Assembly (NCBI GenBank): GCA_021613535.1
Contig: CP075493.1
Location: forward strand, 1,054,001-1,118,000
Length of the DNA stretch: 64,000 nt
DNA from: Adineta vaga
Lineage: Eukaryota; Animalia; Rotifera
Direction: 5' to 3'
Shown here: positions 1 through 64,000 of the stretch, one piece after another
Layout of the letters: the number at the start of each line of letters is the position of its first letter
Position numbering within the stretch: the first letter of the stretch is position 1
Made by a program: the position numbers and the translations under genes
The notes under the pieces: model-generated
Databases searched by the model: none
What the model saw: only the letters and a program-made list of their open reading frames with translations
Told to the model about the DNA's origin: nothing

Positions 1-1379
1 CACGACGTGTGTTCTATGGCACGGTGGTGTTTGGCATCAAACAAATTGCGGATATTTTTTTACCAAACTGGTGCATAATTCTTCTACCTATACTTGGTGT
101 TTTTGTTCTTCATCTGTTGGATAAAGACCGGTTGCAACAGGTAAGACATCAGAGTAGAGAAATTGCACTAAAAGTATCCCAGTTCCATCAGCGACTTTTT
201 AATGAAAATCATAAGTTCATTGAGAGACACGTGATTATAAACCCGAAAAAAGATTAAGATATTTTCCAGTCGTAAACAGATGTTCGACAATACTAACGTA
301 GTATTGTGGTCTTGATCTCGGTGGTGATGAAATTGGTCGTGGTAGCGGTAGTGGTAGATGTTTTGATTTTGTTATATTCCTATTCCCAACTGAAAGGTTT
401 TAGAGAATTCTTTATAAGCAGGAAAAAACATTGTTATTAGTACACTTATTTGACGTTGACAAGTAGTTGTCAAAACTCTGACTATATGAGGAAGAAAATT
501 CTGCATGTCACTTTTTATGTTGATGCCTTGATGAAAACATCTAATTAAACTTAAACGACAAGAAAATGAGATTGAATACTGACAATTATTAAACTTTTTT
601 CAATGCATAGGATCTCTTGTGCTGTATTCCAATTCTATTCAATGTAGAAAAATAGTGTTAAAAATTTCAGTACACGAAGAAGGAGAGTCAGAGAGGTCTT
701 GTATTATGTTAGTGAGTTTGGTAATCGATAATCGATTGAGAATAATTTAGTTATCTTTTCGATCGCTTTCGTAACGAATGCTGAAGAAACAAATATCGAC
801 GCTGAACCGATTTTTTCATGTCTTGATTTGTGTAATAATACTGCTGTAAATAAATGAAAGATTGCTTCTTTGCCACATGGGAATCCACCCTATCACATTC
901 ATTTGAATTCGCAGTTGTATTAATAGCTTAAATTAAGATTTTTATTTCTTCCTTTTAGATTCGCGTGGAGGAAAGGGGTGATCCCTTACCATGATCATTA
1001 TTTTCTATCTGATGAGCCAGCCTTTGCATTTTCTAGTCTTTCATTTCTTTTCAGAAACTTATTTGGTCTTTTCATCTTCTTGTTTTTGCTAGAAATTCAA
1101 CTTCATTTACTGTTTATGTAAAGTTGTCTCTTTGTTTTATTTACTTTTTTTATAAAAACTGACTGCTCATTTTATTCACTATATTCTTGATAGTAAGTTT
1201 ATGCTCATTTTGTTTTCTTTTCATCTTCCAAGATTCATTTTGTTTTTTTACTTTTCTTGATAAAAGATTCAGTCATTTAAATGTGATACCAACGTTCTTA
1301 TTTGTTATTAATTTTAGATATATTATGTCTTCAAGAAAATTTTATATAACTATAGCCATACTATACATTACCTATTGGA

Positions 1380-1790
1380 TTAAACTTTTCAGTTATTTAT
1401 ATCGCAATTCTCAGTTATGGAATCCTTGTTCCATTATTTGTATGCATTTCTTTTAAACTAATTCAATATGTGAACGTGACAAAGAAACGGGTGACATCCG
1501 TAAATATTCTACTTCGTGCATAACAAGGATTAAGAATGATTCAACGTTTTGTTTTAATTATAACAATTTTTATGATATTTTGTTTTTCTTATTCAATCTT
1601 CCTAATTATGTCTATTTTTACTACTTTACGTGAACATTATATTCCAATTATTGCTGTATGTATTAATGCATTGATGTCACTTGTTTTGATTGCTTTACTT
1701 TATTCAACTGATCCACTCAAAGCAGCTTTTCTTAAAAGAACAATGAGACGACTTACAAAAGATCTATCCAGTATGTTGAAAATAAATTGA
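1380..1790 (+). pseudogene. 3' fragment of an orphan rhodopsin-like GPCR (TM5-TM7) with an in-frame stop
   Basis: The frame upstream of ORF 1536..1790 reads LNFSVIYIAILSYGILVPLFVCISFKLIQYVNVTKKRVTSVNILLRA*QGLRMIQRFVLIITIF. There is a TAA at ~1521 and the N-terminal TMs are missing. Confidence 0.6.
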
Positions 1791-2034
1791 TTATCTTTTA
1801 AGAGACAATCTATCCTCAGGAGTAAATATCAATGTGAATGAATTTCTTCAATTATCTTACCCACACCCACACCCACGCCCAGAAAATTGCTCGAAGGGAA
1901 TTAGCATGTAGACATTTTAGTTAATCAAGATCCCGTTTTATTTGTAGATACAATAAATAAACATGAATCTGAAGTTTCTGTATTTTATATAAACGATACA
2001 AAACTATAAAAAGAAAGAATGAAAAAGTAATAAA

Positions 2035-3054
2035 TTATTCTTCATCTTTTTTTCGTCCAACAGCAAGAAGAATATTTGTAATACCAGTATTTTTTAATTC
2101 GTTTATATCTTCTTCTTGTTTGATATTGAATATACCAGCATAATCAATACCACCAATGGATTTTTGAGAACCATTCGATAGGACAAAGATTTCTTTCGAT
2201 CGTGGTATTAAATGTATATGTTTCTTCGTTATAAGAACATTATAAGAAGTTTTCGCTCCATCGAAGTCTTTTCCTTCTTTAAAACTAAACATTTCATCTA
2301 AAAGTTGGATGAATTTATCAATAAGATAATTGCCTAATTGATCCGATTGATTCGGTGGATGAATCGATATAACAAAATGAGCCCATGGTACTTGAACAAG
2401 TTGATTAGCTTGATCATAATCATTTTGTCCTTGAAGATAAACATCGAGTGGTGGTTCATTTTCAAAGACGGGATAAAATTGAACATGTTTATGTTTTTGA
2501 CTAGCACCAGATTCTTCGCCACAATTGAAGAAAGCGACGAGTTTAGTTGACTTATAATTTCGAATGATTTCATACGTTATTGATAAATCATCAGCTGTTA
2601 AAAGATCAGATTGTTTTGTAAAATCTAAAAGCACAATGTTCTAATAATGTCTTGTAATTCTTTCGTACATACCGTGTGGTAAAAGAAGAAAATGATTTTT
2701 TGTTGCAGGATATTTATTGAGTAGAATAACATATGCTGTTTCATTCAATCCATAATTTGGTAGATCACATACATGAAGATTGTTTCCGTATGGAGGAGCA
2801 AGTGAATCTTTGTCATTTTTCTCGACATCCTCCTTTCCAGGTTTCTTTTCTATACCAGGAACATATCTTATCTGATACTAAACAAATCAGTAATAGAAAA
2901 GTTTTCTTTTTTTGAAACATATATTTACCGAACATCCATCGATCAATTGTTCGACAGTTTTATATCCTTCAAAAGTAACATCACCATTTTTCAGTGCATT
3001 TTCAAATGCATTTGTAACGAGACTTTCAATATTTTTCAATGAATCTGATGCCAT
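2035..3054 (-). CDS. Ap4A phosphorylase / ATP adenylyltransferase (Apa1/Apa2-like), 3 exons
   Basis: Exons 3054-2929, 2877-2673 and 2624-2035 join in frame via GT-AG introns. Motifs LNKYP..KNHFLL, FFNCGEESGASQKHKHVQF (HxHxQ) and SYNVLITKKHIHLIPRS. Confidence 0.88.
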
Positions 3055-3197
3055 ATTGTCGAAGAAATGTGTTTAGTACTAAAGTTAGATTTTCTTTCTT
3101 GACTTGATTCTTCTATACTGATTTTCTGTTCGATTAAATAGAAATCCAGTCAATGAAAAGAAAAGGAGATGTCGCATCTTGAGAGTATGATTAGAAA

Positions 3198-3994
3198 TCA
3201 ATTTTTTATTCGAAAAAAAAATTGTTCGCTAGTCTTTACAGAGAATTTTCGCTGTATAAACGAAACAGCTAAGAAAAAGTGCAGCAAAAATACCACAATA
3301 GATAATAAGTGTCCAAAATGCACAATTATAAAGCACAGGATGGCAATATGTTTTTGTCATAGTCGAATCGGTAAATTGTACAAATCCTTTTACAGAAAAT
3401 ACAAGAACTCCACCCTAAAAGATAATATATTTTCACTTCTATATTATAAATCATAAGCAGAAAGAATATGACGACTATAAACTCACTGTTATTATCTCCA
3501 CAAGTATAATAATAATACACCAAGTAACTATAGAAATTAAAGCCAGAGATGCGCAATCATATAAGACATGACGTTTATCATCAGATTCTTGAAATATTTT
3601 TTTCCGTCTTGGTTTGAGTATAATGGCGCCAAATAAGAAAACATTCTGCCAATAAAAATGAAAAAACAAATATTTACATATAATAAATGGACCAACGCGA
3701 ATTTGTTACTAGTAAAAAAAGTAGAGTAATACTAATTTCTATAACAGCAGAGACAATAACATAATTAGCAATCCATGATCGAATTGAACAGTGAGTATGA
3801 TAAATAATCCCAATAATTAGTTTTATTACTGCAATAATTAATGTTATACTAATACATATAAGTAATCTGGTTGAAAGACAAGATTTTATTTGAAATAAAT
3901 TCTTTCTTTCTGATTTTCTCTCATCAAAATTCTTTCGTACAGACATTTCCGATTGCAATGATTGAAATACTGGATCATCATTTGAATGTTTCAT
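3198..3994 (-). CDS. TMEM272-like multi-pass membrane protein, spliced
   Basis: ATG at 3994 and hydrophobic segments. The last exon reads GGVLVFSVKGFVQFTDSTMTKTYCHPVLYNCAFWTLIIY to a TGA at 3200-3198. Internal exon boundaries are approximate. Confidence 0.65.
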
Positions 3995-4279
3995 TGATAA
4001 TTCGCGTCTTCTATGTGGTACGAACTACGTCTGTTGTAACTCTTTTACGGTAATCAAATATCTGAAAACAGATTTTATTATATACTTTTTTATATTGACC
4101 TGAAATTTTACTTTTACAGATTCAAGAAGCAATGTCAATATTTGATTTATATCAACCTCCGAAAGATTGTGCGCGACTGTAATTATATATTTTACAATAT
4201 CCATAAAGGGAAAATCTGAAGGCATCATAAACCAAGATGTAACGGCTAGCCCATAAATAACTGCTGTATTAGCACTTTT

Positions 4280-4606
4280 AAAATTCTCTACAAACCGTAC
4301 ATGAGTAGGCTCAAAAATTGTTTTTGACGTATTTGAAAAAAGTTGTGAAAATAACGAATTGGTTATAATAAAATCACAGTACTTCGCGTACGATTTTGTC
4401 ATCCCTGATTTCAATCCACTGAAAAAGAGAAATATACTGAAACATGTAGCACGAAAATTTCTACAATAATGACGCTCCTTTTGGAAGAAAAAAATGTGAC
4501 TGTACAATAAAAAGTCTTACGAAAATGTAGAGCTTTTCTCTTCTTTTTCCAAATATTTCAAAAAAAAACTTTTGAGCCCACTCATGTATAGTTTGTAGAG
4601 AACTTC
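4280..4606. mobile_element. Inverted-repeat (MITE-like) element
   Basis: aaaattctctacaaaccgtacatgagtaggctcaaaa (~4280-4317) is an imperfect reverse complement of ttttgagcccactcatgtatagtttgtagagaact (~4570-4604). Confidence 0.55.
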
Positions 4607-5178
4607 AAGCGTCTTAATCAAGCCGATAATAGAGAAGAAATTTCAAAAGTAACTTACTAAAAGAACAGTTACTTATGGAGCACCCATTATATTCGTTCTT
4701 ATGCAGTATGCTTTCCAATCCAATATCAGAAATAATATATCTTCTTCTTCTCATCATTGAAACAAGAATGCAATTGAGCACTTGAAAAATATTTCAGTTT
4801 TTCACTATACACTTCTCATACCTTCACACGAACTAACTCATATTAATAAATATTCAGCATATTTGAAAAGAAAATTACATCGATGATAACGTATCTCTCT
4901 CTCACGTACTCAAATACGCCCTTCACAATACTAGTTAATCTCGACATTCAAGAATGTCTCTTTCTGAAGCTAGTGTGCGATTTGCAGATTTATACTTAGT
5001 TTCATGATGAATCAAGCGTAAAGTTTATAAGAAAAAGTTTTCAGAAGACTAAATAGAATAAAAGAAGGAAAAGATAGTACGAATTGCAATATAAATTATT
5101 GAAGACATTGTATAATGATAAAGCATCGTATTAGTTCATGTTTGTCTTGTATACTTTAGTTGATGCGACAGCTTTCGA

Positions 5179-7326
5179 CTATTCAGATGGAAGTGCTTTT
5201 TGGTTGCTGTCCATACTTTCTGTAAATAGAGAATAAACTGCCATCAAACGATTATACTCCGCAATTGCATTAAGCAGTTCATCGTTGATGGCATTTCGTT
5301 GATTTTTGTTAAGTGTAAAACCAGGAATTTTAGAGAATCGGCCGCAATGATTTGCAATTTTACGAAGAGACGACTCACTTGATTGCAGCGAATTCTGTTG
5401 AGCTGTGATTCCTTCTTCCACTTTCTCCATTGCAACTTGAAGTCTCATTCTCTCCTTCTCCAAACCTGCTAATTCGTTTTGAAAATGTGATAATTCATTG
5501 TACTTGTCAAAGTTGCCGGTAGCCCAATAACCTCCTAGACCGAGCATACCAACTCCACCAACAATACTAGCAACGCCTAGAGCAGGACCGGCAGCAACGA
5601 CAGCAGTTACTGTAACCAATGCATAACCTGTTTTGATGGCCAGCACTCCCATGATAGTGCTAGTAGCGCTTCCGGCGATTCCTGCAACCATAACCTTGAT
5701 TTGTTCTTTGGCACTATCGTCACTTAACAGTTCTATTGTCTTTTTCATTCCGTCAATGTGCTCATCACTAATTACCTGAATAAAGTTTGTTAATTGAACC
5801 TGAACTTTATAGATAGTTCCACTGATCTCCATGAGCTCATTTTGATGATGATTGATTACACGACCGATCTCCACCAACTGATCTTCTCGTACCAAGGTTT
5901 GTATGGATTGCGTTTGCTTTTTTAAAATAGGCAATATCTTTTGCTGATGAACCACTGATGCTTGAAGGGCCCGCATAAACTTTTCATGCTTCTCTGCGCT
6001 CTTGTTCAGTTCGGCTAGTAGTTCGTTTACTTCAGAAAGCTTACCAATCTTTTTTGCACGAGCTTCAATACTTTTATATGCTCGACGAAATGTTGACGGC
6101 ATTTTTTCACTTAATATATATACATCGGCTAACTCCTTACTTGTGTGTCGGACACCTTCACCGAGAACACGAATGAATTCATCTACATTCGCCTGAATAG
6201 TCTCATCATGATACATACTGGCGTGACGTTGCAACTCTTCGATCGATAGAATTTGTCGCGAAAGATTCGAGTGAAGATTATCTCTATTAGTTCTCAGCGT
6301 TTCTAGTGCGATTGTCGCGTCAGGGTACCAATGGCGTAATACTGGTCTCGCAGAGGAAACTGTAGTGGGAAAACATATCCATACAGCGATGATTAACACG
6401 AGCGATAGTATGCCGATGAGAATAAGGTAAAATAGACGAGGATTTTCTTCTATTGAGTGTTTAGCAGCATGATTCATAATGTCAGGCACGACAGAATTTT
6501 TACGTCGTCGGAGACTTCGATTATCCACAATAGTATTTACGCTATCATTCTCTGCTGGTTCAGGTTTTGTAGAGGTAGTTTCGTTATATTGTAAAGCTTG
6601 ATCATCTGAAATATTATTGACAATTTTTCTTTCGGATGAATCAAGGTTTGTTGAGAGTTGTTTTTGACGAAAATCCATGAAGAACTGAGTTAATGCAGCA
6701 ATGATGCCGAAAGTTGAACCTATCCATACTAGGATTGATGATAATGCTACTGGGCCCACTATGAAAAGAGCCAATCTAAGTATAGTCTGAAACATATTCT
6801 CGAGCCAGTTGTTATAGTAAAATACTTTTTTATCTTTCAACATAATTTCCAATGGTGTATCTGTCAGAAAAAAGGTGGCATGAAACTTCGTAAATTTCTC
6901 GTGCCAGTTGTCGATAATACTCGTGACAAATGAATAGTTTCCTTCTTTCAAATAAAACACCACTAAACCACCATTTTCCAGGCCTCTATTCAACATTTTT
7001 GACAGCTCCTGACAGTCATTTAGCTGATCTGCAACCAAAGCATGATATTTACCTGCCATCGTTTCTATATTTATCAGTTGAATCTCCATTCTTTTGATAT
7101 CTGGACAATAAATATGTGCATCTTGTATTAACGTTTTCAATCTTTTTGTAACACCGAATGATATTTCTTCGATATGATTGCACAAATATTGTGTGTCAGT
7201 TTGCAGCGTTATAATTCGCTCACTGAACGACTGACTTCCAACTGTATCTTCGTCACCAAACACTAAGAATGGTAGATCTATGCAGTTAACAGTAATCAGA
7301 ATCACGAGGAAACTATGAGTATTCAT
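5179..7326 (-). CDS. Intronless 715-aa helical/coiled-coil protein with signal peptide, TM segment and two hydrophobic hairpins
   Basis: Long uninterrupted ORF with an N-terminal hydrophobic leader. Hydrophobic stretches at ~aa 183-217, 298-320 and 545-600 (Gly/Ala-rich), with heptad-like flanks. Confidence 0.8.
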   Translation of the reverse strand: MNTHSFLVILITVNCIDLPFLVFGDEDTVGSQSFSERIITLQTDTQYLCNHIEEISFGVTKRLKTLIQDAHIYCPDIKRMEIQLINIETMAGKYHALVADQLNDCQELSKMLNRGLENGGLVVFYLKEGNYSFVTSIIDNWHEKFTKFHATFFLTDTPLEIMLKDKKVFYYNNWLENMFQTILRLALFIVGPVALSSILVWIGSTFGIIAALTQFFMDFRQKQLSTNLDSSERKIVNNISDDQALQYNETTSTKPEPAENDSVNTIVDNRSLRRRKNSVVPDIMNHAAKHSIEENPRLFYLILIGILSLVLIIAVWICFPTTVSSARPVLRHWYPDATIALETLRTNRDNLHSNLSRQILSIEELQRHASMYHDETIQANVDEFIRVLGEGVRHTSKELADVYILSEKMPSTFRRAYKSIEARAKKIGKLSEVNELLAELNKSAEKHEKFMRALQASVVHQQKILPILKKQTQSIQTLVREDQLVEIGRVINHHQNELMEISGTIYKVQVQLTNFIQVISDEHIDGMKKTIELLSDDSAKEQIKVMVAGIAGSATSTIMGVLAIKTGYALVTVTAVVAAGPALGVASIVGGVGMLGLGGYWATGNFDKYNELSHFQNELAGLEKERMRLQVAMEKVEEGITAQQNSLQSSESSLRKIANHCGRFSKIPGFTLNKNQRNAINDELLNAIAEYNRLMAVYSLFTESMDSNQKALPSE

Positions 7327-7779
7327 GGTGATTTACAGGAAGTCGATAACAATAGGATGCGGTGAATAATTAAGTGATACAACTGAATTGAAAGAGAGAG
7401 AGAGAGAAAGGGTCTGAACGATTGTCAACAACACGAAGAATTAGCTGTGGTTGCGTTCAAATTTATACCACGTATCAGCTTTTTACTTCACTAAAAGAGT
7501 AAAAAGAAAGCAAGGATAAAGTTTTGCGCACTATATAAGTACTGTATTATTTTCGTCACACCATATGGTTATTGATCAGAGAAATTTGTCCTTAAAAAAT
7601 TGTAATATTAAAAACGAGATGGAAAAAACCCAAATATTCACGAGCTCGCAGTTAAAGAAAATGTTTTTGATTTCTTAATAACTGTATATATAAAAGGAAG
7701 ATTGGTAATCTATTTCACAAGTTTACAATGTGACAAATAACGCGAAAATTCCGGGGAAATATCCCACATTTTTTACTGA

Positions 7780-7982
7780 CTACCCAGACAGACAAGGAAC
7801 GGAAAAAACGACGTTCAAACGCGTTAGAAAAATTTTTTTTGTTTGCTGAAAAACAATTGAAACAGCATTGACTGTTAACAACACGACTATTTATTAAAAC
7901 AATAATTTTTTTTAACGCTTAGAAATGTGTGCTATTTATAAATAAAAACGTTGTTTTTTTCGCTGCTTGTCTGTCTGGATAG
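7780..7982. mobile_element. MITE of ~200 bp with ~36-bp terminal inverted repeats
   Basis: Left end ctacccagacagacaaggaacggaaaaaacgacgtt. Reverse complement of the right end is ctatccagacagacaagcagcgaaaaaaacaacgtt. No coding capacity. Confidence 0.8.
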
Positions 7983-8329
7983 AATGTAATATCGTTCGAA
8001 AAAATAAAAGAACACTTACTGCGTGTTTAACTAAAACGTGCTTTGTGAGTTTAAGACTAAAGAAACCGATTCTGTCTTATCGAAAAAATATAATAATGAC
8101 ATGGTTATAGATAACATTAAAAGATACTTTAACTGGGAAAATGTTTTTACAAAAGGAGTGGATCAGTAAGAAGCAATATTCAGAGAATGAGTAAGGATTA
8201 AAACAAAGAACCCACACCCAATCTCGAAATCATCATTGCATACATACTCATGTATGTATTATCAGAATTTTAACAGTGAGATTAAACATTGAAAAACTAA
8301 AATTTATTTCAAAAGTTTTTGAACAAACG

Positions 8330-9102
8330 TTAATGAAGTTCATCGGTAGTTGTTGTTGTTGTTGTATATTCTTCATATTGTTCTTTAAAACCAAGTACTT
8401 GACCAATAAAAGCACCTATTTCAACAATGATTTTCGCCAGAGGTAATGGTATTGCTGCTGGATATGTTTGTGCATTATTAAAAAGTACAAATATTTGCCA
8501 AATAGATTTATAACCATCACGTGAAACACCAGCAAAATTTTCGAAAAATTCTTGTTGAATTCCATAATCTCTACTAGCTGGTTCAATACGAATACGAACA
8601 ATCAAATTTTCTTTATTATCATCCATCCAAAATGTATGTGGAGTTCGAGGTAGAACGATGAGAGGTTTTGGACATGTATGAATATCACATGAATAGATTT
8701 TATCATCTAATTGATATCCTAAATGACCTTGAACAAGTGTAAAATATTCCGTTTGAGTAAGATGAACATGCATCGGTGGTGTACAGGGTCTTTCTAATGG
8801 TGAAATTTGAAGATTACCACAAAGACCATGAACATAGATTGTATTTTCACATTCAAAATAGGAATATTTTAATTGTTCTGATCGATTATAGAAATAGAAT
8901 GTATCCGTATTATTTGCTAACGATGATGAAATATGAGATAAACCTTTTGTATGTGTTCGAATAAGCTAGATACATTATCGAAAATAAGTCTATCTCTTCA
9001 AATTTTAATTACAAAAAATTCTACCTGAGATGTATAAAACCGATAATAAGCAATCCATGCAATAAAACTACCCAATATAAACGATTTCAACCACCAAGGC
9101 AT
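8330..9102 (-). CDS. Cupin-domain protein with N-terminal membrane anchor, 2 exons
   Basis: Exon 1 9102-9025 (MPWWLKSFILGSFIAWIAYYRF), intron 9024-8966. Exon 2 carries cupin motifs PPMHVHLTQTEYFTLVQG and PRTPHTFW. Confidence 0.8.
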
Positions 9103-9330
9103 GTTCTACTTCCTTTCAGTTATCTAATATAAAATACGAAGAAGAAAATGTTTACGAAAAAAAAGCAAAGAAATGAAAAGGTAACTATCTCAAGATATCA
9201 TTAGAATAGAACACGTGCGTCATTCATAGATGATTATCAATAAAAACATATAAAAAATGAATTACATTCTTCAAGATATGTATTACTCAATAGAAAATAT
9301 ATCTAAATAGTTCAAAACTTCTCATAAAAT

Positions 9331-10662
9331 TCAAAGTTTAATATCACAAACACCGATCATTGCATCTCGAGTAACTAAAGGAATTAATTGTTCTCGAGAC
9401 CAATTTTCTGTTCCTTTTGGTCGACGTGGTAGAACTAAATATCGTAAATCAGCGGTACTATCATGAATTTGAATTTTCATATCATCGGGAAGTTCAGTAC
9501 CGAATTCTTTTAAAACTTCTCGAGGATTTCTTGGTACACGAACACGATATGATCTTGATTTATACCAACCAGGTGGAAGTCCAAGTAATTGTCGAGGATA
9601 ACATGAACAAAGTGTACAAACAATTAAATTATGTATTTGATCTGTATTTTCTACAATACACATTGTTGTATTGAAATTTTCCAATTTTAAAAATTGTTTA
9701 ATTGTTTGTGTTGAATTTTTTAATAGTTCTTCTTTAAATTTTGGATTTAACCAAGATTCAACAACAAGTTCTGCTCCATTTAAACTTATTCCAGCCATTT
9801 GAATTGTTTCAATTTGTCGACGTAATTCATCTAATGTAAGAATCTTTTTATCAAGTAATGCATTAATTAATGATTCAGCTAAATGTTGAATTGATGAAGG
9901 ATTTCCTTCACGATCAACTGCTCGTTGTTCAATAATATTACGATCTTCATGAACATGATCATGATCGTCATCATGTTCATGTTCATGTTCATGATCATTC
10001 TCTTCTGTAATAACTTCAGTTTTTAATAAATCTGTTTGTGATGCAGATAATAACCAATGTTGATAAATTTCTACATCAATTGTATCATCAGAATTGCCTT
10101 GATAACCATTCCATATATCTTTTTGATTAAATCTTACTCGATAAAGAGGTTGATAATGTTCTTTATTATCATTATTTTCATAAGCATAATATTCAGGATT
10201 AGGAAAAACTCCACAAAATCGTTCAATCACTCCTATTTTACCATATAAATAACCAGGTGTACGTAAATGTGGTTTAATCCATCTTGTTGCATAATTCTCA
10301 TGTTGAACACGTACATAATCACCAACATGAAATAATTGTTCATTTGTTGAATATAAAGGTGAACCATATTTTTCATTTAAATCATTTTGTGTTAATAAAC
10401 CTGATTCTAAACAATGTTTACTAATTGATATTGTCCATCGTTCATAATAAGTCAGTTTATTATAAAGTGATTTTTCAATTGATTCAACACCTTGACGAAG
10501 ATTGTGAAGATTCATTAATTTCTTTTTCACTAATAAACATAAAACTGCATCAATCTGTTGTTCCCAATAAGCATATTCATCAATTCGACGATCTAATGGT
10601 TTTAAAAAGTCATCGTCATCAGGATTTGTAGCAATATCAGATACACGTTCAACAGAAACCAT
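9331..10662 (-). CDS. Fused beta-alpha cobalt-type nitrile hydratase (NHase/SCNase family) with His-rich linker
   Basis: Beta motifs LRQGVE, TYYERW, HLRTPGYLYGKIG and YRVRF. Linker ENDHEHEHEHDDDHDHVHE. Alpha motifs VCTLCSCYP, WYKSRSYR and DSTADLRYLVLPRRP. First ATG is at 10662. Intronless. Confidence 0.95.
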   Translation of the reverse strand: MVSVERVSDIATNPDDDDFLKPLDRRIDEYAYWEQQIDAVLCLLVKKKLMNLHNLRQGVESIEKSLYNKLTYYERWTISISKHCLESGLLTQNDLNEKYGSPLYSTNEQLFHVGDYVRVQHENYATRWIKPHLRTPGYLYGKIGVIERFCGVFPNPEYYAYENNDNKEHYQPLYRVRFNQKDIWNGYQGNSDDTIDVEIYQHWLLSASQTDLLKTEVITEENDHEHEHEHDDDHDHVHEDRNIIEQRAVDREGNPSSIQHLAESLINALLDKKILTLDELRRQIETIQMAGISLNGAELVVESWLNPKFKEELLKNSTQTIKQFLKLENFNTTMCIVENTDQIHNLIVCTLCSCYPRQLLGLPPGWYKSRSYRVRVPRNPREVLKEFGTELPDDMKIQIHDSTADLRYLVLPRRPKGTENWSREQLIPLVTRDAMIGVCDIKL

Positions 10663-11202
10663 TATAGAAATGCTTTCTATAAGCAAATTTCAATCTTAAA
10701 AAGTGAATATGTTTGTTCTTCATTTACAAAACACAAAAAAAAAGTGAGAACGAATAAAAGATAAAGAAGTAAATCAAGGACACTGATACAAGATAATAAT
10801 ACAATCTTTATATGATTCATTTGAATATATAACGATGATGATGATCGATCAGTTCTTTACCCAATGATTTGTTCGATGAAAACTATCCTCTTTTAAATCT
10901 CTTTACAAATGATGTCACTATAATATATATATATATATAACAGACATGAACAGATCTGTAGAAAAAAACGATGTTTTATACACATGTTGTTTTTCCTATT
11001 GCATTAGAATACTTTACAGGTAATTGTCTCCGAGGGATCACTCGAACATGACTTATTCAATACTTTGTTTACTTTACCTGTAAATAAAAAAAACTCGGTA
11101 GTGGACGTTAAATCATCAAAATGTTCGTCGTTGGTAAAACGAAATATATAAAATGAGAGAAAAACAAAACAAAAATGTTTTATTTAAAAAAGAAACATAT
11201 TT

Positions 11203-11924
11203 ATGAGTACAGTACCTGATGAAAGTAAACGTTGTGAAGAAATAAATGACGCATTCGATTTTCCATGGCCATTAATTAATGTAATTAAAAATCCATTTGA
11301 ATATTTTGGAGAAAAGTCTGATCTTTTCGCACCACAATATTTATTTGATCGTCTTCTTTTACGATTGGCTTTTGCTACTTTCTTAATTAGTCTTTTGTCT
11401 GGAATATTCTTCTTAGATAGTTATTCTTATTGTGCACAAAATTTATGTCCTTTTCTAATTGTACAAGGATCATGTGGTCTTATTATTGTTTTTATTCATT
11501 TCTTGGCACTTATCTTCAAGTAAGATTATCTTTTTCTTTAACTACGAACGAAAGTTTATTTGTATTTTGTAGTTGGAGACCAACGAATACGATAGATTAT
11601 TCAGAAAATAATCGTTTGGCTATTAAATTGGTCTTTCTATGTGCAAATATTCTTACTGTATTTTGCATTATTTGGTTTTTTATTGGCTATTTTTGGAAAT
11701 TTCAAATATTGGATACACACTGTAATGACAATGATGACACAATTCTGAAACTAATTGGGACAATTATTATAGTCCTGCATTATCTTATCGGTGCTGCTTA
11801 TTTATGGAATCATTTATGGAACAGTTTATCATTCTTAAATTACCTTCATCGAATCATCCAATATCGTCTAGACACAAATATTGTAGATGATAATACTTCT
11901 TCAGAAAATAATTCTACTGTTTAA
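11203..11924 (+). CDS. TMEM272-like multi-pass membrane protein, 2 exons
   Basis: ORFs 11203..11523 and 11430..11924 are joined by a GT-AG intron at ~11520-11572. Motifs C..NLCPFLIVQG and FCIIWFFIGYFW. Confidence 0.65.
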
Positions 11925-12134
11925 TAATAACCTTTTTTTATTTAATGAATGCGTTTTGATTGAAATTCATTTTTCGAATCCTTTTTCCATCGACTAATAT
12001 AATTGATGATCTTAATGTTCTTAAATGCGGTTCTATTTTATCTAAGAGAAAGAAATTTAGACATTAATATATACCTCTCTTTCAGAAAACTCGTAAGAAA
12101 TGTTAATTTCATTGTAGAATCTATGAAGCTATGA

Positions 12135-15100
12135 ATGAAGTTAATTCTATTCATATGTTGTCTAATTCTTGATATGCAAACATATATTCTTTTATACGAC
12201 ACTAATGTTGCTCTATCTGCACAGTATGGCTTTTGTATTTATTGGAAGAAGGATGTGATCATGAAATATTGTATACGAGGAAATATCCAAGGTATATATG
12301 TTAACAATGAGTGTCTTAATGAAGGTGAAAAGTGACTTCACGAAGCAACAACATTTGAAGATGCTATTAAATCTCAATTCAAGCAGAAAGAAACTGATCA
12401 TATGGGGAATGCAATGATTTGGAGATATTTGAATGTGATTATGGACTTCTTTGTTTAGATTGGCGCGATATTTGTAATGGTGAACAACAATGTATGGATG
12501 AAACTGATGAGAAATCGTTTGAATTTCCATTATTTTGCCCGTATGTACCAGGTTCTATTGAATGTGGTCATGTGGTGATGGATATTCTCGATTAAAATAT
12601 TAAAAAAATAGAAAGGACTATTGTGAGAATATGTGCGGAAATTTATCTATTTAATTCAATGTGCGTTGTCGCAGGGATTCGATCGTGATTGTCCTTGTAA
12701 TCATAAAAACTGTTCGTTACTAATGGCTATAAGATATGCAAAGATGATCTATCTGTATTGATATCATAATGGTTGTCATATACGACCATACATTAGTCTT
12801 TTTTATCAATGGAATCGAACTTATAGGCTAATGACGAGTCTGACGAGATATTCTTAGATGGAAGTATCAAATGTCGAGGTTTCTACGGAAAGACTAAGAG
12901 TAAAATACGTTTTTCCTCAGATGACTGGAAAAGATTGAACGAATTTCCTATTGTCGACTTTATTTTTTGTAATCACAAAGGAATTATCCATGATCAAGTG
13001 TTATAAAACCAATATGATACGTCATGTTGGAATGAATCTCTCACGTTTAACAAGCGACCGTATGCGTACTTTGATGTTTGTACTGAATCTCGTGAATGTA
13101 TTTCTCAATATCGCATCCATGATGGATGTCGTCTTTTAAAAGAATATATTCAACCTTATCCACAGATGAACATAACGAATTATCTGAAAGAAATATGATA
13201 TTTCCATTTCGATCATATTGTGGTACATTTTGGAATTTACCATTACATTCTGATGAATTGAATCAACATTGCAGGGATTGCCCATGTCCATACAATCAAT
13301 ATAAATGTCAAACAGGTCAATGCATTGAATTTGATTGGCTTTGTGATAGAGAGTAGGATTTTCTTGATGCTTCAGATGAATGAGCTGCACATCTTATAAT
13401 TACAGACGATTACATCATAACATATATTTACCAAATTTTGATATAAAGCTAAAAGAATTTCCTTGTCTTCTAGCCAACGTAAAGAATCTTTTAGACATTG
13501 AATTAAACCATCCCTGTATCAATCTGATACAAATCGTAGACGAAAGAGAAGATTGTCATGCTGGACTCGATGAAAGAAACACGTTAGAGAGTTGCGATCG
13601 AACAATGCTTGGCTTTTCTTATCAATGTACAAATACGAAATGTTCACATCATGATCAACATTGTGTAGAAACGATCGACTCATGTGTAGATGAAATCTTA
13701 TGTCATTATATAAGTCAAAATGAGTCTTGTGTCAGTGAGGAAAACGTTGTATATTTTGATGGATCATGTCGAAGAAATGCTCGTTGTGATGAGAGTTTTG
13801 ACTGTGCGTATGGATAGGATGAATATTGGTGTCTAGGAGGTCTCGAATCTATCTGGTCCAAATATAGAAATAATAAACGAACCCAAAAAATATTACAAAA
13901 ACTATATTGGTCAATTTTTCCAACGCGCACTCGACTTTTATCAGAAGATTTCAATAAAACTAATAGTTCACAAGTATCTCAACCATTCTCGTCAACTGTC
14001 AATAAACTTCGAACTCCTACACTACATTCACATTCTTATATTATATGTAACCGAGGTGTTGCCATACGCTATACAACGAAACCAAATGAAATCTGTTTAT
14101 GCCCACTATCTTACTATGGACGATGGTGTGAATATTTTAGTGATCGTTTAATCGTGATCACTTATCTTGATTTAACTTCACTTTATTATCTGGAGTATGC
14201 AATTGATTCTCATGAATTTGACGTGAACGGTTATCTTGAAATTGAAAATTTTGTTAAACATCGATTCTATCCATTATATCCAACGTCTGACAAAATGAAA
14301 GCACTGAAAAAAAGACGTTATTTGAATCGTACGGATATCGTTAATAATCATCCATATTCGATCGAATTTGTTATTTATCATCTGACTTCTGATGCTCCTT
14401 TTCAATTTGGATCATGAATATATTCGATTTATTTCGATTTTCTACTTGCCTTTCGGCTAACGTCTATTCTTAAATTTCTCATATGGTATGGTAGTTCAAG
14501 TATGAATCCGTGCAAGAACAATACAACTTGTCCTCCAAATGCAATATGCACTACCGTTTTTAACTAATCACAACTATACTCATTTTCGATATTCATGTCA
14601 AAGTGGTTTTTATGGTAAAGACTATCAGATTTTTCGAACAGATTGTTCGCCGTATTGCTCTAAAGGTACATTCTGTAAACCCAAACTTGAAAGCGAACTT
14701 ATCAAACCATCTGTTCCTCTATATATTTGTCCCAACATTTTTCATGGAGATTATTGCGAGAAGTATAAGTCCGTTATCAAAATCAAGATTAATCTTACAC
14801 AATCTCTCTCAACTTCTGTTGTTCAATTTTATGATGTAAATCTTTATAATTTAAAACTCCTCATTTAAGATCAACAATTATTCAATAGATTACCTAATTC
14901 TATACATTACTATCACACGAAACAATTAGCATCATCATTTGCTCTTATGAAATTACATAATCTTTCATCAATATCGACCTATTATATTCTTTATATTCAA
15001 GAAAATGTTTCTATAATATCAATATTTTTTCAACACCTAAACATTGTCCACATGTTGTGTCATCACGTTTGATTGACAAAAGTCAATATAGAAAATTTTC

Positions 15101-15400
15101 AGTTGTAATCTTTATTTATTTTTTCATGTTGATTGTTTCAATCATGATTCATCAATTGACCGATGTGTAGTTATTGTTTTCATTATTCTTTGTCTTATGC
15201 ATATACCTGATTTAATCTATACAACCATCAATCTTGACCAATGTATAGTTTCTCTTTATAATCGTATCAATACGCTTTTACCTCATCTTGGTCCATACAT
15301 CATTCAAACACTGGCAAGTACGATTTTAATTGGTATAGACAAACATTTCTTCAAATGTTTAAACATATGTTTAATACAAAAAAAGAATTGTATATAACAC
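12135..15400 (+). pseudogene. Degraded LDLa/EGF-repeat large receptor gene
   Basis: Scattered Cys-rich fragments (YKCQTGQCIEFDWLCD, CNRGVAI..C..SYYGRWCEY, CQSGFYGKD, CPNIFHGDYCE) broken by many stops and frameshifts. Confidence 0.8.
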
Positions 15401-15539
15401 CAATTATCGTTAATAAGATGGATTTTCAAGACTGAAGTCAATGAACACATTCCATTAACAGACATAAATTAAATATTTGAATCGATATGTCAAATAAGTT
15501 GATATAATGACTCATTTGTTGAGAAACCGTTTCCTTGAT

Positions 15540-16628
15540 TTATTTTAATAAGAGATAAAAGAAATATATGAGAATCAAATAGATTTCATTAAAATAAGTT
15601 CTCAATGCTCTTGAATCGATATCAGGATATATATTTCGTAAACATATTGATGAAAACTTCGGTCTTTGATAATAATCATTAACAAACAATATATTATTTG
15701 CACAATCACGTCCGGGAATACAATACTGAAATTTTTGTATACGAAATCCATATTTTTCTAACAACATCGTTATATTCGATATTTTGGAATTATCTTCTAC
15801 AAGAAGATAATGTATTTGAATATTCCAATTCATTGTAAGTAGAACAGCTAATTCTGCACCTTCAACATCAAGACTAAAAAAATCGATATGAGTAATTCCA
15901 ATAGCGGATAAATAAGTTCCAATTGGAGCACATGCTACTCGTTGTGTTTTATTATTATTTTTATGCCAAGCATTTTTAAAAGATTCATCCATTGTTTCAA
16001 TATCACCAGCAATAGCATTACCTTCACCCTAATAATCATTCAATCTTAAAAAACTCTATTTTGAATATACTAAATTTAAGATTACCAAAACGTGAATTTC
16101 GGTTTGTGGAAGAGAACAAATTCCATGCGGTATCTTCACAGTTTTCTTTCTATCTACACGAAGTAATTTTCTTGCATTATCAGGATGTGCTTCAATAAGT
16201 ACACCACGCCAATCGAACATTCGTTCGAAAAATAAAGTATTACTATAAGTTTCACCATCTAATGCACCTATTTCAACAAATATACCTGGATTGTCTTTGG
16301 AAAGTTTGTCTTTGAAAATCTTTTTATGTAACATAATATCTTCACCAGATTGTGAATAATAACCTGATCTACTTTGAAATTTTGATGATGGACAAGTCCA
16401 GATATGTGGATGTAAATGACGAAGATGTCTTGGATCAAATTGAGTGACGTTATTGTATGTGATATTCAAAATCTTTAATAATACAGGTTCTTCTGATGTT
16501 GCTTTTTCATTAAATGGAATTTTATTCGATGTATCAATATCATTTAGTCGATATGTCCAAATTGTATATGTGATGAAAATAATCAATGATGTTATTATCA
16601 ATAATAATGAATAATTCGAACATTTCAT
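15540..16628 (-). CDS. FkbM-family (Methyltransf_21) methyltransferase, type II membrane, 2 exons
   Basis: N-terminal TM. Motifs YSQSGED, FVEIGALDGETYSNT..FE...W.GVLIEA and IDFFSLDVEGAE. Intron 16085-16029. Confidence 0.88.
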
Positions 16629-17676
16629 TATTGAGAAATTAAACTAGAAGAAAAAAAACAGTTGGTACATTGAATTGACAGACGATTTTTAATTTTAAAA
16701 AAAGGCTTTATCGTTGATGGAACACATTCTTCAATTGTCTTTTATGTCACATATCGTTTTCCTGTAAAGAACACGTTTTGTAACTCATCCATCAGAGAGG
16801 AGGAAAGAAAACGACAATGAAGATAAGAAGTTCGAAGCAAGATATCAAACTAATAAAGGCAAGAAGATAGGAGTATAGAAAGAAGTAAGAATAGGACAAA
16901 TATCATTGCAATAAGAGACATGAACAGTCAGCTAAATTAAATTATAAGTAAAAAAAACAACTAAAATAGACTATAATGAATAGTTCAAAGAAAATGGGGT
17001 GGGTACGATTCATTAATACTGGGTCAATACTCATCTTTATAATAGGATTGAATTTTATCACCGTATATCTATCAATAAGACGACTCTGAATGAGCTATTA
17101 TTTATTGTAATAAAACTACCCGTGTACATGTTTTTCTTTTTGTATTAAAACGTGTTCTTAGTGTAACATTCAGTGTGACCAGACGCATTAAATTAAAAAT
17201 TCAATTACGAACAATTTTTATAACGAAAATAATTGTGAAAGCAAAAACTAATATGATATTCAGTAGAAGTGAACAGAATTTTGTTATCATTAGGTTTAAC
17301 TTAATCAAAAAAAAAAATTTCTCATCCATATAGTTTAGTTTGCACTTGACTTATTCTCAACTTTTATGCGTACAAAATGAATATTTTATCTTTTTTCTTC
17401 CTTTTCTATGTGTCGACGACGTGAGTTACGTCACAGATTCTTTTTCAAAGTTGATAAGAATATCAACGTTTGTCAAAAACGCACATTATTTAATGTTATA
17501 TTGTGCAAATAAATTTACATTTATTTTATATTCCTTCCTCAACATCTCAGTGAGACTTTTTCAAATGACTACAAGAGAAGAGGAAAATGTTAAAAGGATA
17601 TGTATTTATTATAGATTCAATTTATAAATAAAGTCGAAACAACATTTTAAAAAAAAAGATCATTTTGATATAAAAC

Positions 17677-18672
17677 TTATTTCATTGTTGTTATTGTTCG
17701 TCCTGTATCTTCAAATCTAATTGATTTTCCAGTAAGTAAAACATAACATTTCAATAGAATTCTTTTCGTTTGATTTCGAAATGATGGTGATGTTGTTATA
17801 TAAATATAAAATGGTAATGCTGTATTAAAATACATCATAAATGATTGTGCCATATAATTAATAAATGTTTCAATTTGTTTTCTATCTTTAGATTTTATCC
17901 AATCATCAGTTATCATTTTATAAACAAGATAAATTGAAAATGGTAATGTACTTATAACATAAAATAAAACTTCAATTAAAACCATTTTCATTAAATCACG
18001 ATCACGTTTACGAAGAATATTTCCCGAAGAATTCTGTAAACTATTTTCTATTGTTGGTTGAACACGTGCACGCATTTTTTGTAAATTTTGCATAACTAAT
18101 AGACTAAATAATAGAATTAAAAATGGTGGTAAAATACCAGCAAAGATTAGATAATATATTGTATAAATTAAAGCATAAAGATCATCATGAATACTACATG
18201 AATGATTTTCTACGACACGTACAGCAGCAAAAAAGATCACAGCTAATGCCCAAAAGATTCCAGATAAAATAACAAGACGTTTTGCAATTTTATATTGACT
18301 AAATGCTCGAATAGTAACATTCATACTACTCAAAGCAAATCGATCAATACAAGCTAAAACTTTATATTGTCTCATGATTTGAAATGATGCATGACGGATA
18401 TAAAATTGAATTTTACAAGCAACAACTGATTCAGTACTTATATCAATATGATCCAATGAAAATATAATTGGAATTATACCAACATCAAGACAAATTAAAT
18501 TACATATTGTCATCCATAATAAATATAATGAACAAGGATTTCTACGTTGTTCTTTTTGAGCAAAAACAGCGATTGTTAACAAATTTCCAAGATTTCCAAA
18601 TGCAACATAAGTACTCATTCCATAACGAGTTAAAAGATTTTGAACTGTTGTTAAATAAGCTGTTGTAGACAT
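17677..18672 (-). CDS. Orphan rhodopsin-like 7TM GPCR
   Basis: 331 aa with seven hydrophobic segments, GN in TM1, ACIDRF, and PFYIY...SPSFR. Confidence 0.88.
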   Translation of the reverse strand: MSTTAYLTTVQNLLTRYGMSTYVAFGNLGNLLTIAVFAQKEQRRNPCSLYLLWMTICNLICLDVGIIPIIFSLDHIDISTESVVACKIQFYIRHASFQIMRQYKVLACIDRFALSSMNVTIRAFSQYKIAKRLVILSGIFWALAVIFFAAVRVVENHSCSIHDDLYALIYTIYYLIFAGILPPFLILLFSLLVMQNLQKMRARVQPTIENSLQNSSGNILRKRDRDLMKMVLIEVLFYVISTLPFSIYLVYKMITDDWIKSKDRKQIETFINYMAQSFMMYFNTALPFYIYITTSPSFRNQTKRILLKCYVLLTGKSIRFEDTGRTITTMK

Positions 18673-19561
18673 TCTTTTTTTCTAACAAAAGACGATTTAT
18701 TATTTTGCTTTTATATATATATATGATTGTCTCAATGGAAGATATTTATCTTCTTAATTATGAAAATTATTCATGTAGAAGATCATAGTAGGATGTTACC
18801 TACATAAAATGAACAAAATATTACAAATAGATCGAAGAAGAAAATTATTCTTTTGACATGTTGTTTATTCTTATGAATAAAACAGATAAAGAAAGTATTT
18901 GAAAAGATTTATTCATTTAAATATAATGATTTATTAGTTTAAGTGTCATTGTAATTATGTTTATGCTAATATTATAATATAATCATCTCCGAAAGAGTTA
19001 TAATCAAACTTTATGTTCTGTTTATCGAGGAAAAGAATTGCAATTCTTTTTTTTAATAGAAATTTAAAATAGATTAATTTATCATCATGTTGGTTGAAAA
19101 AGTACATCGACAATATTTTATTTTTATTTTTATCATGGTTTTAGATTCGATGAAAATTTATAATGAATTCTCTTGATTTAAATCTGAAAGGTATTATAGC
19201 ATTTCATATTCTTCTGTTATATTTAGTATAGGAAAATCGATTGATTTTTATTTTATTTGAGCAAAGTAATTGTCCGAAGTGTGTAAATCTTTCCTCGCAA
19301 TAACAGAGCTGGGACCTTGTACAATAATACGAAGAATGAAGCACCCATACATTCACACCTTAAGCTGTTGAGCAAGACGTTTATTTTGATGATAGGACTA
19401 GTTGATGTATGGTATTATTTTACGATACTGTTCGTTGTCATATTTATATTGTACCTGTTGTTCGATCTCTGTAATATTTTGAACGTTCTAAACCCTTGTT
19501 TGCAAATATCATTACAGCTAATCGATATCTCACAGTGATAGATGAACGTATAGTTTTCAGC

Positions 19562-19809
19562 GATAGTTATTTCAGTTAACAAAGACCTATTGCTCTTTAT
19601 CATCAATTCAAATCAAATGTCACTGAAGCACAAGCAAAACTTTTAATTATTGAACTTGGAGCTGGTACAACAATACCCACAGTTCGAGAAGAGAGTCAAA
19701 CTATGTCTATCAACAAACGATGGAACTACCTTTGGATGCATTAGTAGCATCAACTATGATTGATAAAGTGGTCAAAGTCAAGCTTAAAGTACGTTTTGAA
19801 ATACACTAA
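19562..19809 (+). pseudogene. C-terminal relic of a microbial-type Sir2/sirtuin
   Basis: Reads ...QFKSNVTEAQAKLLIIELGAGTTIPTVREES, matching the IE[IL]GAG..IPTVR motif of a Sir2 subclass. It is flanked by a stop and a frameshift. Confidence 0.6.
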
Positions 19810-20001
19810 CAAATGAGAATGAATCAAAATGTTTATTAACACAACAACACATATTTATTAATATTCTGATTTAATTATTGAATAAAGAAAGAATTGAATG
19901 CATATGTAATGTTTGAGTATTTAGAATGAGAATATTTTTTGAAGTTAAAATTGTTCATAAGCATAATATGAAGTAACTAATGATTATGTTGCTACGAATG
20001 A

Positions 20002-21614
20002 TTAATATAACTCAGCACTATTCAAGATAGTAGTATTCGTGTCATATCCACCAGTTGTCAAAATCCTCCCATTAGTTAGTAAAGAGGCTACAAAATTATA
20101 CCGTAAGTGTGTCATGTTTCCAGCAGATGTCCATATTCCTGTTGATGGATCAAACAAGACAATGCTATTTAAACCATCAGTGAATAGTATTTGTCCATTG
20201 GTTAAGAGAGACACTGCATTCAAATATCGTCCATCACCCATATTTCCAGCTGGTGTCCATATGTCTGTCGATGGATCATACATCTCGGCACTATTTGGAG
20301 AAAGACCAAAAACCGCTCTATCTACCACCAGCACTGTTCCATTAGAGAGGACACATGCCAAGTGATCATACCGCGCACTAGTCATATTACTAACAGATGT
20401 CCACATTTCTGTCAATGGATCATATAACTCCGCACTATTTAGAGTACTATTAGTATCATATCCACCAGTCACTAATACTTTTCCATCTCTTAATACAGAT
20501 GCAGCATGTTGACCTCGTTTATTCGTCATATTTCCAGTCGATGTCCAATTATTTGTTGACGGATCATATAACTCAGCGGTATTTAAAATACTACCTAGAC
20601 TATATCCACCAGTTACTAATACTTTTCCATTGTTTAATATAGATACTGTGTGGTAATATCGTTCAGAATTCATGCTACCCGTAAGTGCCCACCTTCCTGT
20701 CGAGATGTCATACAACTCAGCACGATAGAACGAACCACTAACTACTAGTACATTTCCATTATATAAAGCAGATGCTGTATGCGAATATCGTACATAAGTC
20801 ATGTTACCAGTAGGTGTCCAAATGCCTGTTGAGGGATCATATAATTCAGCGCTATTCAAAACACCGCTGGAATTCACACCACCAGCCACTAGCACTTTTC
20901 CATCAGTTAACACAGATGCACTATGCCAGGATCGTGCAGTAGTCATGCTACCAGTTGTAAACCATTCTACAAGTAATATCACAACTGTTATCTTTCCTAT
21001 AGTGATTTAAAAGACTAGAAAAAATCAGATGTGCAGTTTTTGTTCTCCTAGATTTAGAAACTAAATATCGGCCACAGTCTATTTTTCGATTTTCTGTCGA
21101 CTTTAACTGGTTTTATATAGGATTCAACCTCATGTAATACTTGGTTACCTCTTCGACAAAAACGTGTTGCCATCAATGGCAAACATACAGTTTGTGGTGA
21201 ACAACAAGAGTTTACAATGCATATTGATTGACTTGATGCGCAAGTATGGGTAATGTTATCACATGATTCTAAAATCGAACACTGGATGGCAGGTGCACAA
21301 TAACTGACATTATTCAATGTACGATAATCGAAACAAGGAGTGGACGATAGGCGACAAGTAGCACTATTCGATGAACTTATATTACATTGTTGTAAAGAAC
21401 AACTTAATATTGGATTCGAAGCAGAATGCGACGACGAAGTTGATGTAAATTGTACACTCACACCGTTTTCATTACATGAATAACGTGGTGCTTGAGTAGT
21501 TTGGCCTAAATAGATCGCATTGTAAGAATACAGATTGAAAAAGAAGTGACTGTGCTAACCTGATACAGATGAACAGAGAAAAATGAAAGATAAGAAAGTT
21601 GTTTTCCACATCAT
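20002..21614 (-). CDS. Secreted protein with Cys-rich N-terminal domain and Kelch/galactose-oxidase-type beta-propeller, 3 exons
   Basis: Exon 1 21614-21560 is a signal peptide (MMWKTTFLSFIFLCSSVS). Exon 2 21505-21149 is Cys-rich. Exon 3 from ~20966 carries ~7 repeats of R..H.AS.L.NGKVLVTGG...SAELYDP.T..W. Confidence 0.85.
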
Positions 21615-21959
21615 TTACTATTTTATAAATGAATTGAGTAGTCTTCTATGACAGCAATGATTTATTCGATTAAAATGTTTGTTTTACAGGTATCGAATAA
21701 AGGCAACACTTATATCTTTGTGCTTTTAATTTTATTCACCTTTTTTTTTAGCAAAAATGAATGAATTTTTCATTTTTCACGGCATCGATGATTTTTTCTT
21801 TAGAATTGATAAAAATCATTATAAAAGTTCGCTTCATTTCATATTCTTTTTTATACATATGGCAATTGTGAAGCAAACATCATAAAAAATAATAATTGAT
21901 CAGTCTGTTGAAGTTGTATCTCTATTTGATTTAAAATACAAAATCGTGGCCATCACCGA

Positions 21960-24620
21960 ATTTTACGTAGCAATTATCTATATTCTTCAATTAGGACATT
22001 AAATATTAAAAAGAACAATCTGTTTTACTTGATGAAGATCTTGTTTTACATCCACCATTGATGCATTCTCTTCACCATTATCTCCTAACGAACAAAGATC
22101 ATAACTAATCAAATCAATACATATTTGATGAAGTCATGTTTTCCTTTTTCTCTTATGTTTACATCTATTGAGCATAACTATAAGTTGCCGCATTTTCGAA
22201 CAAATGAATAACGTTGATAACGCCAATAGAATTCTGTAGTTTGTTAAACTTTACCAATACCATCACTAAACGATTTGAGATGAAAACTAACGTAACTCGT
22301 GAATGAGATTTGTTCGTAAGAGATTAATGACTGGAAAGCAAATCCTGGCTGTTGTAAGAATATCATCATTATCTTTCGAGTTAAATTGTAGACTTATATT
22401 CAAATGGAACAAGAAGTAATGTAAAATTGTAAATAGTTTCACTATCCACCCATGTATCACTGATGTGGATGATACTGATAATTCCAACACTTGTGTTTTG
22501 TATTCGTAGAAAGCCTTTCAAAAGAAATCATTTCCGATTACGTCTCGAATTTCTTCACATAACTAAATAGTAGTAACGATGCCAATACTTTAGATAAGAC
22601 CATTTTCCCAAAGATTTCTTCATAACATAATAATTAACTTCTTCGGACGATAAACTAATTTTTCAAACAATTCCCATAACATTCACTGTGCATCTAATTA
22701 TCAAATAAATTCTACTCACGTTAAGTTGATATTTCCTCCCTAAAATAATCGATAACAATGAATAAAATTTGAAAATAGAAACCTACTGTTATTGTATGTC
22801 TCTCTTCCTATTGCTAATTCATCACAAACGGTGCAGGTAGGCCAAATAATATCGTTGAAAATGAAAGAAAAAGATTTTGTTACAAATTGACTATATTAAA
22901 CCAAATTCAAAGCTTGATCAAAACAAGTAGTTTGCAAAACTTTTTCATTCATACTGGAAATCGCTACCTGCATTCATGTGACATTACCAAATAATGGAAC
23001 TTGTCGTAAAAGTAATTCACACGTTGTTTTCTCATTATATTCATGTCATTGATCAATACAACCTGCTGAATGGATTTGAAATTCAATTGCTTGAGATTGT
23101 AGTTGAATAAGAAAGACAATGCTCATTTCTGGCATATCTCTAAAAAATGCCCAAAGAAATAAATCCCGTAACATTTGATCTTTCGTATATTCGAGGATGG
23201 GTGTTAGTCGACATTGAGACTTCCAATTAATCAAGAGAATATTCTTCCGAATTCCGATGGCTATGTGATTATCGGAACTTTAGGGAGATGAATGATCGAT
23301 CAAACCAACGAATGGTCCAACTAATCTTTGCAATTTTCGAGTTAATTGTTTCTTCGCATTAGATAAATTTCTACCGATTAGTATAGAAATACGATTCTTT
23401 TGATACTTTAATAAAAATAAAGATGATAGTGAAGTGTGCAAAAAGTGAGGTTTTATACTTACTTCATTCATTAATTGATGGCTGTTATTATGAAGATCCC
23501 ATACCATGTGTTCACATTAAGAAGTATCATCTATTTTTCCTAATTCATGTGGATCAAAATCTGCACTAAGAAAGAATTCGATAAATGTTGGACGATTATT
23601 TTCTAAACAATTTTTCTTCATGCTTTGCGTGTTCCTAAAATCACGAAAGATATATTGAACTATCAGTTCTCTTCTTTACGTCAATGAAATTGATGCCCAC
23701 AGTTAACATTTCATCTTGCCATCTTTCTTAAATAAGTTTCGCACCATCAATATGTTTCACTTGCTTGAGTAAGGTATTGACTTCCCTAATGATATAACGA
23801 GGAAAATACGTATCAAAAGCAGTTCGAATTTCTCTGTCCATTGAATTCCTATGAGAAAGATATAAAAGAAATTTTGAAGTGTATATCCATTTATTAATAA
23901 TGTTCATTTCATGTATCGTTTAAAGTTAAATCAAATATAATGGCATCAACATATCTGTCAATCGACCATTACCCTATCAACTTTACTTTTTTTAATAGTA
24001 AACATATACTATGACATGCTGCAGGAATTATCATTTGATTGAATTGCGCCTTTATTTTCGTTTCGTCGATGAATTAATTTATCTGAATAGAATTTCGTGT
24101 CTGTTGCCTTTTTTAACTGAAGACGTGCTTCTTCACTTATCGTCCTCCACATCGTTAATCCACTGCCTTCGATAAGAATCCATGCATCTAAAAACACTTT
24201 TAAAATCTCTTAACTATAGGATGAGCTTTATTTTCATAAAATACTGTTAGTGAAATCCGTTTTTCTACATTTTGTAATGCTTACGATTCTAAACAATCAC
24301 CTTCAAGAGTATGGCGACCGTTTAAACGACCACAGAGACATTTCTGTCTAAGATGATTGGATAGTTGTTTTGAATGAAGATTGTAAATGTGACATGTACG
24401 TGATCGCAGATTTCAATGATCTCGACGATTAATAATGAGTTCATTCCACGATGATGGCATACTTAATGAATCTAAAAATAGGTTTTACTATAGATTTCAT
24501 CAATAAAAACCGAAAAAAGAAACAATTATACCAAAACATACTTGTACGCTATCCATGTTAAGAAATAATCTGAAAATAGATATGTAGAAAATTATATTTA
24601 TTTTCGTTTTTTTATACTTA
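21960..24620 (-). pseudogene. Degraded TRPM-like channel gene
   Basis: Fragments KDQMLRDLFLWAFFRDMPEMSIVFLIQLQS, LLRQVPLFGNVT*MQVAISS and PTFIEFFLSADFDP with multiple stops. Limits are approximate. Confidence 0.65.
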
Positions 24621-25282
24621 TTAACCGTATTGTTTGTAGGGAATCAAATTCTTGGAATAAGTGATAACATTAATAGAGGGAAAGAGTACGAAGCAAGTTA
24701 CAGAGAACAGAGCAAGCATCAGAAATGATAGTTTAATCTGTATACATTTCTGGATGAAAGTATTCTATATAACTTCATACAAGTCGTTTCGACTTTCGAC
24801 AATATTTGATTGCCAAAAAATATCATTTACATCTACATTTAATATTGTGACATCAATTATCTAGGTAAGATGTAAGCCGTGCATAATTTCAACTTTTGCG
24901 TACTTTATGTAAAATAGAATGTTCAGTTTTAGAAAATGCTTGTGTTAAATAGTTTCACGTCCTCACTGAATATATTATATAAAAAAAAAACTGTGTCAAT
25001 GATACTTTGATGGTGTGGGTGTGGGCGTGGACAAGAATGATGAAGAAACTGTTAGATTATATAGCTCCTCCTAAAAGAAACAAACAATCTCAAATGAATA
25101 TTTCGTTTCCTTCGAATGGATTAATATATTTTTCTTTTACCGAAAGATAAATCTTCGCCTCAACGATAATCCTTTTATTCGTAATCAAACTCAAGAATAT
25201 TCAGATAATTAGTATACAATAATCTTATAACAGTATTTTCTCTATTTTCATCTCATTTTTTATTTATTTCTATTAATTTAGT

Positions 25283-25623
25283 TTGTTGATAATTCGAGTG
25301 CATTCTCAGATCTGTTCTGGCATGTCTCAATATGGTCAACGTCGAAAGAATAGTGCATGTGGTTGTTTTCATATAATAGGTGCTGACAATGGTGCAGGTA
25401 TTTGTGGTTCTCTTTGGCCGACTTGTTCTCAACTTGTGATCGTCATCCTCGATGTCATTTATTTCCTATTTGTTATTCGATATCGATGATTGATGAACGT
25501 AGTTGTCTACCAATAAAAAGTAAGAAAATAGAAACAAAAATCTCTACAAATCAACTCTATCCATTTCATTTACATACCATTAACGAATATTACAACTACA
25601 ACGACTATCAAACAATCAAGTAA
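25283..25623 (+). pseudogene. Fragment of a secreted Cys-rich protein
   Basis: QICSG...SACGCFHIIGADNGAGICGSLWPTCSQLV, then a frame change to HPRCHLFPICYSISMIDERSCLP. The Cys pattern resembles the N-terminal domain of the 20002-21614 gene. Confidence 0.5.
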
Positions 25624-26102
25624 GTTTCAAATTAATACTTCCTAACCTCGTCAAATTTGGATAGCAAGATTTTGAATGAAAAAGTTTCATGATGATAAGT
25701 AGCTATTTTCCATGTTAAACTACTTACTATTAACTTGAACTATCCATGGTATGATCTTAGTGCATCTGTATTATCCAATGGAAGAATAATCTAAACTATC
25801 TTATTTACGATTCTAAGAAAACGAAAAACAAAACAACATTTCATTCTAATTGTGATGTAAAGCGAATGAATAATGCTTTTTTTTCTTATCTATTTGTATA
25901 CTCTGATATAAACATCAACACGAAGATGTGTTTGTTGTCCTTATTTTCATTGATGTTCTATTAAAAATCGATCAACCATGTCTATTGTATAGAAGGAAAA
26001 AAAGATATATCGATATAATTGCATATATATTGATAATTTCTTTTTCAAGCATATCGGTCTTTTATATACTCGGAAAAACATTTCATATTATTATTATTTA
26101 AA

Positions 26103-27227
26103 ATGGCATGCAGTGTTCGACTACGTCACACAGCATCAAGTGCTCTTGGTTATTTTTGCATAGCCATCTTTTTTCTATTGACAACTCATATCGTCTTTAT
26201 TTATTATACAATAATCATACCAAATGCACTGAAAACACAGAATTATAAATCATTTTTCTTTCATTTAACATTTGGACAATGGATAGCAATGAATATTTAT
26301 TTTAATTATATTATGGCTTGGTGGTCATCACCTGGTCTAGCTCAAGATTATCAACATTTAGCAAGTCAATATTCTGTATGTAAGAAATGTTCAATGCATA
26401 AACCACCTCGAACTCATCATTGTCGTTGGTGTAATTTATGTGTATTGAAATTTGATCATCATTGTCCATGTAAACAATGAATTTTTAAAATGATTTGAAT
26501 AAATTTGTTTAATATTTTTGAATAGGGTTAAATAATTGTGTTGGTTTTTATAATCATCGATATTTCTTTCAATTTTGTTGTTTTATGGCAATTGGATGTT
26601 TCTATGCTGGAACGATGGGTTATCGTGAATATCAATTTGCTGTATTTGGAGAACAATTGTACGTTATTACATATTCATATTTGACAAGTTTAATATTTGT
26701 TTTTGTTTAGATTTTCTTATCAAGATTCATTTTTGCGACCTTTTGCTATTATAAATGCACTTGAAACAATAGATTTTATTACATATTTTGTATTTATTGC
26801 GGCATTTACAACTAGTTTTCTACTAATTATTCTTATATATCGACATGTACGAACGATTAGTCGTGGTATAACATCAGTCGAACGTTTACTTCATAAAGAT
26901 TATGCTCGACAATGTATTGAACATGATCATATGTTTATTAATCCTTACGATTTTGGTTTATTAGAAAATTGGAAACGATTTTTCAATGTTCGTACAATCG
27001 GTGAATTTATTCGATGTGTTCTTTTACCTAATATATATCAACCAAAAGGAAATGGAATAATTTGGCCTGACTGTGATGCTCAAACTTATTTGAAATCAAA
27101 TCGATTTGCTTCAAGATCATCAATGCAGTCTCCTTCTTTTCCTCCCGAAGCTTATATGTATGTTGCTGCTACATATCCAACTCATAAATATCAAACTCCC
27201 GTGCTTTCACGAAAGAAAATACAATAA
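26103..27227 (+). CDS. DHHC palmitoyltransferase (ZDHHC16-like), 3 exons
   Basis: [28 protein letters not shown]|[14 protein letters not shown]. Exons 26103-26469, 26526-26658 and 26711-27227. Also TSVE and NPYDFG..ENW motifs. Confidence 0.92.
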
Positions 27228-27490
27228 ATTAAACAATAATGATAAACTGAATAGGCCATCCGAAGATTCGATGAAATTTGGAGAGAATTATTTCGAAAAA
27301 TATTTATATACATTTTGCAATGATTGAAATACACAAGTAGTACAAATCTCATATGAATAGGAGCGGATTTGTCAAATAAGTAGTTCTAGAAATTGTAAAT
27401 GAATTGAACATTAATCTTCAAAGAAAAAGAAAAAAAAATATTCTATTCAGGTGTAAAATATCTTTATTTGTAATTTCAAATAGATAAAAA

Positions 27491-28377
27491 TCATGTTACA
27501 TGAGAAGAATCATTATTTATACTATTAAAATCAGGAGAAAGATCGAGAAGTTCATCTAATACAAGATGTACAACACCAACTTGTTCACCTGGATGTTTCG
27601 TTTGTCGTTTATCTTTTTCTTGATATGTACGTAAAAATTGTAAAAAACTAAAACAACGATTTGGATCAAATAATCTTGCAGTTAATGGCATATGTTCACG
27701 ATCAGCTGCCCAAACATGAATATTAACATTATGTGCTTTCCATAAACTATTAATTAATGCTTCTTGATTTATATTTTCATTACGAACATAAACCATATCA
27801 ATATCACCAGGATAAATTGTTGATGAAATAAAACTTCCACCAATAATTATTTCACGAACACCAGCATCACGTAATTCATGAAGTGTAACATCAAGATGTT
27901 CAATTAATGTTATTCGATATGAATTTGTTGCAAAACGAGTAATTAATTCATTAAATGTTGTATGATAAATACCAGGTGGAAGACGACCAGATTGATTTAA
28001 ATCTGGTATTCCTTCTTGTCGATCACGAATAAGTTCTTCACGAACTGATTGACTAATTGGAGTTGAAAGCCAAGCATTACTTCGTTCAGTTAATGAAGGA
28101 GCAATAAAAGCACTAAAAGCATGTGTCCATTCTGTTCCTTTGAACGTTTGTTCAGCATGAGGACCTTTTGATAGATTTAAATCCCAAAGAGCAGCAAGAA
28201 ATTCATCTTCATAACCGGATAAATTTGGAATTAAATCATAAATGCTGATTGAATCTAAATATATTTACATTGATTAAATAAATGAAAAAAGATTTCCTCG
28301 AACTTATTACTCGACGATTTCATTTGATCTTGTTTTTCAATATCAATTGTTTGATTATTAGAGAAGGAATTGGACAT
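27491..28377 (-). CDS. Bacterial-type Pol-beta-superfamily nucleotidyltransferase (DUF6932-like), copy A, 2 exons
   Basis: Exon 1 28377-28311, 56-nt intron 28310-28255, exon 2 28254-27491. Reads GIPDLNQSGRLPPGIYHTTFNELITRF...LRDAGVREIIIGGSFISSTIYPGDIDMV...SFLQFL...VGVVHL. Confidence 0.8.
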
Positions 28378-28524
28378 TATTTTTTACTAAATCAAATGTT
28401 AAAGGTCAATATGATCGAAGATATTTTGAAAATGAAAAAGAAAATTTCGTTCGACATTAAGTGAGACAATTGAGAATGACCGTTACAGTAGACTGAGTTT
28501 GTTCTTTTCTCTTTCTCTTCATCA
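27575..28524. repeat. Arm A of a ~0.95-kb inverted duplication (partner 44672-45620)
   Basis: The reverse complement matches from 44672 onward. An identical 60-aa shadow ORF appears at 28282..28464(+) and 44732..44914(-). Confidence 0.95.
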
Positions 28525-28727
28525 ATGAAACGAAAAAGAAAATCGACAAAGACATACATGAACATTCGATAATTGAACGACAATCACATCGTGACAGTGT
28601 ACATAAGAACAAGAGAATTATCTTCTATTCATATCAATTAATAAGATATGTTTTTTTTTATTTCTTATTTTACATATACATAACAATACGAAAGAAATTC
28701 AATAATAAATCGATTGAAAAAGTATTA

Positions 28728-29764
28728 TTAAGTTATTGGTACTACATGATTGACAGGTATATGTACCATTTGATTCCAATTCATCCTTAAGACTACATAA
28801 AGAAATTGTTGACGAAATCTTTTCGATACACATATATAAATATAAAATGGATTCTAAAATTCAATAAAAACAAAAGCAAAGATAGAAAAATATATTTTCA
28901 ATCAAATCAAATTAAACTAATACTTACTGATAAATGCATATAATAAAGAATAATAGTTATATTCGAACTAAATTGAAGATATGTTTGAACAATTGGATTA
29001 CTATTTATATCTTTGTTTAAGGAAAGAACACTTGTAATACCATAGGGAAAAAGAAGAAAGAAATTAACAGCAACTTGTACTAAAACCATGGCCGTTATTT
29101 GTTGATCAAATTGTCGTCGAACAATTGGTACAGTATAATAAGCTAATTGTCGAACATTACGATAAGCGAGTATTCCAAAAAGAACAGTTATACATATTGG
29201 TAGAAGTACTAAAAATATAAGTAAAACAGCATAAGTACGATATTGTAAATAGATTGAATTTGTTATAGAACAGGTAATTTTGTTTGTTGTAGGAGTTATA
29301 ACATGATCATAGAATAGAAAATAGGGAATTCCATGTAAAATCCAAATGAAAAAGAATGTGAGAGTTACACGTTGAACTATTTTAATAGTACATAATTGTC
29401 GTAAGCATTGATAACGACAAGTTGCACAATATTGATCAATAGTTGCTAAACAAAAACATGTCAATGAAAAAACTGTACAAAATTGAGAAAAGAAAAATCG
29501 AAATTTGCAATAGAATACAGAAAGATCAGTTCCATCACTTCCATATATACCGATCATAATACGTGATAATACAACAGTACATAATTGACCAATATTTAAA
29601 AAAGACATTATAATTAAATAGAATACACATGAACTTTGACGAAATGTTCGAAGAGAAATAAATATAATTGTATTAAATAATTCTCCTATCAAACCAGTAA
29701 TTAAAACAATAATACCACCATAGATAAGTATTTGTTTACCAATCAAATCCAATGATAATGACAT
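28728..29764 (-). CDS. Orphan rhodopsin-like GPCR, 2 exons
   Basis: ORF 28907..29764 plus intron 28927-28854. The last exon reads NPFYIYICVSKRFRQQ to a TAA at 28730-28728. ATIDQY motif. Confidence 0.88.
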
Positions 29765-30210
29765 GAAGATTTTCTAGAATCAACTTTCTCGTAAGCTGAA
29801 AATAACTGTTTGAAAGAAAAGTGCATTTTATATCACGAGATTCAACATAATCATTGTTATCGATGGATAATCACATTTCTTTATATTTGCGAAATTATGC
29901 GAGTGTTTTTTTATCATGTTTTTTTAAGAAACACAATACGAGTACAACTATTTTGAGCATAATTAATGATAAGGTGGAAATTTTTTTCCGTAAACATAAT
30001 ATATTATCAACAGCATTGATAAATGATAGGAATCATTCAACTTTATAAAAGAAAGGACATATAAACAAGAAATACAATAAGTCTTTTGACATAAAAATTG
30101 ATTATGAGATTAAGAAGTGACAAAATGCACAAAACAGCTTACAGTGAAACGGATTACGAACAATATAAACACTCGACGCACTGATACAATCTATTGAATA
30201 TTTGTTCATT

Positions 30211-31221
30211 TTATATCTGAGTTGTTCGTTGTTGTTGTTGCCTTCCTGCGGTTAACGTTAGTATAGCGGATTTTTGTTGATGACTTTGATTATTCTTCGG
30301 TATTTTTCGAATTGATTTTAGTAGAAATTGTTTAACTTCATTTCGATATGCTTTTGATGTCATTAGATGAATGTAGAATGTCGTATTATAATTTAAATAC
30401 AAAAGTAATGACATAGTGATGAAATTAATAAATGATTCGATCTGTTTTTGTTCAGCACTTTTACTTGAAGCCATATTTGATGTCACTTGCGAATAAATAG
30501 TCACTGGTGGATAGGCTAATGTACAAATGATATAGACAATTATTTCGATTAGAACAAGTTTTATAAAGGAAATATCTCGTCTATTCAAACGATTAGAAGT
30601 ATTAACTGATTGAATTTGTACATGTAAATGATTCAAATTTTTTACAAGTAATATACCGAATGAAAGCATTAAGACAATCGGTATAAAACCAGTAAATATT
30701 GCAATATAAAATCCAAAAATCTGTCCATAGATTCCATAAACACCACATCGTCCATTTTCAATACTTTCCCATATAAGTAAATGAACAGAAGCTACACACC
30801 AGAATAATGTAACAATTCCAATTGAACGATAGGCAATCTGTGGTCGACTTAAAGCCCGAATGTGTACACGTCGATTACATAATACATATCGATCAATACA
30901 TAGAAGTACAAGTGTATAACGAAAAGACATTGAACAAGTATGAATAATATATCCACGAATACGACATAGAATTAATGAATTACTAACCATATCAAAATGA
31001 TCTAATGCATAAACAGTTGGAACAATTGCCCAATTTGAACCCATTAATGAAAAATAAGATATTGCAATAAGATAGATCGAACAGGAACTCGTTCGATTTC
31101 TTTTTTGTGCTTGAATTATAATAGTAAGTATATTACCAAGATTACCTAATGTTAAAATAATCGGTAATGCATAACGAGTAATCATTTTTTGTAGAAGAAC
31201 GAGGGTAGTAATTGTTGACAT
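30211..31221 (-). CDS. Orphan rhodopsin-like GPCR
   Basis: ATG at 31221, GNLGN, LCIDRY, FYIHLMTSKAYR and 7 TM segments. Confidence 0.88.
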   Translation of the reverse strand: MSTITTLVLLQKMITRYALPIILTLGNLGNILTIIIQAQKRNRTSSCSIYLIAISYFSLMGSNWAIVPTVYALDHFDMVSNSLILCRIRGYIIHTCSMSFRYTLVLLCIDRYVLCNRRVHIRALSRPQIAYRSIGIVTLFWCVASVHLLIWESIENGRCGVYGIYGQIFGFYIAIFTGFIPIVLMLSFGILLVKNLNHLHVQIQSVNTSNRLNRRDISFIKLVLIEIIVYIICTLAYPPVTIYSQVTSNMASSKSAEQKQIESFINFITMSLLLYLNYNTTFYIHLMTSKAYRNEVKQFLLKSIRKIPKNNQSHQQKSAILTLTAGRQQQQRTTQI

Positions 31222-32115
31222 GATATACTCTACGAATAGGTAGATTAACAAGAAGAATGAGAGATGTAGTTAAAGATCGTAAAAATAAGTTTAGAAAATA
31301 TAGGAAACTATTGGAGAATTTGCAATGATTTTATGAATTACGATATATTTTGAATATTTTAATTCTTTGAACTATGTCAGATTATGAAATGAGAAGATTA
31401 ACTTTTTGAAAACCTTTTTAATACTTTTTTCATGAAAACTAATATCTACCCATGCTCGAAGCATCTTCTTATTGATTCTAAACTACGTCATTCATTTTCA
31501 TATAAAAATACCTTGATGAAATTGCGACATATTTTTTCACCGATATCTTCATCAATAATGATGGTAAAAGGGTATTTTAAGTAAAGATTATGTACGTCAT
31601 CAAAGAAAAAAATAAGATAGATGCATTAATGGAATTGAATGTGCGTTATACCTATTCAGTACGATTCATACATCCAAAGTTATCTTTGCTGAAAGGTTTA
31701 ATTAAATCTCGACAAAGAACAATCTATTGAACTTACGTTTTCCGCTTTTACTCTGTTAATTAAAAAAAACGCTATTCAGACGTCGCACAAATGAGTATAT
31801 TTTTCATAAAAAACTAAAATAATGTAGTTTGTCTAGGTCGAACGGCTCGAGTACAAAGTTAATTGTTTTTCGAGAAATATTGTTAATAGATACTACGTAT
31901 ATTACTTGGGGCATGGCCTATTAACATAGAGCGATTATCAACATCTACACTCATACACTAGATTAATCGGTTTACGAGTGATCTCTTTGCTAACCATACA
32001 ATCAGCACAAAATTCTGTTTGATCATTTTTATTTTTTTTTAAAAATACATTCACTGAAAAAAGTATTTATGTGTATTTAATTGTTGTAAATTTGAAGAAA
32101 TTTCAATCAATTCTA

Positions 32116-32489
32116 TTAATAATATCCTCTATGTCCATGTCCATGTCCATGCCCATGTCCATATGGCATTCCTCCTCCGAATCCGCTTTGCATACCACCC
32201 CCATATCCGCTTTGCATGCCACCACCATATCCTTGTTGCATGCCTCCCCCGAATCCATTTTGCATGCCACCCATAAATCCATTTTGCATGCCTCCATTTG
32301 GATTTCCACCGATCATGTTATCAAGCATCATACCCATAGGACCTTAAATTAATAGAAATAAAATCTCGAAAAGAAAATTCTCCTTAATAACTTACTATGT
32401 AATCCTCCTGGAACGAAACGATTAATAGCCCAATCTGAAGCAAATTCTGCTATTCCACCAGAAAATTGATTACCACCACCACCAAACAT
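32116..32489 (-). CDS. Small Gly/Met/Gln-rich repeat protein with a His-Gly tail, 2 exons
   Basis: Exon 1 32489-32396 (MFGGGGNQFSGGIAEFASDWAINRFVPGGLH), intron 32395-32343. Exon 2 has five GGMQ[NQS]G[FY][MG] 8-aa repeats and ends GHGHGHGHGHRGYY. Confidence 0.8.
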
Positions 32490-33380
32490 TTTTGTTGAAT
32501 AGAATAATTTTATAAGAAATGAATAAATGACATGAAAACGTCGATCGTATTTATATGGTCATTTTGATTTAATATTGTTCGATAAATAAAAAAAACCATT
32601 AAATTATTTCCTAATAGAAAACAGTGACGCTCGTATTTTGTTTTTCTACGTCATATCAATCAAGGCATGACATGAATCAATAAAATCATTGTAATTTATT
32701 GCATCATTTAAAAAACATGACATAAACATATTTTTTTCCTTCTTATATTTATTTATTAATTACAAAATAAGAAATTTCTTCCTACAAATTTGTTTTACAT
32801 TATAAAATAAATTACCCACACTTGCTCTATTTTCTCTATCATTATAAATAAACCATAAATTGGTATTCCGTGTTACTTGACAAATTTTTACGTGAAAAAG
32901 TAAAATACTTTTAGTAGTTTAATGACTTGTCTCACTCTCAAATCGACAATTTATCATTACTGAATCAGTTTATAGTTTAAGAAAATGAATCGCATGTAAC
33001 ACAATGAATTACTTTATATTCTAACTGAAATTTAATCATTCTATCAATCGTTATAGACAACTATCAAAATCGAGGTTTGAGAATTGCTATTGAAATGACC
33101 ATATGCCTAACACGAATTATCATTTGTCGTGAATGATGTTGCTAATCTCCTTTCAATGTTACCATTCGAGATTTTCATAAATCTTGAGGGTGTGGATGTG
33201 AGTGTCTCTTGGTGTATTCAGACCCACACCCTCATCAATATTAGCATAGGAAACTTAGTCTTATACATGGGATCATATTCCTCGTTCAACATTCTCTCTC
33301 TCAATAAAAGTGAAAAAAAACTTCGATTTTTTGTAGTAATTGTACACACTTACACCCACACTTTCTTATACTGATTTATT

Positions 33381-33800
33381 CTATGAAGGACGAAGTAAAT
33401 ATGTTCGTATTGCAGTAATCAAATAATAATGATTAGGAGAAAGTTCAACAAAAGCAATGTGATATGGACGTTTCCAATAGATGGTTGTTGGACGTCGATC
33501 GATTGGAACTATTTTAAAGATAAGACCACTTTCGGGTGGAGCATTTTTTCTTACTTCAATAAAATGTATTCGCATCGATTGTGGTAAAATAATATCTTTA
33601 TCAAAAGATGAAATCATCTTATTTTCATAGAATTCACATCGTTCTCCAGTAAAGCCTTGCTTACAAATGCATTCAAATGTTCTATTAGATGCAACATTTT
33701 CATTGATAGGTACGCATTGACCATTATTTTGACAAATGCTACCAGACTGACATATATGATCACAGAGCAAACAACGAGAACCCCATCGATCGTACTTTGG
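33381..33800 (-). pseudogene. Isolated EGF-containing fragment of the LDLa/EGF receptor family
   Basis: CQNNGQCVP...CICKQGFTGERCE followed by IHFIEV..., with no start or terminal exons. Confidence 0.6.
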
Positions 33801-34066
33801 CTGTCGATACTCAGTGTGATGGTATTATGACATCAGTGCTTTAAATTACAGATATACAATACTGTAGTTTTCCTTGAATGAATGTTTTACAAATATAATG
33901 ATACCGACCAACTTGAGAAATTATCGCTTATTCAAGCAACATATGTCGAAAGAAAGGATTGAATTTTTATCTTTCACCTTATCACATAGGATGTCAAAGT
34001 GGAGATATTCTGTTTCTCTACTAGATAAATTAAACTCATGTGCACATAGAAGAAATATTTCATATT

Positions 34067-35293
34067 ATGCAACGAAAAACTTGTCTATGTATCTTTTATT
34101 ACATTCTTTTTATTGTTTATTCGCAATTCTTTTCAAATGTTGGTCAAGTATTCGAAAATCATGATGAGGATTTTATTGAATTAACTCCCGAGCGAATCGA
34201 TTATTTTCGTAAAATACAATCGGAAGATATATTCAAATTGAAGAATGGTAAAGAAATCGAACGAGGATGCGTTCAATCCTGTTGTTGGTCAAAGCGGAAA
34301 CAAATGAAATTCTATTCCGGAGAAGAAAAAGATCGTTTACCAACATATTTCGATCGTTTAAGTTCGATTGATATGAAATTATTAGCTGATTTACATTATG
34401 GAAATTTAACAATTCCAAATGAAATTTCTTTAGAAAAATTAACAACAAATATTTTACCATGTTTACAAAATTCGACAATTATTTTTGTTGATACAACGAA
34501 TTTAAAAGATTTCTTTGATAAATTTCATCAAGAAATTCTTATTAATTATATTTTAATTACAGGTGATTCAGATCTTTCAGCTCCTTTACATTTAATTTCT
34601 TCACATTATCATTTACTTGATGATATTTTTCAAGGTAAAACTCGAATTATTCATTGGTTTGCAATGAATTGTGATTTTGGAAATGAATCTAAATGGATCA
34701 AATCAAATATTTTCTCTTGTATTCCACAAGGAATTAGTCAATGGAATAATCAACGTTATCGAATGCAATTAATTAGTAAAAAAACGAATATTATATCTCA
34801 AACACAAATGAAAACAAATGATTATTGGATATTTACATCATTTCAAATTGTTGGTAGATTTCAATATCGAAAATATCGTCAACCCTTATGGTATTTATCA
34901 TGTTATGGTCGATTAAAATCTCTTTCCAAATGTTTTTATGGGACAAAATCGAAAGATCAATTAGAATATTATAAAAATCTTCGTCAAAGTAAATTTGTAT
35001 TTTCACCACCGGGTGTTGGAATGGATTGTTATCGAACATGGGAAATACTTTATCTTGGTTCAATACCAATTGTTTTAAATTCGACACTTAATTCAATTTA
35101 TGAACAACTTCCGATTTTAATTGTTAACAATTTTGAAGAAATTCAAGAGGAATTTTTGAAAAATATTTATAAGAAAATGATTAAACAAACATTTGATTAT
35201 CGACGATTGTATAAAGGTTATTGGCAAAATCGAATTCATTCGTATAAAAATTCATCGGAATTTATTCAATTTCATTATACAATCAATAAATAA
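34067..35293 (+). CDS. Exostosin/GT47-like glycosyltransferase, type II membrane, intronless
   Basis: N-terminal TM, YILITGDSD, and SKFVFSPPGVGMDCYRTWEILYLGSIPIV (the SPxGxGxDCxRxWEAL motif). Confidence 0.8.
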   Translation: MQRKTCLCIFYYILFIVYSQFFSNVGQVFENHDEDFIELTPERIDYFRKIQSEDIFKLKNGKEIERGCVQSCCWSKRKQMKFYSGEEKDRLPTYFDRLSSIDMKLLADLHYGNLTIPNEISLEKLTTNILPCLQNSTIIFVDTTNLKDFFDKFHQEILINYILITGDSDLSAPLHLISSHYHLLDDIFQGKTRIIHWFAMNCDFGNESKWIKSNIFSCIPQGISQWNNQRYRMQLISKKTNIISQTQMKTNDYWIFTSFQIVGRFQYRKYRQPLWYLSCYGRLKSLSKCFYGTKSKDQLEYYKNLRQSKFVFSPPGVGMDCYRTWEILYLGSIPIVLNSTLNSIYEQLPILIVNNFEEIQEEFLKNIYKKMIKQTFDYRRLYKGYWQNRIHSYKNSSEFIQFHYTINK

Positions 35294-35774
35294 TGTTCTG
35301 TCTTAGAAATAAAAGGTACTGAATGTCTATTTTACTGTTAAAGCGAATTGGGATTATTCAGGAAATAATATAGGGAGTAATGGATCACATACATTTGCAA
35401 GTTGTTGTTCATGAATGTTTAAGTCATCCATTATGTGTTGCATTTACCTTTAATCTATATGATACGTGTTTTATTAAGAGTTCAACTGGAAATAGAGGAG
35501 GTAGATTTTTGAATTTCATTGGAGCAGCTCGTTAAAAATCGAATGATTGATGAAAAACTTTTATCATTGGCATAATCAAATTGTTTTTTAAGTATTTTTT
35601 TCGTTCTTGCATTTACTTCTTCATAAGATTGTTATTTTAAAGAACAGAACAGAGAAAAATAATTGTGCGTTTCATACACGTGTGAGTGAAAAAGGAAGTG
35701 TTTGTTTGAAAATTACTTTTCTATTCATATATTCATTGCAAAAAACATACAATCACGAAATTGATAACACGTCA

Positions 35775-38112
35775 ATGGCAGACACATCTTTTCTCATTCT
35801 ATCCACCGAACTTCATTATCATATATTTGACTATCTCGATATCAATACTATTCTACGTTCAATTCGATGTGTTTGTACACGATTCTATGCAATGGTTAAC
35901 AATTACCATCGATTTAAGCTTGATTTGACATCAATCTCAGAAACCGATTTGGAACTCATTTCTCGTCTTGTCCCATCAAAACATATAGTTTCATTGACGT
36001 TGCGTAATAACATTCACAGTTCATTCGACATCGATCAATTTACACGACTTCAATCATTAACTCTCCGCGATATCAATGGCACTGATTTAGAACGAATTTT
36101 ACAACATATTTCTACTTGTTCTTTAATATCACTTTCAATCTATTTCGATAAAAAAGATTTGAAAAATAATACAATAATATCTCTTTTCTCATCGGTCATT
36201 GCTCTACCTACTCTTCGAAAATTACATGTTGAAGAAATTGATTACTTTATGGAGCACATATTATTTTCAATTCAAGTTGCTATAAAACATCTAACAATTG
36301 ATACATGTACCAATACACAATATTGTACTATGCTTCACTATTGGACTTCTTTACAAACATTAATAATCAATAAATTTACTATGAATAGTACAGGCAGTAT
36401 GATTTTACCATCATCTTCTTCTTCAACATGTTATTCACAATTGATTTCTTTGAGCATCAATGATTGTGAATTATCAATGCAGAATTTTGAAATTCTTTTT
36501 TCATTGACACCTTCACTAAACTACCTTAAGATAATTTCGACTTGTAGACCGATGTTTGACAATGTATTCTATGGTTCTTCTTGGGAAAAATTCATTCGAG
36601 TTAAACTTCATCAATTAAAACAATTCGAATTTCTATTCTGCTATTATTTAAGAAACTGTGATACTAATGATGAAGTCACTGATTGTCCGATTTTAATCTC
36701 TGAATTTCAATCCCCATTCTGGCTCAATGAAAAACATTGGTTTGTTACTTCTGACTTCGTTATAGAAAAACATCGATCTTTAATAAGACTTTATACCATG
36801 TCGATTGATATTTCCAATTTGGAATCATTAATTATATTTCGAACATCATCAACAGATAATACTCGTCACTTAACTATTCTATTAAATGATCGTACGAAAA
36901 GTTATACATCAAAACCATTAACTACACTCGATGTCAGCAGCTATCATATCTTAGACAGAGGAGCGAAACATCTGGCTATTGCTTTACAGAATAACAAAGT
37001 AATGATCATTTTTAGCCACATATAAATATACTTATTTTTCACACAGACGATTACTGAATTGTGTCTTCAAGGAAATCGACTCGATTCGTGGGACTTATCA
37101 CATTTAGCTCATTCATTAACATACAACACGGTAATTTTCTATCTTTATTTCATTGATCTATATGTTATTTCTATAGACACTTACTACGCTTCGACTTGGA
37201 GGAAATTTATCCGAAAAAGAGGGAACAAATTATCTAGCTGATGCACTACGAGAAAACAGAGTAATTTTTCTCTCTCACTCTCATATGCATCTTCATTTCT
37301 CTTACAGACACTTACCACACTCGAACTTGAAAATAATCGAATTTATGCATCAGGAGCACGATATTTGTCTGATGCATTACGAAAAAATACAGTTTGCTGT
37401 TCATTATATTTTCAATGGTCATCTATTTATCATCGGTTTTCATATAGACACTCACCACATTAGTACTCTCGGAAAATGTAATTAGTGATAAAGGTGCACA
37501 ATATTTAGCAACGGCATTACAAGACAATATGGTGACCATTATTTTCATTTAAACCTTTTCGTATACACATTCACTTTGTATCAGTAGACTCTTATCACTT
37601 TGGACCTTACGTACAATCAAATAACCGATGATGGGATTCAACATCTAGCAATGGCATTGCAACGTAACACGGTGAATTTCATTCCCTTTCGACTCTCTCA
37701 TATTTGTCTTCACTTTTGCACATATATAGACACTTACTACACTTGAACTTGGATCTAATAAAATCAAAGTTGCAGGAGCACAATATCTGGCTTGTGCATT
37801 ACAATCGAATAACGTGATTAGCAATATCTTCTCGTCTGTTATAGCTATATTTTCATGTTGTATACAGACACTTACAACACTTGACCTTGGATCTAATCAA
37901 ATTCGAAACGAAGGAGCACAACACTTAATTGATGTACTAGAAAATAATACAGTAGGGTTATTCTCTTTTGATTTTTTACATTTATATTTACTTTTTATAC
38001 ATAGTCACTGATTATTCTCAGTCTTGGTGATAATCAAATAAATACAGTTATGATAGTACATATAGCTGGTTTACTTCGAAGAAATAAACAACTATTATGT
38101 TCCAAAATCTAA
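35775..38112 (+). CDS. F-box protein with C-terminal RNI-like LRRs, 9 exons
   Basis: F-box LSTELHYHIFDYLD. Exon 1 35775-36998. Seven 84-nt phase-0 exons start at 37047, 37177, 37308, 37448, 37588, 37730 and 37868, each TLTTLxLxxNxIxxxGAxxLAxALxxN. Last exon 38005-38112. Confidence 0.88.
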
Positions 38113-38654
38113 TATGTATGATCATCAATGATTTACTAAAGAGAAATCGGACATTGTTACTCATTTGTCTAAATAAATTACTATTATTAAAATCACTAAC
38201 ATAGTTCTATAATCTACATGATGAGTGGGTGTGAGGAATAGATAGATCACTTACGCGCACCCTTATTTCAAAACAATAGAATCTGAAAAAGAAGCATGTG
38301 GTGTGAATCAAAGTAAAGTGACACTCGACACTCTCGAAAATGAACCGATACATCTTGATAACATTTAAAGAAACAATGTTTATCTTTATTTATGTTTGTT
38401 AAGAGAAAGATAAAAATAAAAAATATGAACGAACATCTGTTGTTTGATTGACGCTTTCTTTCTGATCGAATATTTTCATGATGATTGTATATACAGATGA
38501 ACTGATATGTTTTTCCTCTTTCTTCTCGTCCATTTCATCTCTATATCTATTCTATTTTTGAACGCATTCTATTCGTTTAATTACAAACAATGATATTCTT
38601 TCCTTTTCATTAACAAAATTTCTCTTCAAGACATTTGATTTAGAAGAGGAAAAA

Positions 38655-44506
<5,852 letters not shown>

Positions 44507-44671
44507 AATAAATCATTTCTTTGTCATTTGTTTCTTTTCAAATAAAAAAAACATAGAATTTGGAAAGATAACATTTCATTCGTACGATCCTTTAACAAAG
44601 AAATGTTAGATTGTAATCTGTGAATTCAACGTTATGTTCACACCCATTGGTCACACCCACATCCTTATACG

Positions 44672-45620
44672 TGATGAAGAGAAAGAGAAAAGAACAAACT
44701 CAGTCTACTGTAACGGTCATTCTCAATTGTCTCACTTAATGTCGAACGAAATTTTCTTTTTCATTTTCAAAATATCTTCGATCATATTGACCTTTAACAT
44801 TTGATTTAGTAAAAAATAATGTCCAATTCCTTCTCTAATAATCAAACAATTGATATTGAAAAACAAGATCAAATGAAATCGTCGAGTAATAAGTTCGAGG
44901 AAATCTTTTTTCATTTATTTAATCAATGTAAATATATTTAGATTCAACCAACATCCATGATTTAATTCCAAATTTATCTGGTTTTGAAGATAAACTACTG
45001 AATGTTCTTTGGGATTTAACTTTATCAAAAGGTCCTCATGCTGAACAAACGTTCAAAGGAACAGAATGGACACATGCTTTTAGTGCTTTTATTGCTCCTT
45101 CATTAACTGAACGAAGTAATGCTTGGCTTTCAACTCCAATTAGTCAATCAGTTCGTGAAGAACTTATTCGTGATCGACAAGAAGGAATACCAGATTTAAA
45201 TCAATCTGGTCGTCTTCCACCTGGTATTTATCATACAACATTTAATGAATTAATCACTCGTTTTGCAACAAATTCTTATCGAATAACATTAATTGAACAT
45301 CTTGATGTTACACTTCATGAATTACGTGATGCTGGTGTTCGTGAAATAATTATTGGTGGAAGTTTTATTTCATCAACAATTTATCCTGGTGATATTGATA
45401 TGGTTTATGTTCGTAATGGAAATATAAATCAAGAAGCATTAATTAATAGTTTATGGAAAGCACATAATGTTAATATTCATGTTTGGGCAGCTGATCGTGA
45501 ACATATGCCATTAACTGCAAGATTATTTGATCCAAATCGTTGTTTTAGTTTTTTACAATTTTTACGTACATATCAAGAAAAAGATAAACGACAAACGAAA
45601 TTTCCACGTGAACAAGTTGG
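44672..45620. repeat. Arm B of the inverted duplication (partner 27575-28524)
   Basis: tgatgaagagaaagagaaaagaacaaact at 44672 is the reverse complement of the sequence ending at 28524. Confidence 0.95.
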
Positions 45621-45687
45621 AGTTATACATCTTTCATTAGATGAACTTTCGGATTTTACTCTTAATGTTAAAACTCTAAACAAGTAG
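44819..45687 (+). CDS. Bacterial-type Pol-beta-superfamily nucleotidyltransferase (DUF6932-like), copy B, 2 exons
   Basis: ATG at 44819, exon 1 to 44885, intron 44886-44941 (phase 1), exon 2 open to TAG at 45687. GGSF-x8-DID motif. Confidence 0.8.
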
Positions 45688-45907
45688 CTTTATTTATAGG
45701 AAGTATATAGGAATGTTCGTATTTTTGTTTTTGTAGCATTTTGTTTCTAAAAGACACATGAAAAGAACGAGAGTAACAAACGATGTGACTGTACATAGAT
45801 TTTTCAATAAAACATTAAACTACCCTTTTGCGTAGAATAAAAATTTACTTTTCTCAGTAAATCAATATTTTTCCGAATATTATGATCAAAATATACGAAT
45901 GTATTCA

Positions 45908-48320
45908 TCAGAAAAAAGGTTTTGATCGAAATTGAATTGGAATTTCAGTAGCATTACCAGCAATCTCAGAAAAATATTTCTCTGCTTTTTCACCACTCAA
46001 TACATGTTGTGTTCCCCATTGTCGTTCGAGATCTTCTTTCTTAAAATCTTGTTTACTTTTCCATGTTGCACGTTGCATAAAAAAGTCATGATCCATTCGT
46101 GCAAGATGGATTAAAATCAAATTCGGATCTCTAAATTATAAACAAGCATTTTGATTGATAAAATCAAACTAAGAATCATAACTTACTGTTGAGTATCTTC
46201 TTTACAAGTATGAAAGCCTACGCTCCAGTGTAATGATTTACTTGTTAAGAGAGGTTTATTATAATCATTATCTGTAAACCAAAAACGTCTTTGTCGAATG
46301 ATCGATTCACTTAGATTAAGTTTCGGTTCTAACGTAACATTATGAAATAGATTATAACCTTTGGTACGAACAGTTTCATATTTGGTTTTTCTGATGTAAT
46401 CCATTAGACCTAACGGATATTTAAGTGGATCAGGTATAATAATTTCATCGATTTCACAAAATAAGACATATTTATAGCCAAGTAGAAGTAAATCACGAGT
46501 TTTAGCTTCAACAGTTTCGATAAGCCACAAATGATCAAAATATTTTTCGGAATGAACACGTTGAACATTAACAGTTAGATTCCATGTTGATCTATCATTA
46601 CTATCATTGTCCAATATATAAATATCCTTATCAGCAAAATATCGTCGATAATATCGTAACCAAATTGGTAAATATCCTGCTTCATTACGACTTATAGTAA
46701 GAACTGCATATGCATTTATCGATGTATTTACTCGATTTTGACGGCTAGGTTTAAATTGAAGTGTACGTTGCTGTGCTTGAGTCCATAGTTGAACCCAGAT
46801 TTCCATTGCTTGGGCTAATCGATCAAAATATACATGCAAATGAAGAAGTTGTGATCGGATTAGGTGAGCTAATTCTAAATAACAAGCTTCTGGGGTTTTA
46901 GCAGATGGTGAAAAACGTACACGTTGAAAGAATGCAATAATATCCTCTTGCCAAAAGAATCCCATATATTCTTTTTTCAGATTAGTAAATGGATTCGAAG
47001 CTTTATTATGATGAATATAGGGTGCTCCCGTTTTCACTCCAAAACCAAGATGATCTGCTACAACTTTACTAGCCCATCCAGCGAACATATCATCATATCG
47101 TCCCCAAGGCATACCAACACCCATGAGACCTTGCATAAAAGCGACACCAATCAATTTACGATTGAATGCTACATTCATTGAACACATGGGATAAAGAACA
47201 CCAGCTGGTACTGTAATAGTTATGTCAGCTAAAAGTCTATTTCGTTCATCAATTTTAAGCAGTTGAGTTGGTGCATCATAGTCTGGAGCATTAAGCCAAA
47301 TACCATGAGAGATGGCTGTAGGTACACCTCGTCGTAAACTAAATGGATAACCACGAACAAAATCTGAGCCCTCTCGATACGGATCATATAAAGTATTGAA
47401 AAAATAGGGTGTTGAATTGGTGACAAGATTTTGAATATGTCTCATTATGGCATCGATTTGTGCACCGCTTGCATTTCGAGCTGGTAAACAATCATCATCG
47501 ATCGAATAGATAAATGTTTTACTTGAAACGAGAAAACCAAAATTTCGAATCGATGCATCTTGTGAACTAATAATCCATGCTCGATGTTTACCTAATATTG
47601 ATTCAATATCTCGTCGATTGTACAATTCATAATCAGCCCATTCTGGTATTTTCAATAATTTATCTGGATCACCATCTTGGATGATAATCAGATGAAAATT
47701 TTCAAAGAATACTTTCCAAGATTCGAGAAAATCAAGATCCCGAATTGATGGTATGACAATATCGACTTCCTGATAATAATCGGCAATATCGAAAGGACGT
47801 GATTGACGATTAAAATGAAACTGATCAATACATTGAGGATGAACGAAATCTGATGTTGTTGGATTCCATCCACATTCTTTCTCCAGTTTCTCAACAGCTA
47901 AAAAGGTCATAAACTATTCATTCTTTTTTAAAGTAAGGGTTTATACTTACTTGATCGAAAAATATATAGATCGCTGATTTTTAATTCTGTCGGTTAAAAA
48001 AGAACTGTTTTATACATACCCAATGCAGCCCCATAGTACGAAAGAGCATCACTATTAACACCACCGTATTTCGTTGTTAGAAGTGAACGAATAGCTGCAG
48101 GTATACCAGGTCCAGTAGTACCTGGTATACTGTTAACATCTTTAAAAGAATCCAAAGTTGAAGAGGTAGACAGTTTCTTCAAATAATCAGGTACAGAATG
48201 TGTTTCGACAATAAATGGTCCAGTAAACGTACGGTAGTAGTTTCTAGATTGTAGAAAGGTATACAATATGAATACACAGACTAAACCGATAATAAAGTAA
48301 TAAATCAATCGTTTGTACAT
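45908..48320 (-). CDS. Type II membrane RGP/UDP-arabinopyranose mutase (GT75) domain fused to a GT2/GT-A-like domain
   Basis: TM anchor [23 protein letters not shown] motifs [51 protein letters not shown] and [13 protein letters not shown]. Second domain [21 protein letters not shown] and CEIDEII. Introns at ~48019-47898 and 46186-46131. Confidence 0.9.
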
Positions 48321-49467
48321 ATTTATTTGTAGTATGACATTTGCCACAATTTGAGATGCTCTATGCGACATATATTGTTTCATCTGCAAATAAAGTGTAT
48401 ACTCTGCTGCCACGCGAAACTTATAAGTTTACATTCCTTATTACTTTCTCTTTGCGATTCGAAAACGAAAAGAAAATGTGTTGCTATTCAAATAAAAAAA
48501 AGAGACTGACGACATAAAATAAAACATGCATCGAAAAAGAAATACGAACATCGATTATTTTGGTGAAGCAAAAAAATGAGCGATAAATTTTTATACAATC
48601 AAAAAATAATATTTGTCCAAATTCAATAAATCACGAGCTCTTCGGGACTTCTAAATACAAAGCCCGACTACAAATGACTACAGCGCAACAAAATCGTCAA
48701 ATATTCAGACAATTCATGAACATCAACAAATCCACAGAAATCAAACGATTAGCTAAACGAATGCACAAAATAAAATCATACAAAGGGTTAAGCAATTTTC
48801 TCTCCTCCTATTATTAACAAAGAGAAAAACTTGTCTATTCGAAAGTACTCAGACAACAAACTTCTCTTTTTGTCATACTGCTAATGTGGACTTGTTTTTT
48901 ATTAGTAACATCGTATTTTTATCTATTGATAGTAATAGTAGTTGATTAATTACAAAAAAAACGAATTCCATGAAAAAAGTCATTTCCACTGAAAGTATCC
49001 GATACATATAGTTAAAAATAGAAATTAGCGAAATACACAATCTTCTACTTATTCTTTCTGTTTTCGAATCTTTTCAAGGATTTTTCATTGTTGTTTACAT
49101 ACTTCTTTGACGTTTCATTTAATAAAAAAGACAGGAGAGTGCCAATTATTAAGAATATTTCATATGTATGTAGAAAACTGTGCATGATATGTGTTAGTGT
49201 TCAGATTACTATGTTAAAGTCATCGAACTATGTATATGATGTTTAATCCAATCTAATGATATTAGTCAAGGCTGTTTTTATCCAAACAAAGTCTCTTTTA
49301 ATCAGCAAGATTTATCGATATAGATTCTAGAGAAATGAATGAATGAATTAGGATTAAGATTATCCTCCAAAGTAGTTTACAGTCAACATCGTCTTCAGAG
49401 AAAAAGCGACACTTTTCCCATCAACTTCATTCATTTTCTGTTTTTCAATCTGTCTGAATGTACACTA

Positions 49468-49859
49468 TGTCTACAGTGGGGCTCGCAGTGTAGATGTATA
49501 TCCTGTTGTTGAGATATTGTATCTTTCGCATACTACAATAATTCACTACCGTGGTTTCCCTCAGGAACATCGGAAAAATTCACCTTCGAATTTTGATTTG
49601 TAACTTTGAGTTTATTTTCTGTTTCTATTGAAACGTGCGATTAAGACAACTTAAGGTCACTTACAGAAGTTGGTATTGATACTCTTATGTACACCTAGGA
49701 TCATCCAACAAAGTTTCAGAACGATATTCGACGATGAGTTTTTTCGATATTCCTGAGGAAGATCATAGCAGTGAATTATTTTAATATGCTAAAGATACAA
49801 TATCTCAACAATAACAACAACAGGGTATCCATCTACACTGTGAGCCCTACTTGTAGACA
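49468..49859. mobile_element. MITE/foldback element with ~115-bp imperfect terminal inverted repeats
   Basis: tgtctacagtggggctcgcagtgtagatg...gagatattgtatcttt...cctcaggaacatcggaaaaa pairs with ttttcgatattcctgagg...aaagatacaatatctc...catctacactgtgagccctacttgtagaca. Confidence 0.85.
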
Positions 49860-50044
49860 ATATATGAACTCAAACGGAGGCTGACACCTGGTGAGGTTTC
49901 CTTATGAGTCAAAAGTTCAATTTGACGTTGAAATGCGTTGTATTATTATATGTCAAATGCATTCTGTTCCTTTTGTATTTGACATTTTGAAAATATAATC
50001 ACTTAGTGAATCTCGTTACTGACGTAGTTTTCATTAGAAAAGCA

Positions 50045-50962
50045 ATGGCCAACGTATCGACGTCTGATCTAACAGTTATTTTCAGCAATATTACATGGTC
50101 TGTTAATTATATTATCTTACCAATTTGTTTTCTTATGGGAAATTTTGGCAATTGCTTAAATTTAATAATATTTTTTCAGCGAATATCACGATCAAATTCT
50201 TGTCTGCTTTACTTTTTCTCAGCATCAGTTGTGAATATATTCATATTAAATTTTGGTCTTACTCTTCGTATACTTCGCGGTACATGGAGTATCGCTCCAG
50301 CTTTAAAATCTTTGCTATTCTGTCGTTTTCGTACTTATGCAAACAGTACATTTTTCTTAATTTATCGTTTATCTATTTTACTTGCTAGTGTTGATCGAAT
50401 GTGTGCCAGTTCAAGAAATGTACAAATACGTCAAATAAGTCAACCTAAAGTGGCATATCGTGCAATTATTTTCAAATGGATATTTTGTTTATTTTATTTT
50501 ATATCAATTCTATTATTTCGAACTATTATTTATGGTCAATGTTTAATGCCACCCAATACTATTTATGAAAGTTATGCAACAATATCTGCACTTGCTCAAG
50601 CATTACTTATTCCATTGGGAATGTAATTATGTGGTTTTACTACTTATACATATTTAAGATCTACACAATTACGAATAATACCAATTAATAATGAGATATA
50701 GAATGATCAGCGAATAATTACTCAATATATAAGAATGTTAGTCATTCAAATGATCACTGATTTTCTATGTAATATATTATATTCAGTTTATTTAATTTAT
50801 AATCTTATTTTACCATTACCACAAAATGCTCGAATAACAGCTATCAGTTCATTTCTAATTAATATGTCATTTACATTACCGTATGTTAATTTTAGTTCTG
50901 CATTTTATTTACACCCTCCCTCATGTTGCAAATTTGATACTGAAAACCAAAACTTGAAATAA
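50045..50962 (+). pseudogene. GPCR pseudogene with two in-frame stops and a truncated C-terminus
   Basis: GNFGN and ASVDRM motifs. In-frame TAA at 50624 and TAG at ~50699. Homology ends after SAFYL at ~50910. Confidence 0.8.
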
Positions 50963-51017
50963 GTTTTCTTGTTCTCAATTTGATGTATTCTCACTTTAAA
51001 AGATTGCTCTTTCATCG

Positions 51018-51984
51018 CTAAGTATTGAACATGTGTAATACATGATCGATAGGTGCTACTTGATTTTGTCGCAACAGAGATCCCAAATTGAATAATATTT
51101 GTCTAAAAATCGATCGAATTTCGTTTGATCGATTCATATAGATATAGAAATCGACAGCATTGCCGAAAAAGAAACACATACGACCAGTTTGTACAATGAT
51201 ACTATCTAGTGCCATCCATTGAGAATCTTTTTGCCAACGAGCTGTAATCGTTGAGTAAGCAAATTGTGCAGTATAGGGTAAAAAAGAAATAATTATGACA
51301 AGAGCTTGTGTGAGAATCATACGAATAAATTGTTTTTGTAATCGCATTGTACGACGATGAATATGCAAACGAGTGACATGAACATAACTTTGATATCCGA
51401 AGAAGCAAAGTAATAATATAGGAGTGAACAGAACTAAACATGGAAGAAAAAAGTATCCATGATAATTTATAAGTATTTCACCAACTATAAAACATTGCCA
51501 GACATTTCCCACTAACATAATATTATTCCAAATACCATAGGGAATACTAAGTAAAGCCCAAACAATGAGATTAATCAATATGAGAAGACGAGCTCGTTTA
51601 ACACTACTCCATTGACTGATTGAGACATGTTGTGATGTTGTTGCCCATATATCAAAAGTTATTAAACATTTGGAATAAAGAGAAGCTTGCGTTGAAAATA
51701 TTGAAATATAATTACGCAATATACAGATGAATCGAGATGTGAAAAGATAAGGCCAAACAGATCCTGTGACAGCTATTTGAATTATTAAAATAAAACTAAG
51801 AATTAATAATATCAAGAATAGATTGAATTAAAATGTATTGAGAAGAAGATATTTTTCTTAGTCGTCGATTCGAAAAGATCAATAGATTAGCCAATGCACC
51901 AAAAACACCAAAAATAACCAAACAAAGACCAACAATAATAGTCAACCATTGTGAAATCGAGATGAACAATGCCGAAGAAGACAT
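51018..51984 (-). pseudogene. GPCR with a single 1-nt frameshift near 51800 (pseudogene or assembly indel)
   Basis: ORFs 51796..51984 and 51018..51815 become one 7TM protein if one T is removed (..ILDIIN/LSFILIIQ..). Confidence 0.7.
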
Positions 51985-52964
51985 TAATAATCAAAATAAA
52001 CAATTTTTTGAAAACGTTTTTTTCTTTTACAAAATATCTCTTTAGAAATCGATCCAATGAATATTAAGTTGCTTTCGAATAAGACAATTGAAGACAAACT
52101 TTACCAAATATTAAATTTGAAAAGATATATATATAAATGAGGATGAAAAAAAAGTTAGTCTGTATGATAAATTTTTTTAATATAGAAGAAAAAGTTATCA
52201 TAAAAAAAACTCATGAATATTTAGTGCATTTTAATATCCGGATTCTTTACAGAAATATTCAAGGATATACGTCATCCGTAGATTATGAGAACTATAAATT
52301 ACGTTTATTTAATATTTTTTCTTCGTTCTAAGACATCACGACTTTTACTCAAATATACGATTCTAATAAACTACTTATATTCACGAAAATACGGTTTCTT
52401 ACTACATGAATCTTAGAGTAAGACTAAAAATATCAAGTTTTAGTAAAAATCTCGAAGATGGGCAACTCAAACTATTTTTTTTTGACTTGAATCAATCTAT
52501 TAGACACATCAGATTATAATTTTGATTTAGCTGCACAAAATATTGATGATTATCTGTTATAATCTGAAACTTTTCACGAGAAAGTCAAATCAGAAGTAAA
52601 ATATGAAAATTAGACCTGATTATGTTCTTGATGCATCTATTTTTTGTAGAATTAGTACTAAATATCGATGTCGAAACGAAAATGAAGAGATACATTGATA
52701 TACTGCGCAAAAATATTAATGAATGGAAGTTATATAGCAGTTTGTAATATGAAACATATCAAATAAAGTTAAAAAAACGTTGACTTGACTTGCCCGTTTC
52801 TATGGAAACTATATACATTTGTTCTTATTGAAAAACACGACAGCGAGTGTTTGATAAAAGAAAAGATAACCTTTTTTTTTTGACTAACTTGAATTGAATT
52901 AAAAAGAAAGAAAGATTATTTGAGTTGTGCATCATATTTTGTTTTTCTCTCCTTTTTTCAAACA

Positions 52965-53537
52965 ATGACAAATTCAGATACGATATATCAAATGAAAAAA
53001 GAAAATCCTATCAATTTAATTGGTACTAAAGCTATTCTACGTTCATGGCGATTTGAAGACAAATCATCATTACTTCAACATGCAAATAATTACAAAATTG
53101 CAATTAATTTACGAAATCAATTTCCTTATCCGTATACAGAGCAGAATGCTGATGAATGGCTTGATTTTGTTAGCAATTTAACTTCAACTAGCAATCTATA
53201 TTTAGCTATTGAAGTGAAGAATCAAGCAGTGGGTAGTATGGCAATTACATTTGGTAAAGATGTACACCGTTGTACAGCTGAATTGGGTTATTGGTTGGGT
53301 GAATCGTATTGGAATTGTGGAATAATGAGTGAAGCAGTGATATTGCTCAGAAATTATGCATTTGATCATTTTCCAAATTTACAACGATTGTATGCTGAAC
53401 CTTTTAGTACAAATTTGGGTTCGATGAAAGTTTTAGAAAAAGCTCAATTTGAATTTGAAGGACGATTAAGAAAATCAGTAATTAATCGAGATGGAAAAAT
53501 TTTAGATCAACATTTATATGCTTTTATCAGAAAATGA
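52965..53537 (+). CDS. GNAT N-acetyltransferase, RimJ/RimL-type, intronless
   Basis: LRNQFPYPYTEQNADEW, AELGYWLGESYWNCGIMSEAV and NLGSMKVLEKAQFEFEG. Confidence 0.9.
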   Translation: MTNSDTIYQMKKENPINLIGTKAILRSWRFEDKSSLLQHANNYKIAINLRNQFPYPYTEQNADEWLDFVSNLTSTSNLYLAIEVKNQAVGSMAITFGKDVHRCTAELGYWLGESYWNCGIMSEAVILLRNYAFDHFPNLQRLYAEPFSTNLGSMKVLEKAQFEFEGRLRKSVINRDGKILDQHLYAFIRK

Positions 53538-54654
53538 AATTTTGTTTTGTTATATCAAAAAAATCTTCGTAGAGGTGATGGCAAATAAAAATATGTTTTG
53601 TAATAATGAGATATTTATTATGCTTTTGAATATGATTTCTTCATCAGAATCGCTCGTTTATTTCCATTGCTCTCAACTATTTGTTTGTTTTAACTGTAAT
53701 TCCACAGAAATATAAACGATAATATTAATCAAACAGATTTTAACCATTGTCGAATTTTCTCATCTAACTAATCTCATGATCTCTTCTCAATTCTCCTTTT
53801 CTCGAATAATCTCGTCTTATCGAACTGTATAATTTCATCACTCATCACATTCTCTAATTTTATTTCTCAAAAAAGAAGTACCGATAACGATGGTAATTTT
53901 AATACTTATTATATTGAAGCAAATTTATCTACTATATTTGTAATAGAAGGAACAAATTGCTGTACTCGCGAATAGAACACTGTTTTCAAAATGAATCGCA
54001 TATTAAAAGAGATCTGTGGCATACTTTTAAATGATAAAAACTACTAACTAGTCTCAGATATGAGAGTCCATTTCTTTTTCAAATCATTTTATAAAACAAT
54101 ATTCATATACGATCATAATTTCACTAAAGTTCAGTCTATCGTTTTATTAGTCTTTTTTCTAGCATAGAGAAAAAAAATAAATACAAACACATTAGACAAG
54201 AGATAGAATTTTTTTCAAGGCAATTGCTCCTGGTAAAAAATGTTAATCATGACATTTTTCGCGCATCTCAAATCTGTGTGATTCTATCATAAGCAACCGA
54301 GAAAAATGCGAACAAAATAATGTATGTACCCAGTATCAAATTTTACCTTGAAATGAAGAGAAAGTACAATATTTAATCTTTATAGAGTTTCTTGTGGATG
54401 TTTATTAGAAAAATGAAACAATATATAAGAATATCGCACTACTGTTGCTTCTTACACGAATATAATGCATTCACATTTTTTCTATTATTGATATTAGGAA
54501 TGAATAAAAGTATAGGTGATATATGCCAAAAGATTCTCGTCCTTCTTTATATGATCATAATTCAACTGTAATATCTGTACTTTAATAGGTATTAAATTAT
54601 TGTATTATGTTCCGTTATTTTATTTTTAATGTTCAATTTTAGAATAACATAAAA

Positions 54655-55638
54655 ATGCGAACAGCACGCACAGTTTTTCTCTTTATTGGCCCATTAATGT
54701 TCGTAGGTTTGTATTGGATCTATTCACGTAATTGGAACGCTAATGATTCTGACTCAAAATCACGCGATTTAACATGTTATCGTCATACTTGTTCGAAACA
54801 TGGTACTTGTTTAATAGGTAAATGTTTTTGTCAATCTGGTTATGATGGAATCGATTGTGAAAAGATATTACAACAAAGAAAAATAAAATCATGTATAAAA
54901 AATAATGATGATACGTGTTTTATTCATCCACTATATGGTATTGGAGAAGTACCTGTTGAACGATGGAAAATGGCCGTTACTAAAGAAAGATCAGTTTGGA
55001 ATACACAACATCATGATCGTTGGCATGATCATTTGGCTGGATTTCATAATTATGAAATGTTACCAAATGAATTAGGCGATATGGTTGAAGTTGGTTGTGG
55101 TCCATTTACTCAAACATTATCAATTCTTCGTCTTAAAAATAAACAAGTAAATATAAAGAAATTAACTCTTTGGGATCCAAATGCGAAAGATTATATGAAA
55201 CGAGTAAAACATTGTTCTTACAAAAATGGTACATTAAGAGGTTTTGATTTCATACCAACAACAATTGTTTCAGCACCGTCTGAAGAAATGAACATATATA
55301 TCAATGCATTTGATACTATACTTATAATTAATGTACTCGAACATGTACAAAATGCATTTCAAATATTACAGAATATATATAATTCATTAAGACCCAATGG
55401 TATCTTAATTTTTGGTGAACGATGGTGGGATTATCTTTATGTGAATGAAAAGTATCATGTTGAAACAATACATCCAATTCGTATTAAGTATTACGTATGG
55501 AAATGGTTTACAGATCATTTTGAACCAATTTATGATGAAAGAAATCATCGATCTTATTTAAAATATGGTCATAATGGAAGTTATTTTATTGGAAGAAAAT
55601 CAAAAATATTTATTTCTACAAGTAGAAAGATTATCTAA
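54655..55638 (+). CDS. Type II membrane protein with one EGF-like domain and a class I SAM methyltransferase domain
   Basis: TM near the N-terminus, CSKHGTCLIGKCFCQSGYDGIDC, VEVGCGP, FDTILIINVLEHV and LRPNGILIFGE. Confidence 0.85.
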   Translation: MRTARTVFLFIGPLMFVGLYWIYSRNWNANDSDSKSRDLTCYRHTCSKHGTCLIGKCFCQSGYDGIDCEKILQQRKIKSCIKNNDDTCFIHPLYGIGEVPVERWKMAVTKERSVWNTQHHDRWHDHLAGFHNYEMLPNELGDMVEVGCGPFTQTLSILRLKNKQVNIKKLTLWDPNAKDYMKRVKHCSYKNGTLRGFDFIPTTIVSAPSEEMNIYINAFDTILIINVLEHVQNAFQILQNIYNSLRPNGILIFGERWWDYLYVNEKYHVETIHPIRIKYYVWKWFTDHFEPIYDERNHRSYLKYGHNGSYFIGRKSKIFISTSRKII

Positions 55639-56496
55639 GTCTGACATAATCGACAACTGAAGTAGTGTCTTTAGCAACTTGTTTTTATGAATGATGTTTC
55701 AGTTTCTATAACTAAAATATAATGAATTGTTCTGATTTGCTTTTAGAAAACTTTTCAAAAAAACACATCAAGATTTTATCATTTTCTAAAGTGGAGATAT
55801 GTGAATATCGATTGTTCTTTCGACAGTCATCGTAAACGATTCTTTGATTATATGTAAGAACATGATCATTTGAAGTCATACAATTTTTTTCAACCTGAAG
55901 AGAGTGATGCTTTTGATGGATTTAATGTCGAAATCATGCAAAACATGATAACGTTTTTTATATTATGAAAATCAGGAGTACATTCTCCTGTATACTTACA
56001 GTCGAGATTTTATTGCCGCTATATAATACTTTTATCAGAGATCAATAAAAGATTAGATTTCAGCTGATTATATAAAGTTACACAAATGCTGGTTATATTA
56101 CAGATTTTTCAAATTAAGCTCTACCGGTAAGTTCAATAATGCCCTTTTCTGACCATCAATATGTAGACAAGAATACAGGCGATGAGATGTAGTTTCAGAA
56201 TTTTGTAGGTTTCATGAACATTATGCAAACTTTTACAATTTTCATTTGAACGTATGTATTCTTGAAACTTTAAAGAATAAAAATATGTATTGATGCAGAT
56301 TTTATTCAAAAATTGATAAACTATTACTTGAGATTCTATTCTATTTTTTTTGACTCGTCATTTATCCATGAGCTGTCAAGTGTATCACTGATTATATAGC
56401 TATTAAGAATGTTTTCTTTATAACTTTGTAATATAACTAGATTTAGTGTCGATATTATCAAATCAATTCAATATACGGCTAACTCATTCATTGGCT

Positions 56497-59047
56497 ATGA
56501 TCAATATCTTGATTACAAAGATTTATTGGTTATTTATTTTTACACTTTGCATCATACTTGTTGAACATAGTTTAACAATATCATATGCATCAGTGACATG
56601 CCCTCCTCCACAAAAGGTTTGTGGAGATAAATTCTGTTACGATCCAGCAACACAGCATTGCACTTCAGCTGGTTCGGTTATTGTCTGTATTAATGCAACT
56701 TGTGGTGATCAATGTTATAGTGTTGCAAATCAAGTGTGTCTCAATGGAACACTTTGTTCACTTGGACAAGACTTGTGCGAAGTTAAATACGATAGTTATG
56801 GAAGTATTTTAACAAAACCTCAATGGCAATGTTATTCTCCTCAATCAAAAAAATGTTTAAATCATACACTTTGTTCACGCGATCAAGAGTGTAATCAACA
56901 GTGCATGCCATACGTTTCATCCTACTCCTACCACCAGGTATGCGTCAATAATACGGTGTGTAAATTTCAACGTCCCTACAACACCTATGTTTATCAACCA
57001 GATCAAATTCAATTGTGTAATGGATCATGCTATGATACACAACATCCACCACTTAAACATTGCGTCAATGGTACTGTACAGTGTATATCGATTTGTTCTA
57101 ATCAATGTTATTATACAAATTCACAAGTGTGTCTCAATAATACCCTATGTAACATTGGACAAAATATATGCGAAAGTGATTTCGATAGAGATGGCAGACC
57201 ATTGTATAAACCATCAATTTACTGCTATGATCCTAAATCAGCAAAATGTATCAATCGTGCACTTTGCCCAAATATTCATATATGTAATGGACAGTGTATT
57301 ACTGGTACTAATGCCTATAGTCAAGTGTGTGCCAATGATAAACGTACGATATGTAACGTTACCGGTTCTTATCATAGTTATCAACAATATCGATTCCATG
57401 TGTGCAACGGCAAGTGTTACGACACAACTATTCGTCAGTGTATAAATGGACTCATTACTTGTATTGATGACACATGTGGGGATCAATGCTATAATGCAGA
57501 CATACATGTTTGCATCAATGGCACACTTTGTTCACTTGGACAAGACTTGTGCGAAGTTAAATACGATAAGTTATGGAAGTATTTTAACAAAACCTCAATG
57601 GCAATGTTATTCTCCTCAATCAACAAAATGTTTAAATCATACACTTTGTTCACGTGATCAAGAGTGTAATCGACAGTGCATGCCATACGTTTCATCCTAC
57701 TCCTACCACCAGGTATGCGTCAATAATACGGTGTGTAAATTTCAACGTCCCTACAACACCTATGTTTATCAACCAGATCAAATTCAATTGTGTAATGGAT
57801 CATGCTATGATACACAACATCCACCACTTAAACATTGCGTCAATGGTACTGTACAGTGTATATCGATTTGTTCTAATCAATGTTATTATACAAATTCACA
57901 AGTGTGTCTCAATAATACCCTATGCACCATTGGATATGATATTTGTAACATTGGATATCAATTCCAATGTTATGATCCTAACTATTACAAATGTTTTAAT
58001 AATGGAATATGTGACAATAGCCGTGTGTGTGGTGACGTATGTATGACAGGAACGAATCAAGTGTGCGCTAATGATCAACATACAATTTGTAATATGACAA
58101 AACCTTATAACAATTATCAGATAAACCAGATACAGTTATGCTTAGGAGTATGTTATGATTCATATACTCAATTATGTGCTGCTGCTAATTTTAGTATTTG
58201 TCAACTCGATCCCGCTACACAAACATGTATGTTTGGCAATCTTAGTTCCTTAACGACAATTATTCCTCCTACAACATTGAACGGTTCTTCAACAATTTCT
58301 ACCAGTACACCAGTTTCATCTTCTGTATCATCTACAAGTTCTACAGTTGGTATCAATACAAGCACAGCTTCATCAACAGTGTCAAGCTCGACAACACTTA
58401 CTAGTACGACTTCATCATCAACATCATCAACATCATCACAAAAACAATCAACTTTTATTACAACAATAAAGCCAACTGCAGAATCTACTTATTCTACTAC
58501 AACCACTCCTTTTACTAGTACTACTTTATCATCGACATTGTCACAGGAGGAAGCAACTTCTACTACAACAGTAAAACCTACATCAGAATCTGCCTATCCT
58601 ACTACAACAACTGCATCCACCAGTACCTCTTTCTCAGCATCAACAAATCCCATCACTGTTTCTAACAGTTCTACAATAACCTCAACACTATCGAGTGGTA
58701 CATCGACAATTACTTATACCACACTGACAAGTACTCTCTCGTTTTCTAGTAGTACACCATCAACAACAAATCCTTCGCTTGAAGGTAGTTGTTGTTCAAT
58801 ACAAGAATGTACAACGGATGCTGATTGTTGTATTCCTGGTATTGAATGTCAATGTTATCATCATAATCAAAGTTATACGTATGGTTCTTGTTTAAATCCT
58901 CATGTACAACCCATTTGCGCTGATGGATGTCCAAAAGAAGGTATATGTATGACGGATACAGATTGTTGCAAGTGCCAATGTGGTACAATTACAGTAACTA
59001 ATGTTAATGGAGATATTGCGACAAAAAAGCAATGTGTACCACGTTGA
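56497..59047 (+). CDS. Secreted Cys-rich repeat protein with a Ser/Thr mucin-like region and C-terminal Cys domain (frameshift at ~57568)
   Basis: Signal peptide, repeated CG/CN..CY....Q.C.N..LC units and an S/T-rich stretch. ORFs 56446..57657 and 57446..59047 join if one A at 57568-57569 is removed. Confidence 0.78.
56741..57924 (+). repeat. Near-identical internal direct duplication (56741-57149 and 57515-57924)
   Basis: The same ~410-nt block recurs at an offset of 774/775 nt with few substitutions and one extra A. Confidence 0.92.
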
Positions 59048-60040
59048 CAATTTGCTAACAGTATCGATTTTTCATACAGCTTGCTTATAAATTAGTTAGC
59101 GAGAAACTATATTCCGGAACATGATTTTATTCGTATTTCTTTGTTGATAAAAAATAATAAAAAAATTAACGAAAAAATACTTTTCAAATCTCGTCATGTC
59201 ATAATTCAACTTTTTATGTTAAAGATATTAGAATAAGAGTTTTTTAACTCAAAAATTGAATATTTTTCAGAATGATAATCAATATTTGTTAAGTGGAATC
59301 TAAACTGATTGATATGCATACTTCTTCGAAATAACATTCTACTTGCGTCTCTTTTCAGTGGCATTTAAATTGGAATTTCGATAAAAAGATTGAATCTCTA
59401 CTCATTCCATCTGTATTCTCAGCTTTCTTCAATTGCTAGCGAAACCTTGCAGGTAGGGTCACTTTTTCGTACGTTTCTCACACATATCGATGTACTAATT
59501 AGAACTTTCAATATGATAAAGATGCTGTAAATAAAAAAATAATATATACAATAAGAATTTAGTTGAAAGATCAGAGACAAATGATCAACTATTAACTGCA
59601 CAATGTCTTTCGGACAAAATCTCGAGAGTAGAAGACCTGTATGAGTTTCATGATAAAAAATAACTTTCTTCAGCTCCTCTTACGAAATTATTTGAAATTA
59701 GTTATGACCGTAAAATCTCTATCGTTGAAAAACATTATGTAGAAAGAGAATCTCAGTTTCTTTAGTTATTCACAATAAATCAATTATAGAAAAATTTTAT
59801 TCTATCATTATCATTCTATGAATTAATCTAAGTTGGTATATAGAACTTGAAATGAATATTATTAATAAGAAACAATCTATTCCTTTTTTCACAATGATTT
59901 CTTGAATAATTAATTTTTTCAATCGAATTGAGAAGTTTTAAAAGTGTGATTGATATTTGATTTTATTCTACAATCTTTTTCAATTCGCTGTTTTTTCCTT
60001 TTTCAAGACATATTAAGCGGTCAGTCGATAAGGAGTAGAG

Positions 60041-61729
60041 ATGCATGCAAATCGTATTTCATTAGAAACACGACGTCCTCCTCCATGGTGTACCAATGAT
60101 AATTATTTGGAAAACTCACCTAGGTATTCAATGCCAATCAAGCCATCTATCAATAACAATCGTCAGTCTTTATTTCGTAAAAACGTCCCACAACAGATTT
60201 CTCCTTTATCAATTAATAATACGTATTCTCGATCATATGGATCATCTATTTACGGACCATGGAATTACAAAAGGAGTCACCAACAAAGTCTTTCGGTGAA
60301 TAATTGTAATATTATAATTAATAGAAGATCTCGTTATACCCTTCTTTCAGTCAATAACTCTTGAGCCATTAACTTCACGAGACAATTTTGGAACTTTTTT
60401 TTAATAGAAATGAATACGCTCGCAATAGAGGACAACAACGAAAGAATAAAGCCTATCGAAAAGCTTTTCTCATACTTAGTAGCTGTCTCGCAACTGGTCT
60501 TCTACTGGGACTTGTAGCTGGTCTACTTGTTGGTTTTCTTTATCGTATGTATATCCCTTCTCTGAGTTTAAAGTGCACTTTATACAATCGAATATAAACG
60601 TCCGATAGGTCCAAAATCTCTAACAACGACAACTATTTCAACAACTTTGACCACAACAACACAGAGTAAGAAGCCTATGATATAATTAATGATCTATTCT
60701 TCTTTATTTTCTTAGCCACGACAAGTACTACTAGTGTATCCACAACTACAACCACTAGTAAGTGTTGATGAAGATCGATGCAATAAATGTAATACACAAT
60801 GTGTAAAATTCTCATGTCTCTTTATTTTAGCTACAGCTACAACAAGTAAGTAAATATGTTCTTATTTGAGTAAAATTCCATCAATTCTAAATTAATAAAG
60901 GTACAACGACAACAACAGTAAGCACGACAACAAGTGAGTTTTTCTAATTTATAATGATATGCAATCAGTAAAATATTTGGTTTTTTTAGCGACAAGTACT
61001 GCAAGTAAGTTTGTAAGAACAAATTCAACGATATAGATTGTCGATGTATAAAGGTACTACTACCACAACGACCACGATTATAACAAGTAAATATTTCATT
61101 TGAATAAAAAATCTTCTGAGGACAGTTTCGACTGTGAAATTTTCAGAACCATTTTTCTCTTTCATATTTTTTTTAGCTACAACAACAACGGGTAAATACT
61201 ATTCTCCTCTTAGTCTTCTTTTTTATTTTAACAAAAAACTTGATTTCGTTTTCGATTAAAATTAGCATTTAGTTGTTCATCAACGTTCACTTCGACGTTG
61301 GCTTCATATACAAAAGGCAGTTGTACAAAAGATACTTGGCATACATTTACAAATACATTTGTAGCATCATACACCGGCATACAGACACTTGTCTTTTCCT
61401 TTGCTTCCATGAGTGGTGCTCAGGTATACATAACTAATATCAAAGTGCAGGATGCGACTAATGTACAGCTATTGTCGAATGGAGATTTTTCTTCCTCATC
61501 TGGATCGACACCAACAAATTGGCTTCAATGTTCAACCACTGGACAAGTAGAATCTACTTGTACCTATTCTGCGTCCAGCGCATGTTACGCAACTCCATCG
61601 GCAGGTGGTAGTATTTCTCAATCATTCTCCGTAGTATCTGGTACGACATATACCATTCAGTATAATTTGTATCATAATTCCAATACTGGTAATAGTGGCA
61701 GTTTCGATTTATACGTTGCTGTTGCCTAA
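60041..61729 (+). CDS. Type II membrane protein with a Thr-rich micro-exon stalk and a C-terminal beta-rich (CBM-like) domain
   Basis: TM AFLILSSCLATGLLLGLVAGLLVGFLY. Seven phase-1 exons of 57, 42, 15, 33, 15, 33 and 15 nt. The last exon 61266-61729 contains LLSNGDFS..PTNW and ISQSFSVVSGTTYTIQY. The 5' exon junction is uncertain. Confidence 0.75.
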
Positions 61730-63421
61730 AGAGAACACCTGATTTTTTTCATAAACTGATGATCTACGTACGACGATTGGAGGAAATATAAAATACTTTG
61801 ATTCTCAAATAAATCTATCCATCAATTAAATCATCCCAATAAATAGAAAACAATGCATTCCAAATAAATAATTATTTACTCATTACCTCGAAAGTATGTG
61901 GTACAATTCTATCATATCTACGTCGAGGCCACGAAGTAAAAAAAAACATTACATTCATCATTCATATATTTTCAAGTCGATATTGTAAATCATACGTAAA
62001 GTATTAAAGATTATTCATGAAAGTAAATAACATGAATTTATTTACGTCTCAATAAACTTTTCATGTTAATATCACTTTCTTTTCAGTAAAGTTATATGAT
62101 TGAAATATCTATAGTATTTGAGGTTTTTCTATGAGAGAACGACTAATCATAAAGAAGAGATCCGACGATGAAAGAAAATTATGAATAAATATTTATAATT
62201 CTATAGATGATTTGGTATTATTTAAGGGTTATAAAAACTATATATTCATATAACATTTTGATATTCTTAAGAAACATATCGGTATAAATTCTAATCAAGG
62301 TAACGTTTTTTTCAATGCGATGCGAAGAATGAGCTGAGCATTACTGTAGTGCTTCGCGAATTTTCTTTGTTCCTTTATTTATTTATTTCTTCCTATCGTC
62401 TGTACGCTTCTTTTTTTGTAGTTTTGTGACGTGATGATCTCAAAAATGATATATCATAAAAAAGTGATTCAAACGCGAGCGAGAACCGTATATCAGAAAA
62501 AATTCATTTAAAAACAAAATAAAAATATCGAAACTCTACTTGAAAAATCTGTTATCAGAATTAAATTGTGACATTCTCTACATATTTAGGAAGCCCAGAA
62601 AAAAAGACGATTTTGACTTTGAAATTTTGTGAGTTAGTTAAAATCAAATTGTTAAGAAGAAAAGTTAGTCGTGAACTTTGTTCAACAGATGTTTTACAGC
62701 TGATAGCATACACGAAAAAAAGGTAGAACAAATGATGATAGAAATCATTTTAACGAATGCTAATCGCATCGCATTCTGTAGTCGAGTAAAGCTCGAGTAT
62801 CGTCTAGTTTAAAATGCTAATTCAATAATTTAGATGGCAAAAGAAAGAATTATTAAATTTTATTTTTTTGCTAAAGAATATTCTTTTAAACTAAGAAAAT
62901 CTTTTTTAATACTCGATAAATATCATATTATCGAATAAAATTTTATACTCGTTATACTTTTGGATAGAATTCAAAGCAAAAGTTAGAAAAATATATTTAT
63001 CGATTAGTATTTTGTGCAAAGAATTGTGTCGTTTGATTGCCCATATTGAATTACACGAAAAATTTATTGAGCAAAGTATATTATTGCCTTTTTTCTTTCG
63101 AAGACGAGAATACGAAGGGAATGTTTTAATAATTGTAAGAATGATTGAGAAAATACTATCACTCAATGATGATAATGTAAGAAATTTCTTTTAAAATCAT
63201 GTTTTTCGTAGATGATGTCGTGATATAACTAAACATGGAAGTTTTGATTTCCTTTTGTTCTTTTATATTTACTAGACCAAAAGATGAATGTTAGCGAAAG
63301 GAAACAATTAGATTTCGAATTGCATCATTAGAAAATATTGTTTTACATTTTCTCGATAATCATTTTATCAACATGTGACTTGCATAACTAATATTCATGG
63401 TGAGAAAAACAAACCTCATCT

Positions 63422-63526
63422 TGAGGGTGAGGGTGAGGGTGTGGGTGTGGGTGTGGGTGTGGGTGTGGGTGTGGGTGAGGGTGTGGGTGTGGGTGTGGGT
63501 GGGTGGGTGGGTGTGGGTGTGGGTGG
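63422..63526 (+). repeat. Interstitial telomere-type repeat array (TGAGGG/TGTGGG)
   Basis: (TGAGGG)3(TGTGGG)6(TGAGGG)(TGTGGG)3(TGGG)3(TGTGGG)2. Both hexamers are reported bdelloid telomeric repeats. Confidence 0.85.
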
Positions 63527-64000
63527 ATAGAGACACTGACTTGCATCCTTTCACAGCCTCATCCACCCTCACCCAGAACACAATGAAGTAGAATAGTACT
63601 TGGTGGGCGATGATCGTGGCTGATGCAGACAGCAGAAAACATTTATTGAAGAATATTGCATTTTCTCTTTAGTTATAAGGATATTAGGGATTTTTCCGAA
63701 TTTTTGTCTTCTGGATTTTTACTCTCCAGATTCCAAGACGTATTCCTTTTTTAATACATGTACATGATCAATCAAGCGAAACTCAACGTGCTTTTTCAAT
63801 ATGAACGAATCGAAGAATTATTCATTTTTAGTACTTCTTGCTCATTAGAAATAAGGAAAAATATATTCTACTATTTTATCGCGTTTGTTCAAGTTTAAAA
63901 CAAAGGATGTATCGTTACAAATGTATCCCGTATGAATTAATGACGAATAACAGAAAGAAAAAGAAAAAAATCTTATTTTCCTATTTCGCTGAATAAATCA

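Follow-up and report, generated by a model that had tools for sequence, protein, structure and literature searches.

A spliced, expressed gene for a predicted DUF6932 nucleotidyltransferase, likely of bacterial origin, in two inverted copies in the rotifer Adineta vaga

We analysed a 64,000-nucleotide stretch of Adineta vaga contig CP075493.1 (the window), in which two copies of a predicted nucleotidyltransferase (NTase) gene form an inverted repeat. The arms (27513-28524 and 44672-45683) are 1,012 bp long, align ungapped at 96.3% identity, and enclose a spacer of 16,147 bp (28525..44671); the second-longest inverted repeat within positions 27000-46200 is only 49 nt. Copy A (minus strand) and copy B (plus strand) are transcribed away from each other and encode proteins of 276 and 270 amino acids, in agreement with the first-pass annotation of this DNA, which described two paralogs of about 270 residues in opposite orientation. 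Exon 1 of copy A (28311..28377; Met1 to codon 23) encodes a polar, probably disordered segment. A 56-nt phase-1 GT-AG intron (28255..28310) separates it from exon 2 (27491..28254), which encodes a helical N-terminal extension and the DUF6932 NTase domain, as delineated by Pfam, a structure model, a fold search, and dN/dS. The 147 bp upstream of the ATG (28378..28524) likely comprise the 5' UTR and promoter. These are identical in copy B (44672..44818), as are exon 1 (44819..44885) and the intron (44886..44941), while exon 2 (44942..45687) differs from that of copy A chiefly at codons 24-52 and from codon 246 onward. The two proteins correspond to two NCBI A. vaga proteins: the model of copy A is identical to P0155, and copy B has the splice junction of P0001. 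Exon 2 has its first in-frame methionine at M176; an open reading frame track that requires an ATG would therefore display only the last 101 of the 276 residues, the final third that had been noted.

The reading frame alone allows six candidate introns in copy A and four in copy B; the choice among them is settled by RNA contigs with the joint 28254>28311, which skips 56 nt (CT..AC on the plus strand). This joint is present in three of the four runs examined, X9 and X12 from one sample and X11 from a second, confirming in copy A the intron that had been proposed for both copies. One bridging contig has 107 nt on the shorter side of the joint, and the longest carries A-type sequence over the 5' portion of exon 2. 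For copy B, we infer splicing from its identical intron and the NCBI model; contigs from runs X1, X2, X3, and X5 cover its exon 2 in part and none crosses the intron. Metatranscriptome run X6 yielded a single unspliced piece of 239 nt. Contigs of copy A extend upstream to about 28420. In the supplement of PMC12220480, where FUN_ numbers differ from NCBI locus numbers, the rows around the DHHC neighbour contain no entry assignable to copy A or B.

Bacterial contamination, or a single gene assembled twice, might produce near-identical copies and the A/B mosaics seen among some RNA contigs, but mosaics are expected when contigs are assembled from near-identical copies. Further, run X11 contains both A-type and B-type 5' variants, and RNA contigs include the 3' ends of both copies, each continuing into its own flank. 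The intron is spliceosomal, and the GC3 of the gene (0.06-0.07) falls inside the range of the window (0.06-0.34). Intron, host-like GC3, and copy-specific RNA ends largely refute an artefact, which we regard as extremely improbable.

The spacer genes are unrelated to the NTase copies. They include two 7TM receptors, an RXYLT1/exostosin-like glycosyltransferase, and an F-box/LRR gene, together with an ABC transporter, an EGF-like fragment, and a Gly/Met-rich repeat ORF (labels from reading the translations); no transposase was recognised on reading the ORFs. A mobile-element interpretation of the 16-kb block was rejected because its arms are the NTase genes themselves and its interior consists of ordinary genes. 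An inversion with staggered breaks is a possible source of the arrangement. The 37 differences between the copies are strongly clumped, with none of 100,000 shuffles reaching the observed sum-of-squared-gaps statistic and a longest-gap p of 0.00024. Synonymous sites diverge by 0.33 across codons 24-52 and by 0.016 across codons 53-245. This mosaic identity suggests gene conversion; an older local duplication in inverted orientation, partly homogenised since by conversion, likely produced the copies. The gene is under purifying selection, with dN/dS relative to homolog L001 of 0.187 for the NTase domain and 0.211 for the extension.

Both proteins match Pfam DUF6932 (PF22014) with E values of 2e-20 and 3.2e-20 (74.1 and 73.4 bits; curated cut-off, 27), confirming the family first named for them, and match no other Pfam family at E up to 0.1. 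The match runs from position 1 to position 130 of the 142-position profile, taking in the N-terminal LPPG-H element, the G-S pair, and the DxD motif, and the domain stops near residue 258. Alignment of the rotifer protein with bacterial members paired with a helix-turn-helix (HTH) gene by hhalign gives 99.7% (E 5e-27). The motif G161-G162-S163-x9-D173-I-D175 satisfies the hG[GS]x9-13DhD signature of the Pol-beta NTase superfamily, and G-S and DxD are retained in all four full-length rotifer-like proteins and in at least 90% of 113 alignment rows. A structure model of the exon-2 frame (pLDDT 81.1, pTM 0.74; residues 1-57 of low confidence) was used for a fold search, in which the best 4 of 48,161 chains are minimal NTases (MNTs): 1no5 (Z 5.6, rmsd 3.8, 97 aligned), 1wot (Z 5.5), the MNT 8xeh (Z 5.5), and 2rff (Z 5.3). 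Most of the 50 fold rows listed are Pol-beta-superfamily enzymes. These Z scores are middling, and neither Foldseek on the model nor a comparison with viral folds produced a match at E up to 0.001; together with the motif, the fold search agrees with the Pol-beta signature recognised at first reading and predicts a Pol-beta NTase core fold. PDB sequence-search matches to a PH domain (E 0.0012) and SH2 domains were rejected as chance-level.

As had also been anticipated, the proteins are unlike ordinary metazoan NTases: no Mab-21, OAS, or CD-NTase profile matched in Pfam (E up to 0.1), NCBIfam, or PADLOC. NCBIfam gave no match of any kind, phages yielded no match, and no relative was present in viral contigs. 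The only PADLOC profile to match was PDC-M63A (E 1.3e-9), a partial and distant likeness over 78 aa. cGAS, OAS, CD-NTases, and TENTs share the superfamily fold and signature with the rotifer protein, but rank lower structurally and have a C-terminal lobe that the rotifer protein lacks.

Pol-beta enzymes normally have a third acid that binds the catalytic metal. Assigned by alignment and strand position, this site is occupied in the rotifer protein by H202, in the third strand, so that the third catalytic carboxylate is absent. The same position is Glu or Asp in 78 of 144 homolog rows, including Glu in all 13 aligned HTH-paired bacterial genes, and His in 31, 27 of them outside the rotifer-like group. 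One His-type homolog, P0034, comes from a named bacterium (a Thermoleophilia genome bin). Because these 27 other homologs, the Thermoleophilia protein among them, carry His, the residue was probably inherited rather than altered within the rotifer. The first-pass annotation was thus right that the third carboxylate is missing, but the change of chemistry it suspected does not appear to be the rotifer's own. In a tree built with the His column removed, the rotifer gene groups with His-type proteins (support 84/86), and an AU test does not reject grouping with HTH-paired genes (p 0.298). Descent of the gene from the partner-free His-type branch and not the HTH-paired branch is likely, although support for the grouping is weak. 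The loop from DxD to the third site is 26 aa in four rotifer-like rows, 24-29 aa in nine His-type rows, and 33-36 aa in 13 HTH-paired rows, leaving the rotifer loop 7-10 aa shorter than in the latter; the short loop agrees with the His-type grouping. Sampling of GTDB gave no member of the nearest His-type group among 269 candidates for P0007 and HTH-paired forms only for alignment A7, and in a sample of the class of genome G002, 12 of 301 genomes matched, none recognisably of that group.

Horizontal gene transfer is common in bdelloids. All named non-rotifer homologs that we encountered are bacterial, and sequence searches returned no named eukaryote besides A. vaga. Host genes surround the gene, which is spliced, expressed, and under purifying selection (dN/dS 0.19-0.21); with its host-like GC3 and its nearest named homologs non-metazoan, these features uphold the earlier proposal of horizontal acquisition and domestication. 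We consider it likely, judging by homology, that the gene was gained from bacteria, the nearest non-rotifer rows and the donor being presumed bacterial. Passage through another microbial eukaryote, or a eukaryotic branch made up of the relatives and His-type proteins, is improbable in our estimation. It would accommodate the closest relatives (63-71% identity) and the nine nearest other rows, all with no taxon on record, but A. vaga is the only named eukaryote met, P0034 is bacterial, and L001 retains the rotifer-specific extension, as expected of an ortholog. There are four close relatives (P0002, P0003, P0006, and P0017), putatively from rotifers. Searches of named Rotaria and A. steineri proteomes turned up no such relative, and distribution among bdelloids appears patchy. 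The accessible text of PMC8494291 counts 2,679 horizontally acquired candidates in A. vaga, about 8.3% of its genes. Such genes resemble the NTase gene in foreign origin, intron, and host-like composition; unlike them, DUF6932 was not found in the literature searched and the gene appears patchily distributed.

In bacteria, the DUF6932 gene lies upstream of a hairpin-HTH gene in 17 of 20 loci, a count made after removal of seven weak loci (L028-L034) with no domain-HMM match. The two genes overlap, and the HTH_3 partner has weak, below-cut-off matches to antitoxin models. For one bacterial pair, binding was predicted at 0.87 against 0.30 for the best control (contact agreement of 94% or more and partner pLDDT of 90 or more), with a binding mark reached by 51 of 78 solved pairs and 2 of 108 mismatched pairs. 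From these predictions, the pair is likely an undescribed toxin-antitoxin module. Enzyme-upstream, Xre-HTH-downstream modules of this kind are labelled HigBA-order type II; the bacterial DUF6932 pairs, though not the rotifer locus, resemble such modules in gene order, overlap, HTH_3 partner, and predicted binding, but their enzyme is an NTase rather than an RNase. Together with the PDC-M63A match, these results support the toxin- or defence-like bacterial context assigned to the family at the outset. A literature search for DUF6932 or PF22014 found no paper, M63 does not occur in the main text of the PADLOC discovery preprint, and the NTase toxin domains in the accessible part of PMC3482391 are RelA/SpoT-like only.

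The best structural matches, the minimal NTases (MntA of HEPN-MNT, HI0073, 1wot, and 2rff; about 95 residues, Z 5.3-5.6), likewise have a small core with G-S-x9-DxD, but share just 11-14% identity with the rotifer protein. In HEPN-MNT pairs, the MNT is the antitoxin, according to the text available of PMC3710099, whereas in most bacterial DUF6932 pairs no other enzyme is evident. Neither type of partner was detected at the rotifer locus: tblastn of the window with three bacterial HTH partners gave a best E of 0.30, and no HEPN family was found in a scan of 13 other window ORFs that left short and spliced genes aside. Identity at the predicted antitoxin interface relative to the rest of the domain is 0.19 versus 0.30 in the rotifer and 0.41 versus 0.51 in paired genes, indicating no extra erosion and so not discriminating.

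Relative to Pfam DUF6932, the rotifer gene is distinguished by its animal host, spliceosomal intron, His for the third acid, and a 104-aa N-terminal extension, whose helical part (about aa 24-104) is conserved. The extension shows no likeness to the bacterial HTH partner (0.3%) and no match to Atlas clusters. Signal-peptide-like N termini are present in five of the nine nearest non-rotifer rows; by a hydropathy heuristic, the rotifer protein has no such stretch (maximum 0.87, versus 2.3-3.3 in the five homologs), and the enzyme is probably cytosolic.

Building on the established gene structure, splicing, family, selection, and two copies, we tentatively favour, at slightly under even chances, a joint explanation in which the likely bacterial gene encodes a cytosolic minimal Pol-beta NTase that nucleotidylates protein and the 16-kb block between the copies is a bystander. 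By analogy with MNTs, the enzyme would take up Mg-NTP and attach NMP to the side chain of a protein. G162-S163 and D173/D175 would hold the triphosphate and one metal, and H202 might serve as base or metal ligand in place of the third carboxylate. Minimal NTases usually depend on a partner for substrate binding or restraint; here the helical extension may fulfil that role.

Replacement of the third acid by His could mean that catalysis has been lost, leaving a nucleotide sensor that binds NTP-Mg as a binding or scaffold module with no transfer. The prevalence of Glu or Asp at this site, with Glu invariant in the aligned HTH-paired genes, speaks for such a pseudo-enzyme, but His, G-S, and DxD are all conserved in the rotifer-like group and in 27 other rows, which suggests a retained, different chemistry rather than decay, and one His-type protein is named a nucleotidyltransferase-domain protein at NCBI, by annotation only. 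We consider a pseudo-enzyme unlikely. Also unlikely, and slightly more doubtful, is the role in rotifer immunity that the first-pass annotation envisaged, as a tamed toxin turned on pathogens or used for self-arrest, or as a maker of cyclic or oligonucleotides. The toxin-antitoxin-like bacterial pairs, the PDC-M63A match, and the signal-peptide-like N termini of nearby homologs would suit it, but the rotifer protein has no such N terminus and is MNT-sized, not cGAS- or CD-NTase-sized. CD-NTases, which have a C-terminal lobe, also score lower than MNTs in the fold search (CdnE, Z 3.5-3.6). According to the accessible text of PMC11258130, bdelloids raise the expression of foreign genes when facing a fungus, but the word "nucleotidyltransferase" is absent from that paper's main text. 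PDC-M63 is a candidate system only, and the accessible text of 10.1101/2024.12.20.629700, the one deletion test found, reports no defence activity for PDC-M63AB in one E. coli strain. Neither the immune role nor signal synthesis is thus borne out.

A transferase that nucleotidylates a small molecule, like aminoglycoside and lincosamide NTases, or an RNA end seems to us quite unlikely. AAD(9), ANT(4'), LinB, CCA-adding enzymes, and TUTases do appear among the fold rows (Z 3.3-4.0), and foreign-origin RNA-repair genes are induced in infected bdelloids (accessible text of PMC11258130). These fold matches, however, rank under the MNTs, the rotifer protein has no counterpart of their C-terminal helical or RNA-binding domains, and the bacterial contexts are HTH-paired operons, not resistance cassettes. 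A broader reading, speculative and in our view unlikely, would make DUF6932 a family of undescribed NTase toxins, with an HTH-held Glu/Asp form and an exported stand-alone His form; some bdelloids would have captured the latter, exchanged its signal peptide for a self-restraining helical extension, and turned it into a nucleotidylating switch that is induced for defence or under stress.

For the DUF6932 family, the analysis provides two leads: a bacterial toxin-antitoxin type, likely new, with an NTase as the toxin, and a selected animal copy that stands without a partner. Were the His-type enzyme inactive or confined to a minor housekeeping role, the gene would be one among about 2,700 foreign genes of A. 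vaga. If the toxin-derived switch were real, animals would have their first member of the family, and a Pol-beta enzyme would be using histidine for catalysis. An active His-type enzyme would broaden Pol-beta chemistry and provide one more case of an animal taking up a bacterial conflict enzyme, apart from the cGAS/OAS line.

The two nucleotidyltransferase (NTase) genes lie where the first-pass annotation placed them, copy A at 28377-27491 (minus strand) and copy B at 44819-45687 (plus strand). Self-comparison shows that they form an inverted repeat without gaps, 1,012 bp long and 96.3% identical (27513-28524 versus 44672-45683), which runs from 147 bp upstream of each gene through exon 1 and the intron almost to the end of exon 2. 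The arms are 16,147 bp apart, and the next-longest inverted repeat of the region is 49 nt. Reading frame alone is ambiguous, with six candidate introns for copy A and four for copy B. The choice is settled by a 56-nt GT-AG joint on the minus strand (28254>28311), present in contigs from three of the four public runs examined, from two samples; the intron first proposed from sequence is thus the one spliced. Two of these runs also contain a GT-AG joint in a neighbouring gene (26658>26711), so we take them to behave as RNA, their library type being unrecorded. Four further runs cover exon 2 in part and do not cover the intron. Run X11 contains both A-type and B-type 5' parts of exon 2, indicating two expressed variants. 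Contigs from X11 also carry a further exon-1 variant (28311-28420; seven substitutions and one gap) that may represent an allele or a third gene copy. Copy A encodes 276 aa and copy B 270 aa; the products correspond to the Adineta vaga entries I4U23_000243 and I4U23_000250 at NCBI, where the annotation of I4U23_000250 starts at a later methionine. Among homologous proteins, P0017 has Leu-Gly at the intron-acceptor register and P0003 starts immediately after it, which weakly suggests that these relatives may share the intron position.

Differences between the copies are clumped far beyond chance: along the repeat, the opening 276 bp have 0, then 75 bp have 15, 578 bp have 3, and the terminal 83 bp have 19; local dS in successive segments is 0.33, 0.016, and 0.20. 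Because the identical intron adjoins diverged codons, the pattern fits an older duplicate that would have been patchily overwritten by gene conversion. An inversion with staggered breaks could also have produced the inverted pair. The spacer contains unrelated genes, and nothing in it points to a mobile unit. The spacer also encodes a Gly/Met-rich protein of 24-bp tandem repeats (32023-32558, minus strand).

Pfam identifies DUF6932 as the sole family (E = 2e-20), in agreement with the initial assignment, and all 30 of 30 Atlas matches fall in DUF6932 clusters, with a recognition value of 2281, slightly below the 2300 mark. An NCBIfam search of the rotifer protein gave no match. The AlphaFold2 model, built from 113 sequences, has a mean pLDDT of 81.1 and is weak at residues 1-57 of the exon-2 frame; an earlier model, built from 6 sequences, had a mean of only 57.6. 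Searching this predicted fold against 48,161 solved chains returned minimal nucleotidyltransferases in the top four places with middling scores (Z 5.3-5.6, rmsd 3.2-3.9, 92-97 residues aligned), ahead of CCA enzymes, poly(A) polymerases, aminoglycoside NTases, and CdnE. Foldseek gave no match at E <= 0.001, although its list nevertheless consists of Pol-beta and MNT chains. The protein carries the signature G162-S163-x9-D173-I-D175, with H202 at the expected third-acid position.

A first homolog search retained 5 of 423 candidates. One is the A. vaga cluster; two are proteins with 71% and 63% identity that also have the N-terminal extension of the A. vaga protein; the other two are short, and the cluster of one of them contains a Chamaesiphon entry. 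Exhaustively searching 1.84 billion representatives yielded 676 matches, of which one reached E <= 1e-30, and contributed two further fragments with 62-66% identity. Because a control search with the neighbouring RGP gene readily matches A. steineri, Rotaria sp. Silwood1 and 2, and R. socialis and the NTase search does not, the NTase gene seems to be absent from these annotated proteomes, as far as their annotation and a size range of 139-443 aa allow. Relative to L001, the intronless locus encoding the relative P0002, dS is close to 1, and dN/dS comes to 0.187 for the NTase domain and 0.211 for the extension. The GC3 of the gene, 0.06-0.07, is among the lowest in the 14 window ORFs measured. 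These values argue that the gene is old in the rotifer lineage, host-adapted in composition, and maintained by selection; with splicing, they bear out the proposed domestication.

We aligned 144 domains, leaving out rows without the G-S-DxD pattern, those shorter than 120 aa, and near-duplicates. At the third site, 39 rows have Glu, 39 Asp, 31 His, and 35 another residue, and the 13 bacterial genes paired with a hairpin-HTH partner all have Glu. One His-type protein comes from a Thermoleophilia genome bin. Many homologs are longer, their DUF6932 domain following an unrelated N-terminal region, and five of the nine rows nearest the rotifer group have a signal-peptide-like start, a stretch that the rotifer protein lacks. 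A quick tree of 128 rows supports the rotifer-like clade (A. vaga proteins and relatives at 62-71% identity) at 99. A careful tree of 55 selected rows, made without the His column and with a bootstrap that had not fully settled, recovers it at 98/98 and joins it with 9 mostly His-type rows at 84/86; a topology constrained to unite the rotifer group with HTH-paired genes is not rejected (p-AU 0.298). The placement among His-type rows is consistent with the loop ahead of the third site, which is 26 aa long in rotifer-like proteins, 24-29 in His-type rows, and 33-36 in HTH-paired ones. The third carboxylate is indeed absent, as the first-pass annotation noted, but the alteration is no rotifer novelty: since His occurs in 27 rows outside the rotifer-like group, and given the tree and the short loop, the rotifer gene probably inherited it.

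To place the family in bacteria, we collected 20 distinct loci with a DUF6932 frame (four of five plasmid matches and 16 genome loci), after merging duplicates and dropping seven weak matches. In 17 of the 20, DUF6932 lies directly upstream of a gene for a helical hairpin and Xre-type HTH, mostly overlapping it, although these loci are non-independent and the partner profile was built from three of them. The paired loci (L002, L003, L005-L012, L017, L019-L021, and L023-L025) come from cyanobacterial plasmids, Armatimonas, Deinococcales, and Solirubrobacterales. Three of the HTH partners have an additional domain containing a HELAH motif, which we take to be an IrrE/ImmA-like peptidase. One exception is a fusion of DUF6932 to an alpha/beta hydrolase on an Aliarcobacter plasmid (L004:2995-4170), followed by an uncharacterised 411-aa gene. 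Two Deinococcales bins have 5 and 6 DUF6932 matches. Structure prediction of the L008 pair scored 0.87 against 0.30 for the best control, with contact agreement of at least 94% and partner pLDDT of at least 90; the binding mark is reached by 51 of 78 solved pairs and 2 of 108 mismatched pairs. The model supports binding between the two proteins. We read such pairs as type II toxin-antitoxin-like modules in which the NTase would take the toxin position, likely an undescribed toxin-antitoxin type. Because the upstream MNTs of HEPN-MNT pairs are described as antitoxins (PMC3710099), the bacterial enzyme could instead modify its own HTH regulator. Some metagenomic DUF6932 proteins have signal-peptide-like or long unrelated N-terminal regions (P0007, P0009, P0010, P0019, and P0175; P0039, P0078, P0086, P0117, P0126, and P0127), a layout resembling effectors or polymorphic toxins.

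For the rotifer protein, the reading we tentatively favor, at somewhat under even confidence, is a cytosolic enzyme that would hold Mg-NTP through G-S and DxD and, like MNTs, transfer an NMP onto a side chain of a protein; H202 would serve as base or metal ligand. No hairpin-HTH partner gene is encoded within the 64-kb window, and the conserved extension would take the partner's place. A non-catalytic nucleotide binder seems rather unlikely. The immune effector or signal synthase originally proposed is an unlikely role. PADLOC returns the candidate PDC-M63A (E = 1.3e-9) for the rotifer protein, and deletion of PDC-M63AB is reported to give no defence phenotype in one strain (10.1101/2024.12.20.629700).

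Modification of small molecules or RNA we regard as quite unlikely. A non-bacterial route of origin, compatible with the other readings, is improbable, and an artefact is hardly credible for a spliced pair with two expressed variants. The observation is real.

Foreign-looking genes are abundant across the window. They include an Ap4A phosphorylase, also a nucleotide-handling enzyme (2035-2640), an FkbM-like methyltransferase (15540-16643), and a kelch repeat protein (20002-21006), all on the minus strand, and a GNAT acetyltransferase on the plus strand (52893-53537). Family search identified a nitrile hydratase with beta then alpha subunit fused in a single frame (9331-10689, minus), a gene that a published supplement (PMC12220480) marks as HGT, its best hits being protist. 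The RGP/UDP-arabinopyranose mutase is fused to a GT2-like domain (46183-47913, minus) and has plant and algal relatives and orthologs across bdelloids. A 717-aa open frame without a family match (5179-7332, minus) has a GC3 of 0.34, the highest of the 14 ORFs. An imperfect self-inverted repeat at 49468-49859 (392 bp, 71%, E = 4e-44) is possibly a MITE-like element. A Cys-rich repeat protein with a Ser/Thr-rich tail (56437-59047, plus) contains an internal 486-bp duplication (94%, one gap), which splits the frame near 57450-57657.

Transfer itself would be ordinary, because foreign genes are put at ~8.3% of A. vaga genes (PMC8494291) and some bdelloid foreign genes are described as induced by a fungal pathogen (PMC11258130). 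Full-text searches, with subscription journals mostly outside their coverage, returned no paper on DUF6932/PF22014; titles and abstract openings on bdelloids, nucleotidyltransferases, and horizontal transfer yielded nothing on this gene, and listings on NTase toxins and domesticated toxins did not mention DUF6932. New here are the occurrence of an undescribed family in an animal, the likely toxin-antitoxin context of DUF6932, and a conserved His-type active site.
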